A DNA stretch of 64,000 nucleotides from an uncultured Verrucomicrobiota bacterium (GTDB lineage Bacteria > Verrucomicrobiota > Kiritimatiellia > CAIQIC01 > Lenti-01). The position numbers were made by a program, and so were the translations under genes. Below are positions 1 to 64,000 of the stretch, piece by piece (within the stretch, counting starts at the first letter, position 1; every line of letters begins with the position of its first letter). The notes below the pieces were generated by a model. The model saw only the letters and a program-made list of their open reading frames with translations. It was not told the origin of the DNA and did not search any database. Location: contig CAZECJ010000002.1 of assembly GCA_964510645.1 (NCBI GenBank), positions 11,432-75,431 on the forward strand, in the 5' to 3' direction.

Positions 1-2
1 GG

Positions 3-3000
3 GTGTGGTTCGACGTCGACCGCGACGGCATCCAGGATTCCGGCGAAACCAATTTCATCGCCAACGTCCCCGTCTCCCTGATGACGACCAACGGGGTGGC
101 GGTGACCTCGACCTGGACGTCGGCGGATGGGGTATATCTGTTCGCCAACGTCCTTCCGGGCACCTATTACGTCCGCTTCGATCTGACGAACGTCACGGCC
201 TATGTCACGCTGGCGCCGGCCAACCAGGGCGGCGACGGCGCCGTCGACAGCGACGTGATCGGCGGCGGCACGCGGAACTATGCCTGGACGACGAATTTCA
301 CGGTTTCCGGCGGCCAGACGAATCTGGATCTGGATCTGGGCCTCATGACGCTCAAGGCCACCCGCGCCGATCTGGCCGAAGTCTGGGGCGAGTGGAAGGA
401 CGGCGAAGGGCGCGTGGGGTGGCGCACGAGCGCGGAATGGAACACGGCGGGTTTCTTCGTGTATCGCGTCGATCCGGAAACCGGAGCCGAAACGCCGTTG
501 AACGAAATGCCGGTGCCTTCGGCCTTCGAGGCGGCCGGTGCGGTCTACGAGCTGGCGGATCCCGCCGCCCGCGCCGGCGGCGGCGGAACCTATCGGCTGG
601 AAGAACTGGAATTGTCGGGCGGCACGATGGATCTCGGAACGCACGCCGTGGCGTTTGCGGGCGAGCCGGCCGCGGCGAAAGCCGCGCGCGCCGAAATCCG
701 GACGGCGCGGGCGATCCGTTCGGCGAAGCCGAAAGCCGCGCCGAAGGCGGACGGACCGTCGTCCGTGCTGAAGGTCTTCGTGCGCCACGAAGGCCTCTAC
801 GGCGTCGCGCTGCAAGCCATCGCCGCCGGCATGGGCCGGACGCTCGAAGACGTGCAGGCGCTCGCGGCGGCTGAACGGTTCTCCCTCTACGCGCAAGGCA
901 GCCCGGTGCCGACGATCTACGACGAAGCGCGCGGCCGGCTGGTCTTCCGCGGGCAAGGCCTCCGCGGGCGGTATGCGCGCGACAACGCCTACCTGATCTC
1001 GGCAGGCGACGGCCGGACGATGCCGCGCCGCGAACCCGGCGCGACGGATGGCCAGACGGTTTTCCCCGCGACGGTGCGCTTCGAGGAAGATCGCAACGTG
1101 TTCGACAGTCCCACGGTGCCGCTCGAAGACTACTTCTACTGGGATTACGTCATCGCCGGAACCAACGCGGCCTCCCTGAAGGATTTCCCGATCGACCTGA
1201 CGGGCGCGGCCGGCGACGTGTCGCTGAAGGTGCGCGTGATGGGCTGGTCCAGCGCGACGAACGATCCGGACCACCGGGCGGAATTCCGGTTCAACGGAAC
1301 GACGGTGGGGGCGGCGATCTTCGACGGCCAGGAATCGGTCGAGGCCGAAGTGTCCGTGCCCGCCTCGCTGGTCTCCAACGGCATGAACGTGCTTTCGGTG
1401 AAGGGTGTGCTGCAGGCGGGCGTCAAGTCCAGCGCCTTCGTGGTGGACTGGATCGAAGCGACGTTCGAACGCGAGCTGGTGCCGTTGTCCGGCACGGCGC
1501 ATGTCGCCGCCAACGGCGCCTCGGCGGTTTCGGCCGCGGCCTTTGCGGCGCCGTTGGCGCTCGCCTTGGACGCGGACGGGAACCCGACGTGGATCGCCGA
1601 CGAAAACGGCGGATTGCCGGGCAAGGCGTGGTCGGTTTCTCCGGAAAACATGCGCTATGCGGTCGTTGAGGCCGAAAGCCTGCCGCTGCTCGATCCCGAG
1701 CCGGCGGCGGCCGACGCCTGGTTCCTGTCGGAGACGAACCGCATCGATTATCTGGTGGTCGTCTCGCGCGCGCTCGCCGCCGCGGCGCAGGAGCTGGCGG
1801 ATTACCGCGCAGGCCAAGGCCTGCGCGTCGGCGTGGCGGTCTTCGAAGAGATCTGCGACCTGATGGCGGACGGCGTGCGCACGCCGGAAGCGATTCCGGA
1901 ACTGCTGGCCTATGCCGAGGGCATTTGGGCGGAGGCTCCGTGGATGGTCGTGCTGGCGGGCAACGGGAGCTACGACTACTTCGGCACGCTGGGCAGCGAG
2001 GTCAACCATCTCCCGCCGATGCTGGTCCAGACGGCCGAAGGACTGTTCGCCGCCGACGAGCTGCTCGCCGACAGCGGCGGCGACGAGTTGCCGGACGTGG
2101 CTATCGGGCGGTTGCCTGCGCTCACGGCGGAGGAATTGGCGGCGATGATCGCGAAGGTCAAGGCCTACGAGGCCGGCTTCGGGCAGAACTGGCAGGGGCA
2201 GATCGTGTTTGCGTCCGACACGAACGATGCCGCCGCCGGCCGTTTCGCGGCGGCCAACGAAAATCTGGCCTCGCTGGTCGGCGGCAAGCACGCGGCGGAT
2301 GTCGTCGATCTGAACGTGACGGCCCTCACCCCGGCCCGCAACAAGCTGATGTCGTATTTCCAGAGCGGCGCGGGAATGATCCACTACACCGGCCATGGCG
2401 GCGTCGCCAACTGGAGCGCGAAGGGCCTGTTGAAGGCGACGGACGTGGCGGCGATGAACAACCCGAACCAGCCCCCGGTGGTGGCGGCGTTGAGCTGCCT
2501 GGTGGGCCGCTACGAAGCGCCCGGCGTGAACAGCCTCGGCGAATTGCTGATGCGCAAGGCCGACGGCGGCGCGGCGGCGGTTTGGGGCCCGTCGGGCCTG
2601 TCGCGCAACGATCCGGCCGTCGAGCTCGGCGCGGCCTTCTATCGCGCCGTCCTGCAGGACGGCGCCGGCACGCTGGGACGGGCCGTGTTGCGGGCGCGCC
2701 GCAGCCTGGCGGCGGACTTGTTCAAGCAGGACACCTTCGGCGTCTACAATCTGCTGGGCGATCCCGCCCTGCGCATCGCGAACAACGCGGGCGGGCATCC
2801 CGCCGACGAAACCTTCGCCCAGTGGCGCTGGCAGCGGTTTGCGCCGGCCGAATTGGCCGATGCGGAAACCAGCGGCGCGACGGACGCCAACTTCAGGGAC
2901 TATGCGCTGGACGGCGGCTATGACATCGTGGCCGAGCTGCCTGAATTCGGCTATCCGTCGCCCGTCGTGGACGAAACGAGGCCTCGGGCCGACGACGGGG

Positions 3001-3221
3001 ATGGCTTCGTCATGCGCTGGAAGCGCCGCATCCGCCGCGCCGACGTCGAATATCGCTTGTTCCTGTCGCACGATCTGGAAACCTGGTCGGACGATCCGGC
3101 TCAGCTGGAAGAAGTCGGCACGGAGCCCGATCTCGACGGCGTGATGGAAACCGTGCGCACCCGCATCAAGCGCACGGACGCGGAACGCACCTATCTGGGC
3201 ATCAAGGCCAAGAAGAAGTAA
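3..3221 (+). CDS. Peptidase C25 (gingipain-like) family surface protein with SdrD B-like repeat; 5'-partial
   Basis: The frame is open to the window start. The N-end carries 'DRDGIQDSGETN' (SdrD B-like/Cna-type repeat). The C-half has C25 hallmarks: 'NRIDYLVVVSRAL', a His-Gly motif 'IHYTGHGG' and a Cys motif 'VVAALSCLVG'. Long colinear identical stretches are shared with the downstream paralog ('GFFVYRVDPETGAET', 'WFLSETNRIDYLV', 'APWMVVLAGNG', 'YNLLGDPALRIA'). Confidence 0.75.
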   Translation: MWFDVDRDGIQDSGETNFIANVPVSLMTTNGVAVTSTWTSADGVYLFANVLPGTYYVRFDLTNVTAYVTLAPANQGGDGAVDSDVIGGGTRNYAWTTNFTVSGGQTNLDLDLGLMTLKATRADLAEVWGEWKDGEGRVGWRTSAEWNTAGFFVYRVDPETGAETPLNEMPVPSAFEAAGAVYELADPAARAGGGGTYRLEELELSGGTMDLGTHAVAFAGEPAAAKAARAEIRTARAIRSAKPKAAPKADGPSSVLKVFVRHEGLYGVALQAIAAGMGRTLEDVQALAAAERFSLYAQGSPVPTIYDEARGRLVFRGQGLRGRYARDNAYLISAGDGRTMPRREPGATDGQTVFPATVRFEEDRNVFDSPTVPLEDYFYWDYVIAGTNAASLKDFPIDLTGAAGDVSLKVRVMGWSSATNDPDHRAEFRFNGTTVGAAIFDGQESVEAEVSVPASLVSNGMNVLSVKGVLQAGVKSSAFVVDWIEATFERELVPLSGTAHVAANGASAVSAAAFAAPLALALDADGNPTWIADENGGLPGKAWSVSPENMRYAVVEAESLPLLDPEPAAADAWFLSETNRIDYLVVVSRALAAAAQELADYRAGQGLRVGVAVFEEICDLMADGVRTPEAIPELLAYAEGIWAEAPWMVVLAGNGSYDYFGTLGSEVNHLPPMLVQTAEGLFAADELLADSGGDELPDVAIGRLPALTAEELAAMIAKVKAYEAGFGQNWQGQIVFASDTNDAAAGRFAAANENLASLVGGKHAADVVDLNVTALTPARNKLMSYFQSGAGMIHYTGHGGVANWSAKGLLKATDVAAMNNPNQPPVVAALSCLVGRYEAPGVNSLGELLMRKADGGAAAVWGPSGLSRNDPAVELGAAFYRAVLQDGAGTLGRAVLRARRSLAADLFKQDTFGVYNLLGDPALRIANNAGGHPADETFAQWRWQRFAPAELADAETSGATDANFRDYALDGGYDIVAELPEFGYPSPVVDETRPRADDGDGFVMRWKRRIRRADVEYRLFLSHDLETWSDDPAQLEEVGTEPDLDGVMETVRTRIKRTDAERTYLGIKAKKK

Positions 3222-3250
3222 CGATTCGCCGGCGCTCCCGGCGCTCACCG

Positions 3251-3269
3251 TTTTCCACACTGTGGAAAA
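3251..3269. repeat. Single copy of the 19-bp palindrome family: TTTTCCACaCTGTGGAAAA
   Basis: A perfect 9+1+9 palindrome read directly from the sequence. It lies 30 nt after the stop of CDS 3..3221 and 383 nt upstream of ATG 3652. Confidence 0.85.
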
Positions 3270-3651
3270 TCAGTCCCCGCTCCCGTAACGGCGTTGCCTA
3301 AGGCGGGCCGGCAGCCTCGCCCCATGAAGCGGCAAGCATAGCGGCGTCGTGCCGACGCTTTCCAAAAACATCTATCGCTTGGCTGGCGTCAGATGCGTTT
3401 GCCCGGGGTGGGTTACCCCCCATAGTCCCGGTCCGGGGGGGGGAGTAGGGTTTGTTGGGTGCAGTGGGTATCCATTCTCCCCGCCCCCTCTGGCAAACCG
3501 GGGGGAGAAAATGCGGACCTGCTTGGATCTTTGAATCGCAACCATAAAGCACGAGAAACAAATGAAGCCGGATCGATCCATCGAAGTAGACGGAAAATCG
3601 CCGCCGGCATGTTCATGGAGGTCGGCTTGGAATGGGGCGAATCGGATTTCC

Positions 3652-6600
3652 ATGGGACTGCTCTGGGCGGTCGCGATGGTTTTGTCGCTTCAAGAAGCCC
3701 CCGCGCAGATGGTCGATCTGGGTTCCGCCTCCGGGTTTGCCGTTCTGGCCGGCGCCGGGATCACCATCGGCGCTTCGGGCACGACCACGATCGCCGGGGA
3801 TATCGGGTCGTATCCCACCGCGACCATCACGGGCACGGAAAATCTGGACTTGGACGGGACCAACCACGGGGGCGATGCGGTCACGCAGGCCGCCAAAATC
3901 GATCTGGCCACGGCGTATGCCGATGCCGCCGGCCGCACCCCCACCACGACGTATCCGCCGATCTATGATCTGGGAGGACAGACCCTCGGCCCCGGCGTCT
4001 ACGACGATCCCAGTTCATTCGGGATCACCGGCATCCTGACGCTGGATGCCGGCGGCGACCCGGATGCGGTTTGGATCTTCCAGGCCGGGTCCACGCTCAT
4101 CACGGCCTCGGGCAGCCAGGTGGTGTTGATCAATGGCGCGCAGGCCGGCCGCGTTTTCTGGCAAGTGGGCACGTCGGCGACGCTCGGAACGGGCACGGAC
4201 TTCGCGGGAACTCTCTTGGCCTCCGCATCCATCACGCTGGCGGCCGGCGCATCGGTGGGGGGAAGCCTGTTGGCTCTGAATGGCGCCGTCACGTTGGACG
4301 ACAATGCGATCGCGCGGAGCGCCGACCTCGCCGTTCTCGGCGACCGGGCGTGGTTCGACGCCGACCGCGACGGCATTCAGGATGCAGGCGAGACCAACGG
4401 GGTTACCGGCGTGCCCGTGGCGCTGCTGGACGTCGATTCGAACGTGGTGGCTGCGACCACTACCGATGCCGGAGGCCACTACCTGTTCGCGAACCTGGCC
4501 GCGGGCGGCTATCGGGTGCGGTTCGACCTCTCCACGGTCACCACGAATGTAATCATCAGTTCCGCCGACCAGGGCGGCGACGACGCTCTCGACAGCGATG
4601 CGACCACCGGCGATACGGGCGGCTACGTCGGCACGGAACTCGTCTCCATCGGCGGGAGCGAGACCAACCGGAGCGTCGACCTGGGCCTGCGGGTGCGCGG
4701 CACGACCCGCGCGTCCCTCGCCGAAGTCTGGGGCGAGTGGAGCGGCGGCGCAGGGCGCGTCGTTTGGCAGACGAGTTCGGAGTGGGGAACGGCGGGATTC
4801 TTCGTCTACCGCGTCGATCCGGAGACGGGCGCGGAAACGCGCCTGAACGACGTGCTGGTGGCGTCGGCGTTCCGCGAGGCCGGCTCGGTCTACGAGCTGG
4901 AAGATCCGGCACCCCGGGAAGGCGGTGCGGCGACCTATCGGATCGAGGAAATCGAGCTGTCGGGCGGTTCGCTGGATCTGGGTACTCACGAGGTGGCATT
5001 TGCCGCGGCGCGGCCCCGGGCCAAAGCCGCGAAGGCGACGCTGTCGAAGGCGCTGCTGGCGCTGCCCAAGCTGGCGGGGCCGTCGCCGATCCTGAAAGTG
5101 CTCGTGCGCGACGAAGGCCTCTACGGCGTGGGGCTGCAAGCCATCGCCGAGGGGATGGGAACCGCGCTGGCGGACGCGCAGGCCCTGGCGGAGACGGAGT
5201 CACTGGAAATTTCAGAGCGGGGTACGCCGGTGCCGGTGCTCTATGACGCGGCGCGCGCGCGGCTCGTGTTCCATGGCGAGCCGACGGACGACTGGTACAC
5301 GCGTGACAACGCCTATTTGATTTCGGAAGGCGCGGGGCTCCCGATGCCGCGGCGCGAGCCCGGCGCGTCCTCCGGCGAATCGGTCTTTCCGGCGCAGGTG
5401 CGATTCGAACTGGATCGGTATCCGTTCGACATCGCCACGACCCGGCCCGAGGACTTCTACTACTGGGACTATGTCATCAGCGGTGCGACCAACGCGACTT
5501 CGCTGCGGGACTTTCCGCTGGATCTTGCGGGCGCGGCCGTCGCCGTCGCGCTGAAGGTGCGCCTGATGGGCTGGTCGAGCACGACCAACAACCCCGACCA
5601 CTTGGCGGAATTCCGTTTCAATGGAACCCGCGTGGGTTTGGTCTCCTTCGACGGGCAGGATTCCATCGAGACCGAGGTGTCCGTGCCCGTCGCGCTGGTT
5701 TCGAATGGCGCGAACGTGCTTTCCGTGAAGGGCGTGCTGCAGCCCGGACGCAGCCACAGCTATTTCGTGGTGGACTGGATCGAGGCGTCGTTCGCGCGCG
5801 CGCTGGTGCCGCGGGCCGGCACGGCGCACTTCGCGGCCGGCGGCGCGGCGGCGGTTTCGGCGGCGGCGTTTGCCGCTCCGTTGGCGCTGGCCCTGGACGG
5901 GGAGGGGCATCCGACGTGGATCGCAGATGAAAACGGCGAGCTGCCGGCCAAGTCGTGGACGGCGGCGGAAGCCGACAGGCGCTTCGCGGTCGTCGAGTCG
6001 GCTTCCGTTCCGATGCTGGTACCGGAATCGGTGAACGCCGATCCGTGGTTCCTGTCGGAAACGAACCGCATCGATTACCTTGTGCTCACGTCGCGCGCGC
6101 TGGAACCGGCGGCGCAGGAGCTGGCGGACTATCGCTCCGCTCAAGGGTTGCGCGTCGGCGTGGCGACCTTCGAAGACGTCTGCGACGGGATGGCCGGCGG
6201 CCTGCGCACGCCGGAAGCGATTCCGGAGCTGCTGGCCTATGCGGCCGCGACCTGGGCGGAAGCCCCGTGGATGGTGGTGCTGGCGGGCAACGGGCACTAC
6301 GACTATCTGGGCGCGCTGAGCAACGAGGTGAACCATGTGCCCCCGCTGATGCTCCAGACCCTCGCGGGGCTCTTCGCGGCGGACGGCTTGCTGGCGGACG
6401 CCACGGGAGACGGGGTGCCGGACGTCGCGATCGGCCGCCTGCCGGCGCGGACCGCGGCGGAGCTGACCGCGATGATCGCGAAGATTAGGGCCTACGAGGC
6501 TGCCTTTGGTTCGGCTTGGCAGAACGAGTTCGTCCTGGCGGCCGACGTCGCCGATGCGGCGGGCGACTTCTCGACGGCGAACGCGATCTTCGCCGCATTG

Positions 6601-7521
6601 GCGACGGCTCCGCATGCGGTGGTCGAGCGCATCGACCTGGACACGCAGGCGATCGCCTCGGCGCGCACGAACCTGATGAACCGGTTCAAGGCCGGAGCGG
6701 GCTTCATCCATTACACGGGCCATGGCGGAGTCAACAGCCTCAGCGCGCTCGGACTGCTGAAAGCGGCGGACGTCCAAGCGATGACCAACGTCCGCGCGCC
6801 GGTGGTGGTGACGCTGAGTTGCCTCGTCGGCCGCTTCGAAGCTCCGGCCGTGGACAGCCTGGGCGAATTGCTGATGCGCCAAACGCACGGCGGGGCGACG
6901 GCGGTCTGGAGTCCTTCGGGAATGTCCCTCAATCCGCCGGCGACGGAACTGGCCGAGGCGTTCTATCGCGCCGTCCTGCAGGAAGGTTCCGGTACGCTGG
7001 GGCTGGCGATCCTGCGGGCGCGCCGCGCGAGGCAGGCCAACTTCTTCACCCAGGACACCCTCGCCATCTACAACCTGCTGGGCGATCCGGCGCTGCGCAT
7101 CGCCGGCAACGTGGGCGGGCATTCCTCCGATGAAAGCTTCGCGCAATGGCGCTGGCAGCGGTTTTCACCGGAAGAACTGGCCGACCCTCAAACCAGCGGC
7201 GCGACGACGAACATCTTCTTCGACTACGCGATGGACGGTGGATACGAGGTGCTGGCCGAACGGCCCGAATTCGGCTTCGAGTTGCCGGAAGACGACGGGC
7301 CCGGATTCATCTTGCGCTGGAAGCGCCGGATCCTGCGCGCGGACGTCGAGTACCGCTTGTATGTTTCAGATGATCTGATACATTGGGAAGCAGAACCCGC
7401 CGACTTGGAGACCGTTGGCGTGGAGCCGGATGTGGATGGCGTGATGGAGACCGTTCGCACGCGGGTGGACCGCCCGCTGGCCGCGCGCGTTTTCGTGGTC
7501 GTCCGGGCCCGGAAAAAGTAG
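3652..7521 (+). CDS. Surface protein: DUF3494/ice-binding-like beta-helix + SdrD B-like repeat + peptidase C25 domain
   Basis: A signal-like 'MGLLWAVAMVLSLQEAPAQ' starts at ATG 3652; the ORF-track start 3562 is less likely. 'LGSASGFAVLAGAGITIGASGTTTIAGDIGS...FAGTLLASASITLAAGASVGGSLLALNGAVTL' is the DUF3494/ice-binding-like pattern. It is followed by 'DRDGIQDAGETN' and C25 motifs 'IHYTGHGG' and 'VVVTLSCLVG'. Confidence 0.75.
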   Translation: MGLLWAVAMVLSLQEAPAQMVDLGSASGFAVLAGAGITIGASGTTTIAGDIGSYPTATITGTENLDLDGTNHGGDAVTQAAKIDLATAYADAAGRTPTTTYPPIYDLGGQTLGPGVYDDPSSFGITGILTLDAGGDPDAVWIFQAGSTLITASGSQVVLINGAQAGRVFWQVGTSATLGTGTDFAGTLLASASITLAAGASVGGSLLALNGAVTLDDNAIARSADLAVLGDRAWFDADRDGIQDAGETNGVTGVPVALLDVDSNVVAATTTDAGGHYLFANLAAGGYRVRFDLSTVTTNVIISSADQGGDDALDSDATTGDTGGYVGTELVSIGGSETNRSVDLGLRVRGTTRASLAEVWGEWSGGAGRVVWQTSSEWGTAGFFVYRVDPETGAETRLNDVLVASAFREAGSVYELEDPAPREGGAATYRIEEIELSGGSLDLGTHEVAFAAARPRAKAAKATLSKALLALPKLAGPSPILKVLVRDEGLYGVGLQAIAEGMGTALADAQALAETESLEISERGTPVPVLYDAARARLVFHGEPTDDWYTRDNAYLISEGAGLPMPRREPGASSGESVFPAQVRFELDRYPFDIATTRPEDFYYWDYVISGATNATSLRDFPLDLAGAAVAVALKVRLMGWSSTTNNPDHLAEFRFNGTRVGLVSFDGQDSIETEVSVPVALVSNGANVLSVKGVLQPGRSHSYFVVDWIEASFARALVPRAGTAHFAAGGAAAVSAAAFAAPLALALDGEGHPTWIADENGELPAKSWTAAEADRRFAVVESASVPMLVPESVNADPWFLSETNRIDYLVLTSRALEPAAQELADYRSAQGLRVGVATFEDVCDGMAGGLRTPEAIPELLAYAAATWAEAPWMVVLAGNGHYDYLGALSNEVNHVPPLMLQTLAGLFAADGLLADATGDGVPDVAIGRLPARTAAELTAMIAKIRAYEAAFGSAWQNEFVLAADVADAAGDFSTANAIFAALATAPHAVVERIDLDTQAIASARTNLMNRFKAGAGFIHYTGHGGVNSLSALGLLKAADVQAMTNVRAPVVVTLSCLVGRFEAPAVDSLGELLMRQTHGGATAVWSPSGMSLNPPATELAEAFYRAVLQEGSGTLGLAILRARRARQANFFTQDTLAIYNLLGDPALRIAGNVGGHSSDESFAQWRWQRFSPEELADPQTSGATTNIFFDYAMDGGYEVLAERPEFGFELPEDDGPGFILRWKRRILRADVEYRLYVSDDLIHWEAEPADLETVGVEPDVDGVMETVRTRVDRPLAARVFVVVRARKK

Positions 7522-7578
7522 GGAGAGGCTGGTGAGGGTGCGAGTCGCGAAAAACGAGAGGCCCCGCGCGGCCGGGAA

Positions 7579-7651
7579 GTTTTCCATACCATGGAAAACG
7601 ATTCCGGTTTTTTTCCGCCCTGTGGAAAAAGATTTTCCACGCCGTGGAAAA
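7579..7651. repeat. Array of three copies of the TTTTCCAC-N3-GTGGAAAA palindrome (candidate operator array)
   Basis: The copies are GTTTTCCATaccATGGAAAAC (7579..7599), TTTTTCCGCCCTGTGGAAAAA (7610..7630) and TTTTCCACgccGTGGAAAA (7633..7651). Centre-to-centre spacings are 31 and 22 bp. The array ends 57 nt upstream of the PqqD ATG. Confidence 0.85.
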
Positions 7652-7707
7652 CCGACGGGCTGGGGCGAAAACGGGGCGGGAACGTGACCGCACCGAAGAC
7701 CTTTCGG

Positions 7708-7977
7708 ATGAAGGGCCGGGTGGTGCTGCGCCGAATCGGCGAGGACCGCCTGCTGGTGCCGGTATCGGGCGGCGCCGCGCGCGAGAACTGCGTGTTTCCC
7801 CTCAACGAAACGGGCGAATTCATCTGGAATTATCTGACGCAGGGCCGGACGCTGGACGAAACGGCGGCGGCGGTGGTCGCCGCGTTCGCCGTGGCTTTGG
7901 AAGAAGCGCTGCGCGATTGCCGCGGGTTCGCCGAAAAACTGGTGTCGCATGGGTTGCTCGAGGAGGGGCCGCCGTGA
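7708..7977 (+). CDS. PqqD-family peptide chaperone (RiPP recognition element)
   Basis: The 89-aa product 'MKGRVVLRRIGEDRLLVPVSG...FPLNETGEFIWNYLTQGRTLDETAAAVVAAF...FAEKLVSHGLL' has the typical PqqD layout. Its stop overlaps the next start (GTGA at 7974). ATG 7708 was chosen because the longer ORF-track start 7591 lies inside the palindrome array. Confidence 0.75.
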   Translation: MKGRVVLRRIGEDRLLVPVSGGAARENCVFPLNETGEFIWNYLTQGRTLDETAAAVVAAFAVALEEALRDCRGFAEKLVSHGLLEEGPP

Positions 7978-9077
7978 GCGGTTCGCCCGCCGAGATGGAG
8001 AGGACCGCCGCCCGCTGGACGGTCGATTTCCGCGCCCGAGCCGCGCAGGCGCGCCGGCCGATTTCCGCCACGCTGGAACTGACGCGGCGCTGCAACCTGC
8101 ATTGCGCCCACTGCTACCTCGGCGATCAGGCCGAACAGCACCGGCGGCGCGACCGCGAACTCGGTGCGGAGGCCGTGAAGGCGGCGCTCTCCGAATGGGC
8201 CGAGGCCGGCTGCCTGTACGTGCTGATCACGGGCGGCGAACCGCTGTTGCGCCCCGACTTCGCCGATGTCTACCGCCATGCGCGCGGGCTGGGGCTGGTG
8301 GTGACGGTCTTTTCCAATGGGACGCTCGTGGACGATGAAACCCTCGCGCTGTTTCGCGAACTGCCGCCGCGCCGGGTGGAGATCAGCCTCTACGGCGCGA
8401 CGGCGGAAGTCCACGACGCCGCCACCGGCGTGCCGGGTTCGCATGCGCGCGCCTGGGCCGGCATCCGCCGCCTGCACGCGGCGGGCGTGCGCGTCGGACT
8501 CAAGACCCTGCTGATGACGACCAATCTCCGCGAGTTCGCGGCCATGGAACGCCAAGCCCGGGATCTGGGCGTCCGCTTCCGCCACGATGCGGCGATCACC
8601 CCCTGCCTGCACGGTGGATCGCGCGCGCCGCTGGCGCTGCGCGTGTCGCCGGAAGAAGCGGTGCGGGCGGACATGGCGACGGCCGAGCGCCGTTCGACGT
8701 GGCGCGAGTCGATCGAGCAAGCCGCGGCGCGGCCCGAGGGGGATCGCCTCTATGGCTGTTCGGCCGGGCAGACCTTTTTCCACTGCGATCCGTTTGGCGG
8801 CCTGTCGCCGTGCCTCATGGCGGAGAGCGATCGCTGCGTTCCCGGCGGCCGCGCGTTCCGGGAAATCTGGAGCCGCGAGTTGGCGGCCATCCGCGGCCGG
8901 AAACGCACGCGGGCCGGCGGCAGCTTTTCCGGCGTTTTGCGCGGCGCGTGCGCGCATTGTCCGGCCTTCAACCGGGTGGAAACCGGTGACGAGGAAATGG
9001 AATCCGCTTACATGAAACAAACGACCCTGTTGCGTTACCAAGCGGCGATGACCCCCCCTGACGGAGAATGCCTATGA
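7974..9077 (+). CDS. Radical SAM peptide maturase (PqqE-like) with Cys-rich SPASM/twitch-like C-terminus
   Basis: 'LELTRRCNLHCAHCY' carries the CxxxCxxC motif and 'ITGGEPLLRPD' the GGE motif. The C-terminal Cys cluster is 'CSAGQTFFHCDPFGGLSPC...CAHCPAF'. GTG 7974 overlaps the PqqD stop; ATG 7995 is an alternative start. Confidence 0.85.
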   Translation: MSGSPAEMERTAARWTVDFRARAAQARRPISATLELTRRCNLHCAHCYLGDQAEQHRRRDRELGAEAVKAALSEWAEAGCLYVLITGGEPLLRPDFADVYRHARGLGLVVTVFSNGTLVDDETLALFRELPPRRVEISLYGATAEVHDAATGVPGSHARAWAGIRRLHAAGVRVGLKTLLMTTNLREFAAMERQARDLGVRFRHDAAITPCLHGGSRAPLALRVSPEEAVRADMATAERRSTWRESIEQAAARPEGDRLYGCSAGQTFFHCDPFGGLSPCLMAESDRCVPGGRAFREIWSRELAAIRGRKRTRAGGSFSGVLRGACAHCPAFNRVETGDEEMESAYMKQTTLLRYQAAMTPPDGECL

Positions 9078-9256
9078 ATCCCCAACCCGAACGTCAACCC
9101 TCCCCGAACGAAGACCGGCCCGTCCGCCGCCCGTACGAGAAGCCCGCGATCCAGCGGGTGGACCTGGCGCTGGCGGAAACCTTGGGCAGCGGCTGCAAAC
9201 TGGACGGCGAATGCAACATGCCGCCCATCAACATCCGGGACGAGGTAGGCTCCTGA
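9074..9256 (+). CDS. Candidate precursor peptide (60 aa), PqqA-like leader, two Cys, C-terminal Ser
   Basis: Its ATG overlaps the rSAM stop (ATGA); ATG 9068 is an alternative start. Third-position GC is high, like the neighbouring genes. The sequence is MNPQPERQPSPNEDRPVRRPYEKPAIQRVDLALAETLGSGCKLDGECNMPPINIRDEVGS. Confidence 0.5.
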   Translation: MNPQPERQPSPNEDRPVRRPYEKPAIQRVDLALAETLGSGCKLDGECNMPPINIRDEVGS

Positions 9257-10170
9257 GGTCGTCCGTCCATCTGGACCTCGGTCCGCTGCGCATCCAGCTG
9301 CGGACGGATGGAACGGGGCCGGTGCGCTATTCCGCGCCGGCCTATGCGGGTTTTTTCTCGCCGGCTGCGCCGCGTCCCGGCGCCGATCCGCTGGCGGCGC
9401 TGTCCGTGGACGTCGCTTTCGGAAAATCGTCCGTGCCGGCCCGCCCGCCGTTTTGGCAGATCGGTCCGAGCTGGGCGGTTTGGGAAGAGGGGGCCGATCT
9501 GCTTTGCCTCGCCGGGTTCCATGCGCCGGACTCTGCGTTTTTCGGTTGCCGGGTGGCGCGCGACTTGTCGCGCGCGGAGCTCGCGGTGGATCCGCAATTG
9601 CCCGGTTCAGTTCCCGGCCAGATGGAAGCGCCGTTGCGCTATCCGCTGGACCAGGTGGTGTCCTGGGGCATGCTGTCGCGCATCGGCGGAGCCCTGCTGC
9701 ATGCGGCGGTGGCGGTGAAAGACGGCGCCGGGTACGTGTTCGCCGGCCGCAGCGGCGCGGGCAAATCCACGCTGTCGGGATTGTGCCATGCGGAAGGCTG
9801 GCGGATCTTGAACGACGACCGCGCGCTGGTGTTTCGTCGCGGCGGCGCGTGGCGCGTGGCCGGCACGCCGTGGCATGGGTCGGGCCGCTTCGCCGAAGCG
9901 GCGGACATGCCGCTGGGCGGAATCTATTTATTGCAGCAAGCGTCCGGGAACCGATTGGAGCTGGTATCGGGTTCGCAGGCGCGGTTGGCCTTGCTGGACG
10001 TGGCGGCGGTGCCGTGGTTCGAGGATTCCTGGGCACAGGGAATCCTAGATGGGTTGGATCGGCTGGTGGGGGATGTCGAAACCCGCCGGTTCCATTTCAC
10101 GAAAACGTCCGCGGCGGTACGGGCCTTGACGATTCGTCAAGACGCCCTGCGGGCGGAAGCGTGTGCATGA
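9211..10170 (+). CDS. HPr kinase-related (HprK-like) P-loop kinase
   Basis: 'LHAAVAVKDGAGYVFAGRSGAGKSTLSGLCHAEGWRILNDDRALV' matches the HPr kinase C-terminal fold pattern (H..v...G.g....G.SG.GKS......G..l..DD). The start is uncertain: ATG 9211 overlaps the peptide ORF by 46 nt, and GTG 9322 is an alternative. Confidence 0.7.
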   Translation: MQHAAHQHPGRGRLLRSSVHLDLGPLRIQLRTDGTGPVRYSAPAYAGFFSPAAPRPGADPLAALSVDVAFGKSSVPARPPFWQIGPSWAVWEEGADLLCLAGFHAPDSAFFGCRVARDLSRAELAVDPQLPGSVPGQMEAPLRYPLDQVVSWGMLSRIGGALLHAAVAVKDGAGYVFAGRSGAGKSTLSGLCHAEGWRILNDDRALVFRRGGAWRVAGTPWHGSGRFAEAADMPLGGIYLLQQASGNRLELVSGSQARLALLDVAAVPWFEDSWAQGILDGLDRLVGDVETRRFHFTKTSAAVRALTIRQDALRAEACA

Positions 10171-10589
10171 GGCGATTGACGCAACTTCCAGATTGCGTGT
10201 CGGATAGGACGCAAGGCATAGCGGGCCAACCCGGCCCAGCGGGCGAACCGGCTGTTCAGACGGTGGACGCGTCCGTCGCGGCGCACGCTTTCGGCCACAC
10301 CGAGGACGTCTTGGGCCGGAATCCAGTCGCCCCCGGTCACGGCGGCATCGCCGATCGTGTAAACCCGCTTTGTTCGTTTTTCGTTAAAAACGCATCGGTG
10401 GACTGTTATTCTTCCATTAATCTTATATAGTATAACGCTACCGCAAAATATCGCGCTGGAGGCCAACGGCTGGATGAAGATGCTCTCTCCGTCGCGGATG
10501 GTTGGAGTCATGCTCGGCCCGAAGGCCTGGAATGAAATGGGCGTGTGTTGTCGGAGCAGCGAGGTGATGATGTCCTGAATCTCGGGCAT
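10137..10589 (-). CDS. S24/S26-family serine peptidase (signal-peptidase/LexA-like fold), 150 aa
   Basis: This is the C-terminal 150 codons of minus ORF 10137..12503, starting at ATG 10589. It carries 'FGPSMTPTIRDGESIFIQPL...VILYKINGRITVHR', a Ser/Lys dyad pattern. The gene is visibly AT-richer than its surroundings. Its 3' end overlaps the HprK-like gene by 34 nt (convergent). Confidence 0.65.
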   Translation of the reverse strand: MPEIQDIITSLLRQHTPISFQAFGPSMTPTIRDGESIFIQPLASSAIFCGSVILYKINGRITVHRCVFNEKRTKRVYTIGDAAVTGGDWIPAQDVLGVAESVRRDGRVHRLNSRFARWAGLARYALRPIRHAIWKLRQSPHAHASARRAS

Positions 10590-10607
10590 GACGATGACGG
10601 GTTCCAG

Positions 10608-12521
10608 ATGAAAAAGGTAGTACAAGCCATGAACAACACAAGCATCGTTTTTCGGGCGGGTCGTTTGGCTCTCGCGGCGTTGGCGAGTTGTCTGTTGTCC
10701 TTGCCCGCGCAGGCCGCCAAACCCACGGGCGAGGCCGTCGTGGCCGCCCTGACCGGCCGGGCCCAGGCGCGCGTGTTTACCGCGCCCATCCACGAAGGGC
10801 GAACGGAAATCAAAGATTTGTTCGAAGGCGCTTCCGTCGGCGAGAACGTCCGCGTAACGACCGGAAAGGACGGGCGCCTGTGCCTGGTGTGTTCGCCGGG
10901 AGCCATCCTGTGCGTCGCGCCGAATACCGAATTCATCATCCAGCAGTTGCGCCACACGGCGGATGGTTTGCCGAAAAGCGAAGAAGACCTGATCCGCCGC
11001 ATCCACGTCCAGCTGCTCGGGGGCCGCCTCCGCGTGCAAGCGGGGACGCCCATGCCGACGCTGGACATCCAGATCGAGACGCCGGCCGGAACGGTCGCGG
11101 CCCAAGGCGGCTCGTTCGTGGTGGCGCAGGGCGGCCAAGGCCGCTGGAACGTCTTGAGCGAAGCCTATGAATTGGCGGTCACGCCCCGCAACGGGACCCG
11201 CGAACAACTCAAGGCGGGCGAGGCCGCCTGGATGGCCGCCGATGGAGAAGACCGGAGCGAATTCCAACCCGAAAGCGCCGCAGAAAACGCCGAGCTCTAC
11301 CAGTTCGAGCTCTGCAATGCCTTTTTCGCGGATTTGGAGCCTTTCATCCACCACGAGCGGCCGTTCGACCGGGAGGGGCTCGGAGATTATATCGGAACGA
11401 CCGCGCCGTTCTTCGATCTGGATTCCGGCGCGCTGGTGACGGATGCCAGTCCCACGATCCGGCCCTCGGTGTCCTCGGTCCGGCCTTCCGCCATGCCTCG
11501 GCCCGGAGAAGGGGCGCCCGGCGGACGCTGGGACGAGATCCGCATCTGGAAGTGGTTCGACGACGTCGGCACCGTGAAGGGCGTGAATTATATTCCCCGC
11601 ACCGCCGTCAATTCGGTCGAGATGTGGATGGCGGACACCTTCGATCCCGACACGATCGACGAGGAACTGGGCTGGGCCCACGACATCGGCTATACCAGCA
11701 TTCGCGTCCAGCTCCAGTTCGCGGTTTGGCAGGCCGATCCCGACGGATTCCTCGCTCGCGTGGACGACCTGTTCGACATCGCCGCGAAGCACGGCTTGCG
11801 CGTGGTGCCGGTGCTGTTCGACGATCTGAATCTGGCGGGCGAGCCGCCGCAGGTCGGGAAGCAGCCCGAGCCGGTTCCCGGCGAGCACAATGCCCGCTGG
11901 GTGCCCAGCCCCGGCGCCGACGCGGTGAAGGATCGCCGCCAGTGGCCCGCGCTGGAAAAATACGTGAAGGACGTGTTGGGCCAATTCAAGCGCGACCCGC
12001 GCGTCCTGTATTGGGACCTCTACAACACCGCCGGCAACGGCGGCTTGGGAGAGGACACGCTGCCGCTGCTGGACCAGACCTTCAACTGGGCGCGGGCGGT
12101 CGAGGCGTCGCAGCCGCTGGCAGTGCCTGCGTGGCGGGAATTCGGCAGCGCGATGGCCGCGCGCAAGCTCGAGCGGTCGGATCTGATCACATTCCAGAGC
12201 TTCGACAGCGCCGAGAGCATCGAGGCGCGCCTCCAGCTTTTGCGGCGCTACCAGCGCCCGATCATCTGCTCCGACTGGCTGATGCGCCAAGTGGGCAACG
12301 ACTTCAAGAAAGTGCTCCCGTTGTTTTCCGTCTACCGCGTGGGCTGGTTCAACCAAGGGCTCGTCAGCGGCAAAACCCACCGGCCCATCCAGGAGGCTCG
12401 CTATCGGGCGGAGAATGAGCCCGACGTCTGGCAGCAAGACGTGCTGCACGAGGATGGAACTCCATATGATCGGAAAGAAGTGGAGCTGATCCAAGGCTTC
12501 CACTTTCTCGAAGCTCCTTGA
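10608..12521 (+). CDS. Secreted FecR-domain + glycoside-hydrolase-like (TIM-barrel, GH5/clan GH-A-like) protein
   Basis: A signal peptide 'AALASCLLSLPAQA' is present. The FecR-like segment is 'GRAQARVFTAPIHEGRTEIKDLFEGASVGENVRVTTGKDGRLCLVCSPGAILCVAPNTEF'. The C-half, 'VKGVNYIPRTAVNSVEMW...GYTSIRVQLQF...HGLRVVPVLFDD...VLYWDLYNTAG', resembles cellulase/xylanase-type barrels. ATG 10629 is an alternative start. Confidence 0.55.
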   Translation: MKKVVQAMNNTSIVFRAGRLALAALASCLLSLPAQAAKPTGEAVVAALTGRAQARVFTAPIHEGRTEIKDLFEGASVGENVRVTTGKDGRLCLVCSPGAILCVAPNTEFIIQQLRHTADGLPKSEEDLIRRIHVQLLGGRLRVQAGTPMPTLDIQIETPAGTVAAQGGSFVVAQGGQGRWNVLSEAYELAVTPRNGTREQLKAGEAAWMAADGEDRSEFQPESAAENAELYQFELCNAFFADLEPFIHHERPFDREGLGDYIGTTAPFFDLDSGALVTDASPTIRPSVSSVRPSAMPRPGEGAPGGRWDEIRIWKWFDDVGTVKGVNYIPRTAVNSVEMWMADTFDPDTIDEELGWAHDIGYTSIRVQLQFAVWQADPDGFLARVDDLFDIAAKHGLRVVPVLFDDLNLAGEPPQVGKQPEPVPGEHNARWVPSPGADAVKDRRQWPALEKYVKDVLGQFKRDPRVLYWDLYNTAGNGGLGEDTLPLLDQTFNWARAVEASQPLAVPAWREFGSAMAARKLERSDLITFQSFDSAESIEARLQLLRRYQRPIICSDWLMRQVGNDFKKVLPLFSVYRVGWFNQGLVSGKTHRPIQEARYRAENEPDVWQQDVLHEDGTPYDRKEVELIQGFHFLEAP

Positions 12522-13798
12522 TGAAGCACGCCGTCGCCATTCTAGCCTGCCTGGCCGGTGCCGCAGTCGCGGTGCCTTCCGCCGGCTGGGCTGCGGACGA
12601 CGGCTATGCCGCCGGCTTCTTCACGCGCGGGGTCGATGCGGCGTCCTACATCGACCAGGGCGGGGCGGTCATCGATCCGTTCTACGTGCCCGCCAAGACG
12701 GGGGCGCTGCTGCCGCGCGTGAGCCTGGCGATGTCGCACGAAGACAACGTGTTTCTCGATCCGACCAATGAAACTGCCGGCACCTCGATCCAGCTGGTCC
12801 CGGGTCTGCTGGCCATCTGGGGACGCCCGGCGGGGAACCATGTCTACGCCGACTACGGCCTGATCCTTCCGGTCTACGAGAGCGAAGAGGAATTGAGCGA
12901 CCGCCCCAGCCACCTGCTGCGGCTGGGAAGCGTCTATCGCACGGGGAAAAGCCAGATCCAGGGACAAGTGGGCTATCGCCAACTGGAAGACGTGGATACG
13001 GTGGTAGGGGCACGCGTGGCCAAGCGGGACGTCTTGGGCGATCTGGGCGTCGAGCACCGGATCTCGGGCAAGTCCAGCGCGGGGCTGCAAGGCCGCGTGG
13101 AAATGCACGAATTCGACGCGGAAAACTATCTCGACTACAACCGCTATTATGGGGCGGGACGCCTGTATCACCGCGTGTCGCCCAAGAGCCAGGCCTTCGT
13201 GCAGGGCGGCCTCGGCCGCGACGATCCCCGGGAAGACGGCCCGCGCGCCGCCACCGATTTCTACGACCTGTCGCTGGGCGTGCGCGGCAAGCAGTCGCCC
13301 AAGTTCAATACGGCCGGTCGGGTGGGCTACATGTGGCGCACCTACGACGACGAGTTCCGCAACGATTTCGCGCACTGGATCGCCTCGCTGAAGGCCGAAA
13401 GCGCGCCGTTTGGCTTTACCACCTTTTCGGGCGAGCTGTATGCGGATATCCGCCCGGCCATCGACGCGGACGCGACCGACGTGGTGGACCAAGGGGTCAC
13501 GCTTGGCGCGGCGCGGCGCCTGTTCTCCGAGCGCCTGCGCGGAAACGCCTCGGCCACCTTCGGCCAGATCGACTACTCCGGCGCCAGCGCCGCGGAGGGC
13601 GGAAGCCAGGACGGGCGGACCGACCGCTACTGGGGATTTTCCGTCGGCGTGGACTGGTGGAGCAAGGAGCGCTTCTCCGTCGGCTTGGCCTATTCCTACA
13701 TGCGCCGCGACGGCAACGTGGACGGCGATCCGGAAGCGCAGGATTCGACCTCGTATGAACAAGGACGCTGGAACCTGCGCGCCAGTTGGAATTATTGA
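12521..13798 (+). CDS. Outer-membrane beta-barrel protein of polysaccharide loci
   Basis: A signal peptide 'AILACLAGAAVAVPSAGWA' is present. The sequence alternates in an amphipathic pattern rich in G/Y/R/D. The C-terminus '...RWNLRASWNY' ends in an aromatic residue, typical of OMPs. The start overlaps the previous stop (TGATG). Confidence 0.6.
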   Translation: MKHAVAILACLAGAAVAVPSAGWAADDGYAAGFFTRGVDAASYIDQGGAVIDPFYVPAKTGALLPRVSLAMSHEDNVFLDPTNETAGTSIQLVPGLLAIWGRPAGNHVYADYGLILPVYESEEELSDRPSHLLRLGSVYRTGKSQIQGQVGYRQLEDVDTVVGARVAKRDVLGDLGVEHRISGKSSAGLQGRVEMHEFDAENYLDYNRYYGAGRLYHRVSPKSQAFVQGGLGRDDPREDGPRAATDFYDLSLGVRGKQSPKFNTAGRVGYMWRTYDDEFRNDFAHWIASLKAESAPFGFTTFSGELYADIRPAIDADATDVVDQGVTLGAARRLFSERLRGNASATFGQIDYSGASAAEGGSQDGRTDRYWGFSVGVDWWSKERFSVGLAYSYMRRDGNVDGDPEAQDSTSYEQGRWNLRASWNY

Positions 13799-13834
13799 GG
13801 TCCAACCCATTCCAGCATTCCCTTTCCGGGAAGC

Positions 13835-14785
13835 TTGTGCTATATGAATCACATGGCGTCGCGTATGAACAGATTCGGACGGTACGGGGGGGGGCTGTTG
13901 GCTGGTCTTGCGTTCGGCTGGATGACGGGGTGCGCCAGCCCCGACCTGCCGCCGCTTCCGCCAGGCGGTCTGCTGAGCGATGCGGCCCGCCGCGTGTCGC
14001 GGGCGGATGAACCGGCCGCTCCGACGGCTTCCGAAGAGGCCGCCGCCCGGAAAACCGCCGCGAAGGCGGCCAAGAAAGAAGCGGCCTTGGCGGCCGCCGA
14101 AGCGAAGAAAACCGCCGCCGCGGAAAAAGACCGGCGCCGCAAGGCGGAGAAACAGGCGGCGGCAGAGGCCAAGCGCGCGGCCGCCGAAGAAAAAGCCGCC
14201 GCCCAAAAGACCCGGGCGTTCGCACCGGCGCAGCGGGAGGACGCGGCCTCGGAAGAGGCCCGCCCGGATGGGGTTTCCTCGGAATCCGTTCTGCAAGTGG
14301 GCGACGAAATCGACATCCAGGTTTATCGCGAGCCGGAGTTGTCCGGCACGTTCAAGATCAATGCCGCGGGCGAAATCCGCCACTCGCTCGCGGGTTCGAT
14401 TCCCATGGCAGGCAAGACGGTCGCAGAAGCCGAGGCGTTTTTCACCCGGAAACTGGCCCAAGATTATCTGGTCGATCCCCGCGTCATCGTCAAGCTGCTG
14501 TCCACCCAGAGTTCGCAGATCGTCTTGATGGGCGAAGTCGAGAAACCGGGCGTCTATCCGTTGCCCTTCGGCGAAACCATGACGCTGCTGCAGGCGATCG
14601 CCGGCGCGGGCGGATTCACCGAGTTGGCCAGCCCGGACCGGGTCCGCATCGTCCGCCGGATGCCGGACGGCCACCAGACCACGCTGAAAATCCGCGTGTC
14701 GGATCTGCTGGGCGGCAAGGGCAAGCAGCGGGACGTTTCGCTGGAGCCGAACGACGTCATCATGGTCCCCGAAGTGCTGTTTTAA
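13835..14785 (+). CDS. wza: Polysaccharide export lipoprotein (Wza-like; Poly_export + SLBB)
   Basis: A lipobox 'GWMTGCAS' is present. 'LQVGDEIDIQVYREPELSGTFKINAAGEIRHSLAGSIPMAGKTVAEAEAFFTRKLAQDYLVDPRVIV' is the Poly_export pattern and 'GEVEKPGVYPL...TLLQAIAGAGGFTELA' is SLBB. Several in-frame ATGs lie at the 5' end. Confidence 0.8.
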   Translation: MCYMNHMASRMNRFGRYGGGLLAGLAFGWMTGCASPDLPPLPPGGLLSDAARRVSRADEPAAPTASEEAAARKTAAKAAKKEAALAAAEAKKTAAAEKDRRRKAEKQAAAEAKRAAAEEKAAAQKTRAFAPAQREDAASEEARPDGVSSESVLQVGDEIDIQVYREPELSGTFKINAAGEIRHSLAGSIPMAGKTVAEAEAFFTRKLAQDYLVDPRVIVKLLSTQSSQIVLMGEVEKPGVYPLPFGETMTLLQAIAGAGGFTELASPDRVRIVRRMPDGHQTTLKIRVSDLLGGKGKQRDVSLEPNDVIMVPEVLF

Positions 14786-14819
14786 AAAGCGACAAATCGC
14801 AGGAAATTTGGCCGCAAGC

Positions 14820-16967
14820 ATGCAAAAAAACCCATATATCGCCGGCGCCGCGGAAGGTTCGGACGGAGCCCTCTCGAAATTTCCCGATTGGCGCGAAGGC
14901 GTCGCCATTCTCATGGAACGCGCCTGGCTGGGCGTGATGGTCGCCGTCGCCGTCTTTCTGGTCTTCTTCTTCCAGGCCCGCCGCCAGACGCCCTACTACC
15001 GCAGCACGGCCACGCTGCTGGTCGAGGCGCAGATCCCCAAGATCCTGAACTACCAGGACATCCTGGCCTACAACACCCGGAACCTGGAATATTTCAATAC
15101 GCACATCAATGCCCTGCATAGCCGCAACATGATGGGGCAGGCGCTGGAACGGAGCGGCCTGGCGAAGAAGCCCGGCTTTCTGGCCGGAAAAACGCCGGAG
15201 GAACAGGCCGAAGCCGCGCAGGGGTTCGTCACCATCACGGCGGTCGAAAAAAGCCGGATGATCAACATCGTCGTCGAGCATCCGGATCCGCAGATCGCCT
15301 CCGCGCTGGCCAACGCGCTGGCCCAGTCGTACATCCAGCAGGATCTCGACAACCGCATGGGCGCCTCCATGCAGGCCATCGATTGGCTTCGCGACCGGTC
15401 CGAGGAATATCGCGAGAAGCTGGAAAAGGGATTGCTCGAGCTTCAGGAGTATCGCGAGAAAACCGGATCGGTCTCTCTCGAAGAGGACCAGAACATCGTC
15501 ATCGAGAAACTCAAGGCCTTGAACGCCGTGCTGACCGTGGCCCAGACTGAGCGCATCCAGGTGGAAACGATGTGGGAGTCCGTGCAGGAACGGCTCGACG
15601 GCCAGGTGCCGATGACCCAGATCGCGGCGGTGCTGAACGACCCGGGCGTCCAGGCGGCGCTCCAGAAACTGCAGGACCAGCAGCGCGAGGTGGCCGGTCT
15701 CCAGCAGCGCTATCGCGCGCAACACCCGGATCTGCAGCAGGCCCTCGAACTGGAGCAGAAGCTTCAGAAGCAGTTCGAAGACTCTTGCAATAGCGCCATC
15801 TACGCCTTGAAGAGCCGATTCGAGATGCTGGTCGAGCGGGAACGAAATCTCCAGGCCGCGCTGGAAGAGCAGGAAAAAGCGTCCTTCGAACTGGATCGAA
15901 AACTGGTCCGCTACAACGAACTCAAGCGGAACATCGAGGCCGATCAGGAAATCCACCAGGCGGTCATCGCGCGGATGAAGGAAGCCAGCATTTCGGAATC
16001 GCTGCCGACCGACATCATCCGCCTGGTCGAAGAGGCCCGGCCCGCCAAACTGCCGTTCCGTCCGCGTCCCGGCCAAGCCATGGTGCGCGGAGCCATCCTG
16101 GGCCTGATCCTCGGCATCGGCGCGATCTTCCTGTTCTACTATGCCGACCATCGGTTCCGCCGCAACGAGGAGGTCGAGCGCCTGCTGGGACTGCCCGTGC
16201 TCTCCACGATTCCCCTGGTTTTCGACAAGACCGTCCGCGAACGCGGCCTGATCGCGCACCTCAAGCAAACCGGCGAAGTGGCCGAAGCGTTCCGCACCCT
16301 GCGCGCCAGCCTCCTGCTGCGGGAAGACGTTCGCAATGCCCCCGTCCTGATGATCACCAGCGCCGGACCGGGGGAAGGCAAGTCCCTCATTGCCACCAAT
16401 CTGGCCATCAGTTTGGCGCAGGATGGCCGCCGCACCCTGCTGGTCGGCGCCGATCTCCGTCGGCCTGTGCTCTCCAAAATCTTCGGACAAGATCGGGAAA
16501 GCGTGGGCCTCGCCGAAGTGCTCAAGGGCGAAATGGCGTGGAGGGACGCCCTGCTGGCCCAGGACGTGCCGAATCTCGACGTGATGTTGTCAGGCCGCAT
16601 TCCGTCGCATCCTTCCGAACTGCTGGGCTGCAAGCCGCTGGCCGAATTCTTGCGCGAGGCGCGGGAAATCTACCAGCACGTCCTCGTCGATGCCCCCCCC
16701 GTCCTCGGCGTCAGCGACTCGTTGGTCTTGCTGCCGAACATGGATGGCGTGCTTTTCGTGGTGCGCTATGGCGTTACGCACAGCATGGGCGCCAGCCACT
16801 CGGTCCTCAAGCTGCGGGAAAGCGGCATCCCGTGCATCGGCAGCATCATGAACGGCGTCAATCTCAACTCGGTGGCCAACTACTATTATTATCGGCGCTA
16901 CGGCGGCTATGCCTACCGGCATTACCAGAGCCAGCCCGCCGACGTTCCGCCTCCCGCCCAAGGATGA
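14820..16967 (+). CDS. wzc: Polysaccharide co-polymerase / tyrosine autokinase (Wzc/GumC-like)
   Basis: It has an N-terminal TM segment and Wzz-like coiled-coil region, a second TM segment, and a Walker A motif 'TSAGPGEGKS'. 'LVDAPPVLGVSD' and the Tyr-rich tail 'NYYYYRRYGGYAYRHY' are also present. TTG 14808 is an alternative start. Confidence 0.85.
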   Translation: MQKNPYIAGAAEGSDGALSKFPDWREGVAILMERAWLGVMVAVAVFLVFFFQARRQTPYYRSTATLLVEAQIPKILNYQDILAYNTRNLEYFNTHINALHSRNMMGQALERSGLAKKPGFLAGKTPEEQAEAAQGFVTITAVEKSRMINIVVEHPDPQIASALANALAQSYIQQDLDNRMGASMQAIDWLRDRSEEYREKLEKGLLELQEYREKTGSVSLEEDQNIVIEKLKALNAVLTVAQTERIQVETMWESVQERLDGQVPMTQIAAVLNDPGVQAALQKLQDQQREVAGLQQRYRAQHPDLQQALELEQKLQKQFEDSCNSAIYALKSRFEMLVERERNLQAALEEQEKASFELDRKLVRYNELKRNIEADQEIHQAVIARMKEASISESLPTDIIRLVEEARPAKLPFRPRPGQAMVRGAILGLILGIGAIFLFYYADHRFRRNEEVERLLGLPVLSTIPLVFDKTVRERGLIAHLKQTGEVAEAFRTLRASLLLREDVRNAPVLMITSAGPGEGKSLIATNLAISLAQDGRRTLLVGADLRRPVLSKIFGQDRESVGLAEVLKGEMAWRDALLAQDVPNLDVMLSGRIPSHPSELLGCKPLAEFLREAREIYQHVLVDAPPVLGVSDSLVLLPNMDGVLFVVRYGVTHSMGASHSVLKLRESGIPCIGSIMNGVNLNSVANYYYYRRYGGYAYRHYQSQPADVPPPAQG

Positions 16968-18271
16968 AGGCCCGCGGCGCTCCATTCCCGTTGGTCATGC
17001 TCCTGCTCTTGCTGGGGCTTGCCGCGTGGGCGGGTCCTGGGTCCGCGCCATGGACAATCTGGGCGCTGCCGGGCTTGGCTTTGCTGGCGCTGATAGGCGG
17101 CCTGCTGTCCGGCGGCCTTCCCGCACGAATCTGGATGGCCGGCGGAGGGATGCTGGGCCTGATCGCCTTCTATGCGTGGAACGCCTCCCATGGCTGGATC
17201 GATGGGCGCGGATTGGTCCCGCTGGCGCATCTCCGCGGGTTGCCGGCGTCCGCCTTTCCCGAAGGCACGTGGAATACCTTTCGTCTGGCCTTGGCCCTGT
17301 GCGCCGCGTTTGCCTTGGGGTTCCGGCTGTCCCGCCGGCAAATCCGCGGATTGCAGGGAATCGCGGCGGTTGCCGCGGTGGCCATGGCGTTGGTGGTCCT
17401 GATGCAGCGGTTGGAGCCGAATCCCTTCCACGTCTACGAGCACACCGGCCTCTTCGTGAACGAAAACCATTTCGCCGTTTTTTCCAATCTGTTGCTGCCG
17501 GGGGTGCTCGTGATGGCCTCGCGCGCGCGCTTCCGCGCCGTGCAGGATGGGCGGCCCGCCAGCCCCGCGGGGCTCTTCCTGCTGGCGGCCGCGCTGATGG
17601 CCGCCGCCGTGGTGCTGTGCCGCTCCCGCGCCGGCGTGGCGGTAATGGCGCTGCTGGTCGCGGCGCACGTCTGGTTGTGCCATCGAACCATCCGCGAGTA
17701 TCCGTTCGCCGGCGTTCCCCTGTCTCCGTGGCTCAAGGGCATGGGCGGGCTGTCCATCGCGGTGGCGGCAGGATTCGCCGTGCGCGCCTTCTGGCGCGAA
17801 TGGCAACAGATCGCCGTCATCGGACAGGAGTGGGCCTTCCGTTCCGGCATTTTGAAGGATGCGCTCGTCGCATGGCGGGATCATCCGGCATGGGGAATCG
17901 GTCCGGGCACGTTTTCCGCCGCGTTTCCGTACTACCAGTCAGCGGCGTTCGAAGGTCGGTCCATCCTGCATGCCCACTGCGAGCCGATCCAGTTTCTGGT
18001 CGAGTTCGGCGTGGCGGGGGCGCTCATCGTCCTGGTCGCCGTCGCGCTGGCGCTCTCCGCGCGCGGGCCGTCGCCCGCCGGGGCGACCGGCGAAATCCCG
18101 CCTTTCGCGGAATTGGAGCGCCGCGCCTTCGGCTTCGGCCTGCTCGCCTGCGGCCTGCATGGGCTGATCGATTTTCCCTTGCGGATTCCCCTGATCGTCC
18201 TGCTGGCCGCCACGTGGGCCGGGGTATGGGCCGGCACGGCTCCGTTGCGGAATGAAGAGGGGGAGGCATGA
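16964..18271 (+). CDS. O-antigen ligase / Wzy-like polymerase family membrane protein
   Basis: The product is a multi-TM protein starting 'MKARGAPFPLVMLLLLLGL'. It carries 'LCRSRAGVAVMALLVAA' and 'LHAHCEPIQFLVEFGVAGALIV' (Wzy_C-type motifs). The start shows an ATGA overlap with wzc. Confidence 0.7.
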   Translation: MKARGAPFPLVMLLLLLGLAAWAGPGSAPWTIWALPGLALLALIGGLLSGGLPARIWMAGGGMLGLIAFYAWNASHGWIDGRGLVPLAHLRGLPASAFPEGTWNTFRLALALCAAFALGFRLSRRQIRGLQGIAAVAAVAMALVVLMQRLEPNPFHVYEHTGLFVNENHFAVFSNLLLPGVLVMASRARFRAVQDGRPASPAGLFLLAAALMAAAVVLCRSRAGVAVMALLVAAHVWLCHRTIREYPFAGVPLSPWLKGMGGLSIAVAAGFAVRAFWREWQQIAVIGQEWAFRSGILKDALVAWRDHPAWGIGPGTFSAAFPYYQSAAFEGRSILHAHCEPIQFLVEFGVAGALIVLVAVALALSARGPSPAGATGEIPPFAELERRAFGFGLLACGLHGLIDFPLRIPLIVLLAATWAGVWAGTAPLRNEEGEA

Positions 18272-19140
18272 ACGCGCCCCTACCTGCCGAATCCCTTCCC
18301 GCAAAATGGGCAGTGGAAATCCGTCCCAACGCCTCCTGGCTCGATCTGTCCCTCCGCGATCTGTGGACCTACCGGGATCTGATCCGGCTCTTTGTCCGCC
18401 GCGACGTCGTGGCGCAGTACAAGCAAACGATCCTTGGGCCGCTTTGGCTGGTGCTCCAGCCGTTGCTCACCACCATCGTGTTCACGGTGTTCTTCGGAAA
18501 CGTGGCGGGCCTGTCCACCGCGGGACTGCCCAAGCTGCTGTTCTATCTCTCCGGACAAATCGTGTGGGGCTATTTCGCGGCAGTCTTGACCACGACGTCC
18601 GATACCTTCATCGGCAACGCCAACCTCTTCGGCAAGGTCTATTTTCCCCGGCTGGCGGTTCCGGTTTCAGTCCTGTTCTCGCAGCTGTTCCAGTTCGGAT
18701 TGAGAATCCTGATTTTCCTCGGGTTCTTCGCCTGGTATTTTTTCCGCGGCGCTTCGATCCATCCGACGTCCGCCCTGTGGGCCCTGCCTTTGGCGCTGCT
18801 CGTCATGATGGGCCTTGCGCTCGGCCTGGGCATCTTATTTTCCGCCCTGACCGCCAAATACCGCGATCTCCGCTTCCTGCTGACGTTCGGCGTGCAGTTG
18901 CTGATGTTCACCACCACGGCCGTCCTGCCCCTTTCCGCGATGACGTCGGCCCGCTACCGGTTGTTGGTTCTGGCCAATCCCATGACCGCGGTGATCGAAT
19001 GTTTCCGCCAGGCCGTCATGGGGGCGGGGGACTTCCGGCCGGCCTATTTGCTCTACAGTGCTGGATTTGCACTCCTCGTTCTGGTGGTCGGGGTTCTTTC
19101 CTTTACCCGCATTGAGCGGAACTTCATGGATTCGGTTTGA
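18268..19140 (+). CDS. wzm: ABC-2 type polysaccharide transporter permease
   Basis: 'RDLIRLFVRRDVVAQYKQTILGPLWLVLQPLLTTIVFTVFFG' is the ABC-2/Wzm signature region. About six TM segments are present. The start shows an ATGA overlap with the previous gene. Confidence 0.85.
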   Translation: MNAPLPAESLPAKWAVEIRPNASWLDLSLRDLWTYRDLIRLFVRRDVVAQYKQTILGPLWLVLQPLLTTIVFTVFFGNVAGLSTAGLPKLLFYLSGQIVWGYFAAVLTTTSDTFIGNANLFGKVYFPRLAVPVSVLFSQLFQFGLRILIFLGFFAWYFFRGASIHPTSALWALPLALLVMMGLALGLGILFSALTAKYRDLRFLLTFGVQLLMFTTTAVLPLSAMTSARYRLLVLANPMTAVIECFRQAVMGAGDFRPAYLLYSAGFALLVLVVGVLSFTRIERNFMDSV

Positions 19141-19146
19141 GGCAAA

Positions 19147-19203
19147 CTGAAAAGCTGAGAAACTTAAAAAGCTGAGATGCTGAAAAGCTGAGATGCTGAA
19201 ATG
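19147..19203. repeat. Short direct repeats CTGAAAAGCTGAGA(TG) flanking the four-helix-bundle gene (left arm)
   Basis: Read directly as ctgaaaagctgagaaacttaaaaagctgagatgctgaaaagctgagatgctgaaatg. This is an AT-rich island inside a GC-rich operon. Confidence 0.8.
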
Positions 19204-19572
19204 AGATTGAGCGAGGAATTGAGGGCGCGGACGAAGCGATATGCTTCCAGTATCATTCGGTTCTATGCCGGCCTGCAAAAACAACGGGAAGAAGTGCGCG
19301 TGGTTGGTCATCAATTGCTCCGCTCCGGCACTTCGGTGGCGGGGCACGCGCGGGAAGCGTCCAGGGCTCGCTCGGTCGCGGAGTTCTGCTCCAAGCTGGA
19401 TGGACTTCTACAAGAGGCCGACGAAAGTCAGCTTTGGCTGGAGTTGTTGCATGAGGATTGCAACCTCACCGGGGACGCAATGGCGCACCTGCTGAAAGAA
19501 ACCGAGGAGATCTTGGCCGTTTTCACCACGATCGTTTCGCGCAGCCGCAAAACCATTTCCAAGCCAACATGA
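19201..19572 (+). CDS. Four-helix-bundle protein (23S rRNA intervening-sequence protein family)
   Basis: 'LRARTKRYASSIIRFYAGL...VVGHQLLRSGTSVAGHAREASRARSVAEFCSKLDGLLQEADESQLWLELL' is the typical pattern of this family (..a..ii.l...lp......i..Ql.RsatSi.aNi.Ea......dF..kl.ia..E..Et..wL.l). Confidence 0.8.
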   Translation: MRLSEELRARTKRYASSIIRFYAGLQKQREEVRVVGHQLLRSGTSVAGHAREASRARSVAEFCSKLDGLLQEADESQLWLELLHEDCNLTGDAMAHLLKETEEILAVFTTIVSRSRKTISKPT

Positions 19573-19585
19573 TGCTTTCCTCCGC

Positions 19586-19697
19586 CATTTCAGACTTTCA
19601 GCTATTCCTCCGGAAAGGAAGATGGTTTCACCCTTTTCAGCGTTTCAGTTTTCAGTGTTTCAGTTTTTTGAATTCCAGTTTTTTGTATTTCAGCTTT
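19586..19697. repeat. Array of ~8 TTTCAG-containing short repeats (right arm, inverted relative to left arm)
   Basis: Read directly as atttcagactttcagct...cttttcagcgtttcagttttcagtgtttcagtttt...tatttcagcttt. This is the reverse complement of the CTGAAA(A)GCTGA units at 19147..19203. Confidence 0.75.
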
Positions 19698-19701
19698 CCC
19701 A

Positions 19702-21060
19702 ATGACTGACATCATTCTCCAGGTCGAACACCTCTCCAAGCGCTATCGCTTGGGCATGATCGGCCGTACGGCGCTGCACGAGGATCTGAGCCGCTGGATG
19801 GCGAAGGTGAGGGGCCGCCCGGATCCGACCCTGCGGGTAGACCAGTTGTTGAGGCGGGAGCATCTGGCGCAGCAGCAGGCGGGGACGGCTCGGGCGGCAT
19901 CGGAAGACCCCGACCATGTCTGGGCCTTGCGCGACGTTTCCTTTTCGCTGCGGCGGGGGGAAGTGCTGGGCGTGATTGGCCGGAACGGATCGGGCAAAAG
20001 CACCCTGCTCAAGATCCTCTCCCGCGTCACCGCTCCCACCGCCGGCGGCGCGAAGTACAACGGCCGCATCGCCAGCTTGCTGGAAGTCGGCACCGGCTTC
20101 CATCCGGAGCTGAGCGGCCGCGAAAACGTCTTCCTCAACGGCGCGATTCTCGGCATGAGCATCCGCGAAGTGCGGCGGCGCTTCGATGAAATCGTCGCCT
20201 TCGCCGAGGTCGAGAAGTTCATCGATACGCCCGTCAAGCGCTACTCGTCCGGCATGTACGTGCGGCTGGCCTTCGCCGTCGCTGCGCATCTGGAGCCGGA
20301 AATTCTCGTGGTGGACGAGGTCCTCGCGGTGGGCGACTTCGCCTTCCAGGCCAAATGCCTCGGCAAAATGGGCGAGGTGGCCAGCCAAGGCCGCACCGTG
20401 CTCTTCGTCAGCCACAACCTGGCCAGCATCCAGAACCTCTGCCAATCGGCCCTCTGGCTCGATGGCGGAACCGTCGCCATGGAAAAGGACGAGGCGGCTC
20501 GGGTGGTGGCCGCCTACGAGAAATCCGGCCGGACCGATTCGGGCGTCGTGGAAATCCGGCCCGCGCAGCATCGCGTCGTCTCGCCGTTCCAGATCCGCCG
20601 GATCGAGATCCTCGGCCGCGACGGCCACCCCACGCCGCTGCTCAAATACGGCGAACCCGTCCGCTTGCGCCTCGTCTGTGCCTGTTCCGAAACGATGGCG
20701 GGCGTCCGCACCGGGATCGTGATCCGTTCCAACGGGCTGGTGTTGAGCACGCTTCGGTCTGGCGAATGCCGGTTCGAGGCCTCCGGGACGGGCTATGCCT
20801 TGGATTGCGCGATTCCCGGCGGAGTTTTGCTGCCCGGCATGTTCGAGCTCGACGTGGGCTCGTCGCGCGATCCGGGAAACGTCGGCCTGGATTATGCGCG
20901 AGGCGTGGGTTCGTTTTCCGTTTCGGATGCCGGCCTCGACCGGAACTGGACCTATGACCGGCACGTCGCGGGAGTCGTCCGCATGCCGGGAGAGTGGAGC
21001 GCGCCGATGGTCCTTTCAGAGCACCGCCCGATTCCCGGAGAGAGGGGAGAACGCCCATGA
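19702..21060 (+). CDS. wzt: ABC polysaccharide transporter ATP-binding protein with C-terminal extension (Wzt-like)
   Basis: Walker A 'GRNGSGKST', the signature 'YSSGMYVRLAFA' and Walker B 'ILVVDEVLAVGD' are present. An extra ~200-aa beta-rich C-terminal domain follows, as in Wzt glycan-cap-binding domains. Confidence 0.85.
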   Translation: MTDIILQVEHLSKRYRLGMIGRTALHEDLSRWMAKVRGRPDPTLRVDQLLRREHLAQQQAGTARAASEDPDHVWALRDVSFSLRRGEVLGVIGRNGSGKSTLLKILSRVTAPTAGGAKYNGRIASLLEVGTGFHPELSGRENVFLNGAILGMSIREVRRRFDEIVAFAEVEKFIDTPVKRYSSGMYVRLAFAVAAHLEPEILVVDEVLAVGDFAFQAKCLGKMGEVASQGRTVLFVSHNLASIQNLCQSALWLDGGTVAMEKDEAARVVAAYEKSGRTDSGVVEIRPAQHRVVSPFQIRRIEILGRDGHPTPLLKYGEPVRLRLVCACSETMAGVRTGIVIRSNGLVLSTLRSGECRFEASGTGYALDCAIPGGVLLPGMFELDVGSSRDPGNVGLDYARGVGSFSVSDAGLDRNWTYDRHVAGVVRMPGEWSAPMVLSEHRPIPGERGERP

Positions 21061-21881
21061 ACGTCAACACCACCGTGACCAATCTCGTCGTCGGTTCCGA
21101 AGGCTTCGTCGGTCAGCCGCTGTGTGCGCATCTAGAACGGCTCGGCGAACAGGTCGTGCGCTTCGACGTCAAGCGCGGCGACCACGAGGACGCGCGCCGC
21201 GTGCGTCTTTCGCTTGCCGGCGTGGACCGCGTGTATTTCCTGGCCTGGGAAGTCGGCGGCGCCAAGTATCTCTACCGCGACGACGTGCAGTTCCGCCAAT
21301 TGGACTGGAATCTCCAGCTTTTGCTCAACGTCATGCCGCAACTGCGCGAGTCGGGCACGCCGTTCCTGTTCGTCTCCTCGCAGTTGGCGGAGGAACACGA
21401 CACCGTCTACGGCGTGACCAAGCGCCTCGGCGAGGTGTGGACCCATTTGCTGCGCGGCGTGCGGGTGCGGCTGTGGAACGTCTATGGCAGCTACGAAGAC
21501 CAGACCGAGCGCAGCCACGTCGTCGCCGATTTCGTGCACCAAGCGCTTTCGAAGGGACGGATCGAGATGATGACGACGGGCGAAGAGGTCCGCCAGTTCA
21601 TCCACGTCGACGACGTGTGCCGCGCCTTCCACGCGGCGTTGTCCCGGAAGCTCGCCGGACTCTACGACGTGACCTCCTTCGAGTGGGTGCGCGTGCTCGA
21701 TCTGGCCCAGATCATCGCCGACCTGACCGGCGCCGAGGTCGTGCCCGGTTCCCGCGTCGGTTCAACGCCCATCACGCCCATGGTCGGCAAGGTTCCCGAC
21801 TGGGCGCCGGCGCTTCCCTTGCGCGCAGGGTTGGCCCAGATGGTTGACCTCTTCCGCGCGCGCCGGAAGGCAAACGGATAG
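21057..21881 (+). CDS. NAD-dependent epimerase/dehydratase family (SDR) protein
   Basis: 'NLVVGSEGFVGQPLCAHLERLGEQVVRFD' is a GxxGxxG Rossmann motif and 'YGVTKRLGE' the YxxxK motif. The start shows an ATGA overlap with wzt. Confidence 0.75.
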   Translation: MNVNTTVTNLVVGSEGFVGQPLCAHLERLGEQVVRFDVKRGDHEDARRVRLSLAGVDRVYFLAWEVGGAKYLYRDDVQFRQLDWNLQLLLNVMPQLRESGTPFLFVSSQLAEEHDTVYGVTKRLGEVWTHLLRGVRVRLWNVYGSYEDQTERSHVVADFVHQALSKGRIEMMTTGEEVRQFIHVDDVCRAFHAALSRKLAGLYDVTSFEWVRVLDLAQIIADLTGAEVVPGSRVGSTPITPMVGKVPDWAPALPLRAGLAQMVDLFRARRKANG

Positions 21882-21891
21882 GTTCCCCGGC

Positions 21892-23157
21892 ATGAGGATC
21901 CTGCTCTATGCCCCCGCGCTCCAAGGCCATCCCCAGGTCTATGGCCGAGTGATCGGCGACGTCCTGCTGGAGGCGGGGCACGAGGTCGTGCTGGCGTCGG
22001 CGATCGACGAAGCCGGATGGCCTGCGCAGTGGCCCGATCTCCGCCCGTTCGCCGCGAATGCCCGCGTCCAGATCGTGGATGTGCGCCGCCGCAGCGCCGG
22101 GGGACGGCCGGCGCTTTCGGCGGAGGAAATGAGAACCCTGCAGGAGGACTTTCGGATCGATTCGACCCTCCTGGTCGAGGCGGATTATTTCGCCGGGGAA
22201 TTGCGGCGCATCGCGGACAAGCAGGCCCCCCGCCTGCGCGGCAGGACCGTGGGCATTTTCGCCCGGACATCCGGTTGGTTCCCGCGCGAAAACGATTACG
22301 GCGGCGCGCCCGAACCGCGGGTTTGGGGCGGCGGTCCGCGCGCCAGCCTCGGGCGCCTGAAAAACCTCGCCTGGCCCGGCCGCGATACGGCGGCCTACCT
22401 GTATCGGACCGTTTTGCTGCGGCGCCGCGCCTTGGATGCCATCGTGGTGAAAGACGAGCGCATCGCCGAGCGCTTCGGTCCGCCGGTGTTCTGGATGCCC
22501 GAAATTTACAAGGTCTTCGGCACGCGGGAGGAAGAGCGGCGGCGGGGAGATTGGGAAGCCTTTGCGGAGCCGATGCGCGACTATGCGCGGCGCGCGGGTT
22601 CCGCCAACGTGCTGCTCTATTTCGGAACCGGCGCCTGGTACAAGGGCTATGACCTGTTTCTCCGCTTGGCCGACGTCGAACCGTCGATTTATGCGCTCCA
22701 CGCCGGCGCTCCCGAGCGCCGCGAGCCGGGCAAGATCATGGCGTACGATACGGCGGGCATCCGCGCACGCCTGCTCCGTCAAGGCCGGTTGTTCGAAACC
22801 AACGCCTACGTCGAAAGCGAAGAGCTCGTCCGGCTGGCCTTCGGCAGCATCGAACGTTTTGCCTCCACCCATCGGCTTACGCTCTCCAGCGGAACCGCCC
22901 TCCAGGCCCTCGACGCCGGAAAACCCGTGCTGACGCCGGCCTTGGGCCTCGTGGGCTATCGGACCCGGCGATACCATCTCGGCCTGACCTACCGGTATTT
23001 CGACGACGCGGATCTCGCCGCCAAATGGCGCGAGTTCCGGCAAACGCCATCCACCGCCTTCGCGCAGCCGATCGCGGACTTCATGAAGCGGTTTGGTCGA
23101 GACGAGGTGGCCCGGACCTTCCGCGCGCTGCTGCTTGGCGAGGGGGGGGGAGCGTGA
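21892..23157 (+). CDS. Divergent GT-B-fold glycosyltransferase-like protein (function uncertain)
   Basis: 'MRILLYAPALQGHPQVYGRVIGDVLLEAGHEVVL' is an N-terminal GT-B-like start. The C-terminal 'LSSGTALQALDAGKPVLTP' resembles the GT1/GT4 donor-binding helix. Confidence 0.4.
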   Translation: MRILLYAPALQGHPQVYGRVIGDVLLEAGHEVVLASAIDEAGWPAQWPDLRPFAANARVQIVDVRRRSAGGRPALSAEEMRTLQEDFRIDSTLLVEADYFAGELRRIADKQAPRLRGRTVGIFARTSGWFPRENDYGGAPEPRVWGGGPRASLGRLKNLAWPGRDTAAYLYRTVLLRRRALDAIVVKDERIAERFGPPVFWMPEIYKVFGTREEERRRGDWEAFAEPMRDYARRAGSANVLLYFGTGAWYKGYDLFLRLADVEPSIYALHAGAPERREPGKIMAYDTAGIRARLLRQGRLFETNAYVESEELVRLAFGSIERFASTHRLTLSSGTALQALDAGKPVLTPALGLVGYRTRRYHLGLTYRYFDDADLAAKWREFRQTPSTAFAQPIADFMKRFGRDEVARTFRALLLGEGGGA

Positions 23158-24167
23158 AGGAATACTCGTTCAGGCAGAAAGCCGGCGCGCTGCTGTTCGA
23201 TGCCCCGCGCTTGCTTGGAGTCCTGCACGGCACCGGCCGCTGGATGCGCTATGGCAATCGGGGCGATCGTTTGCGCTTCGATCCGGAAGGCCGGGGCGTG
23301 GCGTGCGAGTGGGAATTCACCCGCACCCTCCACGTGTGCGACGTGTTTCCCGCGTTCGGGCGGAAACTGCTGGACGCCGCCTTGCGCGATTGCCCCATTC
23401 GCCTGGAGGAGACACCGGCACTGGCCGCATCGGACGGTACCGAGCCCGGAGTCTGCTTCATCGTCGGCCACCGAGGACGGGAGCGGCTGCCGCAGCTGTT
23501 GCTGGTGCTGAAAGCCATCGCTGCCCAAACCGGCGTTTCCTTCGAGTGCATCGTGGTCGAGCAGGACGCGTCGCCGCAGGTGCGCGACGAATTGCCGGAT
23601 TGGGTCAGGTACGTGCACGATCCGATCGGAGATCCGGAAACGCCCTATTCCCGTTCGCGGGCGTTCAACGCCGGGGCGGCCTTGGCGCGCGGCCGGGTCC
23701 TGATTCTCCACGACAACGATCTGTTGGTTCCGGAACGATACGCGGAATGCGCGGGGAGGTTGGTCGGAGAGGGCTTTGAGGTCGTCAATCTGAAGCGATT
23801 CATCTTCTATCGCTCCGAAGGAATCCGCGCCGGACAATCGCCGCTGGCCGGGAACGTGGAATCCGTTTTGGAAAACGCCACGGGCGGCGGCAGTTTGGCC
23901 GTCGCGCGCGAAACCTTCGATGCCCTTGGCCGCATGGACGAATCCTTCGAAGGCTGGGGGGGGGAAGACGTGGAGTTCTGGCAGCGGGCCAAGACCCGCC
24001 GCGTCTGGAACTACGGGTTTCTCCCGCTCGTCCATCTTTGGCATGCCGATCAGCCCGGCAAAACGCCGGCGAAAAAAACGCGAGGGATGGCGCGGCTCAA
24101 GCAATTGTCCGATATCCCGCCGGAACGACGCATCGAAACCCTGTTGCAGAAGGGGAGGATGCCATGA
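23154..24167 (+). CDS. GT-A fold glycosyltransferase (GT2 / beta-4-galactosyltransferase-C-like)
   Basis: 'VCFIVGHRGRERLPQLLLVLKAIAAQTGVSFECIVVEQD', 'LILHDNDLLVP' and 'ESFEGWGGEDVEFWQR' are present. The start shows a GTGA overlap with the previous gene. Confidence 0.7.
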   Translation: MKEYSFRQKAGALLFDAPRLLGVLHGTGRWMRYGNRGDRLRFDPEGRGVACEWEFTRTLHVCDVFPAFGRKLLDAALRDCPIRLEETPALAASDGTEPGVCFIVGHRGRERLPQLLLVLKAIAAQTGVSFECIVVEQDASPQVRDELPDWVRYVHDPIGDPETPYSRSRAFNAGAALARGRVLILHDNDLLVPERYAECAGRLVGEGFEVVNLKRFIFYRSEGIRAGQSPLAGNVESVLENATGGGSLAVARETFDALGRMDESFEGWGGEDVEFWQRAKTRRVWNYGFLPLVHLWHADQPGKTPAKKTRGMARLKQLSDIPPERRIETLLQKGRMP

Positions 24168-25186
24168 TCTGGTTGGTCATCCCGGGCGCCCGCGAGGGCC
24201 TGCGCGGGGCGGGGCAGTGGAAAGATCTGCAGGGCATCCGCCTCGTCCTCGGTCCGTTGGACGCCGAGTGGCGGGAATTCCGGTTCGACGAGCGGAACCT
24301 GGACGCGTTGATCGCGCAGGTCGGCGCCTCCGAATCCACGGTGATCTGGTACTACACCTTCTGGCCGGAGGCGCTGGAGGAGCTCAAGCGCCGCTGCCCG
24401 CGCGTCCGGATCGTGCTGCGAACGGTCAATGCCGAGGCCTTCCAGCATTGGATCCGCGCCGGAAAAGACTGGCGAAGGCTGCGGGGCTTGCCGCGCGACG
24501 TCTATGGATGTTTTCGGTTGCTCTGGCGCGACCGGCGCTGTTGCCGCGCAGCGGACGCGCTGGCGGGCATCAGTTCCTGGGACGATGCGCACTACTGGTC
24601 GCGCCTGGCCGGTGAGTCCGAGGTGATCAGCGCTCCGTATGTTTGCCCTTGGCCCCAACTGCTGCCGGAAGTGCGGTCCTTGCCGTGGCCAGCGCGCGAA
24701 AACGCCATCGTCTGTCTGGCGGGAACGCGGGACCCCATCGGCCGCAGCCATGTCGCCGGTTTTGCCGCGCTGGCCCGCCGGCCCGAGTTGTCCAGCTGGC
24801 GTTTGGCGTCGAGCGACGGCTTCATGGATGCTTCCGGCGACGAATTTCCGCCCCATGTGGAGCGGCTGGGCCGCATCGAGGAGCCGTGGGAGCAACTGTG
24901 CAAGGTCAAGGCGGTGGCGGTTTTGTCGCCCTTGGGCTACGGCTACAAAACCACGGTGGCCGATGCGCTGGCCGCCGGTTGCCACGTGCTGGTTCATCCG
25001 CGCCAGCACGCGCGGCTTTCGCCCGAGGAGCGCGCCAAGGCCCTTTCCGTCGATCCGGCTTCGGAAGCCGATGTCCGCCGTCTGGCCGCCGCCTTGGCCC
25101 GCCCGCCCGCCGGCGATGCGGGGGACGAATCTCGTTCGCAACTCGAGCGAAGTCGATCGGCCTGGAAGAAAATTTTGCGGATATGA
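24164..25186 (+). CDS. Hypothetical protein, possible GT-B glycosyltransferase
   Basis: The frame is coding-like with an ATGA overlap at the start. 'VAVLSPLGYGYKTTVADALAAGCHVLVHP' resembles the GT1-type C-terminal motif. Confidence 0.35.
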   Translation: MIWLVIPGAREGLRGAGQWKDLQGIRLVLGPLDAEWREFRFDERNLDALIAQVGASESTVIWYYTFWPEALEELKRRCPRVRIVLRTVNAEAFQHWIRAGKDWRRLRGLPRDVYGCFRLLWRDRRCCRAADALAGISSWDDAHYWSRLAGESEVISAPYVCPWPQLLPEVRSLPWPARENAIVCLAGTRDPIGRSHVAGFAALARRPELSSWRLASSDGFMDASGDEFPPHVERLGRIEEPWEQLCKVKAVAVLSPLGYGYKTTVADALAAGCHVLVHPRQHARLSPEERAKALSVDPASEADVRRLAAALARPPAGDAGDESRSQLERSRSAWKKILRI

Positions 25187-25779
25187 ATCCCGTGCGATTG
25201 AATTCCATCCATTACGTGCAATACCGCTTGGGCCTGGCGGCGGCCTCCACCCAGACGTCGGAAACGGAACGGGCATGCCTGCGCCGCCATGCGGCAGGGA
25301 AAAAGCGTCTCGTGGAGATCGGCGTGTGGCACGGCGTCAACACGCGGGCGTTTCGCGAGGCGATGTCGCCGGAAGGCGTGATTCTCGCCGTGGATCCCTT
25401 TCAGCGCTGTTTTTTCGGCATCCGCGGTTTCGGCTGGGCGCGGCGCATCGCCCATCGGGAAGTGGAGAAGACGAGCAACGGCCGGGTGGTGTGGATCGAG
25501 CGGTTGGGCCGGGAGGTGCCGTCGCTGGAGGAGGTCCAGCCCTTCCTGCCGGTGGATTTCATCTTCATCGACGGCGACCACACCTACAAGGGCTTGCGCG
25601 ACGATTGGCAGGCCTGGAAGGACCACGTGGCCGCCGGCGGCATCGTCGCCCTCCACGATTCGCGTTGCCGGAATGGATGCGGGTCGGAACGATTCACCCG
25701 GGACGCGATCCTACGGGACTCTGGATTCGAGCGGACGGACGAAATCGACTCCCTGACGGTCCTGAGGAGGAAGGCATGA
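25183..25779 (+). CDS. Class I SAM-dependent methyltransferase (Methyltransf_24-like)
   Basis: 'RLVEIGVWHGVNTRAFREAM...ILAVDPF' and 'FIFIDGDHTYKGLRDDWQAWKDHVAAGGIVALHD' are present. Both ends show ATGA overlaps. Confidence 0.7.
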   Translation: MNPVRLNSIHYVQYRLGLAAASTQTSETERACLRRHAAGKKRLVEIGVWHGVNTRAFREAMSPEGVILAVDPFQRCFFGIRGFGWARRIAHREVEKTSNGRVVWIERLGREVPSLEEVQPFLPVDFIFIDGDHTYKGLRDDWQAWKDHVAAGGIVALHDSRCRNGCGSERFTRDAILRDSGFERTDEIDSLTVLRRKA

Positions 25780-26720
25780 ATGCGCCGGCCGTTTCCGTCG
25801 TGATGGGCGTGTACAACAACGCCGACACGCTGCCGGCGGCGCTCGACAGCATCCTGTCGCAGCACAGCGCGGAACTGGAATTCATCGTCGTCGACGACGG
25901 TTCCACTGACGGCTCCGCCGCGATCCTCGATGAGGCAGCGAAAGCGGATTCCCGCCTGAAGGTCGTACACAAGAAGAACGAAGGCCTGACCCGCGCGCTG
26001 ATCGACGGCTGCGCTCTGGCCGTCGCGCCTTGGATCGCGCGCCAGGACGCCGACGATGTTTCGCTGCCGGGCCGCCTAGCCGCGCTGCTGGATTTGACCC
26101 AGCAACGTCCCGATGCCGTTTTGCTGGCTTCGGCGGTTTGGTGTGTGGGACCTCGGGGGGAACGGCTGCGGGAGGTTGAGGTTGAATCCGATCCCGCGGT
26201 GGCCCGGCACCAACTGCTGAATGAAAAGATCGGTCCTCCGGCGCATGGCAGCGTGATGTTTTCGCGGGAGGCCTATCAAGCGGTCGATGGCTACCGCGCC
26301 TGTTTCTATTACGGCCAGGATTCCGATCTGTGGATGCGGTTGGCCGAACGCGGCGGCGTCGCCTATCGGATCGAGCCGTTCTATGCCTATCGCTGGGATC
26401 CCAATGCGATTTCCGGCGCGAGCCGGTCGCTGCAACGGAAGTTTGGCCGGTGGGGACAGGCCTGCCGTCGCGCCCGGGCGGTCGGAAAAAGCGAAGAACC
26501 GTTCCTCTGCCAAGCGGCACACCTGGCCGACGATATTCGTCGCGGCCGCGTGAAAATGGCGCGGGCGGCGGATCGGGCGATCGGCCTTTACCATGCCGGG
26601 TGCCTGATGGAAATGTCCGATCCATCCGGCGCGCGGGACTACTTCCGGCAGGCGGTCTCCGTCCATCCGCTTTTCGTGCGAGCCTGGCTCAAACTGCTGG
26701 GAATCGGAAGGCGGGCCTAG
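25776..26720 (+). CDS. Glycosyltransferase family 2
   Basis: 'VSVVMGVYNNADTLPAALDSILSQHSAELEFIVVDDGSTDGSAAIL' and 'ARQDADDVSLPGRL' (DxD region) are present. Confidence 0.85.
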   Translation: MNAPAVSVVMGVYNNADTLPAALDSILSQHSAELEFIVVDDGSTDGSAAILDEAAKADSRLKVVHKKNEGLTRALIDGCALAVAPWIARQDADDVSLPGRLAALLDLTQQRPDAVLLASAVWCVGPRGERLREVEVESDPAVARHQLLNEKIGPPAHGSVMFSREAYQAVDGYRACFYYGQDSDLWMRLAERGGVAYRIEPFYAYRWDPNAISGASRSLQRKFGRWGQACRRARAVGKSEEPFLCQAAHLADDIRRGRVKMARAADRAIGLYHAGCLMEMSDPSGARDYFRQAVSVHPLFVRAWLKLLGIGRRA

Positions 26721-26721
26721 C

Positions 26722-27879
26722 ATGCGCTTCCTGATCGGTTCCGACTACCTGCCCGACCCCAACGCCGGTGCGGCCGGCACGATCTATTGGACCAGCCGGG
26801 CGCTGGAAGCGCTGGGCCACGAAGTCGATGAATTCTGGGGACCGGATCTGCCGCGCCGCATCCGGCACGGCAATCTCCACTATCTGCTGGAATTGCCGTC
26901 GGCCTTCCGCCGGGAAGTGGCGGCGCGGTGCCGCCGCCGCGCCTATGACGCGGTCATCTTGGACCAACCCCATGCCTGTCTGGCCGGCGAAGATCTGCAA
27001 GCCCGCCATCCGGAGATCCTGTTTCTGAATCGCACGCAAGGTTGGGAGGGGCAGGCGGACGAGGCGCTGGCGCTCGCGGACATGCCGTCGCCGGGATTCT
27101 TGCGCGGCCGGGCGCAGGCCGCCATGCGGGGCCTGCTGGCCCGCCACCAGGATCGGGTGGTGGCTTGCGCCGACGGCATCCTGGCGGGGTGTTCGCCCGT
27201 TTGCGATTATCTCGAGCGGAAGTACGGCTATCCCCGGGAACGCGTCGCCGTCATTCCCTACGGCGTGACCGAGGCTTTCATGAGCCAACCGGCGCGACCG
27301 CCCCCGGACCGATGGAACAAGCTGTTGCACGTCGCGCAATTCGCCCCGTTCAAAGCCCCGGAGATCGTGGCGGCCGTCTTCGGACGGATGTTGAGGGAAC
27401 GCCCCGAGGTCCAAGCCGGCTGGGTGTGCGACCGGAGACATCACGTGGACGTCCGGAACCTGTTCGATCCCGATCTGCGGGACCGGTTGTGCCTCCACTC
27501 CTGGACCGATCAGCAGGCGTTGGTGTCCCTTTACGATGCCTTCGGCATTTTTCTGTTCCCGTCGCATTACGAAGGATTCGGCAAGACGCCTTTCGAGGCC
27601 ATGGCTCGCGGGCTGGCCGTCGTGGCTACGAAGGTCGGCGGATTGGTCGATTTCATCCGCGACGGCGAAAACGGATTTGTGTGCGAACCCGGCGACGGGG
27701 AAGGCTTGGCGCGGCGGATCGAACAGCTGCTGGACGATCCGGCTCTGGCTGCGCGGCTCGGGGCGCAAGCGCGCCGGGACGTCCAGGAATTGACCTGGAC
27801 GAACCACGCCCGGCAACTGGTGGCGTTCGCGGAACGCCGGCTGGCGGAAAAGCGGCGGGCGGGCATGAGGGAGTCCTAG
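26722..27879 (+). CDS. Glycosyltransferase family 4 (GT-B)
   Basis: 'FLFPSHYEGFGKTPFEAMARGLAVVATKVGGLVDFIRDGENGFV' is the E-x7-E type motif. Confidence 0.85.
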   Translation: MRFLIGSDYLPDPNAGAAGTIYWTSRALEALGHEVDEFWGPDLPRRIRHGNLHYLLELPSAFRREVAARCRRRAYDAVILDQPHACLAGEDLQARHPEILFLNRTQGWEGQADEALALADMPSPGFLRGRAQAAMRGLLARHQDRVVACADGILAGCSPVCDYLERKYGYPRERVAVIPYGVTEAFMSQPARPPPDRWNKLLHVAQFAPFKAPEIVAAVFGRMLRERPEVQAGWVCDRRHHVDVRNLFDPDLRDRLCLHSWTDQQALVSLYDAFGIFLFPSHYEGFGKTPFEAMARGLAVVATKVGGLVDFIRDGENGFVCEPGDGEGLARRIEQLLDDPALAARLGAQARRDVQELTWTNHARQLVAFAERRLAEKRRAGMRES

Positions 27880-27884
27880 GCGCC

Positions 27885-28691
27885 ATGTTGTATTTCGTGA
27901 TTCCATTGCGCGATCGAAGCACCACGTCCGACTGGCCCGGCGTCTGCCGCTTGCTGGAGCGCACGCTGGCTTCTGCCTGCGGACAGCTTCACGAAGATTT
28001 CCGCGCCGTCGTGGTTGGCCACAGCCGGCCGATCGGAATCCAGTTCCCGTCCCGCTGCGAGTTCCTCGAGGTGCCGTTTCCGCCCCCCGCGGTCCATCCA
28101 ACCGATGCCGGGGACCGCCGCCTGTTTCTCCTGCATTCCGACAAGGGGCGCAAGCTGTTGCATGGGCTGGAGCGGGCCCGGGCGATTCCGGGTTCCTACG
28201 TGATGTTTCTCGACGCGGACGACCTCGTCAGCAACCGCCTGGCCGGTTTTGTCGCGGAACGGGCCGGCGCGAACGGATGGTATGTCGATCGCGGCTACCG
28301 CCTGGACGAGCATCTGCGGCACGTCGTGTTCTGGCGACGCCGCTTCTACGAAGAGTGCGGATCCAGCTACTTGATCCGTTCGGACCTCGCGCCGTTCCCG
28401 GATCGGCTGGACGATACCCTGGACCTGTCGGATTATTTCGTCCGGCGATACGTGGTGCATGCCTACATCCGCTCGGATCTGGAGAAAAGGGGAGTCCCGC
28501 TGGCCCCCCTGCCGTTCTACGGCGCGATCTATTCCTTCAACGGCCAGAACTTCTATGCATCCCGTTACCGGAATTCCGATCCGCCGTGGAGAACATGGGG
28601 GCGGTGGGCCTTCAAGAGCCGATGGATCACGCCGGCGTTGCGCCGGGAATTCGGCATTCGCCCCGTGCCAGTTGAATCGACAAGCGTATAA
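27885..28691 (+). CDS. GT-A-like glycosyltransferase (divergent family 2)
   Basis: 'MLYFVIPLRDRSTTSDWPGVCRLLERTLASACGQ...FRAVVVGH' and 'YVMFLDADDLVSNRL' (DxD) are present. Confidence 0.55.
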   Translation: MLYFVIPLRDRSTTSDWPGVCRLLERTLASACGQLHEDFRAVVVGHSRPIGIQFPSRCEFLEVPFPPPAVHPTDAGDRRLFLLHSDKGRKLLHGLERARAIPGSYVMFLDADDLVSNRLAGFVAERAGANGWYVDRGYRLDEHLRHVVFWRRRFYEECGSSYLIRSDLAPFPDRLDDTLDLSDYFVRRYVVHAYIRSDLEKRGVPLAPLPFYGAIYSFNGQNFYASRYRNSDPPWRTWGRWAFKSRWITPALRREFGIRPVPVESTSV

Positions 28692-28706
28692 ACCCCGAAG
28701 GAGATC

Positions 28707-29375
28707 ATGATGACATCGCGAACTGCGGCTCGACTCAAGCGTTTCATCGCCGACCACGTCGCCTTGCGGCGCCTGTATGGCGCGCTCTTGATTTTGCGCT
28801 GGCGCAAGGAATTCGAACGGCTGGGCATCATCGAAAGCCAGTTGCGCGGCGAGCCGGTGGATTCGAACGGCCAGCCCCTGCCGTGGCTGTCCATGCCGGC
28901 GATCGCTCTGCTCGAAGCCCGCGCGCCGTCCGGCTTGTCGGTGCTGGAATATGGCAGCGGGAATTCGACGCTGTGGTGGGCCCGCCGCGCCGCCCGCGTC
29001 GTCGCCGTCGAGCACGATGCTGCCTTCCACGCCCGCCTCGCGCCCCGGCTGCCGGAAAACGCCGTCAGCCTGCTGGTTCCGGATTCGCCGGACGGAGCCT
29101 ACGAGCAGGCGCCCGCCCGTTACGGCCGGGTTTTCGACGTGATCGTGATCGACGGCGCGCGGCGGATCGAATGCGCCCAGGCCTGCCTGCCCCTGCTGAA
29201 GGAAGCCGGCGTGATCATTTACGACAATGCGGATTGGAAGAACGCCGCCCCCGGGTTGGCGCATCTGCGGGAACAGGGTTTTCGCTGCCTGGAGCTCCCG
29301 GGCCTGTGCGCGCTCCTGACCTGGTCCAATACCACGGCGATCTTCTATCGGGACGGCAATTGCCTCGGGCTTTGA
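28707..29375 (+). CDS. SAM-dependent methyltransferase-like protein
   Basis: 'LSVLEYGSGNSTLWWARRAARVVAVEHD' is a motif-I-like GxGxS segment. 'FDVIVIDGARRIECAQACLPLLKEAGVIIYDN' is also present. Confidence 0.5.
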   Translation: MMTSRTAARLKRFIADHVALRRLYGALLILRWRKEFERLGIIESQLRGEPVDSNGQPLPWLSMPAIALLEARAPSGLSVLEYGSGNSTLWWARRAARVVAVEHDAAFHARLAPRLPENAVSLLVPDSPDGAYEQAPARYGRVFDVIVIDGARRIECAQACLPLLKEAGVIIYDNADWKNAAPGLAHLREQGFRCLELPGLCALLTWSNTTAIFYRDGNCLGL

Positions 29376-29477
29376 ACGCCGCAGACAGCTCCGCCGCCAT
29401 GCGGGACATGCCCTCCAGGCTCCGGTCGGCTTCACGAGAGGCTGGAGCTGGCGCGCGTGAATTGATAGATTCCAGAC

Positions 29478-31613
29478 ATGCAGCCTGATGATTCCAGCGC
29501 GCACGGAAGGCGGGCCTCCGACGTCAGCGTGGTGATTCCGACCTATCGGCGCGGAGAAGTCCTGCTGCGCACGCTGGATCTGCTCTTCCGGCTCGATCCT
29601 CCGCCCGGGGAGATTCTGGTCGTGGATCAGACGGAGCAGCCGTCGGCCGAGGTGGCGCAAGCGCTGCGACGGCTGGAATCCGCCGGCCGCATCCGGGTCG
29701 TCCGCTTCTCGCCGCCCTCCATTCCCCGCGCGATGAACGTGGGCCTGCGCGAGGCGAAGGGAGCCGTGGCGCTGTATCTGGACGACGACGTCGAGCCGGC
29801 GGCGGACCTCGCGGCGGCGCACGCGGCCCGTTACGCCGGCGGTTGCGCCGCCGTGTGCGGCCAGGTGCTTCAGCCGGGCGAAGTTCCCGATCCCGCCGCG
29901 AACCAGGGGCCGCGCGCGGACGGCTTCCGCGCCGATCTCGACTTCCGGTTCTGCGGCACGCGCGAAGCCGAATTGGCCAGCGTGATTTCGTGCAACTTGT
30001 CGGTCGACCGCGAAACGGCCCTGTCCATCGGCGGCTTCGACGAGCAATTCATCGGGTCCGCCTATCGCTACGAAACCGACTTCGCGAGGCGTCTGGTCGC
30101 GGCGGGGCACCGGATCCTGTTTGCTCCCGAAGCATCCCTTCGCCATTTGCGCCTGGCTACCGGGGGCACGCGGAGCTTGGGCGACCACCTGCGCCGTCCA
30201 TCGCCCTTGCATGCCGTCGGCGACTATTATTTCGCGTTTCGCCACGCTCGCGGCGCGGAGCGATGGGCCTATCTGGCCCGGCGGCTGAGGCGGGAGACGT
30301 GCAACCGATTCTACGCGAAACGCCCGTGGCAGATTCCCGCCAAGGCCATTTCGGAACTGCGCGCGTTGGGCATGGCGGTCCGGTTGCATCGCCAAGGGCC
30401 GCGCTGGGGCGGGGCGGACCGGAACGCCCGGCCGTATCGCCTTTTCGCGGTGGAGACGCATCCCATCCAGTACAAGGCGCCGTTGTTCCGGCGGCTGGCA
30501 GCGGATCCGCGCATCGATCTGACCGTGCTCTACGCGATGATGCCCGACGCTGCGCAACAGGGCGCGGGCTTTGGCGTCCCGTTCGCCTGGGACGTGCCCT
30601 TGCTCGGGGGCTACCGCCACGAGGTGCTGGAGAACCGCGCGAAGCAGCCGTCCGTGACCGCCTTTTCCGGGTGCGACACGCCGGGGCTGTTCGAGCGCTT
30701 GCGCCGCGACCAGCCCGATGCCGTGCTGGTGAACGGCTGGGGGACGAAGACCAGCCTGCAAGCCCTCTGGGCGTGCCGTCGCTTGGGCATCCCCTGCCTG
30801 GTGCGCGGCGAGGCGAACCTTCTGCGTCCTCGCGCGGTCTGGAAGCATGGGCTGCATCGGTTGCTGTTGCGGAACTACCGCGCATTTCTCGCCATCGGTT
30901 CCGCCAATCGCGATTTCTACCGCTTCCACCGCTGCCGGGAAGACCGCATCTTCTGGGCTCCCTATGCGGTGGACAACGAGTCGTTCGCCGCGCAAGCGGC
31001 CGCGCGCACCGGGCGCCGGAACGAATTGCGCGCCGCGTTCGGCATTCCGCCGGCGGCCGTGGTTTTTCTTTTCGCCGGCAAATTGGAGGAAAAGAAGCAT
31101 CCGCTGGATTTGCTGGAGGCCGTGTCGCGCCTGCCGGCGGAGGTGCGCGCGCATGCCCACTTGCTGATCGCCGGCGATGGCCCTCTGCGCGGCGGATGCG
31201 AACAAGTGGCGCGCGAGCGGAAGCTGCCGGTTTCATTTGCGGGATTCCTCAACCAGGCGCGGCTGCCCGATGCCTATGCGGCGGCCGACGTGCTCGTGCT
31301 GCCGTCCGATGCAGGCGAAACCTGGGGGTTGGTCGTCAACGAAGCCATGGCGTCGGGTCGTCCGGCCGTCGTTTCGCGCGCGGCGGGGTGTTGCGCCGAT
31401 TTGATCGTGGAGGAGAAGACGGGGTATTCCTTCGCTGCGCGCGACGTCCGGGGGCTGGCGGACATCCTGGCCGGCTATCTGCGCGATCCCGGTCTTGCCG
31501 CCCGCCAAGGGCTCGCGGCGGCGGAACAGATCCGCTCATTCGGCTCTGAAACGGCGGCGGCCGGCATCGCGGCGGCCGTGGCGGCTTGCGCGGAGAGGCG
31601 GCGGCCATGTTGA
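29478..31613 (+). CDS. Two-domain glycosyltransferase: GT2 (N) fused to GT4 (C)
   Basis: The N-terminal half carries 'VSVVIPTYRRGEVLLRTLDLLFRL...ILVVDQT...LYLDDDVEP'. The C-terminal half carries 'VLVLPSDAGETWGLVVNEAMASGRPAVVSRAAGCCADLI'. Confidence 0.8.
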   Translation: MQPDDSSAHGRRASDVSVVIPTYRRGEVLLRTLDLLFRLDPPPGEILVVDQTEQPSAEVAQALRRLESAGRIRVVRFSPPSIPRAMNVGLREAKGAVALYLDDDVEPAADLAAAHAARYAGGCAAVCGQVLQPGEVPDPAANQGPRADGFRADLDFRFCGTREAELASVISCNLSVDRETALSIGGFDEQFIGSAYRYETDFARRLVAAGHRILFAPEASLRHLRLATGGTRSLGDHLRRPSPLHAVGDYYFAFRHARGAERWAYLARRLRRETCNRFYAKRPWQIPAKAISELRALGMAVRLHRQGPRWGGADRNARPYRLFAVETHPIQYKAPLFRRLAADPRIDLTVLYAMMPDAAQQGAGFGVPFAWDVPLLGGYRHEVLENRAKQPSVTAFSGCDTPGLFERLRRDQPDAVLVNGWGTKTSLQALWACRRLGIPCLVRGEANLLRPRAVWKHGLHRLLLRNYRAFLAIGSANRDFYRFHRCREDRIFWAPYAVDNESFAAQAAARTGRRNELRAAFGIPPAAVVFLFAGKLEEKKHPLDLLEAVSRLPAEVRAHAHLLIAGDGPLRGGCEQVARERKLPVSFAGFLNQARLPDAYAAADVLVLPSDAGETWGLVVNEAMASGRPAVVSRAAGCCADLIVEEKTGYSFAARDVRGLADILAGYLRDPGLAARQGLAAAEQIRSFGSETAAAGIAAAVAACAERRRPC

Positions 31614-32968
31614 ACCTCATGCTGCTGCTGGTCTTGGGCGGCTGCGCCTTGGCCTTGGCGAATTGGCGATGGGGGATCGCGGCCGCGATCGTGATCGGCC
31701 TGCTGCAGGATCCCCTGCGGAAACTGGTCCCGGGCTCTCCCGGCTATCTGGCCATGGCCTCCATGCCGATTTGGCTGGCCACCATGGCTTCCGCCGCGTT
31801 TGCCGACCAACTGCCGATCCAGCGCTTCTTCTCCGGTTTTCCTCGCTTGGGAAAATGGATCGTCGCCATGATCGCCTATCTGGCGATTCCGGCGATGATT
31901 TCGGCCACCTACGGGCGCAACACCTGGATGATCACGCTGCTGGGCGCGTTCGTCTATCTCACGATGTTCTTGGTGCTGGTGGCGGGGTGGCGCTATCCCG
32001 GCGGGACCCACCGCATTGGATGGATCTTGGGTTTCTACGTGATCGTCGCCGCGATCCTGTTGGCGGGCGGACCGATGGACGCCTGGGGCTGGAGCGAACG
32101 CTTTCCCGCCATCGGCACCGCCGCGATGGGCCACGTCTGGGTGACGCATCGCACGGGCGCGGCCGTGTACATGTTGGCGGGGTTCTTCCGCGGTCCGGAC
32201 GTGATGGGCTGGCATGCGGCGCTCGTATTCATGATTTCCGTCATCATGGCGTTTCGGGCCCGCGGCGCGGACCGCTGGCTCTGGATCGCGCTGGCCGTTT
32301 GGGGCGTGCTGAACATCTGGTTGTGCGGCCGCCGCAAAATGCTTTCCATGGTTCCGATTTTCATGGGGTGCTATCTGTTGCTGGTTTTCCGCTTCAAGGA
32401 CGTCCGGCGCATCGGATCGATCCTGGGCACGGTGCTGATGATCGGCGGGCTGGGGTGGTATTTCATTTCCTCGCTCTATCGAAGCGCCGCCGTCGAGGCT
32501 TTCTATCTGACGGCGTTTACCCAGGCGGAGGAACAAATCCAGCGCCATGGAGTCGATACCGTCCTGAGCACGGTCAAACAGGCGGGATTCTGGGGCTATG
32601 GACTGGGCATGTCGCAGCAAGGCATCCACCACATTTCGGCCGACAAGCCCAAGGTCTGGCAGGAAAGCGGCCCCGGCAAACTGGTCGCGGAATTCGGCGT
32701 GCCCGGGAGCCTGCTGCTCGCCGCGCTCGGCTTCATCTTCCTGAAGACGGCCTATCTGGTTGTGCGCGGAAGCCGGCGAGACGAATCGTTTTATTTCACG
32801 GCGGGCCTGTTTTCCGTGTTGGTGGCCAATCTGACCTCGGCGGTCATTTCCGCGCAGATTTTCGGCGATCCCTTCGTGGCCATGTTCCTGGCGTTTTTGG
32901 CGGGACTGCTGTTCTCGAACGCCCGCGCGGCCTCCGTGCCGGTGGCGGGAAAGGCGGAGCACGCATGA
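31607..32968 (+). CDS. Wzy/O-antigen-ligase-like polytopic membrane protein (second copy, distinct sequence)
   Basis: The product has about 10-12 TM segments. 'LWIALAVWGVLNIWLCGRRKML' and 'GYGLGMSQQGIHH...GPGKLVAEFGVPGSLLL' are present. The start has a 7-nt overlap with the upstream gene. Confidence 0.55.
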   Translation: MLNLMLLLVLGGCALALANWRWGIAAAIVIGLLQDPLRKLVPGSPGYLAMASMPIWLATMASAAFADQLPIQRFFSGFPRLGKWIVAMIAYLAIPAMISATYGRNTWMITLLGAFVYLTMFLVLVAGWRYPGGTHRIGWILGFYVIVAAILLAGGPMDAWGWSERFPAIGTAAMGHVWVTHRTGAAVYMLAGFFRGPDVMGWHAALVFMISVIMAFRARGADRWLWIALAVWGVLNIWLCGRRKMLSMVPIFMGCYLLLVFRFKDVRRIGSILGTVLMIGGLGWYFISSLYRSAAVEAFYLTAFTQAEEQIQRHGVDTVLSTVKQAGFWGYGLGMSQQGIHHISADKPKVWQESGPGKLVAEFGVPGSLLLAALGFIFLKTAYLVVRGSRRDESFYFTAGLFSVLVANLTSAVISAQIFGDPFVAMFLAFLAGLLFSNARAASVPVAGKAEHA

Positions 32969-34053
32969 AACGACTTGCGTGGATTCGGACGTCGCCGCCG
33001 GACATCCCGGGCAGCATGGCGGCGTATGGCGATTTGGTGCGGGAGGCGACGGCTGCCCTCGCCGGCGAATGGTCGCTGACGGCCTGCGATTGCTTCGATC
33101 CCCGCGGCGGCACCTCCATGTGGCGGCACCACCTCTGGCGGCTGCGCAATGTCTGGCGCGTGCTCGCGGAGCATCCCGCCGATCTCTATCACTGGCTGGA
33201 CGGTTCGATGGCCGCTTTTATCCCAAGCTCTTTGCGCGCGCGCAGTCTCGTCACGGTCCACGATCTGATTCCGTTGTTGCAGCTGCGCGGCGAATTGCCC
33301 GAACGGCCCAGCCTGCCCGCCGCCGGATTGATCCGGCGCGGCATCCGGACCTTGCGCGGCTGTGCCGGCTGGTGCGCGGATTCCCGGGCCACGCAAGCGG
33401 ATTTGGCGCGGCTGGCGGGCATCGGTGCGGGCGTCGCGGTCGTGCCCGTGGCGTTGCGCCCCTTGCCGGCGCCGACTTCCGTTTCGATTCCCGGACTGGA
33501 TCCACCCGCGCGCTTCATCCTGCACGTCGGCAACAACGCAGCCTACAAGAACCGGGTGGGCGCGCTGGACGTCTTTGCCCGCCTGATCGATTTTCCCGAC
33601 CTGCATCTGGTGCTGGTCGGTCCGCCGCCCACCGGGGCGCTGCGCGCCGCCGCCGCGCGGTTGCCGCGCGTGCATTTCGCCGGGCCCGTGGCCGACGCGC
33701 AATTGCACGGCCTCTATCGTCGCGCCGCGTTGTTCCTTTTTCCCAGCCGCTACGAAGGCTACGGCATGCCGGTGCTCGAAGCCATGGCCGCCGGCTGTCC
33801 CGTCGTTTGCTCCGCCGCGCCCTCCCTCGTCGAAGTGGCCGGCGACGCGGCGCGCTTCGCCTCCGCGTCGGATCCCGCCGCGCTGGCTTCGCAATGCCGG
33901 GCTTTGCTCGCGGACGAAGCCCTCCGGCAGGAGATGACCGAACGCGGCCGGGCGCGCGCCGCTTCTTTTGACGTTGCTTCGATGGGGCGTTCCCTGATGA
34001 AATGGTACGACCAAGCGTTTGCCGCGCTGGAGGAGAAGGAGTCCCATGCCTGA
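32965..34053 (+). CDS. Glycosyltransferase family 4
   Basis: 'FILHVGNNAAYKNRVGAL' and 'LFLFPSRYEGYGMPVLEAMAAGCPVVCSAAPSLVEV' are present. The start shows an ATGA overlap. Confidence 0.85.
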   Translation: MKRLAWIRTSPPDIPGSMAAYGDLVREATAALAGEWSLTACDCFDPRGGTSMWRHHLWRLRNVWRVLAEHPADLYHWLDGSMAAFIPSSLRARSLVTVHDLIPLLQLRGELPERPSLPAAGLIRRGIRTLRGCAGWCADSRATQADLARLAGIGAGVAVVPVALRPLPAPTSVSIPGLDPPARFILHVGNNAAYKNRVGALDVFARLIDFPDLHLVLVGPPPTGALRAAAARLPRVHFAGPVADAQLHGLYRRAALFLFPSRYEGYGMPVLEAMAAGCPVVCSAAPSLVEVAGDAARFASASDPAALASQCRALLADEALRQEMTERGRARAASFDVASMGRSLMKWYDQAFAALEEKESHA

Positions 34054-34621
34054 ATCGTCCGCTTCCCGCATCCGGGTGGACCGGGCGGCCTGTCCGAGTC
34101 CCCACTCGGCCGCCAACAAGCTGGCGCGTCTGCTGTGGCAGGTGGCCGGGCTGCTCCTGTTCCGTCCCTCGCCGTGGTTTTGGCACGCTCCGCGCCGCGC
34201 GCTGCTGCGCCTGTTCGGCGCGCAGGTCGGAAAACACGTCCAGATCATGCCGTCCGTCCAGATCTGGGCGCCGTGGAACCTGGCGCTGGGCGACCATGCG
34301 ACCGTCGGCTCCGGCGTGGATCTCTACGACGTGGACCGCATCGAGATCGGCGCCCACGCCACGGTCAGCCAGCGCGCCTTTCTGTGCACGGCCACGCACG
34401 ACGTGGACCACCCGAACATGCCGCTGCAGACCGCGCCCATCCGGATCGGGGCCGGCGCCTGGGTCTGCGCCGAGGCCTACGTGCATCCCGGAGTGGCGAT
34501 CGGCGTGGACGCCGTCGCCGGCACGCGCGCCGTGGTGCTGCACGACGTGCCGCCGGGACAGATCGTCGGCGGCAACCCCGCGAAATTCATTCGCCTGCGG
34601 AAGCTCGGGAACGCGGATTGA
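34046..34621 (+). CDS. Hexapeptide-repeat O-acetyltransferase (WcaF-like)
   Basis: 'RRALLRLFGAQVGKHVQIMPSVQIWAPWNLALGDHATVGSGVDLYDVDRIEIGAHATVSQRAFLCTATHD...IRIGAGAWVCAEAYVHPGVAIG' shows left-handed beta-helix repeats. Confidence 0.8.
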   Translation: MPESSASRIRVDRAACPSPHSAANKLARLLWQVAGLLLFRPSPWFWHAPRRALLRLFGAQVGKHVQIMPSVQIWAPWNLALGDHATVGSGVDLYDVDRIEIGAHATVSQRAFLCTATHDVDHPNMPLQTAPIRIGAGAWVCAEAYVHPGVAIGVDAVAGTRAVVLHDVPPGQIVGGNPAKFIRLRKLGNAD

Positions 34622-34624
34622 CCG

Positions 34625-35458
34625 ATGGCGGAACCCGTTTCCATCTCGGCGGTCGTTCTTTCCCACAACGAAGCGGCCAACCTGCCGCGCTGCCTCCGCG
34701 CGCTGCGCGACTGCGCCGAGACCGTCGTCGTGGACGACGGCAGCACCGACGACAGCCGGCGCATCGCCGCCGCGTGCGGCGCCCGGGTCGTCGAACATCC
34801 GTTCGTTTCCTTTGCCGACCAGCGCAATTGGGCGATGGCGTCCGCCGGGCTCCGGTGCGATTGGGCGCTGCACCTGGACGCCGACGAGGTCATGACGCCG
34901 GCCGCGCTGGAAGAGATCCGCCGCCGGCTGCCGGCGCTGTCGCCCGGCTCCGCCGGTTTTTTGGCGCGCAAGGTGATGCTGGGGCAGAAGTGGCTGCGGT
35001 TCAGTTCGGATTATCCCGTGTTCGTTCCGCGGCTGATTCACCGGCAGGGGCCGCGCTACGCGATGCGCGGCCACGGCGAAACGCTGGCTTCCTCGGCGGA
35101 GGCGTCCGTCTATTTCGCCGAGCCGCTGTTGCACTACAATTTTTCCAAAGGCTGGGCCGAATGGCGCGCGCGCCACTTGCGCTACGCCGCCGCCGAAGCC
35201 GCGCGCATCCGTTCCGGCGCGTCTGCGGTTTCGGGCCGTGCGTTGTTTGCGAAGGACCGATCCCGCCGGCGCGCCGCGCTGCGGGCGCTGTCCTACCGGC
35301 TGCCGGGCCGGCCGGCGCTTCGGTTCCTCTATGCCTATCTGCTGCGCCTTGGATTGTTAGATGGGCGGGAGGGCTGGACTTTCTGTCGCGCCATGGCCTC
35401 CTATGAGCGCATGATCGACGACGCTTTGCGCCAGCCGCCGGAAACCGGGAGCCCATGA
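34625..35458 (+). CDS. Glycosyltransferase family 2
   Basis: 'ISAVVLSHNEAANLPRCLRALRDCAETVVVDDGSTDDSRRIA' and 'LHLDADEVM' are present. Confidence 0.8.
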   Translation: MAEPVSISAVVLSHNEAANLPRCLRALRDCAETVVVDDGSTDDSRRIAAACGARVVEHPFVSFADQRNWAMASAGLRCDWALHLDADEVMTPAALEEIRRRLPALSPGSAGFLARKVMLGQKWLRFSSDYPVFVPRLIHRQGPRYAMRGHGETLASSAEASVYFAEPLLHYNFSKGWAEWRARHLRYAAAEAARIRSGASAVSGRALFAKDRSRRRAALRALSYRLPGRPALRFLYAYLLRLGLLDGREGWTFCRAMASYERMIDDALRQPPETGSP

Positions 35459-36648
35459 ACGTCGTGCTGGTCAACCAGTTCTTTCCGCCGGCGGCGGCGC
35501 CGACGGGAATCCTGCTGGGCGATCTGGCCGCAGAACTGGTGCGCCGGGGACACGGCGCGTCGGTCATCGCTTCGGCATCGGGCTACGGAGCGGGTCTGGG
35601 CGCGCCGGTGCCCGAAGGCGTGCAGTTGATCCGGGTCGGGCCGGAGGCCCGGCATCGGGATGGACCCGCCTCGAAATTCGCAGATTATCTGTCGTTCGCT
35701 CGCGGGGCTTGGCGGGAACTGTCGCGCATGCCTCGTCCGGATGTGCTGCTCGGCATGACCACGCCGCCGTTCGTCGGACTTTTGGGCGCGCACCTGCAAA
35801 AACGCCACGGCGTGCCGTTCGTGCTGTGGTGCATGGACCTCTATCCCGAGGCGCTGGCGGCGCATGGCTGGCTGCGCCCCTGGAATCCCATGACGCCTGT
35901 TTTGAAGGCCTTGGCGCGGGAAGAACGACGCCGGGCTTTCGCCGTCGTCGCCCTCGGGCCGGACATGGCGGAGCGGCTGGCGGCCTCGGGTGCTCGCCGC
36001 GTGGAAACGATCCCCGTCTGGAGCGCTCTCGAGATCTCGCCGGCGCGGGAAGCCGAAGCGCGCGCCTTGCGGCGCGCGCGCGGATGGGGCGACGATGAGA
36101 TCATCCTGCTCTACAGCGGCAACATGGGCCGCGCCCACCGCGCGGAGGAATTCGCCGCGCTGGCCGAACGGCTGCGCGGTCGCCCGCCGCGCTGCCGGTT
36201 CGTCTTTTCTGGCGACGGCCCGCAACGGAGGGAATGGCAGCGGAAATGGGACGGGCTTTTCGAATTCATGCCGGCGGTGGCCGGAGATTCGTGCGCGGCC
36301 CATTTGCTCGCGGCCGACGTCCATCTGGTTTCCCAGCAGCCGGCGTGGACGGGCATCGTGGTGCCAAGCAAGTTTCCGGCCGCCTGCGCCCTGGGAAAGC
36401 CCGTCGTTTTCGCCGGGCCGCCGGACAGCGCCGTCGGTCGCTGGCTGGCGGAAGCCGACGCGGGGTGGATCTTGCCGCCCGGCGACGCCGCCGCTTGCGG
36501 AAACGCTGCCCGCGACGTTCCCGAGGCGGGCTTGCGCGCCCCCAAGGGCGCGAATGCGCTGCGCCTGTTCCAAGAGCGGTTCACGCCGGCGGCGAACTGT
36601 GGTAAGGTTGCGGACCTGATCGAACAGGCCGCGAAAGAACGGACATGA
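35455..36648 (+). CDS. Glycosyltransferase family 4 (WcaI-like)
   Basis: 'MNVVLVNQFFPPAAAPTGILLGDLAAELVRRGH' is a WcaI-type N-terminus. 'LLYSGNMGRAH' is present. The start shows an ATGA overlap. Confidence 0.8.
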   Translation: MNVVLVNQFFPPAAAPTGILLGDLAAELVRRGHGASVIASASGYGAGLGAPVPEGVQLIRVGPEARHRDGPASKFADYLSFARGAWRELSRMPRPDVLLGMTTPPFVGLLGAHLQKRHGVPFVLWCMDLYPEALAAHGWLRPWNPMTPVLKALAREERRRAFAVVALGPDMAERLAASGARRVETIPVWSALEISPAREAEARALRRARGWGDDEIILLYSGNMGRAHRAEEFAALAERLRGRPPRCRFVFSGDGPQRREWQRKWDGLFEFMPAVAGDSCAAHLLAADVHLVSQQPAWTGIVVPSKFPAACALGKPVVFAGPPDSAVGRWLAEADAGWILPPGDAAACGNAARDVPEAGLRAPKGANALRLFQERFTPAANCGKVADLIEQAAKERT

Positions 36649-38540
36649 GCTTCGAAGCCATCCTGAAGTATCCGTCGGTTTTTCTGGCGGGCATGCTGGC
36701 TGCGCTCGTGCTGACGCCGGTTTGGCGGCGGCTCGCGCCGCGCTGGGGATTCATGGATCGGCCCGGCGACCGCAAAGTCCATCGGCGTCCCGTTCCCCGC
36801 GGCGGCGGTTTGGCCGTATTCATCGGATTCCACGTCGCCTGCGCGGTCGTGTTTCTGTTTCCCTGGAAGCCGTTTGCGGGACAGCTCTCCATCGATTGGT
36901 GGTTTCGATTTCTGCCGCTGAGCGCGGGGGTGGTGGCGCTGGGGCTGCTGGATGACCGGTACGACCTCAAGCCGCTGGTCAAATTGCTGGACCAAATCGC
37001 GCTGGGCGCCGCGGCCTACGCGCTGGGCTTCCGATTGCAGAATTTGTTTGGTTTTCCCTTGCTTGGCTGGGTGGATTTCGCGGCGACCGTGTTCTGGTTC
37101 GTCGCGCTGATGAATGCGTTCAACCTGATCGACGGCGTGGACGGGCTGGCCGCCGGCATCGCGCTGATCGCCGCCGCCGGCATCGGCCTGTCGCTCGTGT
37201 TCCGCGGCGCGCCGGGCGACGTGTTGCTGTTTCTGGGCTTCGCGGGCGCCTGCCTGGGTTTCTTGCGCTACAATTTCGTTCCCGCCAGCGTGTTCCTCGG
37301 CGATGCCGGCAGCCTGTTTCTGGGATTCACGCTGGCGGCGTTGTCCATTTCCACGAACTCGAAAGCCTCGTTCATGGCCGGCCTCGGCGTGCCGATGCTG
37401 GCCGTGGGGGTGCCGCTGTTCGACGTGGTTCTGGCCGTCTGGCGGCGCTCCATGCGCCGGATCTTGAATCACGCTTCGGGACAGGATGCCGGGGCGGGCA
37501 TTGAAAACGCGGATGCGGACCATCTGCACCACCGCTTGCTGCGGCGGGGATTCGGGCAGGGGCAGGTGGCCGGATTCCTGTACGCCGCGACCCTGCTGCT
37601 CGTCCTCGTCGGCCTGCTGGCCAGCGCGTTCAACGATCGGGCGCTGGGCATTCTGGTGCTGGCCTTCCTGCTGGCGGCCTACACCGTCGTCCGCCATCTG
37701 GCGGGCATCGAACTGCACGAGAGCGGCCAGGTCGTCCTGCAGGGCCTGGCGCGGCCCGTGCGGCGGAATCGGACGCTCCTGTTCTATCTCGTGGGCGACC
37801 TCCTCATCTTGAATCTCGTCCTGCTGGCGGGGCACGCGCTGCTGGATTTGCAGGACGGCGTGCTGGACGTCTCCCTGAAAGCCGCCTGGCTGGGCTCCGC
37901 GCCCATGGACCTGTTCATTCCGTTCGCGGTTCTGTTGTTGTTCCGGTCCTACTCGCGCGTCTGGTATCTGGCGCGCGTGTCGGAATACGCCTCCACGGGG
38001 CTGGCCGTGGCGCTGGGCTACGCCATCGCCTGCGGGCTGCAGTTGCTCGTCGCGCGGAGCCGGGGCGAGGTCCTGTCGCTGGCGCTGTACTATCTCCTGT
38101 TGGCGGGGCTGGCCGCGCCCGCCGTGGTCCTGACCCGCGCCGCCTTGCGCGTGGTGCAGGATCTCATGCAATGGCGGACGCGCGGGCCCGGGCCCGACGG
38201 CGTCGTTCCGGCGCGCGCCCTCGTCTGCGGCGCGGGCTACCGCACCACCCTGTTTCTCCGGCAGATTTCGTTCCGCGTCCAGGATCGCGCTCCCGTCGAG
38301 GTCGTTGGGCTCGTCAGCGAAGACGCCGCCATCACGGGCCACGCCGTCCACGGCATCCGCGTCGTCGGCACCTGCCGCGAATTGCCGGCGCTGATTGCCC
38401 GCCACCGCGTCGACGTCGTCTATCTCGTCGAAGCCGTGGCCGCCGCCGAAGTCGAGAATTATGGCCGGATGCTGCAGGGCCTGCCCGTGCGGCTGGTCCG
38501 TTGGGACATCGTCGAGACGGACGTTCCGCTCCATGGATAG
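36645..38540 (+). CDS. Polyprenyl-phosphate sugar-1-phosphate transferase (MraY/WecA family) with long C-terminal extension
   Basis: 'RWGFMDRPGDRKVHRRPVPRGGGLAVFIGF', 'LLDDRYDLKPLVKLL', 'NAFNLIDGVDGLAAG' and 'FLGDAGSLFLGF' are WecA/MraY motifs. Extra TM segments follow, then a Rossmann-like 'ALVCGAGYRTTLF...VVGLVSED...VVGTCRELPALIARHRVDVVYLVE'. Confidence 0.85.
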   Translation: MSFEAILKYPSVFLAGMLAALVLTPVWRRLAPRWGFMDRPGDRKVHRRPVPRGGGLAVFIGFHVACAVVFLFPWKPFAGQLSIDWWFRFLPLSAGVVALGLLDDRYDLKPLVKLLDQIALGAAAYALGFRLQNLFGFPLLGWVDFAATVFWFVALMNAFNLIDGVDGLAAGIALIAAAGIGLSLVFRGAPGDVLLFLGFAGACLGFLRYNFVPASVFLGDAGSLFLGFTLAALSISTNSKASFMAGLGVPMLAVGVPLFDVVLAVWRRSMRRILNHASGQDAGAGIENADADHLHHRLLRRGFGQGQVAGFLYAATLLLVLVGLLASAFNDRALGILVLAFLLAAYTVVRHLAGIELHESGQVVLQGLARPVRRNRTLLFYLVGDLLILNLVLLAGHALLDLQDGVLDVSLKAAWLGSAPMDLFIPFAVLLLFRSYSRVWYLARVSEYASTGLAVALGYAIACGLQLLVARSRGEVLSLALYYLLLAGLAAPAVVLTRAALRVVQDLMQWRTRGPGPDGVVPARALVCGAGYRTTLFLRQISFRVQDRAPVEVVGLVSEDAAITGHAVHGIRVVGTCRELPALIARHRVDVVYLVEAVAAAEVENYGRMLQGLPVRLVRWDIVETDVPLHG

Positions 38541-39645
38541 ACTGCTGGTCAATGCGCTGTCCGTCGCGAACCCGAGCGGGCTCCACGTGTTGCTTGGGCA
38601 TCTGGATCAGGTGGCGGATGCGCTGAAGGATCGCGTCCGCCTCGTGGTGCTCTGCCGCGAAGACCTGGCCGGTCTGCGCGCCGGGCTCGGGGAGCGCGCG
38701 GATTGGGAATTCGCGCCCGCGTCCACGCGCGGCTGGCTCCGGCGCGCATGCTGGGAACGCGCGCATCTCGCGCGGCTCGTCCGGAAGCATGGCGCCGGCA
38801 TTTACTTCACGCCCAGCGGCATCGCCGCGCATGGGCTGGACGTTCCCCAGATCGTCTTCTGCCAGAATCCGTGGGCGCTGGTTCCCGCGGCGCGGCGGCG
38901 GCGCGACTTTTTCAAGGCGTGGCTTCAGCGCCGGGCCTATCGCCGCGCCATGCGCGCGGCCGACGTCCTGGTGTTCAATTCCCGCTACATGCAGAACGCC
39001 TATCGCGCAAACGCGGGCTTTGCGGAAAAGCGAGGCCTCGTGGTCTATCAAGCCGTGGACGCCGCCCCGCCCGCCGCCGTCGCCGTCCCGCGCAAGCCGG
39101 AGCAAATCCTTTGCGTGTCCGTGATGGCGCCGCACAAGAACGCGGAAGCGCTCGTGCGAGCCTTCCGCGACGTGCGCGACGTCCATCCGGACGCGCGTCT
39201 CGTGCTCGCCGGCTCTTGGCCGGATCCCGCCTACGAGCGCCAAATCCGCGCCCTGGTCGGGGCGCTGGGCCTGCGCGACGCCGTCGAGTTCGCCGGCTTC
39301 GTTGCGCGCGACCGGCTGGACCGGTTGCATGCCGAGTCGCGCGTCTTCTGCCTGATGAGCCGTTGCGAATCGTTCGGCATTCCCGCCATCGAGGCGCAGC
39401 GGTTCGGCACCCCCGTCGTCAGTTCCACGGCCGGCGCCATTCCCGAGATCTGCGGGCCGGGCGGGCTTTTCCGCGATCCCGACGACGTCGCCGGCATCGC
39501 CGCCGCCCTGCGGACGCTGCTGGAAGACGACGCCGAATGGCGGCGGCTTTCCGTTTTGGCGCGGGAAAATGCCGGACGATTTACCTGGAGCGAATGTTCG
39601 CGTCCGCTCGTCGAGTTGGTGGAGAAAATGGCCCGTGGGCGCTAA
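38533..39645 (+). CDS. Glycosyltransferase family 4
   Basis: 'ILCVSVMAPHKNAEAL' and 'VFCLMSRCESFGIPAIEAQRFGTPVVSSTAGAIPEI' are present. Confidence 0.85.
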   Translation: MDRLLVNALSVANPSGLHVLLGHLDQVADALKDRVRLVVLCREDLAGLRAGLGERADWEFAPASTRGWLRRACWERAHLARLVRKHGAGIYFTPSGIAAHGLDVPQIVFCQNPWALVPAARRRRDFFKAWLQRRAYRRAMRAADVLVFNSRYMQNAYRANAGFAEKRGLVVYQAVDAAPPAAVAVPRKPEQILCVSVMAPHKNAEALVRAFRDVRDVHPDARLVLAGSWPDPAYERQIRALVGALGLRDAVEFAGFVARDRLDRLHAESRVFCLMSRCESFGIPAIEAQRFGTPVVSSTAGAIPEICGPGGLFRDPDDVAGIAAALRTLLEDDAEWRRLSVLARENAGRFTWSECSRPLVELVEKMARGR

Positions 39646-41272
39646 GCCGGAAACGGGCCGGGGCTGGGCTTGGTTGATGGTGACGCTGGCGGGGGTGTTC
39701 CCGTTCGCGTCGGACATGCTGCGCAATTTCCAGCTCTTCGCGCCGACGCAGATGGCGTGGTCCTTTGCGGCGGTACTGGCGGCGACCGGGGGGACGTATG
39801 CGTTGGCCCGGACGATTCTCCGGGGGGTCGAGGCCGCGCTGCGCCGCGCGGGCCGGCCGCCCGGGCCCCGTCTGCGGTCCGTCGTCTTCGCGCTGGCCGC
39901 GGCGCTGGTCTTCGCCGGGTTTCTCTACGATGCCAACATGACGGAGCTGCGCGTGGATTTTGGTCTGCCCCGGCTGGCGGCCGCTTCCATCGTCGTGGCG
40001 TTGTTCGCCGTCTACGGGGCCGTCGCAGAGCGGCTCGGCGCGAAACGAACGTGCCTCTTGCTGCTCGCGCTGCTGGCGTTCCGGTCGGTCCGGGCGGGGT
40101 GCGAGATCTCGGGCGCGCTCTTGCGGGGGCACGCCCTGATGTCCCCCGAGGAAATCCGCGTCTATCAAAACGTGAAACTGTCCCGCACGCCGAACGTCTA
40201 CTTCATCTGCCTGGAGTCGTATCACGACTTCGGCGACATGGAGGTGCTGTACGGGCTCGACAACTCGGCGTTCCGCGGATTCCTGGAAACCAACGGATTC
40301 GCGGTGGCGGAGGGCATCTGCGCCAACGACTGGCACACGATGTCGAGCCTGCATTCCTTTTTCCGGATGGGGCATCACTACGGGTCGGGCACGTTCGGCA
40401 ACCACGATTCCCTGCATGCGCGCGGATTCCTCTCGGGCAGCGGAACCTACTACAACCCCGTGTTGAACGTCCTGAAGCGCAACGGCTACGCCATCGTCTA
40501 TCTGCTGCCGTCCGACTACTACTATCGCCCGGGGACCGGTCTGGTGGACGTGTCGCTGCTGGATCGCTCGTGGCCGCTGGCGCCGCTCAAGGTCAGCCTG
40601 CCGCGGTTCGTCGGCCGCGAACCGATCACCTACGTCGAGGACTATGAGCGGAAGCTGGCCGACGTCCTCTCCGCCTGGCCCGGCGACCGGCCCGCGTTTT
40701 TCTTCGCAAAGCTGGGCGCGGAGCATGTTCCCAAGCACTACGATTGCCGGACGGACCGGGCCGAATTCGTCGAGCAGTATAAAAAATCGGTTGCGGACGG
40801 CAATCCCCGGATCGAGTCGCTCTGCCGCCGGATCATCGCGAAAGATCCCGGCGGGATCATCGTGTTGGCCGGCGATCACGGCGCGCAAAGCTACCAGTCG
40901 AAGGAACGCCGGTTCCAGGACGTCATGCGCGAAGACGGCATTCCGGCGGAGCGCATCGTGCGGGACCTGCACGGCGTGCTCTTGGCCATCCGCTGGGGCG
41001 AAGGGCTGTCGCCGGAACCCTATCCCTTCCGGAGCCTGGCCAACGCGATGCGGTTCGTGTTGTACCGGCTGAGCGGCGACGAGGCGCTGCGGAAAACGGC
41101 CGTCCACGATTCGTCCTACGTGCTCGAAATGGACGGCCTGCTTTACCAGACCACGGACGATGGGCGACCGCTCTCCGAATGGAAAGCCGTGCCCCGGAGT
41201 CCTCCGGAACGCGGACCGGACGATCAGGGCCGGCGGTACAGCGCGCCCCGCACCGGCCGGACAAGCCAATAG
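39635..41272 (+). CDS. Membrane-anchored alkaline-phosphatase/sulfatase-superfamily transferase (LtaS/phosphoglycerol-transferase-like)
   Basis: N-terminal TM segments are followed by 'TPNVYFICLESYHDF' (LtaS-like 'lES' metal/nucleophile region) and 'IIVLAGDHGAQ'. The start is GTG 39635 or ATG 39677. Confidence 0.55.
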   Translation: MGAKPETGRGWAWLMVTLAGVFPFASDMLRNFQLFAPTQMAWSFAAVLAATGGTYALARTILRGVEAALRRAGRPPGPRLRSVVFALAAALVFAGFLYDANMTELRVDFGLPRLAAASIVVALFAVYGAVAERLGAKRTCLLLLALLAFRSVRAGCEISGALLRGHALMSPEEIRVYQNVKLSRTPNVYFICLESYHDFGDMEVLYGLDNSAFRGFLETNGFAVAEGICANDWHTMSSLHSFFRMGHHYGSGTFGNHDSLHARGFLSGSGTYYNPVLNVLKRNGYAIVYLLPSDYYYRPGTGLVDVSLLDRSWPLAPLKVSLPRFVGREPITYVEDYERKLADVLSAWPGDRPAFFFAKLGAEHVPKHYDCRTDRAEFVEQYKKSVADGNPRIESLCRRIIAKDPGGIIVLAGDHGAQSYQSKERRFQDVMREDGIPAERIVRDLHGVLLAIRWGEGLSPEPYPFRSLANAMRFVLYRLSGDEALRKTAVHDSSYVLEMDGLLYQTTDDGRPLSEWKAVPRSPPERGPDDQGRRYSAPRTGRTSQ

Positions 41273-42282
41273 AGCCCGCGCAGCGCGGGCGGGAGCGCGA
41301 ACCACCGGAAATCGCCGTCGCCGGGCGTGAGGATCCGCCGCAGGCGATAGAAGAGGATTTCCGGCCGGGCCATGAAAGTCTCGTGGAAGCGGCGCAATTC
41401 GCCGCCATCCATCGCCCGCGCGTTTCCGCGGAGCCGAGCGACGGCTTCGGCGACGACGTCGGGCGGGGCGGCGTCGGGGCCCAGGCCGGGGCCGAAGATC
41501 GCGTCGGCGACGGCGCCGCCGGCCGCCAAGGCGTTTTCCGCGAAGGGGCATTTCTTCGCCAGCGCCCGGGCTTCCGGAACAATCCCCGGATGCCGCGCCA
41601 ACAGGCCGGCGACGTCCACGAGCCACGCGATCCGTTCCCAGCCGTGCCAAACCGCATGCAGGCAACCCAGCAGCAGATGCAGGGCCGGCGTCGGCGCGCG
41701 GATTTCGCCGCCTTCCAGTTCCAGGGTTGCGAACGAATCTTGCCAGCGCCGGTTGCCGGGTCGAGGCCACGGATATTGCGGGGGAAAGAAGCGGCGTTTG
41801 ACTTCCACCGTGAATCCCTCCGGATGGCGGAACGCCACGCCCCATCCATAGTGCCACAGATGCGCGCGCCGCCACGGATCTGCGATTTCCGGGGCATAGC
41901 CCGCTTCCTCCATTCCGGCGGCGAAAGCCGGATAATCGCGGCCGGCGCAAACGAAGTCGAGATCGTCGAAGCTCCGCAGGCCGGGTTCGGGCCAAGCCTG
42001 CGCCGCCAGCGCGGGGCCTTTCACCAGCGCCAGCGTCCGCAGGCGGGGCGCCAGCCGGGCGAAGAGGCGGACCGCTTCGTGCGCATGGCGCGCCGCATGC
42101 CGGGCCTGTCCGTAGGCCGCGGTCCGCAGCGCCGCGCCGGGATCCGGCAGGCCCGCCTGCAACAGTCCCAACAGCCGGTGCCGCCGCGCCCACGGAAACA
42201 GCCGCTCCCGCGCCTCCGGCGCCAGAACGGCGCCGGCGGCGTCCGGCAAGCCGTGCAGCGCGCGGAAGGCCTGCCGGGCCAT
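41224..42282 (-). CDS. Uncharacterised nucleotidyltransferase family protein (NTP_transf_5-like)
   Basis: 'LLGLLQAGL...VRLFARLAPRLRTLALVKGPALAAQAWPEPGLRSFDDLDFVCAGRDYPAFAAGMEEAGY...VEVKRRFFPP...LHLLLGCLHAVWHGWERIAWLVDVAGLL' is the typical layout of this family (vKG..la...Y....R...DiDlLV......a...l...Gy). ATG 42282 was chosen because ORF-track start 42378 lies in the palindrome array. The 3' end overlaps the LtaS-like gene by 49 nt. Confidence 0.7.
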   Translation of the reverse strand: MARQAFRALHGLPDAAGAVLAPEARERLFPWARRHRLLGLLQAGLPDPGAALRTAAYGQARHAARHAHEAVRLFARLAPRLRTLALVKGPALAAQAWPEPGLRSFDDLDFVCAGRDYPAFAAGMEEAGYAPEIADPWRRAHLWHYGWGVAFRHPEGFTVEVKRRFFPPQYPWPRPGNRRWQDSFATLELEGGEIRAPTPALHLLLGCLHAVWHGWERIAWLVDVAGLLARHPGIVPEARALAKKCPFAENALAAGGAVADAIFGPGLGPDAAPPDVVAEAVARLRGNARAMDGGELRRFHETFMARPEILFYRLRRILTPGDGDFRWFALPPALRGLYWLVRPVRGALYRRP

Positions 42283-42347
42283 TGGAAGGAAGTCGTCCAC
42301 GCCCGGATTCGACACTTCCCGCCTTTGCCCGTCAACCGCAAAGACGG

Positions 42348-42419
42348 TTTTTCCACGCTGTGGAAAAAAGTTTTCCACGCTATGTAAAAAATCACCAAAA
42401 AATTACGTAGCATGGAAAA
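42348..42419. repeat. Array of 2-3 copies of the TTTTCCAC-N3-GTGGAAAA palindrome
   Basis: The copies are TTTTTCCACgctGTGGAAAAA (42348..42368, perfect 9-nt arms), TTTTCCACgctATGTAAAA (42371..42389) and the degenerate AATTACGTAgcATGGAAAA (42401..42419). Centre spacings are 22 and 30 bp. The array starts 66 nt upstream of the nucleotidyltransferase start. Confidence 0.85.
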
Positions 42420-42542
42420 TCCGATCGCGCGGGAACGAGCCGCGATTCCCCGTGCGGGGCGCGGGTTTTGCTTGGCGGCGGCGGAGGAGGGGGCTACAGT
42501 GGCGCGCGGTTGAAGTCGCCAGAGCGGCGCATCCCGTCCCCG

Positions 42543-42619
42543 GCGTCCGTAGCTCAATTGGACAGAGCTTCTGACTTCGGATCAGAAGGTTACAGGTTCG
42601 AGTCCTGTCGGACGCGCCA
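42543..42619 (+). tRNA. tRNA-Arg (anticodon TCG), CCA encoded
   Basis: The acceptor stem is GCGTCCG/CGGACGC and the D arm GCTC-AATTGGAC-AGAGC. The anticodon arm is TCTGA-CTTCGGA-TCAGA with TCG at positions 34-36. The T arm is ACAGG-TTCGAGT-CCTGT, followed by discriminator G and CCA. Confidence 0.92.
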
Positions 42620-42658
42620 ACGATCGGGCGGCGGGAATCCATCGGCAAAGAGGTCCGC

Positions 42659-43807
42659 ATGAAAAAAGTCGCTGTCGTCATCCTCTCGCTCGCCGTTGCG
42701 CTCGCGGCGATTTGCGCGCTCGTTTTTCTTTTCGCGGGAAAAGAACCGCCGCGGGACAAGGGCGCGGCGCCAGCCCTCTCGCCGGAATCCGCAGCGATGG
42801 CGCCGGTTTCGCCGGCCGCGCCGCCGCCAGCCGTTCCGGCCGCCGGCTCCGCCGCGGCGCCGGCGAATCCGGCTTCCGCGGCCGTCCGCGCCATGCTGGA
42901 GGGGGCCACGCCGGACGATTGGGAGCCGGCGCTGACGGCGCTGGTGGAGACCGCCGATTCGAACGCCGTGGCGGCCTTGGCGTCGGCGATGGCGTCGGAA
43001 ACCGACGTGCACAAGCTCCAATTGATCGGCCGGGCCCTGAACGGCATCGGGACCGAGGAGGCCTTTCGGATTTTCCGGGACTTCTTGAGCAACGCGAAGA
43101 ACCTCGGCTATCGCGAGCATCTGGCCGGCACGATGCTGGCCCTCGAGAACTTCGATCTGTCCGGCCAGGTGCTGGACTGGATGATGGAGATGCAGCGGGT
43201 GATGGATTACGACGTCACGATGGCCTGCCAGGAGGCGGTTGGGCGGTTGGCGACGGAAGAAACCCTCGCGCGGATCGTCGCCGAGCACAGCCGGACCAAT
43301 TGCAGCGAGTACATGCTGGAGCTGATGCGCACCTCGCTGGCGAACAGCGAATGCCCGGAGGCGCTCGACCTGCTCCGGGGCGTGCTGGAGCATCCGGAAG
43401 GGCGTCCCTCCGCGGCCCTGCAAGCGGCCGCGGCCCAGGCCTTGGCCCGGATCGGCACGCGCCCGGCGATCGATGCATTGATCGCCGCGCTGGAGAAATC
43501 CCCCCGCTCGCCCGCCAGCGACTATTTGGCGGAGGCGGTTTTGCTGTTGAAGGATTCCTACCTGCAGGCCTATCTGCAGGAGCAGTTCGACCGGACCACG
43601 TCGCCCAACGTGAGGTACGCCCTGGGCCACGCGCTGGCCGGAACCGTGCCGCCGCGGCCGGACGGCCCGGAAGAATCGCATTCATCCGGGGGCGGGACCG
43701 AACCCGCCGCCGGAGAAAGTTCCGCCGCGGATGAAGGGGCATCCCCTTGGATTCCGTCCGGAGCGGTTCTGCCGGCGGGGGGAGCCGCGCCGGCCGGAGT
43801 GGATTGA
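42659..43807 (+). CDS. Membrane-anchored HEAT-repeat protein
   Basis: An N-terminal TM segment 'VAVVILSLAVALAAICALVFLF' and an Ala/Pro-rich linker are present. Repeated 'A..AL..IGT..A...L...L' units (e.g. 'AAAQALARIGTRPAIDALIAALEKS') follow. Confidence 0.5.
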   Translation: MKKVAVVILSLAVALAAICALVFLFAGKEPPRDKGAAPALSPESAAMAPVSPAAPPPAVPAAGSAAAPANPASAAVRAMLEGATPDDWEPALTALVETADSNAVAALASAMASETDVHKLQLIGRALNGIGTEEAFRIFRDFLSNAKNLGYREHLAGTMLALENFDLSGQVLDWMMEMQRVMDYDVTMACQEAVGRLATEETLARIVAEHSRTNCSEYMLELMRTSLANSECPEALDLLRGVLEHPEGRPSAALQAAAAQALARIGTRPAIDALIAALEKSPRSPASDYLAEAVLLLKDSYLQAYLQEQFDRTTSPNVRYALGHALAGTVPPRPDGPEESHSSGGGTEPAAGESSAADEGASPWIPSGAVLPAGGAAPAGVD

Positions 43808-43874
43808 GGGCAGGCCGAAGGCGGCGCCGCCTTGGCGTTGCGATCGGTTTGCGCCGCGGAATTCGGACGGGGGC

Positions 43875-44726
43875 TCAGTAATTCACGTATCCGTAATCCT
43901 GCACCCAGCGCGGGCCCCAGTTGTCGGTAGAATTGTAATATCCAAACCCGGCGTGCCGCATGGAGCTGTTCAGGATGTTGGCTTGATGTCCGGCGCTGGC
44001 CCACCAGGCGTTCATGACGGCGGCCACGGTGGTATAGCCATAGGCGATGTTTTCGCAAAATCCATAGCTGCTCCAACCTGCGCCCCGATAGCCCGCGGCC
44101 AGGATCCGCAGCGTCATCGTCATGTTGGCCGCCGTGCTGCCGTGGTGATCGGCGCCGCCATAGTAGTGCTTGGCCGCCATGTCGTAGGCGTAGTTCTGGG
44201 CGGCGGTATTAAGCTGGGAATTCTGGGTCACCGGCACCCGGCCATATTGGCTGCGGTAATAGTTGACGCGGCTCAGCATGTCCGACCGCCAGTCGTACGT
44301 GGTTTGGTGCGTGGTGGTGATCCGGAAGCAGGCCATGTAGTTCCGGTAGGCGTAGAGTTTGACGTAATAGCGGCCGGGCGTCGGATTCGAGATCTGGATC
44401 GTTTCGACGTAGCTGTTGCCGGCCGACCGCCGGGAGTAGGAGGTGAAGCTGGGCCAACCTCCGAACTTCAGATACAGATCGACGTCTCCAAAGCCGCAGT
44501 GGCCATCATTCAGGGTTTGCACCGTGAGGCTGGCGCAGTTGGCGCCAACGTCGAAGGAGTAGCCCCCCAGCCAGACGCCGTTCCCGTTCAGGAAACTCCA
44601 CCGCCCTTGGGTCGATCGCACGTAATGGCCGTTGAAGGTGCCCCACAGCGGCGCCGCCGAGGCCGTCATCATGGACAACAAGAACAAACCCGCTGCTATC
44701 CATCCCAGTCGTCGCATCGTTTTCAT
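43875..44726 (-). CDS. Secreted PPC (pre-peptidase C-terminal-like) + CAP/SCP/PR-1 domain protein
   Basis: A signal peptide 'WIAAGLFLLSMMTASAAP' is present. 'DVDLYLKFGGWPS...PGRYYVKLYAYRNY' is PPC-like. 'LSRVNYYRSQYGRVPVTQNSQLNTAAQNYAYDMA...NIAYGYTTVAAVMNAWWASAGHQANILNSSMRHAGFG' is CAP-like. The gene is visibly AT-richer than its neighbours. Confidence 0.7.
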   Translation of the reverse strand: MKTMRRLGWIAAGLFLLSMMTASAAPLWGTFNGHYVRSTQGRWSFLNGNGVWLGGYSFDVGANCASLTVQTLNDGHCGFGDVDLYLKFGGWPSFTSYSRRSAGNSYVETIQISNPTPGRYYVKLYAYRNYMACFRITTTHQTTYDWRSDMLSRVNYYRSQYGRVPVTQNSQLNTAAQNYAYDMAAKHYYGGADHHGSTAANMTMTLRILAAGYRGAGWSSYGFCENIAYGYTTVAAVMNAWWASAGHQANILNSSMRHAGFGYYNSTDNWGPRWVQDYGYVNY

Positions 44727-45168
44727 GATCCTGCCCTTTCTCGTCGCATATTCGAATTTCCATGGGGAAGCTTGCCGCCCGCGCCTTTCGGTTCATCTCG
44801 CCTTCATCTAGAAAATGAACCGGTTCATAACGGGTGTCAATGCCGAGCGGGGCATCGAACGATAAATTCACGTTTGGGTCTTGGCGGGTGGGCGAAGGCG
44901 GGTTGGTGCGGCGATCGGCGGCAATGCGGCCGCCGTTGCGGAGGGGCGATTCCCTTCGGCCTTGGGGGTGAACGAAATGCGGCGCGGCGAGATCACGGCT
45001 TTCCGGCGGCTGGGCGTGGCTCGGCTGGGGGCTCGGCTGGGCGTGGCTCGGCTTGACTCAAACCGCCGACAGGTGGCATTCTGCGTCGGTTTAGGTTAAC
45101 CGGGTTTCCGGCGCTTGCGGCAGCTCCGCGGCAACGGAATCCTTGGAATTCCAGGAAGTGACGGCAAC

Positions 45169-46854
45169 ATGAAAATCGGTTTGGGCTCGGATCACGGCGG
45201 CTTCGAAATGAAGCAGAAGATCAAGGATCTGCTGGCGAAGCGCGCGGGCGTGGAGGTCACGGATTTCGGCACGTACAGTCCGGAATCGGTGGATTATCCC
45301 GATTTCGCGGTCGAGGTGTCGCGCCGGGTGTCGGAAGGCGCGCTGGAACAGGGCATCCTGATTTGCACGACGGGCGTCGGCATGAGCATGACGGCGAACA
45401 AGTTCCCGCGGGTGCGCGCGGCTCAGGTGTTCACCGCGAAGATGTCCCGCATGGCGCGGGAGCACAACAACGCCAACGTCCTGGTTCTCGGCGCGGCCGT
45501 GACGCCGCTGGAGGAGATCCCGGCGATCCTCGACGCATGGTTCGCGGCGGAATTCGAGCCGGGGTCGCGCCACGACCGGCGGGTCCAGAAAATCAACGCG
45601 TGCACGCTGCGGGTGACGGAACCCGAGGCGATCCACGAGCGCGACACGGAGATCTACGCGGCGATCCAGGGCGAAGCGAAGCGCCAGCGGCAGAACATCG
45701 AGCTGATCGCGTCGGAGAACTACGTGAGCCGGGCGGTGCGCGAGGCGCAGGGTTCGGTGCTGACGAACAAGTACGCGGAAGGCTATCCCGGCAAGCGTTA
45801 CTACAATGGGTGCGAATTCGTGGACGAGGCGGAGCGCCTGGCCATCGAGCGGGCGAAGCAGCTGTTCGGGGCCGAGCACGCGAACGTGCAGCCGCACAGC
45901 GGCAGCGGCGCGAACATGGCGGTCTATTTCGCGATGCTGCAGCCGGGCGACACGATCCTGGCGATGAGCCTCGCCGCCGGCGGGCACCTGACGCACGGCC
46001 ACAAGCTGAATTTCTCGGGCCGGTTCTTCAACGTGGTGCCCTACGGGGTGGATCCGGGAACGGAGCGCATCGACTACGACGCCATCGAAAAGCTGGCGGC
46101 CGAGCACAAGCCGCGGATGATCTGCGCGGGAGCGAGCGCCTATTCGCGCATCATCGACTTCAAGCGCCTGCGGGCGATCGCCGATTCCGTCGGGGCGCTG
46201 CTGATGGTGGACATGGCGCACATCGCGGGGCTGGTGGCGGCGGGATTCCATCCGAGCCCGGTGCCCTACGCCGATTTCGCGACGACGACGACGCACAAGA
46301 CGCTGCGCGGGCCGCGCGGCGGCCTGATCCTGTGCAAGGAGGCCTTCGCGGCGGACGTCGACAAGCAGGTCTTCCCCGGCATCCAGGGCGGGCCGCTGAT
46401 GCACGTGATCGCGGCGAAGGCGGTGTGCTTCCTGGAAGCCCTGCAGCCGTCGTTCAAGGAATACGCGCGGCAGATCGTCGCCAATGCGCAGACGCTGGCC
46501 GCCGAACTGGAAAAGGCGGGCCTCCGCATCGTCTCGGGCGGGACGGACAACCACCTCATGCTGGCGGATTTGACGCCGCTGGGCGTGACGGGCAAGGACG
46601 CCGCCACGGCGCTCGACCAGGCGCTCATCACCGTGAACAAGAACGCGATTCCCTTCGACAAGCAGAAGCCGTTCGTGACTTCCGGCATCCGACTCGGCAC
46701 GCCGGCCGTCACCACGCGCGGAATGAAGGAGAAGGAAATGGCCCAGATCGCCGCGTGGATCGGCCAGATCGTGGCCAAGCCGGCCGACGAAAAGCTGCAA
46801 CTGCGCATCCAGGACGAGGTCATCGCCTTTACCGAGAAGTTCCCCGTTCCGTAA
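45169..46854 (+). CDS. glyA: Fusion protein: ribose-5-phosphate isomerase B (RpiB/LacAB) + serine hydroxymethyltransferase
   Basis: The N-terminal ~145 aa, '[22 protein letters not shown]...[24 protein letters not shown]...VLVLGA', match RpiB. The rest, '[46 protein letters not shown]...[14 protein letters not shown]', matches SHMT including the PLP-Lys motif. The frame is single with no internal stop. Confidence 0.9.
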
Positions 46855-46883
46855 AGGCAGGGCGGTTTCCAGAAGGCCGAATC

Positions 46884-46918
46884 CGGGGCCGGGAGAAATC
46901 CCGGCCCCGATTTGTTTT
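46884..46918 (+). terminator. Rho-independent terminator of rpiB-glyA
   Basis: An 11-bp GC stem CGGGGCCGGGA / TCCCGGCCCCG with a GAAA loop is followed by ATTTGTTTT. It lies 30 nt after the stop, between convergent genes. Confidence 0.75.
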
Positions 46919-46920
46919 CC

Positions 46921-47589
46921 TCAAACCGGCGGCGTGCGGAGCGAAAAGGTGCGGCGGGCGTCGCAATAGAGAACGGCGTGGGCGGCGGCGCGGGCGCCGG
47001 AGGCATAGCGGGGATAGTCGCGAAGATTGCTCTGCAGGAAGAGGTCGATGGCCTTTTCGAGGGTACAGCCGCGTTCGCGCAGGTCGCGGGTCAGGCGGAC
47101 GTTGAGCTGGGTGCGCCAGTGGGCTTCGACGAGGATCAGGCGGTCGAGACAAGGGCGGACGGCTTCGTGCGCGGCGATTTCGCCGTCGGCAAGGAGAATG
47201 CGGGCGGCGGACACGCGAATTTCGCGGGCGGCCTGGCCGGCGACGGGGTCGAAGACGGGCTGGCGGATGGAGCGGCCTTTCCGGAAATCGGCGAGGGTCT
47301 TCCGGAGGCGGAGCAGATCGTTGGCTTCAGGGTGGGACCCGTAGCGTCCGTGGGCCGACCGCTGGGCGCGCGGCAGGCGGAAGTCGTCCAGGGACAGGAT
47401 GCGGGCGTCGGGCAGATGGTGGCGGAGCCAGCGGGAAAGCGTGCTTTTGCCGCAGCCGCCGGGCCCGCCGATGCCGATCACGAGGGGTGCCGGCGCGGCG
47501 GCAACTTCGCGCTCGAGCCACGCTTCGATTTCCCGGAAACAGTTCCGGCTGGCGGCGTTCAAATGGCTGGGACAAGTGGTCGGGATCAT
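46921..47589 (-). CDS. P-loop kinase of the uridine kinase/phosphoribulokinase family
   Basis: 'PLVIGIGGPGGCGKSTLSRWL...ILSLDDF...PVFDPV...ILLADGEIA' matches the PRK/Udk-type layout. Confidence 0.55.
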   Translation of the reverse strand: MIPTTCPSHLNAASRNCFREIEAWLEREVAAAPAPLVIGIGGPGGCGKSTLSRWLRHHLPDARILSLDDFRLPRAQRSAHGRYGSHPEANDLLRLRKTLADFRKGRSIRQPVFDPVAGQAAREIRVSAARILLADGEIAAHEAVRPCLDRLILVEAHWRTQLNVRLTRDLRERGCTLEKAIDLFLQSNLRDYPRYASGARAAAHAVLYCDARRTFSLRTPPV

Positions 47590-47661
47590 GGGGTTCGGAT
47601 TTTTCCGTTGCGGCGCGATTTCCCGGATCGGGCGACCCGGGCGGTCGGGCGCCGGGCCGGT

Positions 47662-48417
47662 TCAAGCCTGGCCGCGGCTGATCTTCTGGGCGAGGTCCAT
47701 CACTTCGGCGGGGGTCAGGACCGGGGGGTCGAAGCAGCGGTCGTTGATGAAGCGGATGGCGTCGCGGGTCAGGAAGACGCGGTCCTTGGAATTGGAGATC
47801 TGAAGATTCGCGAAGGTATGGGTGAAAACGGCGAGGGCGTAGATGTGATCCTCGGGGACCTTGGCGGCGAGGAGGGTGATGAACATGCGGCGCTGGCGCT
47901 CGCACTGCTGGACGGGGCTTTTGACGGACAGCGAGGTCCCGTTGGATTTGGTCTGCGTCCACTGGGCGTCGTTCGCGTCGCCGCTCAGTTTGCCGGCCCA
48001 AAACTTGGATTCGACAATGTAGATGCCGGAAGGAGCGATGACGAGATGGTCGATCTGGCAACGTTCGTGCGCGATTTGGAATGCGAGGTCGTTCAGGATG
48101 ACGTGGTCGTCGGCGAGTTGCTCGGCGAGGAGGTTGGCCATCTTCTGCTCGCCGCGCCGGCCGCCATCGATGCGATAGATTTCGCGGGCGATTTCGCGAA
48201 GATGGACCTCGTAGCCGGCTCCGAGGACGGCCACCACGGCGCCCACGACGATGCCGGTAAACGTCCCGCTTTGGATCGTCGCGACAATCCCCCAGATGGC
48301 CACGGCGAGAACGGATCCCCAGACGGCGAAGCGCGTGATTTGCCGCCGGCCCAGTTCGCGCTGGATGGCCTCCTGCTGGCGGAGAAGGCTGGTTTCGTTG
48401 CGCAGGATCTTGGCCAC
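47662..48417 (-). CDS. Membrane-anchored NERD-domain protein (paralog A)
   Basis: Two predicted TM segments ('FAVWGSVLAVAIWGIVATI', 'GIVVGAVVAVLGAG') are present. The NERD pattern is 'GRRGEQKMANLLAEQLADDHVILNDLAF...CQIDHLVIAPSGIYIVESKFWAGKLSG...WTQ'. The start is GTG, preceded by GGGGAG. Confidence 0.7.
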   Translation of the reverse strand: MAKILRNETSLLRQQEAIQRELGRRQITRFAVWGSVLAVAIWGIVATIQSGTFTGIVVGAVVAVLGAGYEVHLREIAREIYRIDGGRRGEQKMANLLAEQLADDHVILNDLAFQIAHERCQIDHLVIAPSGIYIVESKFWAGKLSGDANDAQWTQTKSNGTSLSVKSPVQQCERQRRMFITLLAAKVPEDHIYALAVFTHTFANLQISNSKDRVFLTRDAIRFINDRCFDPPVLTPAEVMDLAQKISRGQA

Positions 48418-48439
48418 GCGGATCTCCCCGGAAAGGGGA

Positions 48440-49216
48440 TCAGGCCTCGGCGACGTGCTGGTTCAGGCCGTTGGCGAGTTTATCGACTTCCGCGTTGGAC
48501 AGGACAGGCTTTTTGAAGCAGAAATCGTTGATGAAAGTGACGGTCTGCTCGGGGGTGAGCACGCGGCGCTCGGTATTGGTGACCTGGATTTCGGCGTTCG
48601 GATTGGCCAAGACGACGACGGAAAAGACATGTTCCCAGATCAGATTGGTGCCCTTGAGCCAGTTGCAGAGGATGCGCCGTTCGCGCAGGACCTTGCCGAT
48701 CGGATTGCGGACAGGGCGGATCTTGCCGTCGGGCGCGCGGATTTTCCAGGTATAGGCGTGTTTGCCGGTGTCGCCGACGATCTTGCCGTCCCAGTTGAGG
48801 GTGTTGAGCACGAACATGCCGGAAGGCGCGACGACGAGATGGTCGATCCAGCACTTTTCCCGGCCAACGACGAGGTGCAGGTCGTTGAGCACGTAATGGT
48901 CGTTGGCGAGCTTTTCATCCAGCAAGCGGGCGACCTCGCCCTTGGCTTCACGAATGCTGGCGGTGTCGACCTGATCCCGCATCTGTTCCCGGCGCCGAGC
49001 CTCGTGACCGAAGGCCAAGAAGGCCAAGGCGCCGCCGATGAACAGGACGAAGGCGGCGGACGAGTGGCCCAGGTTCTTCAGGAAGAAGCCGACGGCCAGG
49101 AAAAGAGCTGCGGCGCCCCATTCAATGAGGCGCATGCTCTTGAGAATGCGCAGGTCGCGCTCGATGGATTCCTGGCGTTCGCGGAGATTGCTTTCGCTGG
49201 TGAGTGTTTTAGCCAT
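48440..49216 (-). CDS. Membrane-anchored NERD-domain protein (paralog B)
   Basis: The architecture is the same as the downstream gene: 'MAKTLTSESNLRERQESIERDL', two TM segments, 'AKGEVARLLDEKLANDHYVLNDLHL...CWIDHLVVAPSGMFVLNTLNWDGKIVG'. A GGGAGA RBS is present. Confidence 0.7.
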   Translation of the reverse strand: MAKTLTSESNLRERQESIERDLRILKSMRLIEWGAAALFLAVGFFLKNLGHSSAAFVLFIGGALAFLAFGHEARRREQMRDQVDTASIREAKGEVARLLDEKLANDHYVLNDLHLVVGREKCWIDHLVVAPSGMFVLNTLNWDGKIVGDTGKHAYTWKIRAPDGKIRPVRNPIGKVLRERRILCNWLKGTNLIWEHVFSVVVLANPNAEIQVTNTERRVLTPEQTVTFINDFCFKKPVLSNAEVDKLANGLNQHVAEA

Positions 49217-49255
49217 GGGAATCTCCCAAATGGGGGTTGCGGATGATTCTGACGA

Positions 49256-51349
49256 TCAAAAGGCCGGAGCTACGGGGGTTGCCGGAGCGACAGCCGGGGC
49301 GGGGGCCACCGCGGGGGCCGGTGCAACCGCAGCCGGGGCGGCCGTTGCCACCGGGGGTGCCGAAACGACCGCAGGGGCTGCCGCGGGCGCCGGCGCGACG
49401 GCCGGTGCCGGGGCCGCCTCAGGGGCCGGTGCAACCGCAACCGGGGCGGCCGTCTCCACCGGGGGCGCCGAAACGACCGCAGGGGCTGCCGCGGGCGCCG
49501 GCGCGACGGCCGGGGCGGGGGCCACCGCCGGGGCCGGTGCAACCGCAGCCGGGGCGGCGGCGACGGGATCGGCGGTGACTTCGCCGATGGCGATGGTCCG
49601 GCTGCGCTCCGTGATGCGGACGTTGACGGCTTGGCCGACGGTGGTAGCGCCCTTCACGAAAATCACGAAGCCGTCGATCTTGGCGACGCCTTCGGTGGTC
49701 GGGTTCTTCTCGGAGGGCTCCACGATGGTCGTCGCGATCACGGCGCCGGGGACGACGTGGGGCGCGGAATCGCCGGGGCCGGGGACGTAGTTGCGCGGGG
49801 CGCGGGGCGCCGGCGCCGCATAGACAGGCAGGGGCTCGGTGCCGGCGGGCTTGCCCGTGGGCATGGCGGTCGCCACGCGTTCGCGGCGCTCGACGATGCG
49901 GACGTTGACGCGCTCGCCGATGGTGGTCGCGCCGTTCACGAAGACGACGAGGCCGCCGATCTTGGCGACGCCGTCGGTCAGGGGATTCTTCTCCGAGGCT
50001 TCGGCGATGACGACGTCCATTTCGGCGCCGGCCACGACGTGGGCGGTGGGATCGCCCGCGGGCGGCACGTAGGCGGCGCGCGGGGCGCGGGGCGCCGGCG
50101 CCGCATAGACGGGCAGGGGCTCGGTGCCGGCGGGCTTGCCGGTGAGTTCGGCGAAAGCCATGCGCTCGCGACGGTCGGTGATGCGGACATTGACGCGCTC
50201 GCCGACGGTGGTCGCGCCGTTCACGAAGACGACGAGGCCGGCGACCTTGGCGACGCCTTCGGTGGTCGGGTTCTTTTCCGAGGCTTCGGCGATGACGACG
50301 TCCATTTCGGCGCCGGGGATGACGTGGCCGGCGGAATCGCCGGGAGGCGGCACGAAGGCGGCGCGCGGGGCGCGGGCCGGCATCGCATAGGTGGGCAGGG
50401 GCTCGGTGCCGGCGGGTTTGCCCGTGGGCTCGGCGAAGGCGATGCGTTCGAGGCGCTCGACGATGCGGACGTTGACGCGCTCGCCGATGGTCGGCACGCC
50501 TTTCACGGAGACCACGAGGCCGCCGATCCGGGCGATGCCCTCGGCGTAGGGATTCTTCTCGGAGGGTTCGGAGACGACGACGTCCATCTCGGCGCCGACG
50601 ATGACCGGATCTCCGGCCGGGGGAACGTAGGCGGCGCGGGGCGCGCGGCCCGGCATCGCATAGGTGGGCAGCGGATCGGTGCCGGCGGGTTTGCCCGTGG
50701 GCTCGGCGAAGGCCATGCGCTCGCGGCGCTCGGTGATGCGGACGTTGACGCGCTCGCCGATGGTGGGTACGCCGTTCACGAAGACGATGAGACCGGCGAC
50801 TTTGGCCACGCCTTCGGTTTCGGGATTCTTGGAGGAGGCCTCGGTAATGATCACGTCCATCTCGGCGCCGGGGATGACGTGGCCGGCGGAATCGCCGGGC
50901 TGGGGCACGAAGGCGGCGCGGGGCGGCTTCGGGGGCAGGGCTACTTCGGAGAGCACGTCGATGAGGATGGCGTCGACCACGCGTTCGCGCACGCGGGTGA
51001 CGTCCACGATGGCGGTCATTCCCCGGCGGGCGGCGGGGATAAACGTGGTCATGCGGCCGATCTTGGCGATGCCGGAGGAGCGGTCGTCGCTTTCGTCGTC
51101 CACGTAGACCTTGTAGCGGTATCCCAGTTGCGGAAGGATGGGGTCGCCGCCGGTGGCGTCGATGATGCCGCCGGTGTTGATCGCGGTCGCGCCGGCCTGT
51201 CCTTCGCCCACGACGACGGTGACGACGGATTTCTCCTTGCTTTTCGTGGCGAAGATGGCGGCAACCACGAGGGCGATGCCCAAGATGGGCAGGAGGATCA
51301 GCGCGGCGGTTCGCAGGGGACTGCTGGAGGCAGGGGCGGGATCATTCAT
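49256..51349 (-). CDS. Membrane-anchored protein with six tandem TRAM-like domains and Ala/Pro-rich C-terminal tail
   Basis: An N-terminal TM segment 'AALILLPILGIALVVAAIFA' is followed by KSKEK. Five near-identical units carry 'PGAEMDVVI.E.SEKNP..EGVAK..GLVVFVNG..T.GERVNVRI..R.ER.AFAE' (the pattern of stand-alone TRAM proteins). One degenerate N-terminal unit precedes them. The tail is '(APAPAVAPAPA...)n'. AAGGAG lies 7 nt upstream of the ATG. Confidence 0.75.
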   Translation of the reverse strand: MNDPAPASSSPLRTAALILLPILGIALVVAAIFATKSKEKSVVTVVVGEGQAGATAINTGGIIDATGGDPILPQLGYRYKVYVDDESDDRSSGIAKIGRMTTFIPAARRGMTAIVDVTRVRERVVDAILIDVLSEVALPPKPPRAAFVPQPGDSAGHVIPGAEMDVIITEASSKNPETEGVAKVAGLIVFVNGVPTIGERVNVRITERRERMAFAEPTGKPAGTDPLPTYAMPGRAPRAAYVPPAGDPVIVGAEMDVVVSEPSEKNPYAEGIARIGGLVVSVKGVPTIGERVNVRIVERLERIAFAEPTGKPAGTEPLPTYAMPARAPRAAFVPPPGDSAGHVIPGAEMDVVIAEASEKNPTTEGVAKVAGLVVFVNGATTVGERVNVRITDRRERMAFAELTGKPAGTEPLPVYAAPAPRAPRAAYVPPAGDPTAHVVAGAEMDVVIAEASEKNPLTDGVAKIGGLVVFVNGATTIGERVNVRIVERRERVATAMPTGKPAGTEPLPVYAAPAPRAPRNYVPGPGDSAPHVVPGAVIATTIVEPSEKNPTTEGVAKIDGFVIFVKGATTVGQAVNVRITERSRTIAIGEVTADPVAAAPAAVAPAPAVAPAPAVAPAPAAAPAVVSAPPVETAAPVAVAPAPEAAPAPAVAPAPAAAPAVVSAPPVATAAPAAVAPAPAVAPAPAVAPATPVAPAF
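49314..49560. repeat. 108-bp tandem repeat (~2.3 copies) encoding the Ala/Pro-rich tail
   Basis: The unit starts with GGGGCCGGTGCAACCGCA at 49314, 49422 and 49530, read directly from the sequence. Confidence 0.85.
49600..50950. repeat. ~273-285-bp tandem repeat (about 5 copies) encoding the TRAM units
   Basis: The landmark CGCATAG(A/G) recurs at 49817, 50102, 50384 and 50657, giving periods of 285, 282 and 273 bp. The flanking GGCAGGGGCTCGGTGCCGGCGGG(C/T)TTGCC is conserved. Confidence 0.8.
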
Positions 51350-51486
51350 CGGACGACTCCTTATAGTTTATAAACCGTACACGATAGGGCTAACCGGGAC
51401 TTTTACAAGGATAAAGAACGCGCGCAACGGTCTGCGAGGGAACGTCGGCCGGCATCCGGAAAATCGAACTTCATCGCGCGTGGCTT

Positions 51487-52074
51487 TCAGGGCGTTCGGT
51501 ACAGGACTTCCATTTCGATGTTGGTGTACGCCGCCAGGAACTGCTTCATCACGTTCCAGCAACTGGGGCAGGGGTACAGTTCCGTGAACAGCAGCATGCG
51601 CCCCCCCGCCGCCGTGTCCGGCAGCCGCGCCGCCATGTCCTCGATGATTTTATATTCGGTGTCCACGTCGCGTTGCCAGCAGTCGAAGCCTTCCACCGCT
51701 TCGTCCTGGTTGACGCAGAGGGTCTTGAAGCGGCTGGCCGCGGGTTTGAGCGATATTTCCGCGATCGCGGCCTGGGCCTCGGTCGACAGGCCCTCGAAAT
51801 CCTGGATGCCGCTGTGGGCGAAAAACTCCCGCTTGTCCAGGCCGTCGATCTTCGCGATCGCCCAGGCAAAATTGTTGCGCTGCTGAAATTGCACGGGCAG
51901 CTTCTGGCGGACGAACTCGATTCGCTTCAGGACGGCGGCATCCTTGGCCGGATCGATCTGCCGCAATCCGGGATCGCGGGTGGGCGGCGGCGGCGGCGGG
52001 ACGGTATACCCTTGTGCAAAACCTGAAAGCGCGAAGGCCAAGAGGATCCAAAATGCAAAACCAAATTTGTTCAT
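51487..52074 (-). CDS. Secreted cytidine/nucleic-acid-deaminase-fold protein (atypical D-x-E ... P-C-x-x-C)
   Basis: The signal peptide is 'MNKFGFAFWILLAFALSGFAQG', followed by a poly-Pro linker. 'NFAWAIAKIDGLDKREFFAHSG' forms a beta-hairpin ending in SG, as in toxin-type deaminases. 'DTEYKIIEDM' sits where H-A-E normally is. 'LLFTELYPCPSCWNVMKQF' is a PCxxC zinc motif about 28 aa later. Confidence 0.45.
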   Translation of the reverse strand: MNKFGFAFWILLAFALSGFAQGYTVPPPPPPTRDPGLRQIDPAKDAAVLKRIEFVRQKLPVQFQQRNNFAWAIAKIDGLDKREFFAHSGIQDFEGLSTEAQAAIAEISLKPAASRFKTLCVNQDEAVEGFDCWQRDVDTEYKIIEDMAARLPDTAAGGRMLLFTELYPCPSCWNVMKQFLAAYTNIEMEVLYRTP

Positions 52075-52191
52075 TCGAACTTCTTCCATGGCGGGGGGGG
52101 AAGCCATTTGCGATCTTCTTCACTCTTCAACTAAAATTCTGATTCTACGCAGGTCGTTGGGCTTCTGCAAGGAATATGCGCGGGGAATCGC

Positions 52192-52218
52192 TTGTGCCCG
52201 GCCCGAATATGGTATAGT
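52192..52218 (+). promoter_or_regulatory. Candidate extended -10 promoter for the HydG-like gene
   Basis: TTGTGC is followed by 15 nt that end in TGG, then TATAGT (52213..52218). This lies 47 nt upstream of ATG 52265, which is preceded by AGGTGAGG. Confidence 0.35.
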
Positions 52219-52264
52219 AGGAAACGTCGCGCGGGAAAATCGGTTTACCCGCCGGCAGGTGAGG

Positions 52265-53764
52265 ATGACCATGAGGCTGCAGGAAAGACAACGGTGGGCG
52301 CGGGAACGCATCGTGCCCGCGGAGATCGGGAAATATCTGCGCGCGGACGGCTCGGATTTCGTCAACGACGCGGAGATTTTCCGTCTGCTGCAGGAAACCG
52401 GCGAGCCCGCGGCGGCGCAGGTGCGCGACGTCGTCGCGAAGGCGCTGGCGGTGCAGACCCTTTCGCAGGCGGAAGTGGCGACGCTGCTGCGCGTGCGCGA
52501 TCCGGGGCTGTGGGACGAGATGCGCGCGGCAGCCGGCGCCATCAAGCGCAAGGTGTACGACAACCGCATCGTGACGTTCGCCCCGCTCTACCTGAGCAGC
52601 AAGTGCGTGAACAACTGCGTCTATTGCGGCCTGCGCAGCTCGAACGACGCCGTGGAACGGCGCGTGCTGGCGATGGACGCCGTGCGCGCCGAAACCGAGG
52701 CGCTGGCCGGCAAGCTGGGCCACAAGCGCTTGATCGTGGTCTACGGCGAGCATCCGGAATCGGGCGTGGACTACATCGCCGAAAGCATCCGCGCGGTCTA
52801 TTCCGTGAAGGTGCAGACGCGCCGGGGCGTCGGCCAGATCCGCCGCGTGAACGTGAACGCCGCGCCGATGCGCGTGGCGGAGCTGAAGGTTCTGCACGAA
52901 TGCGGGCTGGGCACCTACCAGGTGTTCCAGGAGACCTACGACCGGCGCGCCTACGCGCAGCTGCATCCGGCGGGGACGATCAAGGGCGACTTCCGCTGGC
53001 GGCTGACGGCCATGCACCGCGCGCAGGACGCGGGCATCGACGACAACGGCATCGGCATCCTCTGCGGCCTGTCCGACTGGCGCTTCGAGCTGCTGGCGCA
53101 GCAGGCGCACGTGCACGAAATGGAGCGCTTCTGCGGCATCGGCCCGCATACGCTGTCCTTCCCGCGCCTCGAGCCCGCCGTCAACACGCCGTTCCTCGAG
53201 CAACCGGCCTGGCGCGTCAGCGACGCCGATTTCGAGCGCATCGTGGTGCTGGCGCGGCTGGCCGTGCCGTATGCGGGCCTGATCATCACCGCGCGCGAAT
53301 CGCCGGAGATGCGCCGGCGCCTGCTGCCGCTGGGCGTGACGCAGATGGACGCCGCCTCGAACGTCGGCGTCGGCGCCTACGCCGACGGGCAGGAAAAGCA
53401 AAAGGGCGAGCGCCAGCAGTTCATCCTGGGCGACCCGCGCGGCCTCGACGAGGTCGTGCGCGAGTGGGCCGGCTTGGGCTGCATCACCAGCTTCTGCACC
53501 GCGGGCTACCGCTGCGGGCGCACGGGCAAGTGCATCATGGACCTCCTGCGCAGCGGCGCCGAGGGCAAGTTCTGCAAGCTCAACGCCGTGCTGACCTTCA
53601 AGGAATGGCTCGACGACTTCGCCACGCCCGAAACCCAGGCCGTCGGGGAGGCGCTGCTGCAAAAGGAACTCGCCGAGGTGCGCCGGACCCAGCCGAAGAT
53701 CTGGCCGGCGTTCTGGGCGAACTACGAACGCACCGCCGCCGGCGAGCGCGATCTCTACTTCTAG
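52265..53764 (+). CDS. hydG: Radical SAM tyrosine-lyase family protein, HydG-like (ThiH/HydG)
   Basis: 'KRKVYDNRIVTFAPLYLSSKCVNNCVYCGLRSSN' is the HydG/ThiH CxxxCxxC context. The N-terminal 'DAEIFRLLQE...' is present. The C-terminal 'ITSFCTAGYRCGRTGKCIMDL' resembles the HydG auxiliary-cluster region (canonical 'SFCTACYR'). Confidence 0.65.
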   Translation: MTMRLQERQRWARERIVPAEIGKYLRADGSDFVNDAEIFRLLQETGEPAAAQVRDVVAKALAVQTLSQAEVATLLRVRDPGLWDEMRAAAGAIKRKVYDNRIVTFAPLYLSSKCVNNCVYCGLRSSNDAVERRVLAMDAVRAETEALAGKLGHKRLIVVYGEHPESGVDYIAESIRAVYSVKVQTRRGVGQIRRVNVNAAPMRVAELKVLHECGLGTYQVFQETYDRRAYAQLHPAGTIKGDFRWRLTAMHRAQDAGIDDNGIGILCGLSDWRFELLAQQAHVHEMERFCGIGPHTLSFPRLEPAVNTPFLEQPAWRVSDADFERIVVLARLAVPYAGLIITARESPEMRRRLLPLGVTQMDAASNVGVGAYADGQEKQKGERQQFILGDPRGLDEVVREWAGLGCITSFCTAGYRCGRTGKCIMDLLRSGAEGKFCKLNAVLTFKEWLDDFATPETQAVGEALLQKELAEVRRTQPKIWPAFWANYERTAAGERDLYF

Positions 53765-53819
53765 GATGGACAGCGCCCCGCGCCCGGTGGCAAGATGACT
53801 TGTTTGTGAGGACAGAACC

Positions 53820-54782
53820 GTGACCATTCGATTGTCGCCCAACCATCGGCTGAAGCCGCTGTTCGACCGGAACCACGTGGCGTGGCTGAGCGAACAGGAG
53901 GCCGAACACCAGGACATCCGCCCGCTGCGCATCGGCATCCTGAACATCATGCCGCACGCGGAGGACTACGAGTTCAACCTCTTGGCGCCGATGGGCCGCA
54001 GCATCCTCCAGATCGTGCCCATCTGGATCCGGCTGCAAACGCACGACTACAAGAGTTCCGACCACGCCCACCTCGACCGGCACTACGTGCCCTACGACTG
54101 GGCGCAGTCCGTGGCGTCCCTCGACGGCCTGATCGTGACGGGCGCGCCGGTCGAAGAGCTGCCGTGGGAGACCGTGACCTACTGGAAGGAACTGTGCGGG
54201 ATCGTCGATGCGGCGAAGGCCGGCGGCACCTGCATCCTCGGCATCTGCTGGGGCGGCCTCGCGCTGGCGAAGTACCTCGGCATCGAGAAGAAAATGTATC
54301 CGCAGAAGGTGTTCGGCGTCTATCCCACGCGCAACCTCGTGCCGGGCCATCCCATCACCGGCGGGCTCGACGACGTGTTCCAATGTCCGCAGAGCCGGCA
54401 TTCCGGCATCGACGACGCCGTGCTCGAGGCCGCGGAAAAGGACGGCAAGCTCCGCCTGCTCGCGCACGCGGAAAAAGGCGGCTACACGATTTTCGAGACC
54501 CCCGACCACCAGATCGTCATGCATCTGGGCCACCAGGAATACAATTCCTCGCGCCTGCTGAGCGAGGCGCGCCGCGATCTCCTGAAGAAACGGCCCGACG
54601 TCGGCCCGCTGGAAAACCTCGACGAGAAGAACCCCGTCAACACCTGGCGGGCGAACCGCAACGAGTTCTTCAATTCCTGGATCAAGTACGTCTACCTGAC
54701 CACGCCCTTCGCCAAGGCGCAGACGGCGTCCGCGCGGACCAACGAGATCGTGGTGGCCGACGGCCCCGGCGGCGCGACATGA
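53820..54782 (+). CDS. metA: Homoserine O-acyltransferase (MetA family)
   Basis: 'RPLRIGILNIMPHAEDYEFNLLAPMG...IWIRLQTHDYKSS...LDGLIVTGAPVEELPWETVTYWKEL...ILGICWGGLALAKYLGIEK' includes the catalytic Cys context. The start is GTG. Confidence 0.85.
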   Translation: MTIRLSPNHRLKPLFDRNHVAWLSEQEAEHQDIRPLRIGILNIMPHAEDYEFNLLAPMGRSILQIVPIWIRLQTHDYKSSDHAHLDRHYVPYDWAQSVASLDGLIVTGAPVEELPWETVTYWKELCGIVDAAKAGGTCILGICWGGLALAKYLGIEKKMYPQKVFGVYPTRNLVPGHPITGGLDDVFQCPQSRHSGIDDAVLEAAEKDGKLRLLAHAEKGGYTIFETPDHQIVMHLGHQEYNSSRLLSEARRDLLKKRPDVGPLENLDEKNPVNTWRANRNEFFNSWIKYVYLTTPFAKAQTASARTNEIVVADGPGGAT

Positions 54783-55777
54783 GGGTGGCGGTCATCGGCG
54801 ACGGGGGCTGGGGCACCGCGCTGGCGCTGACGCTGGCCCGCAACGGCCACGCCCCGCGCGTCTGGGGGCCGGCGGCCGACTACGTCGCGGAAATCCGGGC
54901 AACCCGCCGCAACCGCAAGTTCCTGGCCGGCGTCGAGCTGCCGGACACCATCGCCTGGACGGCCGATCCGGACGAAGCGCTGGCCGGCGCGGAAGCCGTC
55001 GTCATGGTCGTGCCCTCGAAATACGTGCGCGCCACGCTCGAAGGCTTCGCGGCCGCGTACCGCGCCGCGGGCGCGCCGCCCGTCGTCAGCGCCACCAAGG
55101 GCTTCGACGAATCCACCCAGGAGCGCATGACGGAAATCCTCTCCGAACTATGGGGCGCGCAGCATCCGGCGGCGCTGTCCGGCCCGAGCATCGCGCCCGA
55201 AACCGCGCGCGGCGTGCCCACGGCCGTGACGATCGCCTGCGCCGACGAAGCCATGGCGCGCCGGTTCCAGGAGCTCTTCACGGGCGACACGTTCCGCGTC
55301 TACACGAGCGACGACGTGCGCGGCGTCGAGCTCGGCGGCGCGCTGAAGAACGTCATCGCCCTCGCGGCCGGCATCTGCGACGGCCTCGGCTTCGGCAACA
55401 ACGCCAAGGCGGCGTTGATCACGCGCGGCCTGGCCGAGATGGCGCGCCTGGGGGTGGCGCTGGGCGCGCATCCGCAGACCTTCTACGGCCTGAGCGGCAT
55501 CGGCGACCTGATGGTGACCTGCATGAGCCCGCACAGCCGCAACCGCACCGTCGGCGAGCGCCTCGGGCGCGGCGAGACCGTCGCGCAGATCCTGTCCGGC
55601 ATGGAGCAGGTGGCCGAAGGCGTCTGCACCTGCGGCCCGGCGCTGGCGCTCGCGCGCGCCGCCGGCGTGGCCGCGCCCGTCATGGAACAGGTCGACGCCA
55701 TCCTGCACCGCGGCAAGCAGCCCAAAGCCGCCGTCGTCGAACTGATGCGCCGCGATCCGCGCGCCGAACGCGATTAG
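54779..55777 (+). CDS. gpsA: NAD(P)H-dependent glycerol-3-phosphate dehydrogenase
   Basis: 'MRVAVIGDGGWGTALALTLARNGH', 'NRKFLAGVELPDTI', 'SGPSIAPETARGVPTAV', 'GGALKNVIALAAGICDGLGFGNNAKAALITRGLAEM' and 'SRNRTVGERLGRGE' are present. The start shows an ATGA overlap with metA. Confidence 0.9.
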   Translation: MRVAVIGDGGWGTALALTLARNGHAPRVWGPAADYVAEIRATRRNRKFLAGVELPDTIAWTADPDEALAGAEAVVMVVPSKYVRATLEGFAAAYRAAGAPPVVSATKGFDESTQERMTEILSELWGAQHPAALSGPSIAPETARGVPTAVTIACADEAMARRFQELFTGDTFRVYTSDDVRGVELGGALKNVIALAAGICDGLGFGNNAKAALITRGLAEMARLGVALGAHPQTFYGLSGIGDLMVTCMSPHSRNRTVGERLGRGETVAQILSGMEQVAEGVCTCGPALALARAAGVAAPVMEQVDAILHRGKQPKAAVVELMRRDPRAERD

Positions 55778-55787
55778 GAATTCCGCC

Positions 55788-56465
55788 GTGCCTATCGCCG
55801 AAAAAACGACCCTCCTGCTCGTGGACGACCACGCCATCGTGCGCCAAGGCCTCGCCGCGCTGCTGGCGCGCGAAGCGGACTTTGCCGTCGCCGGCGAGGC
55901 GGGCACCTACGAAGACGGCCTCGCCGCGCTGTTCAGCCTGAATCCCGGCGCCGTCGTGCTGGACCTGTCCCTCCGCGACCGCAGCGGCCTCGACTGGATT
56001 CGCGCGGCGCGCGCGCAAGGCTACGCCGGAAAAATCCTCGTGCTCTCGATGCACGACGAAGGCCTCTACGCCGAAAAGGCGCTCCGCGCGGGCGCGCAGG
56101 GCTACGTCATGAAAGACCAGGCCGAAGACGCGCTCGTCGCCGCGCTGCGGAAGGTGATGGCCGGCCAGACCTACCTGAGTCCGGCGGCGGAAAAGCTCCT
56201 GGCCGGGCATCCCGGCGCCGCCGAAAAGGAAGCGGACGGATTCGAAGGCCTCACCGCGCGCGAAAGCGAAATCCTCTCCGCCATCGGCGGCGGCCTCACC
56301 ACGCGCGACATCGCCGAGAAATTCGGCCTGAGCGGGCGCACCGTCGACGTGCACCGCGTCAACATCAAGCGCAAGCTCGGCTGCGCCTCCCTCGCCGAAG
56401 TGCTCGTCAAGGCCGTGGAATTCAAGCGCGCGCAAGACGAGGCCCTCCAGCCCCCGGCGCTCTGA
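55788..56465 (+). CDS. Response regulator, NarL/LuxR (REC + HTH) family
   Basis: 'LLLVDDHAIVRQGLAALL', 'VVLDLSLRDRSGLDWI' and 'ILVLSMHDE' form the REC domain. 'LTARESEILSAIGGGLTTRDIAEKFGLSGRTVDVHRVNIKRKLG' is the LuxR HTH. Confidence 0.9.
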   Translation: MPIAEKTTLLLVDDHAIVRQGLAALLAREADFAVAGEAGTYEDGLAALFSLNPGAVVLDLSLRDRSGLDWIRAARAQGYAGKILVLSMHDEGLYAEKALRAGAQGYVMKDQAEDALVAALRKVMAGQTYLSPAAEKLLAGHPGAAEKEADGFEGLTARESEILSAIGGGLTTRDIAEKFGLSGRTVDVHRVNIKRKLGCASLAEVLVKAVEFKRAQDEALQPPAL

Positions 56466-56508
56466 GCCCCTCCGATCCTCCGTCCCCGCTGCGGGGAGTC
56501 GCGGCTCG

Positions 56509-57288
56509 TCAGAGGCCGTCGTCGATCGTTCCCGCCGTGACGACGATCAGGAGATGCTTTTGTTCTTCGACTTCCCGGCTGCTGCGGAACAAGCGCCCCA
56601 GCCATGGAATGGCACCGAGGACGGGCACTCGATCTTCAATGCGTTTCGTTTCCTGCTGGATCAGGCCACTCAGGACGACCGTGCCGTGGTTGGGCAGGGA
56701 CAGGGTTGTCGCGGTATGGCGGGCGGTACGGATGGGTTGGGGGAACTGGGCGGTGCGCGGGATGCCGTCGATGCCTTCATAGGGGATGGCATATTCCTTC
56801 CAAGCCAGGTCCGAGGCCACTTCCGCGTCCACTTGCAAATCGATCCAGTCGCGCCGGGCGTCGTACGTCGGCGTGGCCTCCAGCGTGACGCCCTCCGCGA
56901 TCGTTTCGAAATGGCTCGGCACCACGGCCACCCCCCGCACGACCTCTTCCCCGTTCGTTTCCGCGAAGGAGCGGATCTCCACTTCGGTGGGATAGCGATA
57001 TTCGCGGACCACCTTGACGGTCGCGTTCGATCCGGACCGGGTCCGGACTCGCGGGGCCGACAGCACGTCCATGCCGTGGGAGGTTTGCAGCGCGGCGAGG
57101 AGGTGGGTGTCCTGCCGCGCGATGGAAGTGAATCCGTTGGTTCCGTTCAGCTTCCATTCCCCGGCGACGGATTTGGCTGCGGATTCGGAAAATTCGACGA
57201 AGCGTACTTCGACCTCGATCAAAGGGGGGGCCGCCAGTGCGGTCCCCGCCAAGAGGAGGCTGCCTATCCATGCCCAGGGGAATTTCAT
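56509..57288 (-). CDS. Short secretin-domain outer-membrane protein (GspD/PilQ C-terminal domain only)
   Basis: The signal peptide is 'MKFPWAWIGSLLLAGTALAAPP'. 'VLSAPRVRTRSGSNATVKV' and 'VVLSGLIQQETKRIEDRVPVLGAIPWLGRLFRSSREVEEQKHLLIVVT' are the secretin signature. GGAG precedes ATG 57288. Confidence 0.7.
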   Translation of the reverse strand: MKFPWAWIGSLLLAGTALAAPPLIEVEVRFVEFSESAAKSVAGEWKLNGTNGFTSIARQDTHLLAALQTSHGMDVLSAPRVRTRSGSNATVKVVREYRYPTEVEIRSFAETNGEEVVRGVAVVPSHFETIAEGVTLEATPTYDARRDWIDLQVDAEVASDLAWKEYAIPYEGIDGIPRTAQFPQPIRTARHTATTLSLPNHGTVVLSGLIQQETKRIEDRVPVLGAIPWLGRLFRSSREVEEQKHLLIVVTAGTIDDGL

Positions 57289-57406
57289 GTTTTCTCCTTC
57301 CCAGCGGCCCCGAAAAACCAGGAGTCGTTTTCGAAGGTACACACCCGGATGCGGGGAGGCAAGACGCTTCCCGCGACAGACGATTCTCGGTTTCCGGAGT
57401 AGAAAG

Positions 57407-57509
57407 TTTTCCACGCTGCGGAAATCATTTTTCCACGGCGTGGAAAAATCGGGCAAAGTTTTTACGTTCTACGTAATTTTCGCTGAAAGTTTTTACGTTC
57501 CGTGGAAAA
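57407..57509. repeat. Array of four copies/variants of the TTTTCCAC-N3-GTGGAAAA palindrome
   Basis: The copies are TTTTCCACgctGCGGAAA (57407..57424), TTTTTCCACggcGTGGAAAAA (57428..57448), the variant TTTTTACGTtctACGTAA (57459..57476) and the hybrid TTTTACGTtccGTGGAAAA (57491..57509). Centre spacings are 22, 31 and 31 bp. Confidence 0.85.
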
Positions 57510-57515
57510 CCGGGG

Positions 57516-57543
57516 AATATACTTGTTTGTAAACAAGTATATT
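57516..57543. repeat. Perfect AT-rich inverted repeat AATATACTTGTTT-gt-AAACAAGTATATT
   Basis: The arms are 13 nt with a 2-nt spacer, read directly from the sequence. It lies 21 nt downstream of the stop of CDS 57565..59007 (minus strand). Confidence 0.85.
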
Positions 57544-57564
57544 TCGACCGAGATGCGCGGGGCG

Positions 57565-59007
57565 TCAGTCGAGCGAGTATTCCAGAAGGGCCGCATGGAA
57601 CGCATCGCCCGAGCCGGCGAGTAGACGCTCGGAGCCGGAGGCTCCGGCAGGCACGGCGGCGAGGGCGGGCGCGAGGTTGCCCATGACGGCTTCGACGTCC
57701 TGATGGACCAGCTTCCCGCCGCTGTCGTAGACGTAGAGCACGGCGAGATCGGGATGCAGGTTCTTCCGGACCGCCAGATAGGCGGGGGCATCGGCGCGGA
57801 ACGTCACGGGGATGGCCGCCACGGCGCCAAAGCTCCGGCAGCCGGGGGCTTCCAGCCGGCGGACTTCGTTGCCGTCCAGATCCACGATCCGGATCTGGTT
57901 TTCTTCCGTGAGCAGCAGATTGGGCCGGTCCGGTTGGCCCGGCCAATCGACGAGGGCAAATGCGGAGGATGTCGTATCGAGGTTGAGCTTGCTCTCGAAC
58001 AGCCCGGTCGCGCCCACGGTCGTGAAGTCGGTCGCGCGGCCGGCATTCTTGGACTGGCTATAGAAGATGCCCTGCCGGCCGTTGCGGAGGACATTCGCCA
58101 TTTCCAGATGTCCCGGCGAATCGATTGGGTGGGTCCAGCGGATCTGGCCGGCTTCGTCCACGAGCAGGAGTCCGCCCCCGTAGCGATAGAAAACCGCGAA
58201 TTCGGGCCGGCCATCGCCGTCGAGGTCTCCGCTGCCTACGCCGTCGATCGTCTGGCCGGGAGCCAGTTTTTCGCCGGCGCGCCAGAGTTCGTTGCCCTCG
58301 GCATCGAGGAGGGCGGCGTATTCGAACAGCTTGTGGACGATGAACTGGCCGGTGAACACGCCCTCGGCCCATACCGGGGCGACCGTTTGGTAATAGTTGG
58401 TCGTGAACTCCAAACGGGTTTTCACGGCATAGCGGGCGTCGAGCCGGACCGCGCCCCGGTGGAAGGCCACGAGGAGTTCCCCGGAACCGTCGATCCGGTG
58501 GATGCCGCAGATGCCGCGCAGGTCCTGATCTTCCAAGACGGTGCGACGGGTCAGAACTCCAGGGGCGGGCTTGGCCAGCAAGGCCTTGAGTTCCTCCGGG
58601 CGTTCGTTGCGCATGGACATCATGCCGACCTGGAAGGACAGGGGCCGGAAAGCAAAGAAAAAGAGCGGCAGGCAGGCGAGAACGACGATCCAGCGGACGA
58701 GCCGGCGCGCCTTCGGGAAGAACCGCACGACGAGACGGTCCGCCAGCCACGGGAGGACGAACCACATCACCGAGCCCAAAACCCCGAAGGAGATCAGCGG
58801 CGAGCTCATGACGGCTTTGCCGACGGCGTCGGGCAGCAGCGTCTGGAGAAGCCAGAGCGGAGCGTCCAAGACGACGAAGGGCAGGAAGGCCAATCCCGCC
58901 GTGCTGGATTTCGAACTGGACATGGCCACGTAGGCCAGCACCGCCAGAAGGAAATGAAGCGCGGCGGTCATCAGGCCGATTTTAAAGCCGACGGATTTGG
59001 GCGTCAT
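57565..59007 (-). CDS. Polytopic membrane protein with C-terminal FG-GAP/beta-propeller-like domain
   Basis: About five N-terminal TM segments are followed by 'IDGVGSGDLDGDGRPEFAVFYRYGGGLLLVDEAGQIRW' (FG-GAP/VCBS-like Ca-binding loop) and repeated beta-strand units. GGAG precedes ATG 59007. The start shows an ATGA overlap with the upstream gene. Confidence 0.5.
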   Translation of the reverse strand: MTPKSVGFKIGLMTAALHFLLAVLAYVAMSSSKSSTAGLAFLPFVVLDAPLWLLQTLLPDAVGKAVMSSPLISFGVLGSVMWFVLPWLADRLVVRFFPKARRLVRWIVVLACLPLFFFAFRPLSFQVGMMSMRNERPEELKALLAKPAPGVLTRRTVLEDQDLRGICGIHRIDGSGELLVAFHRGAVRLDARYAVKTRLEFTTNYYQTVAPVWAEGVFTGQFIVHKLFEYAALLDAEGNELWRAGEKLAPGQTIDGVGSGDLDGDGRPEFAVFYRYGGGLLLVDEAGQIRWTHPIDSPGHLEMANVLRNGRQGIFYSQSKNAGRATDFTTVGATGLFESKLNLDTTSSAFALVDWPGQPDRPNLLLTEENQIRIVDLDGNEVRRLEAPGCRSFGAVAAIPVTFRADAPAYLAVRKNLHPDLAVLYVYDSGGKLVHQDVEAVMGNLAPALAAVPAGASGSERLLAGSGDAFHAALLEYSLD

Positions 59008-60008
59008 GGGCGATCTCCTGGGCGGGTTTGGGTTGGTTCGATGAACGGGGCGAGGAAGGCTGCGACGGCGGCGCGCCATGGGTCGGGATATTTCGCGGCG
59101 TAGGAATCGTGGCCGACGTCGTTGAAAACGACGAATTGCTTGCGGCGGCTGGGAGCGGCCTCGAAAACGCGGCGGCCTTCGTCGAGGGTGGCGCGGGGAT
59201 CGTCCGCGCCGTGCAGGAAGAGGACGGGGCACTCCAGCGACGTCGCGTAATCGACGGGATTGTGGGCGAAGCCGTTGAAGCCGAATTGCCGGCCGCCCCA
59301 GAACGTCAGCAGCTCGGCGGCGGGGAACGCCGGCACGCCCATGGCGTCGAACCGGTTGCGGACCGTGCCGAGCATGGCGTCGAAAACGGATTCGAGGATC
59401 ACCGCGTCCGGGGAGACGCCGAGTTCATGGATGGCGCGGAGGATGGCGGCGGAGCCCATGCTCTGGCCGTAGAGAATCCGCGCGGCATGCGGCAGACGTT
59501 CCTGCGCGTAGCGGACGGCGGCGGCGACGTCTTCCGCTTCGAGCCGGCCGAGAGTGGCGTAGCTTTCGGAGGATCCGCCCGAGCCGCGGAAATCGACCAG
59601 CAGGACGGACGCGCCCATGGCGTGGATTTCGCGCGCTTCCAGCAGGAGCCGGGTCTTGTCGGTGGAGTAGCCGTGGAAAAAGACCACGAGCGGTGCGCGC
59701 GCGCCAGAATCGGCGTACCAGGCCGAAAGTTCGATGTCGCGGGAGACGGGAATGGTTCGGACTTGGGCATCCGGGGCAAGGACCGAGGCTGGGCGTTCAT
59801 CCGCGGGGCGGGGAAGATGAACGCCGACGAGCAGGACCCGGAGTTTGGCGAGGGGCGCGAGGGCTTCGGGCTTTTCCGTGCGCGCGCCGTCGGCCGCGTA
59901 GCGCAGCAGGGCGTGCGCGTGGCGATAGGCGAGGGCGTTCAGCGCGGCGAATCCCGCGAGCAGCAGGAAGCCTAGAAGCAGAACCATGCGCCGGACCGGA
60001 GTCTTCAT
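59004..60008 (-). CDS. Alpha/beta hydrolase (membrane-anchored)
   Basis: An N-terminal TM segment 'MVLLLGFLLLAGFAAL' is present. 'PLVVFFHGYS', the nucleophile elbow 'GQSMG', 'LFLHGADD' and 'VGHD' follow. ATG 60008 is used; the ORF-track upstream extension is Arg/Pro-rich and was rejected. Confidence 0.8.
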   Translation of the reverse strand: MKTPVRRMVLLLGFLLLAGFAALNALAYRHAHALLRYAADGARTEKPEALAPLAKLRVLLVGVHLPRPADERPASVLAPDAQVRTIPVSRDIELSAWYADSGARAPLVVFFHGYSTDKTRLLLEAREIHAMGASVLLVDFRGSGGSSESYATLGRLEAEDVAAAVRYAQERLPHAARILYGQSMGSAAILRAIHELGVSPDAVILESVFDAMLGTVRNRFDAMGVPAFPAAELLTFWGGRQFGFNGFAHNPVDYATSLECPVLFLHGADDPRATLDEGRRVFEAAPSRRKQFVVFNDVGHDSYAAKYPDPWRAAVAAFLAPFIEPTQTRPGDRP

Positions 60009-60082
60009 CCGTCGGCAGGATGGCAAATGGCGCCGGATTTGGCCAGCGGAGTTCTCCCGGGGGGATCCGGCGGGAGCGGAGT

Positions 60083-60625
60083 TTACTTGAAGACGGGCGG
60101 CGAGGTCCGCAGGGTGACCGCGCGCGCATCGGCGCGCGATTCGTAGACGAGCAGCATGTGGTCGGGCGCATGCAGCCAGGCGGTGCGGCCGCCCCACTCG
60201 AGAACGAGGTTCGTGGAACTGGCGTAGGAACCGGCGACGCCGCCGAGCAAGCGGTCGTACAGCGCGGCGCGCGCCGCGGCATCGGGAGCCTGGTAGGTCA
60301 GTTCGGCCTGGACGAGTTGCTGCGCTTTGAAGGAGAAGCGCATGGCCGCCGGGCGGTCCTCTTCGGGGCGCCCGGGTTTTGCTTCCATCCGGGAGCGATC
60401 GTTTCCGGCGCGGGCGACGGCGAAGCCGGCGCCGTCGGGGTTCCGGTAATTCGGAACGGCGCGCACGGCGGTCTGGACGTCGTCTTCGGACATGCCGATC
60501 CGGAAGAGCGTCGTTTCCTGCCCTGCGGCGGGCGCCGGCGGTGGCGGCCGCGCGGTGGGTTTGTCGCGGCAGCCCAGCAAGGCGGCCGCGCCGAACAGGA
60601 CCAGGCAAAGACGGACGTTCTTCAT
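60083..60625 (-). CDS. Lipoprotein, unknown function
   Basis: The N-terminus 'MKNVRLCLVLFGAAALLGCRD' is a lipobox (L-L-G-C). No recognisable domain was found. Confidence 0.55.
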   Translation of the reverse strand: MKNVRLCLVLFGAAALLGCRDKPTARPPPPAPAAGQETTLFRIGMSEDDVQTAVRAVPNYRNPDGAGFAVARAGNDRSRMEAKPGRPEEDRPAAMRFSFKAQQLVQAELTYQAPDAAARAALYDRLLGGVAGSYASSTNLVLEWGGRTAWLHAPDHMLLVYESRADARAVTLRTSPPVFK

Positions 60626-60640
60626 GGCGCGGGATTCTGT

Positions 60641-62551
60641 CTAGACAGCATACACCACGACCTGCGCCGGTCGCAAGACGGCCGGGAGCGGTTCGCCGGT
60701 GAGCAAGTCCAGCTTGGCGGACGGATGCGGCAGGATCAGCGGTTGTTCGCGGTGCATGTCGCTGTTGCCGAGGATGGCGAAGGCTTTCTTCAGGCCGGGC
60801 TTCTGGCGGAGATAGCCGGTGACGGCGCGGTTGCCGGTCTCCAGCGGGATGATGGTGCCGGGGGAGGGATCGCTGAACAGCTCGCGGTATTTGTCGCGCA
60901 GGGCGTGCACGCGGCGCAGCGGGTCGACGAGCGTTTGCTCGCGCGTCCATCCGAGGGCGGCGGCGCTGAACAGCGGCAGCACGGACGGCGGCAGTTGCGC
61001 GACTTCCTCGTTGGTGAAGTCGAAGCCGGTGTTGACGGGGACGGGCTCGGCGAGCTCGATGCCGTTGTGGAGGTAGGGGACGCCGGGGAGGAAGGCGCCC
61101 ATGGCCTGCGCGTAGAGCGCGAAGGCGGCGCCCCCGGCCCAATGCACGGCGCGCGGCGTGTTGTGGTTTTCCGCCATGGCCATGAACGGCACGGGCAGGC
61201 CCGCGCCGTGGATCCAGCGCAGCCAGCCGCGGAAGTTTTCCGCGTTGCGCACGGTCTGCATGAAGGGACCGACGCAGACGTTGTAGCCTTCATCGCGGGC
61301 GGCGGGACTGAGGTTGAATTCCTCGGCCCACAGCGCGAAGTCGGGATCGACCTGGCGGGCGCGGGCGACGAGCCCGCGCTTGAGATCGGCGGGCAGGGCG
61401 TGGCCCATGTCGATCATCACGCCGTCGACGCCGAAGGTCGTCTGGTAGTGGGGGATGACCTCGGTGATTTTTTCCCACAGCGGGCGCACGACGTGCTCGG
61501 CGCGCGCGAGCTGCGCGGAATACATGCGGACGGTGTTGTAGGCGATGTAGTTGAAGTCGGGGTGGTCGTAGAGCCGCAGGTAGGTCACGTCCGTCCACGG
61601 CGGCTGTTCGGAGTCCGGGCCCCAGTCGCAGAAGGCGCCGGGTATGCGCACGGAAACGGGCTGGCCGTTGCGGGGATCGGGCGCGGTGCCGCGCCAGCAG
61701 CCGTTTTCCATGCGGAGGGTCTCGGGCTTGGGCGGAACGGTGAACATGTCGCGGTACGTTTGGTGCGGCGGCAGCAGCTCGTGGAAGCGGCCGTTGCCGA
61801 CGGCGTCGTAGATGTTCTTCAATTCGTCGGGCGTGAACAGCGGCGCGCCGTAGGTGTCTTCGGATTTCTCGCCGTTGCGGCGGTCGGGCACGTCGGCGCG
61901 GATCCAGTAGAACCACTCGGGGTGTTCTTTCGCCCAGGCGGCGTCCTTGGCGGCGGTGCGGAAAACGAATTCGACGACGATGCGGATGCCGAGATGGTGC
62001 GCGGCGGCGACGAAGGCGGCGAATTCGGTTTCCACGTCGAGCCCCAGCGCGGGTTCGGCGAGGTGTTCGTCGAGCGCGTAGGGGTCGCGGATGGCGAAAG
62101 CGCTGCCGAGGTCGCCCTTGTTGCCGTCCTGGCCGATGGAGGTGATCGGCAGCAGATGGATCGTGTTGCAGCCGAGCGAGCGGATGAACGGAAGCATGGC
62201 GGTGGCCTTGAGGAAGGTGCCGGTCTCGCGCCAGCCGGAGGCGAGCGGCTCGCAGGAAATCCGGCCGTCGCCGTCGTGGTCGAAGGCGGCGCCGTAGCGG
62301 ACGAGGAGATTGTAGGCGATGGCGTTCTTGCCCCAGTCGCCGGGGACGTCGCCGTCGGTGACGCGCTTGCGGCGGGGCGAAGCGAGGATTCCGCGGAGGC
62401 TGTTCAGGAAAAATTGCTCGGGCACGACGGACTGGGCCGCGACGGGACCGGTCGGATCGATCCAAAGCCCGGGAATGCGAATGGCCGGCGAGGGGCGCGC
62501 GAGGCGCTCTTCGAGGCGGGCGATGACACGATTCAGGGGTTTGGATTTCAT
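60641..62551 (-). CDS. Alpha-amylase family (GH13) glycoside hydrolase/transferase
   Basis: 'GCNTIHLLPITSIGQDGNKGDLGSAFAIRDPYALD', 'HHLGIRIVVEFVFRTAAKD', 'FGVDGVMIDMGHALP' (region II, nucleophile Asp), 'FALWAEEFN' (region III Glu) and 'MAMAENHNTPR' (region IV) are present. Confidence 0.8.
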   Translation of the reverse strand: MKSKPLNRVIARLEERLARPSPAIRIPGLWIDPTGPVAAQSVVPEQFFLNSLRGILASPRRKRVTDGDVPGDWGKNAIAYNLLVRYGAAFDHDGDGRISCEPLASGWRETGTFLKATAMLPFIRSLGCNTIHLLPITSIGQDGNKGDLGSAFAIRDPYALDEHLAEPALGLDVETEFAAFVAAAHHLGIRIVVEFVFRTAAKDAAWAKEHPEWFYWIRADVPDRRNGEKSEDTYGAPLFTPDELKNIYDAVGNGRFHELLPPHQTYRDMFTVPPKPETLRMENGCWRGTAPDPRNGQPVSVRIPGAFCDWGPDSEQPPWTDVTYLRLYDHPDFNYIAYNTVRMYSAQLARAEHVVRPLWEKITEVIPHYQTTFGVDGVMIDMGHALPADLKRGLVARARQVDPDFALWAEEFNLSPAARDEGYNVCVGPFMQTVRNAENFRGWLRWIHGAGLPVPFMAMAENHNTPRAVHWAGGAAFALYAQAMGAFLPGVPYLHNGIELAEPVPVNTGFDFTNEEVAQLPPSVLPLFSAAALGWTREQTLVDPLRRVHALRDKYRELFSDPSPGTIIPLETGNRAVTGYLRQKPGLKKAFAILGNSDMHREQPLILPHPSAKLDLLTGEPLPAVLRPAQVVVYAV

Positions 62552-62726
62552 GCAGACTCCATTCAAAGGGGGGCAAATATAGGCGACGGCCGGCGAATAG
62601 GGAAGAGAAAAACGCTTTACCCGCCATATTTTCAGAGAATTGCGGGTTGAGCCCCCCCGCCCAGCGCTTCAGCAGGATCCCCATTTCTGTGCATAGTCAA
62701 TTAAGTATGCACAGGATATCTGAAAT

Positions 62727-62751
62727 TCAATCCATTTGGAATGAATGGATT
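62727..62751 (-). terminator. Candidate terminator hairpin downstream of lpdA
   Basis: A 9-bp stem CAATCCATT/AATGGATTG carries a 7-nt loop. On the minus strand it is followed by AATTTCAG, a weak U-tract. A second hairpin, CTGTGCATA/TATGCACAG, lies at 62687..62713. Confidence 0.3.
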
Positions 62752-62792
62752 GCGCTTGTATTGCCTGAAATCTGGTTATGGACGGATCGGCC

Positions 62793-64000
62793 TCAGGACG
62801 CCGATGGACGGGACGGCTTGGCGGGACGATACAGGTGGGTGCAAAGGCCTTCGTGGAGGTCGGCGGCTTCGCCCAAGGTTTCGGAAAGCGTGGGGTGCGG
62901 GTGGATCGTGCGCGCGAGATCGGCGGCGGTCGCGCCGGTCTCCAGCGCGAGGGCCGCCTCGGAAATCAAATCGCCCGCGCCGGGTCCGGCCATGGCGACG
63001 CCCAGCAGTTTTCCGGTGCCGGGATCGGCGAGGATTTTCGTAACGCCGTCGGTGCGGTCCAGCGTGAGCGCGCGCCCGCTGGCGGCCCAAGGGAATTTCG
63101 AGACCTTGATTTCGAGTCCTTGTTCCTTGGCTTGCGTTTCGGTGAGGCCCACCCAGGCGATTTCGGGATCGGTGAACACGACGGCCGGCACATGCGCAGA
63201 ACGATGCGCCGCGCGTCCGAACAGGCGCGCAACGAGCGCGCGGGCTTCGTGCGTGGCCTTGTGGGCCAGCATGGGATTGCCTGCGACGTCGCCGGCGGCG
63301 AAGACGCGCGGATTCGCGGTGCGGCCATCGGCCGCGACGGAAATGAAGCCGCGGTCCGTGAGGGAAATCCCGGCCTTTACCAGATCGAGCCCGTCGGTGA
63401 AGGGGCGGCGGCCGACGGCGACGAGGGCCTTGGCGAACGTTTCCTCGCGGGTTTCGCCGGTCTTGACGTTTTCGAGCGCGACGCGCAGCCCGGCGGGATC
63501 GTCGGCGACGCCGGCGACGTGCGTATTCAGATGGATATCCTTGAAAATTCCTCGCAGGCGCTTGGCGAGAGGCACGATCAAGTCGCGGTCGACGCCGGGC
63601 AGGAGGCCGCCGGTCATTTCGACGACGGTGACGCGCGAACCAAGCGCGGCATAAACGGAGCCGAGTTCGAGGCCGATGTAGCCGCCGCCCACGACGAGGA
63701 GCGTTTCGGGGATTTCGGGGAGCTCGAGCGCTGCGGTGGAATCCCACAGGTGCGGATGGCGGGCGGGGAAGGCGGCGGGCATCGCCGGAACCGAGCCGGT
63801 GGCGAGCAGGAGCGCGTCGAAATCGTGCGGCGCGGCCGAACCGTCCGGCGCGACGAGGCGGAGCCGCGCGGGCGAGTCGAAGGCCGCGCGGGCCTCGACG
63901 ACGCGTACGCCGCGGGCCTTGGCGAGCTGGGCGAGGCCTTGCGCGAGGCGGTCGGTGACGGCTTCTTTCCATTCGCGCAGGGCGTCGAGGCGGATGGCAG
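62793..64000 (-). CDS. lpdA: Dihydrolipoyl dehydrogenase (E3), 5'-partial (N-terminus beyond window end)
   Basis: 'LLVVGGGYIGLELGSVYAALGSRVTVVE' is the NAD GxGxxG motif. 'VFAAGDVAGNPMLAHKATHEA', 'AVVFTDPEIAWVGLTE' and 'TIHPHPTLSETLGEAA' follow. My own translation shows the frame stays open from 63783 to 64000 (...AIRLDALREWKEAVTDRLAQGLAQLAKARGVRVVEARAAF...). Confidence 0.85.
   Translation of the reverse strand, partial: AIRLDALREWKEAVTDRLAQGLAQLAKARGVRVVEARAAFDSPARLRLVAPDGSAAPHDFDALLLATGSVPAMPAAFPARHPHLWDSTAALELPEIPETLLVVGGGYIGLELGSVYAALGSRVTVVEMTGGLLPGVDRDLIVPLAKRLRGIFKDIHLNTHVAGVADDPAGLRVALENVKTGETREETFAKALVAVGRRPFTDGLDLVKAGISLTDRGFISVAADGRTANPRVFAAGDVAGNPMLAHKATHEARALVARLFGRAAHRSAHVPAVVFTDPEIAWVGLTETQAKEQGLEIKVSKFPWAASGRALTLDRTDGVTKILADPGTGKLLGVAMAGPGAGDLISEAALALETGATAADLARTIHPHPTLSETLGEAADLHEGLCTHLYRPAKPSRPSAS

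What the first reader, a model, noticed from the sequence alone, without database searches (positions are those of the whole stretch)
7579..7651. Helically phased array of the 19-bp palindrome TTTTCCAC-N3-GTGGAAAA upstream of the PqqD operon
Seen: three copies have centres 31 and 22 bp apart, roughly 3 and 2 helical turns. The array ends 57 nt before the PqqD ATG.

The same motif occurs at only three other places in 64 kb, always in non-coding gaps upstream of genes: 3251, 42348 and 57407.

Inference: these are operator sites for a dimeric regulator binding cooperatively on one DNA face, defining a small regulon. The regulon would comprise the C25 protein, the RiPP/glycan operon, the nucleotidyltransferase and the secretin-like gene. 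A REP-like structural element is the alternative explanation.
Basis: partly seen in the sequence, partly recalled or inferred. Interest (0 to 1): 0.68.

Follow-up and report, generated by a model that had tools for sequence, protein, structure and literature searches.

The report
Interspersed palindromic repeat arrays in Kiritimatiellia
The three phased palindromes upstream of the PqqD operon are real, but they are one copy of a repeat array scattered through the genomes of a whole group of uncultured bacteria (Kiritimatiellia): it lies between genes of every orientation and even in frame inside genes, so it is not the switch of a small local gene set.

Summary
The 19-bp dyad TTTTCCAC-N3-GTGGAAAA gives 10 hits with up to 3 mismatches, against 0.06 expected, at four intergenic places in the window. 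Unit centres are 22 or 30-31 bp apart.

An exact-pattern scan of 185,579 species genomes returned 115 stretches, 85 of them from 29 Verrucomicrobiota/Kiritimatiellia MAGs. The same 22/31-bp register recurs there (78 and 75 spacings).

The arrays have these properties:
- They lie in tandem, convergent (Pfam-verified) and divergent gaps, in either polarity.
- Their neighbours are unrelated housekeeping genes.
- They occur in frame inside pyrC, tatD and a permease gene.
- They sit at orthologous places in genomes with only 55-60% protein identity, with varying unit numbers.
- In orthologous arrays, core positions are about 97% identical and linkers about 55%.
- More distant lineages carry a dialect, TTTTCCAA-N3-TTGGAAAA, in the same register.

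Best reading: an old, clade-wide, REP/BIME-like family of dyad arrays. It is kept at the nucleotide level by an unidentified sequence-specific reader, most likely a dimeric DNA-binding protein. It lacks the GTAG/CGTC tag of classical REPs, and no RAYT gene was seen. Its function is inferred, not shown.

The parts
7580..7598 (.). Array 2, distal unit, TTTTCCATACCATGGAAAA (2 mismatches, symmetric CCAT/ATGG)
7611..7629 (.). Array 2, middle unit, TTTTCCGCCCTGTGGAAAA, 31 bp from the first unit
7633..7651 (.). Array 2, perfect 'cap' unit, TTTTCCACGCCGTGGAAAA, 22 bp from the middle unit. It lies 56 nt before the PqqD ATG (7708). The array as a whole starts 58 nt after the stop of the C25 gene (7521). 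The array is orthologous to L046 5240-5311.
3251..3269 (.). Single perfect unit, TTTTCCACACTGTGGAAAA (a 9-1-9 palindrome). It lies 29 nt after the stop of the first C25 gene and about 290 nt before the next ATG.
42349..42419 (.). Array 3: units at 42349 and 42371, plus a variant unit at 42401-42419 (AATTACGTAGCATGGAAAA); spacing 22 and 30. It lies between the start of the NTP_transf_5 gene (minus strand, 42282) and tRNA-Arg (42543, plus strand), which is a divergent gap.
57407..57509 (.). Array 4: units at 57407, 57429, 57460 (variant TTTTACGT-N3-ACGTAATT) and 57491 (hybrid); spacing 22, 31, 31. It lies 55 nt after the stop of gene 57565..59007 (minus strand) and 64 nt before the GTG start of the secretin gene (57342, minus strand). 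The whole module is 76-88% identical to arrays of another MAG (L038, L043, L072, L128).
7708..41272 (+). Context only: a run of about 33 kb of same-strand genes downstream of array 2 (probable operon). It encodes PqqD, a radical SAM protein, FecR-like, porin, Poly_export/Wza, a GNVR tyrosine-kinase-like protein, Wzy_C, an ABC-2 exporter and many glycosyltransferases.

Best explanation
The array at 7580-7651 is one member of an old family of interspersed palindromic-unit arrays found across a clade of Kiritimatiellia. The family resembles the REP/BIME elements of E. coli.

Anatomy (shown):
- The unit is a 19-bp DNA dyad, TTTTCCA-Y-R-S-Y-R-TGGAAAA.
- Units are strung into polar arrays: a perfect 'cap' unit, a 3-nt linker, then CCAT...GTGG units separated by 12-nt linkers of the type ATCGCGAAAAGT.
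- Unit centres are therefore 22 or 31 bp apart, which is 2 or 3 helical turns.
- Arrays gain and lose units.
- They sit mainly in gaps between transcription units of any orientation and are sometimes tolerated in frame inside genes.

Mechanism (inferred): the core positions are kept at the nucleotide level because a trans-acting, sequence-specific reader recognises double-stranded DNA. Most likely this is an abundant symmetric dimer that binds successive dyads on one face of the helix. Its specificity has co-evolved with the sites, giving the CAC/GTG and CAA/TTG dialects.

Consequence for the finding: the array is not a gene-specific operator. Any effect on the PqqD/glycan operon would be a local by-product of a genome-wide system, for example a roadblock, a change in topology, or hairpins in read-through RNA.
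For: Genome-wide and clade-wide distribution:
- 85 of the 115 exact-match stretches come from 29 Verrucomicrobiota/Kiritimatiellia MAGs, and the scan was truncated.
- Hits in other phyla and in viral contigs are single sites.
- 80 loci from other bacteria (562 kb) have none.
- In loci fetched through GlyA, and so not selected on the motif, there are arrays in 5 of 9, about one per 16-20 kb as in the window.

Register and anatomy:
- The spacing histogram has 78 cases at 22 and 75 at 31 (30: 17; 32: 7).
- The polar module recurs in many genomes.
- The linker consensus is shared between genomes: Hamming distance 5.9 within a genome, 6.7 between genomes.

Reading at the level of double-stranded DNA:
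- Position 9 is R, position 10 is C or G only, and position 11 is Y.
- Positions 8/12 and 9/11 do not covary. The counts at 8/12 are CG 149, CA 70, TG 56 and TA 10, against about 18 TA expected.
- Polarity is unrelated to the direction of transcription, 18 versus 14.

Not a regulon:
- Convergent gaps were verified with Pfam.
- Arrays are spread over all gap types.
- 78 neighbouring genes face the arrays with their end and 58 with their start, and their functions are heterogeneous.

Maintenance:
- Arrays sit at orthologous gaps in genomes with 55-89% protein identity, with different unit numbers.
- The mazG 3' end carries an array 48-52 nt after the stop in three genomes although the downstream neighbour differs.
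- Core positions are 96.6% identical and other positions 55% in ten orthologous array pairs.
- pyrC carries the array in frame across the clade. The peptides FSTxWKK, FHxVEK and FPxxGK are the unit read in three frames. Protein length runs from 419 to 506 aa, and outgroups lack the insert.

Co-evolving reader: the dialect TTTTCCAA-N3-TTGGAAAA has the same 22/31 register in L231 and L232.
Against: - No reader protein was identified, and no DNA-binding gene is consistently next to the arrays.
- The conservation figures are partly circular, because most loci were selected for holding an exact unit. Only the GlyA- and PyrC-derived loci are free of that bias.
- In-frame copies inside genes, changes in unit number, a scar in L234, absence of the array in L149, and at least 13 of 95 clusters lying within about 150 nt of a contig end are also what a selfish mobile repeat would show.
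- Each unit can fold as an RNA hairpin of -8.8 kcal/mol, and whole arrays fold with z-scores of -2.8 to -6.
- Seven of the 10 arrays in the window and the GlyA-fetched loci begin 29-58 nt after a stop codon. An RNA-level or termination role is therefore not excluded.
Confidence: 0.5

Rival explanations
1. Selfish REP/REPIN- or RPE-like mobile repeat. The units are non-autonomous elements copied by a transposase-like enzyme (RAYT or another) that recognises the hairpin. Arrays persist because they are nearly neutral, and they serve no host function.
For: - In-frame copies inside pyrC, tatD and a permease gene.
- Unit number varies between orthologous sites.
- Deletion scar in L234 and no array at the orthologous gap in L149.
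- Assemblies break at arrays.
- Arrays occupy all gap types in both polarities.
- Lineage dialects parallel the co-evolution of REPs with RAYTs.
- The general properties of REPs match: high copy number, extragenic position, unidirectional and convergent gaps, occasional intragenic copies (PMC3733652).
Against: - The units have no GTAG or CGTC tag.
- No Y1 transposase appeared among the annotated neighbours.
- Linkers within a genome are almost as diverged as linkers between genomes (5.9 versus 6.7 of 12), so the copies are not recent.
- Core positions stay about 97% identical at orthologous sites whose flanks are saturated, including inside pyrC at 59% protein identity. That needs selection or continual conversion.
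- The loop positions are symmetric (R-S-Y) without covariation, which fits duplex reading better than a hairpin.
Confidence: 0.25
2. An RNA-level element. The units act in transcripts as 3' hairpins that stabilise mRNA or, as 22-bp pairs (a hairpin followed by the UUUU of the next unit), as weak bidirectional terminators.
For: - Seven of the 10 arrays in the window and the GlyA-fetched loci start 29-58 nt after a stop codon.
- The mazG array stays with the 3' end of mazG when the downstream gene changes.
- Arrays are enriched in convergent gaps.
- The terminator scan flags unit 7653-7631 followed by TTTTT.
- Predicted folds are -8.8 kcal/mol for one unit, with array z-scores down to -6.
Against: - Arrays also lie in divergent gaps: window array 3, L231, L232 and L123 upstream of pheS.
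- Arrays also lie inside pyrC in the middle of a pur/pyr operon.
- U.G rather than C.A at positions 8/12 shows no preference for the transcribed strand (18 versus 14).
- There are no compensatory changes.
- Single units have no U-tract.
- Strict 3-nt and 12-nt linkers and polar arrays are not needed for hairpins.
Confidence: 0.12
3. Arrays read by a known universal protein: DnaA-box clusters that titrate DnaA in the manner of datA, or sites for a ParB/Noc-like protein.
For: - The half-site TTTTCCACA equals the relaxed DnaA-box consensus TTWTNCACA, and TTTTCCAC differs by one base from the parS half-site TGTTCCAC. Both resemblances are recalled from memory and were not tested.
- Four of the five TTWTNCACA 9-mers in the window lie in the arrays.
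- Units with two weak halves are depleted.
Against: - Half-sites almost never occur singly (12 of 14 in dyads).
- Position 9 is A in only 44% of units and G in 44%.
- The CAA dialect departs from the conserved CAC of DnaA boxes.
- The 3-bp spacer is incompatible with parS geometry.
- On the order of a hundred or more arrays per genome (extrapolated from about one array per 16-20 kb) is far more than known datA or parS systems have.
- No dnaA gene was found in the loci, so the oriC boxes could not be compared.
Confidence: 0.07
4. One reading: cooperative operator sites of a dimeric regulator that controls a small regulon (the C25 protein, the RiPP/glycan operon, the nucleotidyltransferase and the secretin-like gene).
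For: - The site has dyad symmetry and helical phasing.
- All four window sites are upstream of some gene.
- The array upstream of PqqD is conserved in the syntenic locus L046.
Against: - Arrays occur in convergent gaps and inside genes.
- Neighbouring genes are heterogeneous housekeeping genes.
- Polarity relative to the genes is random.
- In L225-L227 the array follows mazG regardless of the downstream gene.
- A relative with 77% rSAM identity has the C25-PqqD junction without any array.
Confidence: 0.03

Closest known systems
REP / BIME elements of Enterobacteria and Pseudomonas (palindromic units in mosaic arrays)
   Same: - Short palindromic units in high copy number.
- Mostly extragenic, and frequent in unidirectional and convergent gaps.
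- Organised in arrays with linkers of fixed length.
- Unit number varies between strains and species.
- Occasional copies inside genes (PMC3733652; here).
   Different: - No GTAG or CGTC tag, and no RAYT gene seen.
- The unit is only 19 bp, A/T-ended, and an almost perfect DNA dyad with a constrained centre (R-S-Y).
- The register is strict, 22 or 31 bp.
- The core is identical across about 30 species-level genomes and is kept at orthologous sites down to 55-60% protein identity.
- Divergent gaps are not avoided.
Rickettsia palindromic elements (RPE), selfish DNA inserted in frame in genes (from memory)
   Same: Palindromic repeats tolerated in frame within conserved protein genes and retained in orthologues. 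Here these are pyrC, tatD and a permease gene.
   Different: RPEs are 100-150 bp single elements, not arrays of 19-bp units. Here most copies are intergenic and the nucleotide motif itself stays nearly perfect.
Phased operator arrays of oligomeric repressors (NrdR boxes 31-32 bp apart; ARG boxes 21 bp apart; from memory)
   Same: Palindromic boxes whose centres are 2 or 3 helical turns apart, which suggests cooperative binding on one face.
   Different: Those arrays sit only in promoters of a defined regulon and have 2 boxes. Here there are 1-8 units in any type of gap and inside genes, next to unrelated genes.
Uptake-sequence 'dialects' (Neisseria DUS) and REP-RAYT co-evolution (from memory)
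   Same: A genome-wide short motif whose sequence differs in a concerted way between related lineages, which implies a co-evolving reader.
   Different: Uptake sequences are not dyad arrays with a fixed register, and many of them lie in coding DNA.

Membership tests
   Arrays occur in Pfam-verified convergent gaps (L104, L057, L113, L121, L140). Convergent gaps carry arrays at 25% against 12-14% for the other types. In-frame copies lie inside pyrC, tatD and a permease gene.
   The 58 start-facing neighbours hit 70 Pfam families, none in more than 2 members. They include pheS, ribB, ddl, mtnA, acn, trpA and leuB.
   The unit is a 19-bp dyad, and spacings are 22 (78 cases) and 31 (75 cases).
REP / BIME | Short (20-40 bp) palindromic units in high copy number, mostly extragenic | tested here: met
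   The unit is 19 bp, about one array per 16-20 kb. There are 288 units in 95 clusters across 30 genomes (the window plus 29 MAGs).
REP / BIME | Located between unidirectional and convergent ORFs, downstream of coding regions | tested here: inconclusive
   There are 47 tandem, 14 convergent and 8 divergent cases. The median distance to a stop codon is 51 nt and to a start codon 73 nt. Divergent gaps are not avoided.
REP / BIME | GTAG or CGTC tetranucleotide tag at one end (PMC3733652) | tested here: not met
   The flank profile shows only A/T-rich neighbours, with no GTAG or CGTC.
REP / BIME | Cognate RAYT (Y1 HUH transposase) flanked by units | not tested
   None appeared among the Pfam-annotated neighbours or the called genes of L224-L234. 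Whole genomes could not be scanned with the tools left.
REP / BIME | Mosaic arrays with linkers of fixed length | tested here: met
   Linkers are 3 nt and 12 nt, with a polar cap-plus-repeat module and a linker consensus of the type ATCGCGAAAAGT.
Intrinsic terminator | G+C-rich hairpin directly followed by a U-tract, downstream of a gene | tested here: inconclusive
   One unit of a 22-bp pair is flagged by the scan, and a unit folds at -8.8 kcal/mol. Single units lack a U-tract, and arrays also occur in divergent gaps and inside pyrC.
DnaA-box cluster | 9-mers matching TTWTNCACA, singly or in direct arrays, at oriC, datA-like loci or DnaA-regulated promoters | tested here: inconclusive
   About half of the half-sites match the 9-mer. 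They occur almost only as head-to-head dyads, the CAA dialect breaks the CAC core, and oriC could not be examined.
Known RNA family (Rfam) | Match to a curated covariance model | tested here: not met
   Only tRNA-Arg was found, both at gathering score and at E-value up to 1. Nothing overlaps the arrays.

The most novel reading that the evidence does not exclude
The arrays are the chromosomal binding sites of an undescribed, abundant, clade-specific DNA-binding protein. This would be a new nucleoid-associated or boundary system that loads as phased dimers at the edges of transcription units. Its specificity would have co-evolved with roughly a hundred or more arrays per genome (extrapolated from array density; the CAC and CAA dialects), and selection for it would be strong enough to keep the motif intact even inside the pyrC reading frame.
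Probability: 0.3. Interest if true: 0.75.

Novelty: new variant of a known kind. Interest (0 to 1): 0.5.

Why it matters
For annotation, the result removes a false regulon. The C25, PqqD/glycan, nucleotidyltransferase and secretin genes share a genome-wide repeat, not a regulator.

For biology, it defines a repeat system in a poorly studied, uncultured clade, and I found no description of it (four full-text literature searches, Rfam). Its combination of features is unusual:
- a nearly perfect 19-bp dyad;
- a strict register of 2 or 3 helical turns;
- conservation of the sequence across many species-level genomes and of array positions at orthologous sites;
- lineage dialects;
- long-term persistence in frame inside a housekeeping enzyme.

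Together these point to a specific reader protein that can be found by DNA-affinity methods or by phylogenetic profiling. The system is also a natural case for asking whether REP-like repeats are selfish or serve the host. In practice the arrays break metagenome assemblies and merge ORFs in gene calling.

Tried and rejected
- **Fixed promoter architecture.** In the window all three arrays read 'distal unit, 31, 22, about 70 nt, start codon'. Across 86 loci the polarity relative to the downstream gene is random, so I dropped this.
- **Sigma-54 or ECF promoter inside or after the array.** By eye there is no TGGCAC-N5-TTGC or AAC/CGT pattern, and the sigma-70 scan found 0 sites in 1-10000.
- **Long 41-nt hairpin formed by a 22-bp pair.** The central triplets of the two units are often direct copies, not complements, so this was rejected.
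- **Hairpin covariation.** None was found at positions 8/12 or 9/11.
- **Genome-specific concerted evolution of linkers.** It is weak, 5.9 versus 6.7.
- **Phage or plasmid origin.** IMG/VR holds only 28 single sites.
- **Locating the source contig.** The exact look-up of the secretin protein failed. The metagenome scan with the radical SAM protein found no close relative that carries the motif.
- **dnaA in the fetched loci**, to compare the oriC boxes: none was found.
- **A DNA-binding gene or transposase next to the largest arrays.** The neighbours are pheS, purM-like, amylases, DsbD and MscS.
- **Literature.** Searches for the motif and for REPs in this clade found nothing specific.
- **First gene caller.** It mis-called the NTP_transf_5 strand and was replaced by a 3-periodic Markov model. 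Start codons remain approximate.

Full report
**1. The observation**

The region 7580-7651 holds three copies of a 19-bp dyad: TTTTCCATACCATGGAAAA, TTTTCCGCCCTGTGGAAAA and TTTTCCACGCCGTGGAAAA. Their centres are 31 and 22 bp apart.

A search for TTTTCCAC-N3-GTGGAAAA with up to 3 mismatches gives 10 hits in the window, against 0.06 expected from shuffles. The hits fall at four intergenic places:
- 3251, a single perfect unit;
- 7580, 7611 and 7633;
- 42349 and 42371;
- 57407, 57429 and 57491.

There is also a 3-mismatch hit inside a gene at 31837, which I regard as chance.

Reading the sequence adds two variant units in the same register: 42401-42419 (AATTACGTAGCATGGAAAA) and 57460-57478 (TTTTACGTTCTACGTAATT). 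Arrays 3 and 4 then have spacings of 22, 30 and of 22, 31, 31. Twelve of the 14 exact TTTTCCAC octamers in the window lie in these clusters, always as dyads.

- two C25 peptidases (3..3221 and 3562..7521);
- PqqD (7708..7977);
- an NTP_transf_5 protein (41224..42282, minus strand);
- a secretin-domain protein (56509..57342, minus strand).

Downstream of PqqD runs a stretch of about 33 kb of same-strand polysaccharide-type genes. tRNA-Arg lies at 42543.

**2. Distribution outside the window**

Of these, 85 come from 29 MAGs labelled Verrucomicrobiota, Kiritimatiellia or 'Lentisphaerae'. Many of those hold several copies 22 or 31 nt apart. The remaining stretches, from other phyla, almost all carry one isolated unit.

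IMG/VR gave 28 single sites and no array. GlyA homologues place the window in Kiritimatiellia, with 97% identity to the best hit.

Over 86 loci the spacing between neighbouring units is sharply bimodal: 22 nt in 78 cases and 31 nt in 75, with 17 at 30 and 7 at 32.

**3. Anatomy**

In 288 units the outer seven positions of each half are nearly invariant. The middle positions are constrained as follows:
- position 8 is C (77%) or T;
- position 9 is A or G;
- position 10 is only C or G;
- position 11 is T or C;
- position 12 is G (71%) or A.

This is a DNA-level dyad, TTTTCCAYRSYRTGGAAAA. The symmetric positions do not covary. At 8/12 the counts are CG 149, CA 70, TG 56 and TA 10, against about 18 TA expected, and positions 9/11 are independent.

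The arrays are polar modules that recur in many genomes. A perfect 'cap' unit comes first, then a 3-nt linker, then units of the form TTTTCCAT-NGY-GTGGAAAA separated by 12-nt linkers. Back-to-back modules give 22-30-31-22 patterns. The linker consensus is about ATCGCGAAAAGT and is shared between genomes. Linkers within a genome are hardly more alike than linkers between genomes: Hamming distance 5.9 versus 6.7 of 12.

**4. Relation to genes**

I called genes with a 3-periodic Markov model trained on the loci and checked key cases with Pfam.

The 95 clusters fall as follows:

| Context | Clusters |
|---|---|
| Tandem gaps | 47 |
| Convergent gaps | 14 |
| Divergent gaps | 8 |
| Inside called ORFs | 9 |
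| At contig ends | the rest |

Five convergent cases were examined with Pfam. In four of them both flanking genes are confirmed: arginase -> <- GH31 with 83 nt between the stops, adenosine deaminase -> <- ferredoxin, PALP -> <- BACON protein, and SdrD-like -> <- DUF456. In the fifth only one side is confirmed, <- OEP.

Per type of gap, arrays occupy 25% of convergent, 12-13% of tandem and 14% of divergent gaps. Seventy-eight neighbouring genes face an array with their end and 58 with their start.

The start-facing genes are unrelated housekeeping and other genes: pheS, ribB, ddl, mtnA, aconitase, trpA, leuB, dus, tatD and more.

Module polarity is unrelated to the direction of transcription: 18 in the same direction and 14 opposite. 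The regular layout seen in the window is therefore a coincidence.

In loci fetched through GlyA, which were not selected on the motif and which carry independent gene calls, arrays appear in 5 of 9 loci. One of them sits 48-52 nt after the mazG stop in three genomes, although the downstream gene differs: an ABC transporter (plus strand), a CAP protein (minus strand) or glyA (plus strand).

**5. Arrays inside genes**

Several of the 'intragenic' calls are real.
- A dihydroorotase (pyrC, in the middle of a pur/pyr operon) carries the array in frame at the same place in L045 (4 units), L130 (2 units) and L233 (2 units, at 59% protein identity).
- TatD (L087) and an ABC permease (L047) also carry in-frame pairs.

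Among 80 PyrC clusters of the clade the protein length runs from 419 to 506 aa. The insert reads FSTxWKK, FHxVEK and FPxxGK. These are the unit translated in its three frames, which follows because 22 and 31 are both 1 modulo 3. Outgroups from other phyla lack the insert. One lineage, L234, keeps only a scar, TTT-GTGGAGAAC.

The conservation is therefore at the nucleotide level, not the peptide level.

**6. Conservation and dialects**

The syntenic locus L046 is about 65% identical in nucleotides and 60% in protein. It has the same three-unit module, in the same orientation, between its C25 gene and PqqD, while the rest of the gap is unalignable.

Many other orthologous gaps carry arrays in two or three genomes at 55-89% protein identity, with different numbers of units. 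In ten orthologous array pairs the 14 core positions are 96.6% identical and all other positions 55%. This figure is partly circular for the motif-selected loci. It is not circular for L225/L226 or for L130/L233.

A relative with 77% radical SAM identity but lower G+C (L149) has the C25-PqqD junction without any array.

More distant Kiritimatiellia carry TTTTCCAA-N3-TTGGAAAA in the same 22/31 register with 12-nt linkers. These are L231 (GlyA 81% identical) and L232 (73%). A concerted, symmetric change of all copies implies a trans-acting reader whose specificity changed, or copying from a changed master.

**7. Mechanism**

*Shown:* a genome-wide, clade-wide family of polar dyad arrays that is independent of gene orientation, tolerated in frame, variable in unit number, and conserved at the nucleotide level.

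*Inferred:* recognition of duplex DNA by a symmetric dimer that binds on one helical face. The reasons are:
- half-sites lie 10-12 bp apart;
- unit centres are 2.1 and 2.95 turns apart;
- the centre is constrained as R-S-Y without covariation;
- each unit keeps at least one perfect half;
- there is no strand preference relative to transcription.

The function is open. Candidates are architecture or topology at the edges of transcription units, or a roadblock.

*Main rival:* a selfish REP/RPE-like repeat. In-frame insertions, copy-number changes, assembly breaks (at least 13 of 95 clusters lie within about 150 nt of a contig end) and dialects all fit it. Old, diverged linkers and strong retention of the core at orthologous sites argue against ongoing copying.

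*RNA hairpin or terminator roles* are possible side effects: a unit folds at -8.8 kcal/mol and the terminator scan flags one unit of a 22-bp pair. They do not explain divergent-gap and intragenic copies, or the strict linkers.

*DnaA box and parS.* The resemblances of the half-site to these are from memory and untested. The dyad-only occurrence and the CAA dialect speak against them.

**8. Comparison with known systems**

The closest known kind is REP/BIME. Short palindromic units, extragenic mosaic arrays with fixed linkers and occasional intragenic copies are all shared (PMC3733652). Membership in the described REP superfamilies fails on the GTAG/CGTC tag, and a RAYT gene was not found, though whole genomes were not scanned.

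Rfam has no matching family. Four full-text literature searches found no description of the motif.

I rate it a new variant of a known kind, of moderate interest. The regulon claim is wrong, but the element itself has unusual features that point to an undiscovered reader protein.

Noticed in passing
window 57516-57543: A perfect A/T-rich hairpin, AATATACTTGTTT-gt-AAACAAGTATATT, lies between array 4 and the stop of gene 57565..59007 (minus strand). It is unlike the surrounding 66% G+C DNA and may be a terminator or another repeat.
   Followed up: no
window 3400-3515; L104 ~2316-2345; L113 ~730-784; L226 8228-8262; L225 4050-4090: C-run/G-run hairpins occur in the 3222-3561 gap of the window. 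A conserved element, CCCCCC(AT)GCGGGGAATCGCGGCT, sits between a stop codon and the dyad arrays in MAGs of different species. It may be a second repeat family or the true terminator.
   Followed up: partly
L082 1997-2113; L139 ~4560-4685; L061 ~2911-2935: An element of about 120 nt (...CGCTATAGAGCTCGCGTTCGC...GGCTCGGCACTCGSCTA) abuts dyad arrays in three different MAGs. It is a further conserved non-coding repeat of unknown nature.
   Followed up: no
window 42401-42419, 57460-57478, 57491-57509; L043 ~1254-1272: Variant half-sites TTTTACGT/ACGTAA replace TTTTCCAC in some units, in the correct register. They appear both as a symmetric variant and as hybrids, in the window and in the CALMNW MAG. 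They may be a second specificity or decaying units.
   Followed up: partly
window 3..7521: Two tandem C25-peptidase paralogues (about 48-49% identical to the single gene of L046) are each followed by the motif, a single unit after the first and a 3-unit array after the second. This is consistent with duplication of the gene together with its downstream element.
   Followed up: partly
window 45169-46854: RpiB and serine hydroxymethyltransferase are fused in one 561-aa protein. The fusion is conserved through the clade, and more distant Kiritimatiellia add an N-terminal LMWPc phosphatase domain (707-756 aa).
   Followed up: partly
window 47662-52089: A minus-strand cluster holds two NERD-domain paralogues, a protein with five TRAM domains and a BURPS668_1122-type toxin deaminase. 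The NERD-NERD-TRAM part is syntenic in L225-L227.
   Followed up: no
L231 12532-12717: The public gene call of a 61-aa ORF lies entirely over a dyad array. The conserved unit positions create no stop codon in any frame, so arrays generate spurious ORFs and can fuse neighbouring ORFs in automatic annotation.
   Followed up: partly

What the first reader, a model, noticed from the sequence alone, without database searches (positions are those of the whole stretch)
7708..10589. PqqD / PqqE-like radical SAM / small peptide / HprK-like kinase / S24 peptidase cassette: candidate undescribed RiPP pathway
Seen in the sequence:
- A PqqD-like ORF overlaps (GTGA) the start of a radical SAM enzyme (CNLHCAHC, GGEPLL, C-terminal Cys cluster).
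- The radical SAM stop overlaps (ATGA) a 60-codon ORF.
- Next comes an HPr-kinase-fold P-loop protein (GRSGAGKST).
- A small S24/S26-type Ser peptidase (GPSMTPT) lies convergent to it and overlaps its 3' end by 34 nt.

Established knowledge: stand-alone PqqD proteins are RiPP recognition elements that present precursors to rSAM/SPASM maturases. HprK-like kinases in lasso-peptide clusters phosphorylate the precursor's C-terminal Ser.

Inference: this is a peptide-maturation pathway. It has no PqqB/PqqC, so it is not PQQ biosynthesis. It has no Asn-synthetase-like cyclase or transglutaminase-like protease, so it is not a lasso pathway. I cannot assign the combination of rSAM chemistry, HprK-like kinase and S24 peptidase to a described class.
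Basis: partly seen in the sequence, partly recalled or inferred. Interest (0 to 1): 0.88.

Follow-up and report, generated by a model that had tools for sequence, protein, structure and literature searches.

The report
Conserved radical-SAM phosphopeptide maturation cassette
A five-gene cassette in a Kiritimatiellia genome encodes a small, strongly conserved peptide and the enzymes that probably cross-link, phosphorylate and trim it; the same cassette occurs in about a dozen bacterial phyla and is unstudied, although three of its parts match a peptide family first described in 2026.

Summary
All five ORFs, their overlaps and their motifs are at the stated coordinates.

The 60-codon ORF is a real gene:
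- A homologous peptide lies beside the radical SAM gene in 41 loci from about 12 phyla.
- A profile search found 86 further peptide clusters.
- The peptides share a lasso-type YxxP leader motif, a Cys exactly 20 residues after the Tyr (usually G-C-K), 2-3 Cys in the core, and a C-terminal Ser or Thr.

The enzymes are:
- a lasso-type PqqD recognition protein;
- a Twitch-type radical SAM enzyme, nearest to SkfB;
- an HprK/PEPCK-fold kinase of Pfam family ScmC;
- a soluble archaeal-type signal peptidase I.

A PF14907 nucleotidyltransferase also belongs to the system. It is fused or adjacent to the peptidase in other phyla and lies 31 kb away in this window. PorU-like C25 peptidase proteins are recurrent neighbours.

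The recognition protein, kinase, peptidase and nucleotidyltransferase match the Bacillota "linear polyphosphorylated peptide" family (Popov et al. 2026). The radical SAM enzyme, Cys-rich core, phylogenetic range and C25 link are new.

Verdict: a real RiPP pathway and a new variant of a known kind. The chemistry is inferred, not shown.

The parts
7580..7651 (.). Array of three 19-nt palindromes (TTTTCCAC-N3-GTGGAAAA type) at 7580, 7611 and 7633, spaced 31 and 22 nt. It ends 57 nt before the PqqD ATG. It is a candidate operator or other cis element of the cassette.
   Evidence: -: the pattern gives 11 matches in the window against 0.10 expected.
- arrays lie in the same position upstream of PqqD in L003-5 (8 copies), L007 (5) and L086 (3). 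In L086 the upstream gene is different and divergent.
- The function is inferred. A REP-like or terminator role is not excluded.
7708..7977 (+). Discrete PqqD-family RiPP recognition element (RRE), 89 aa.
   Evidence: -: PF05402 scores 48.1 bits.
- the best NCBIfam hit is the lasso PqqD chaperone NF033530 (E 1e-7, below its cut-off).
- the best solved structure is the lasso RRE TbiB1, 5v1u (E 0.0018).
- it is found beside the rSAM gene in 36 of 41 loci.
7974..9077 (+). Radical SAM peptide maturase with a Twitch-like single auxiliary-cluster domain, 367 aa.
   Evidence: -: PF04055 scores 89 bits.
- invariant C40/C44/C47 (CxxxCxxC) and C262, C280, C326, C329.
- the best PDB sequence hit for the family profile is SkfB, 6efn (E 3.6e-24).
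- the AF2 model has pLDDT 92.6. Foldseek tops are SkfB, PqqE, SuiB and CteB.
9074..9256 (+). Precursor peptide, 60 aa.
- Variable N-terminus, residues 1-17.
- RRE-binding leader, R18-T36 (Y21xxP24xI26 ... E35-T36).
- Predicted core, L37-S60 (LGSGCKLDGECNMPPINIRDEVGS), with C41, C47 and C-terminal S60.
   Evidence: -: the peptide is conserved, Cys lies at Y+20 in 39 of 40 distinct peptides, and the C-terminus is Ser in 34 and Thr in 3.
- 86 cluster representatives were found. Of 85 sequences read, 79 end in Ser and 5 in Thr.
- GC3 is 0.82.
- GGAG lies 7 nt upstream of the ATG.
- The cleavage site is inferred by analogy with LppA.
9211..10170 (+). HprK/PEPCK-fold P-loop kinase of the ScmC family (PF27840), 319 aa. 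It is the predicted peptide Ser kinase.
   Evidence: -: HprK_rel_A E 5e-10 and ScmC E 1e-9.
- all homologs carry PF27840, including the 100% identical P0234.
- invariant Walker A (G179..K185..T187) and N201-D202-D203. This matches the DD metal site mutated in PsmK (PMC6993621).
- the AF2 model has pLDDT 91.4. Foldseek finds only PEPCK and HprK/P.
- it is present in 40 of 41 loci.
10137..10589 (-). Soluble archaeal/ER-type signal peptidase I homolog (S26B, SipW/Sec11-like), 150 aa. It is the predicted RRE-dependent leader peptidase.
   Evidence: -: TIGR02228 E 8e-8, and PF00717 scores 22.5 bits.
- the best PDB hits are SEC11C and SEC11A.
- G-x-S-M-x-P, H-R and G-D are invariant across phyla.
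- the L014 ortholog domain passes the TIGR02228 cut-off (65.7 > 51.85) and hits the SipW model.
- there is no N-terminal TM helix.
- It is convergent only in Kiritimatiellia and co-directional elsewhere.
41224..42282 (-). PF14907 NTP_transf_5 'uncharacterised nucleotidyltransferase', the likely sixth component. It would modify the phosphorylated Ser. It lies at the far end of the polysaccharide locus.
   Evidence: -: PF14907 scores 102 bits.
- the same domain is fused to the peptidase in L014 (S24+GNAT+NTP_transf_5) and L018 (NTP_transf_5+S24). It is adjacent to the cassette in L016 and L017. One search finds it in L037.
- the ATG is at 42282.
- The role is inferred from PsmN and LppN.
42349..42389 (.). 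Two copies of the same palindrome, 22 nt apart, 67 nt upstream of the NTP_transf_5 ATG.
   Evidence: The spacing and the distance to the start codon match those at the cassette. Co-regulation is an inference.
3562..7521 (+). Giant secreted protein (Ice_binding + SdrD_B + Peptidase_C25), a recurrent neighbour of the cassette. A paralog lies at 3-3221, and a single palindrome at 3251-3269.
   Evidence: -: Peptidase_C25 scores 233 bits.
- the best NCBIfam hit is the T9SS sortase PorU, NF033707 (174 bits, below its cut-off of 420).
- C25-domain genes lie on the same strand next to the cassette in 18 of 41 loci. These include Acidobacteriota, Nitrospirota, Deltaproteobacteria, Anaerolineae, Bdellovibrionales and Omnitrophota.
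- the C25 stop overlaps the PqqD start in L001 and L002.
- it is absent from L086.

Best explanation
This is a RiPP biosynthetic operon, and 9074-9256 is its precursor gene.

Proposed order of events:
1. The discrete PqqD protein binds the leader through the lasso-type Y21-x-x-P24-x-I26 motif and presents the peptide to the other enzymes.
2. The Twitch-type radical SAM enzyme modifies the core at or from the positionally fixed Cys41 (Y+20, motif G-C-K). The most likely reaction is one or more Cys-to-carbon thioether cross-links of the sacti/ranthipeptide kind.
3. The HprK-fold kinase phosphorylates a Ser. The most likely site is the invariant C-terminal Ser60, as in paeninodin and pseudomycoidin. 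The alternative is Ser39 (Y+18), the position phosphorylated in LppA.
4. The PF14907 nucleotidyltransferase, encoded 31 kb away, extends the phosphate with a sugar or nucleotide-derived group.
5. The soluble signal-peptidase-I-like enzyme removes the leader in an RRE-dependent way, probably after E35-T36.

The product is more likely a conserved cell-envelope or exopolysaccharide-associated peptide than an arms-race bacteriocin. The PorU-like C25 proteins may process or use it.

Shown here:
- gene content and the family or fold assignment of each protein;
- catalytic motifs;
- cross-phylum co-conservation of the genes;
- the architecture of the peptide.

Inferred:
- every chemical step and the order of steps;
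- the cleavage site;
- the biological role.
For: Precursor:
- A homologous peptide lies on the rSAM strand in all 41 cassette loci.
- 39 of 40 distinct peptides have Cys at Y+20, and 37 of 40 end in Ser or Thr.
- In an independent sample of 85 cluster representatives, 84 end in Ser or Thr and 77 have Cys at +20.
- Y, P, I/L, E-T and S fall at the same offsets as in the LPP motif YxxPxVLxHQxIxFETxxS.

RRE:
- Pfam PqqD hits. The nearest relatives are lasso RREs.

rSAM:
- The nearest solved relative is the thioether synthase SkfB, by sequence and by fold.
- It has a 4-Cys Twitch motif.

Kinase:
- It belongs to the ScmC/HprK-related families, with an intact Walker A and DD metal site and an HprK/PEPCK fold.
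- HprK-like kinases phosphorylate the C-terminal Ser of lasso peptides (PMC6993621) and Ser3 of LppA (PMC13381572).

Peptidase:
- It is of the SipW/Sec11 type with invariant Ser, His and Asp motifs and no TM helix.
- LppS of the same type is an RRE-dependent leader peptidase.

Nucleotidyltransferase:
- It is fused to the peptidase in L014 and L018 and adjacent to the cassette in L016, L017 and L037.
- PsmN is needed to add hexose to the phosphate.

Operon structure:
- The genes overlap as GTGA and ATGA.

Context:
- The cassette abuts a polysaccharide locus of about 29 kb, as LPP clusters do.
- The core is nearly invariant among relatives of 68-92% identity.
Against: - No chemistry was observed.
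- The rSAM enzyme reaches no equivalog cut-off. Its best NCBIfam scores are to AhbD and MftC, not to a sactipeptide synthase, so a thioether is only the likeliest guess.
- Peptides with three Cys cannot be explained by disulfides, and the acceptor residues are unknown.
- Ser at Y+18 is present in only about half of the peptides. E-T at Y+14/15 is not conserved outside Kiritimatiellia, so the LppA-like cleavage and phospho sites may not transfer.
- No MsbA-like exporter is in the window.
- The nucleotidyltransferase is 31 kb away, and its link rests on fusions in other phyla and on a shared palindrome. That palindrome also occurs between convergent genes at 57.4 kb.
- I could not verify that PsmN and LppN are PF14907 proteins.
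- The C25 gene is missing in the closest long relative, L086.
- The peptidase gene is inverted and has atypical GC3 of 0.68.
Confidence: 0.6

Rival explanations
1. The pathway makes a peptide-derived cofactor or small molecule, as in PQQ or mycofactocin. Only a few residues of the peptide end up in the product, for example the G-C-K Cys and/or the C-terminal G-S. The rSAM enzyme cross-links or decarboxylates them, the peptidase excises them, and the kinase and nucleotidyltransferase decorate the product.
For: - PqqD + rSAM + peptidase is the PQQ/mycofactocin logic.
- MftC is the second-best NCBIfam hit and the only one aligned nearly full length (101 bits, residues 28-338). PqqE is the second fold and sequence hit.
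- Across phyla only the two ends of the core are conserved (G-C-K and G-S). The middle varies from 14 to 59 residues.
- The core is invariant within a clade.
Against: - Scores are far below the MftC and PqqE cut-offs (101 against 265; 74.6 against 381).
- No PqqB/C- or MftD/E/F-like genes were found in the window.
- The second and third Cys are also widely conserved (27 of 40 cores have three).
- No redox enzymes that would use such a cofactor are conserved next to the cassette.
Confidence: 0.12
2. The cassette makes a secreted antimicrobial sactipeptide or ranthipeptide (a bacteriocin). The kinase and peptidase are tailoring and processing steps, and the link to C25 and polysaccharide genes is coincidental.
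For: - The nearest solved rSAM relative, SkfB, makes a killing factor.
- ABC-2 transporter pairs flank the cassette in L014, L015, L016, L024, L030, L037 and L041.
- The patchy distribution over many phyla fits horizontal transfer of conflict genes.
Against: - The core is nearly invariant among relatives and motif-constrained across phyla, rather than hypervariable.
- No immunity gene or dedicated exporter lies in the Kiritimatiellia loci.
- There is recurrent same-strand linkage, sometimes overlapping, to C25 genes and to polysaccharide export genes.
Confidence: 0.12
3. It is a lasso peptide pathway whose cyclase and B2 protease are encoded elsewhere in the genome.
For: - The RRE is of the lasso type and the leader motif has the exact lasso spacing, Y(-17), P(-14), L/I(-12), T(-2).
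- In Kiritimatiellia peptides a G/S start and an Asp at core position 7 or 9 would fit a macrolactam.
- HprK-like kinases and such nucleotidyltransferases are lasso tailoring enzymes.
Against: - No Asn-synthetase-like or transglutaminase-like gene was found among the ORFs scanned in the 64-kb window.
- The Asp and the T(-2) are not conserved outside Kiritimatiellia.
- A different leader peptidase and an rSAM enzyme are conserved instead.
Confidence: 0.03
4. The genes are not one functional unit. The small ORF is spurious and the peptidase is an unrelated neighbour.
For: - The peptidase is on the opposite strand, has a different GC3 (0.68) and scores just under the Pfam threshold.
- The small ORF has no family hit.
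Against: - The peptide is conserved in 41 loci and 86 clusters, with a specific architecture.
- The peptidase is co-directional in the other phyla and fused to the nucleotidyltransferase.
- The genes overlap translationally.
Confidence: 0.02

Closest known systems
Linear polyphosphorylated peptides (LPP) of Bacillota: LppA/B/K/S/N/D (Popov et al., Nat Commun 2026, PMC13381572)
   Same: - A discrete lasso-type RRE.
- A YxxPx[LVI] leader motif with E-T 14-15 residues after the Tyr.
- An HprK-like kinase.
[quoted passage not shown]
- An 'uncharacterised' NTP transferase.
- Location inside a polysaccharide biosynthesis locus.
   Different: - This cassette has a radical SAM/Twitch enzyme, which the paper never mentions.
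- It has a Cys-rich core with a fixed Cys at Y+20 and an invariant C-terminal Ser or Thr.
- No MsbA-like exporter is in the window.
- It occurs in Kiritimatiellia and about 11 other, mostly Gram-negative, phyla, whereas LPP was reported as restricted to Bacillota.
- It is linked to C25/PorU-like proteins.
- Its RRE is no closer to the PDB entry 9x8z 'PqqD family protein' (E 0.69) than to TbiB1.
Phosphorylated lasso peptides (paeninodin, pseudomycoidin; PsmK/PsmN; PMC6993621)
   Same: - An RRE and a Y/WxxP leader.
- An HprK-like kinase acting on a C-terminal Ser, with a DD metal site.
- A nucleotidyltransferase needed to add hexose to the phosphate.
- The peptides here almost always end in Ser.
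   Different: No macrolactam synthetase or B2 protease is present. An rSAM enzyme and a signal-peptidase-type leader peptidase are present instead.
SynChlorMet (SCM) cassette of TIGRFAMs/NCBIfam: ScmC (HprK-like), ScmD (PqqD-like), ScmE/ScmF (rSAM/SPASM). It is defined bioinformatically and is uncharacterised. The origin of the name is from my own knowledge, and I could not retrieve a paper.
   Same: - The same three protein types are side by side.
- The kinase family here is Pfam PF27840 'ScmC'.
   Different: - All four NCBIfam models score far below their cut-offs: ScmC 38/125, ScmD 18/100, ScmE 65/400, ScmF 76/400.
- This cassette has one rSAM gene rather than two in most loci.
- The peptidase, nucleotidyltransferase and precursor family are not part of the SCM definition as far as I know.
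Sactipeptide maturation by SkfB (sporulation killing factor)
   Same: - It is the closest solved rSAM enzyme by sequence profile (E 3.6e-24) and by fold (E 4e-15).
- It has a Twitch-type auxiliary cluster.
- Its substrate core contains Cys.
   Different: - Identity is 24% and TM-score about 0.5.
- The RRE is a separate protein here.
- SkfB scores 63.7 bits against a cut-off of 300.
- The Skf system has no kinase or signal-peptidase-type protease.
Mycofactocin (MftA/B/C/E/F) and PQQ (PqqA/D/E)
   Same: - A PqqD-type chaperone works with an rSAM enzyme on a small peptide with conserved terminal residues.
- A peptidase acts on the peptide, and in mycofactocin a glycosyl decoration follows.
   Different: - MftC and PqqE score far below their cut-offs.
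- There is no GVY or E-x3-Y motif.
- None of the other Mft or Pqq genes are in the window.

Membership tests
LPP family (PMC13381572) | Discrete RRE (PqqD) encoded next to the precursor | tested here: met
   - PF05402 scores 48 bits.
- It is present in 36 of 41 loci.
LPP family (PMC13381572) | Precursor leader with YxxPx[V/L/I] followed by ...ET before the cleavage site | tested here: met
   - The window peptide has Y21, P24, I26, E35 and T36 at the LPP offsets.
- E-T is not conserved in the other phyla.
LPP family (PMC13381572) | [quoted passage not shown] | tested here: met
   - TIGR02228 gives E 8e-8, at 32 bits against a cut-off of 51.85, in the window.
- The L014 ortholog domain scores 65.7 bits, above the cut-off, and also hits SipW.
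- The Ser/His/Asp motifs are invariant.
- Leader-peptidase activity itself was not tested.
LPP family (PMC13381572) | HprK-like kinase | tested here: met
   Searches support this through family hits, the Walker A and DD motifs, and the HprK/PEPCK fold.
LPP family (PMC13381572) | Uncharacterised NTP transferase in the cluster | tested here: inconclusive
   - A PF14907 gene is in the window but 31 kb away.
- It is fused or adjacent to the cassette in L014, L016, L017, L018 and L037.
- I could not verify that LppN is PF14907.
LPP family (PMC13381572) | MsbA-like exporter | tested here: not met
   Only an ABC-2/Wzt polysaccharide-type transporter was found in the window.
LPP family (PMC13381572) | Product is linear: polyphosphorylation is the primary modification and there is no other class-defining enzyme | tested here: not met
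   A radical SAM enzyme is conserved in all 41 loci. 'Radical SAM' occurs 0 times in the paper.
LPP family (PMC13381572) | Phosphorylation of a core Ser by the kinase | not testable with these tools
   This needs mass spectrometry.
Lasso peptides | Asn-synthetase-like macrolactam synthetase (C protein) | tested here: not met
   No PF00733-type hit was found among the window ORFs scanned.
Lasso peptides | Transglutaminase-like leader protease (B2) | tested here: not met
   The same scans found none. A signal-peptidase-type enzyme is present instead.
Lasso peptides | Core with Asp/Glu at position 7-9 as ring acceptor | tested here: not met
   Such a residue is present only in Kiritimatiellia peptides. 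It is not conserved across the family.
SynChlorMet cassette (NCBIfam TIGR04248-04251) | ScmC, ScmD, ScmE and ScmF each above their equivalog cut-off | tested here: not met
   The scores are 38/125, 18/100, 65/400 and 76/400 bits. The broader Pfam family PF27840 ScmC is met.
Sactipeptides / ranthipeptides | rSAM enzyme with SPASM or Twitch auxiliary cluster acting through an RRE | tested here: met
   - It has a 4-Cys Twitch motif.
- SkfB, CteB and SuiB are among the top matches.
- The RRE is a separate protein.
Sactipeptides / ranthipeptides | Cys sulfur to carbon thioether cross-links in the core | not testable with these tools
   Conserved Cys residues are present. The bond type needs MS/NMR.
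PQQ biosynthesis | PqqE equivalog, PqqA (E-x3-Y), PqqB and PqqC | tested here: not met
   - PqqE scores 74.6 bits against 381.
- No PqqB/C is in the window.
- The peptide lacks the motif.
Mycofactocin | MftC equivalog and a precursor ending in GVY | tested here: not met
   MftC scores 101 bits against 265. The peptides end in G-S.

The most novel reading that the evidence does not exclude
The mature peptide is not a free natural product but a building block of the cell surface. Its C-terminal Ser would be phosphorylated and then sugar-extended by the PF14907 enzyme. The peptide would then serve as a primer, cap or anchor of the exopolysaccharide made by the adjacent locus. Alternatively, the PorU-like (sortase-type) C25 domain of the giant neighbouring protein would conjugate it by transpeptidation. 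That would make it a ribosomal, radical-SAM-cross-linked peptide as a covalent component of a glycan or adhesin layer, shared by many phyla.
Probability: 0.1. Interest if true: 0.85.

Novelty: new variant of a known kind. Interest (0 to 1): 0.64.

Why it matters
- It would add a radical SAM branch to the just-described phosphorylated-peptide (LPP / paeninodin-type) toolkit.
- It would extend that toolkit from Bacillota to at least a dozen phyla, most of them uncultured.
- It would give a first testable function to Pfam ScmC and to the PF14907 nucleotidyltransferases outside lasso clusters.
- The fixed 20-residue distance between the RRE motif and the first Cys, and the near-universal C-terminal Ser, make sharp predictions that are cheap to test.
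- The repeated linkage to PorU-like C25 proteins and to polysaccharide loci bears on an open question for LPPs and paeninodins, whose biological role is unknown. It suggests an envelope or biofilm function rather than antibiosis.

Tried and rejected
- All-against-all clustering of six-frame ORFs from 87 loci was polluted by antisense ORFs of these high-GC genomes. Only clusters without that problem were used: C25, ABC-2, and the Nitrospiraceae-specific genes.
- The first palindrome search used a 3-nt spacer and found nothing. The correct unit is TTTTCC-N7-GGAAAA.
- Two of the 11 palindrome matches (31837 and 42724) lie in coding sequence, lack the CAC/GTG core and are probably chance.
- The NCBIfam scan of the window nucleotidyltransferase used an end coordinate one base off (42283), so it was read out of frame. 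That 'no family' result is void. The Pfam result stands.
- Looking up the identical kinase protein returned only a 2-kb contig, not the 80.9-kb NCBI record, so the organism name of the window was not obtained. Relatives are named Kiritimatiellia.
- The paper that I believe defined the SCM cassette could not be retrieved under the PMC id I recalled from memory.
- Nine literature searches found no description of an rSAM + PqqD + HprK-like + signal-peptidase cassette.
- The lasso macrolactam idea (Asp at core position 7/9) was dropped because the Asp is clade-specific.
- A Lys-specific C25 cleavage after G-C-K was considered and dropped. The motif is equally conserved in loci without C25, and it is absent in some loci that have C25.
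- Rfam and the promoter/terminator scans added nothing.

Full report
**1.

The ORF list shows the five genes at the stated coordinates.
- PqqD (7708-7977) ends in GTGA, which contains the GTG start of the radical SAM gene.
- The radical SAM gene (7974-9077) ends in ATGA, which contains the ATG of a 60-codon ORF (9074-9256). A GGAG lies 7 nt upstream of that ATG.
- The HprK-like ORF (9211-10170) starts inside the small ORF.
- A 150-codon ORF on the minus strand (10137-10589) overlaps its 3' end by 34 nt.

- PqqD scores 48 bits and Radical_SAM 89 bits.
- Peptidase_S24 scores 22.5 bits, just below threshold.
- NCBIfam gives HprK-related kinase A (E 5e-10) and ScmC (E 1e-9), and archaeal-type signal peptidase I (E 8e-8).
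- No equivalog cut-off is reached by any of the five products.

Codon-position GC of the small ORF (GC3 0.82) matches that of the host genes. The peptidase gene is atypical, with GC3 0.68.

**2. The cassette is a widespread, conserved unit**

The rSAM protein has more than 1,500 relatives. The close ones are named Kiritimatiellia. Five metagenomic contigs at 56-70% identity keep the same order:
- a giant SdrD/CLIPPER/Peptidase_C25 protein, PqqD, rSAM and a 52-61 aa ORF;
- then a PF27840 ScmC protein, the small peptidase, a FecR-like protein of about 630 aa and a protein of about 430 aa;
- then the polysaccharide export genes.

A scan of one genome per species returned 80 loci.
- tblastn with the window proteins and an HMM of the peptide find the cassette in 41 loci.
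- These come from Kiritimatiellia, Verrucomicrobiia, Acidobacteriota, Nitrospirota, Deltaproteobacteria, Myxococcota, Bdellovibrionales, Omnitrophota, Aerophobetes, Cloacimonadales, Fermentibacteria, Chloroflexi and Elusimicrobia.
- Counts in the 41 loci are: peptide 41, HprK-like 40 (the exception is cut by a contig end), PqqD 36, peptidase 25 and C25 18.
- These are lower bounds, limited by sensitivity. A Pfam scan found a peptidase in L012 that tblastn had missed.

**3. The peptide**

Forty distinct peptides share one architecture:
- a variable N-terminus;
- basic residues, then Y-x-x-P-x-[LIV]-x-x-[VI]-x-L;
- an acidic patch;
- a Cys exactly 20 residues after the Tyr (39 of 40), usually as G-C-K;
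- a variable stretch holding one or two more Cys (27 cores have three Cys and 10 have two);
- a C-terminus that is Ser in 34 and Thr in 3, mostly G-S.

An independent test used a profile built only from close relatives of the window peptide (A4) against 1.84 billion cluster representatives.
- It returned 86 clusters, nearly all 45-72 aa.
- Of 85 sequences read, 79 end in Ser, 5 end in Thr and 77 have the Cys at +20.
- All are unnamed or 'hypothetical'.

Among relatives of 68-92% identity the first 17 residues vary freely, but R18-S60 is almost invariant, core included. That is not the pattern of hypervariable bacteriocin cores.

**4. The enzymes**

*RRE.* Its best NCBIfam and PDB relatives are lasso-peptide RREs (NF033530; TbiB1, E 0.0018). 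The leader has the exact lasso spacing of Y, P and L/I.

*Radical SAM.*
- The family profile hits SkfB best (E 3.6e-24, extending into the Twitch domain), then PqqE.
- A confident AF2 model (pLDDT 92.6) matches SkfB, PqqE, SuiB, BlsE, MoaA, CteB and anSME.
- Only four C-terminal Cys are invariant: C262-X12-G-X4-C280 and C326-X2-C329.
- This is a Twitch-like single auxiliary cluster. From my own knowledge the pattern resembles that of BtrN. It is not the 7-Cys SPASM.

*Kinase.*
- All 120 listed relatives carry PF27840 ScmC. One also carries Hpr_kinase_C.
- Invariant residues include the Walker A and an N-D-D motif. This corresponds to the DD metal site whose mutation inactivates PsmK.
- The AF2 model (pLDDT 91.4) matches only PEP carboxykinases and HprK/P.

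*Peptidase.*
- The best PDB hits are SEC11A and SEC11C.
- G-x-S-M-x-P, H-R and G-D are invariant across phyla.
- The ortholog domain in L014 passes the archaeal signal peptidase I cut-off and hits SipW.
- There is no N-terminal membrane anchor, which fits a cytoplasmic leader peptidase.

**5. A sixth component and the neighbours**

*Nucleotidyltransferase.*
- A PF14907 NTP_transf_5 gene lies at 41224-42282 on the minus strand, at the far end of the polysaccharide locus.
- The same domain is fused to the peptidase in L014 (S24 + GNAT + NTP_transf_5). It is also fused in L018.
- It is adjacent to the cassette in L016 and L017, and L037 also carries it.
- I therefore count it as part of the system.

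*C25 proteins.*
- The C25 proteins upstream have intact His/Cys motifs.
- They score best against the T9SS sortase PorU, at 174 bits, which is below its cut-off.
- True C25 domains flank the cassette on the same strand in six other phyla.
- In L001 and L002 the C25 stop overlaps the PqqD start.
- The closest long relative, L086, lacks the C25 gene.

*Polysaccharide locus.*
- The window from 12.5 to 41 kb is a polysaccharide locus.
- It encodes an EpsL-like porin, Wza, a GNVR/AAA_31 co-polymerase and an ABC-2/Wzt transporter.
- It also encodes an epimerase, about nine glycosyltransferases and a Glycos_transf_4 initiating enzyme.

*Palindrome.*
- A 19-nt palindrome (TTTTCCAC-N3-GTGGAAAA) occurs 11 times against 0.1 expected.
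- Three copies lie before PqqD, two lie 67 nt before the nucleotidyltransferase ATG, one follows the first C25 gene and three lie at 57.4 kb.
- Arrays sit before PqqD in three other species.
- It may be an operator that couples the cassette and the nucleotidyltransferase. However, the 57.4-kb copies lie between convergent genes, so a REP-like or terminator role remains open.

**6. Mechanism**

The published precedents are direct.
- In Bacillota LPP clusters the discrete RRE LppB binds a YxxP leader.
- The HprK-like LppK polyphosphorylates Ser3 of the core.
- The archaeal-type signal peptidase LppS removes the leader after ...E-T, and only when the RRE is present.
- An NTP transferase and an exporter complete the core set, and the clusters sit in capsule loci.
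- In pseudomycoidin the HprK-like PsmK phosphorylates the C-terminal Ser. The 'uncharacterised nucleotidyltransferase' PsmN is required to add hexose to that phosphate.

Mapped onto this cassette, I propose five steps:
- RRE-guided modification of the Cys-containing core by the Twitch rSAM enzyme. A thioether is most likely, given the SkfB-like enzyme and the odd number of Cys.
- Phosphorylation, most likely on the near-universal C-terminal Ser.
- Extension of the phosphate by the PF14907 enzyme.
- Leader removal by the signal-peptidase-like enzyme, probably after E35-T36.

None of these reactions was observed. The family assignments, the motifs and the co-conservation are what is shown.

**7. 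Comparison and membership**

- The cassette meets four LPP features: the RRE, the leader motif, the SpI-type peptidase and the HprK-like kinase.
- The NTP transferase feature is inconclusive.
- Two features fail: there is no MsbA-like exporter, and the product is not expected to be 'linear' because an rSAM enzyme is always present.
- It also falls outside the reported host range.
- It fails the lasso, PQQ and mycofactocin definitions, and the SynChlorMet equivalog cut-offs.
- It belongs to the broader Pfam ScmC family.

It therefore works like an LPP or phosphorylated-lasso tailoring pathway grafted onto a sactipeptide-like rSAM step. It is not a member of any described class.

**8. Verdict**

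This is a real, conserved RiPP system and a new variant of a known kind. I found no description of it in the searchable literature. That library excludes most subscription journals.

Interest is moderate to high.
- In its favour: the family is large, spans many phyla and makes sharp testable predictions, and its C25/PorU-like and polysaccharide links hint at an envelope role.
- Against it: all modules are known types and the chemistry is still inference.

Noticed in passing
window 57407-57509 (also 57519-57543): Three more copies of the TTTTCCAC-N3-GTGGAAAA palindrome, spaced 22 and 62 nt, lie between two convergent ORFs (56554-57402 + and 57565-59232 -). They are followed by a perfect AT-rich hairpin, tatacttgtttgtaaacaagtata. 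This does not fit a simple operator model. It suggests a REP-like element or an unannotated small transcript.
   Followed up: partly
window 3-3221 and 3562-7521: Two tandem paralogous giant secreted proteins carry a C-terminal PorU-like Peptidase_C25 domain. The second also has an N-terminal Ice_binding-like domain and an SdrD_B domain. The first runs off the window start.
   Followed up: partly
window 10137-10589 (esp. 10360-10440): The peptidase gene has much lower GC3 (0.68) than its neighbours (0.77-0.83) and contains an AT-rich stretch. It is inverted relative to the cassette only in Kiritimatiellia. Its start codon lies 18 nt from the divergent FecR-like gene (ATG 10608).
   Followed up: partly
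window 10608-12521 and 12518-13798: A secreted FecR-domain protein with a long unassigned C-terminal region and an EpsL-like outer-membrane barrel follow the cassette in all close Kiritimatiellia loci. They are absent in the other phyla. Their link to the cassette is unknown.
   Followed up: partly
L014:3892-5973 and L018:8149-9768 (-); L021:3149-4081: These are natural fusions. L014 has signal-peptidase-like + GNAT acetyltransferase + NTP_transf_5 in one ORF (Omnitrophota). L018 has NTP_transf_5 + peptidase (Kiritimatiellia). L021 has peptidase + GNAT (Fermentibacteria). The GNAT suggests that acetylation is a further tailoring step in some lineages.
   Followed up: partly
L027, L031, L035-L047 (Nitrospiraceae loci): This is a distinct sub-family.
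- Its precursors are longer (ILSACS..., ending ...DSGxRPS) and sometimes come in two copies (L031).
- A second rSAM gene is present in at least L044.
- The conserved neighbours are a methyltransferase, an ECF-type sigma factor and an unassigned 365-aa protein.
   Followed up: no
window 47662-49216 (-), 49256-51349 (-), 51487-52107 (-): Two adjacent NERD nuclease-domain genes, a protein with five TRAM domains, and a BURPS668_1122-family toxin deaminase lie here. This is a possible conflict or toxin island unrelated to the finding.
   Followed up: no
window 45115-46854 (+): A single ORF combines a RpiB/LacAB ribose-5-phosphate isomerase domain with a full serine hydroxymethyltransferase.
   Followed up: no
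window 51944-53764 (+): A second, unrelated radical SAM gene with a BATS domain (ThiH/HydG/BioB-like) lies here. It is not part of the cassette.
   Followed up: no
window 42543-42619 (+): The only tRNA in the window is tRNA-Arg(TCG). It lies in the gap between the nucleotidyltransferase gene with its palindromes and a HEAT-repeat gene.
   Followed up: no
P0173 (257 aa): One database protein reads through from the rSAM C-terminus into the peptide leader and then into the N-terminus of the kinase. This is probably a frameshifted or miscalled gene in a relative. It shows how tightly the three genes are packed.
   Followed up: no
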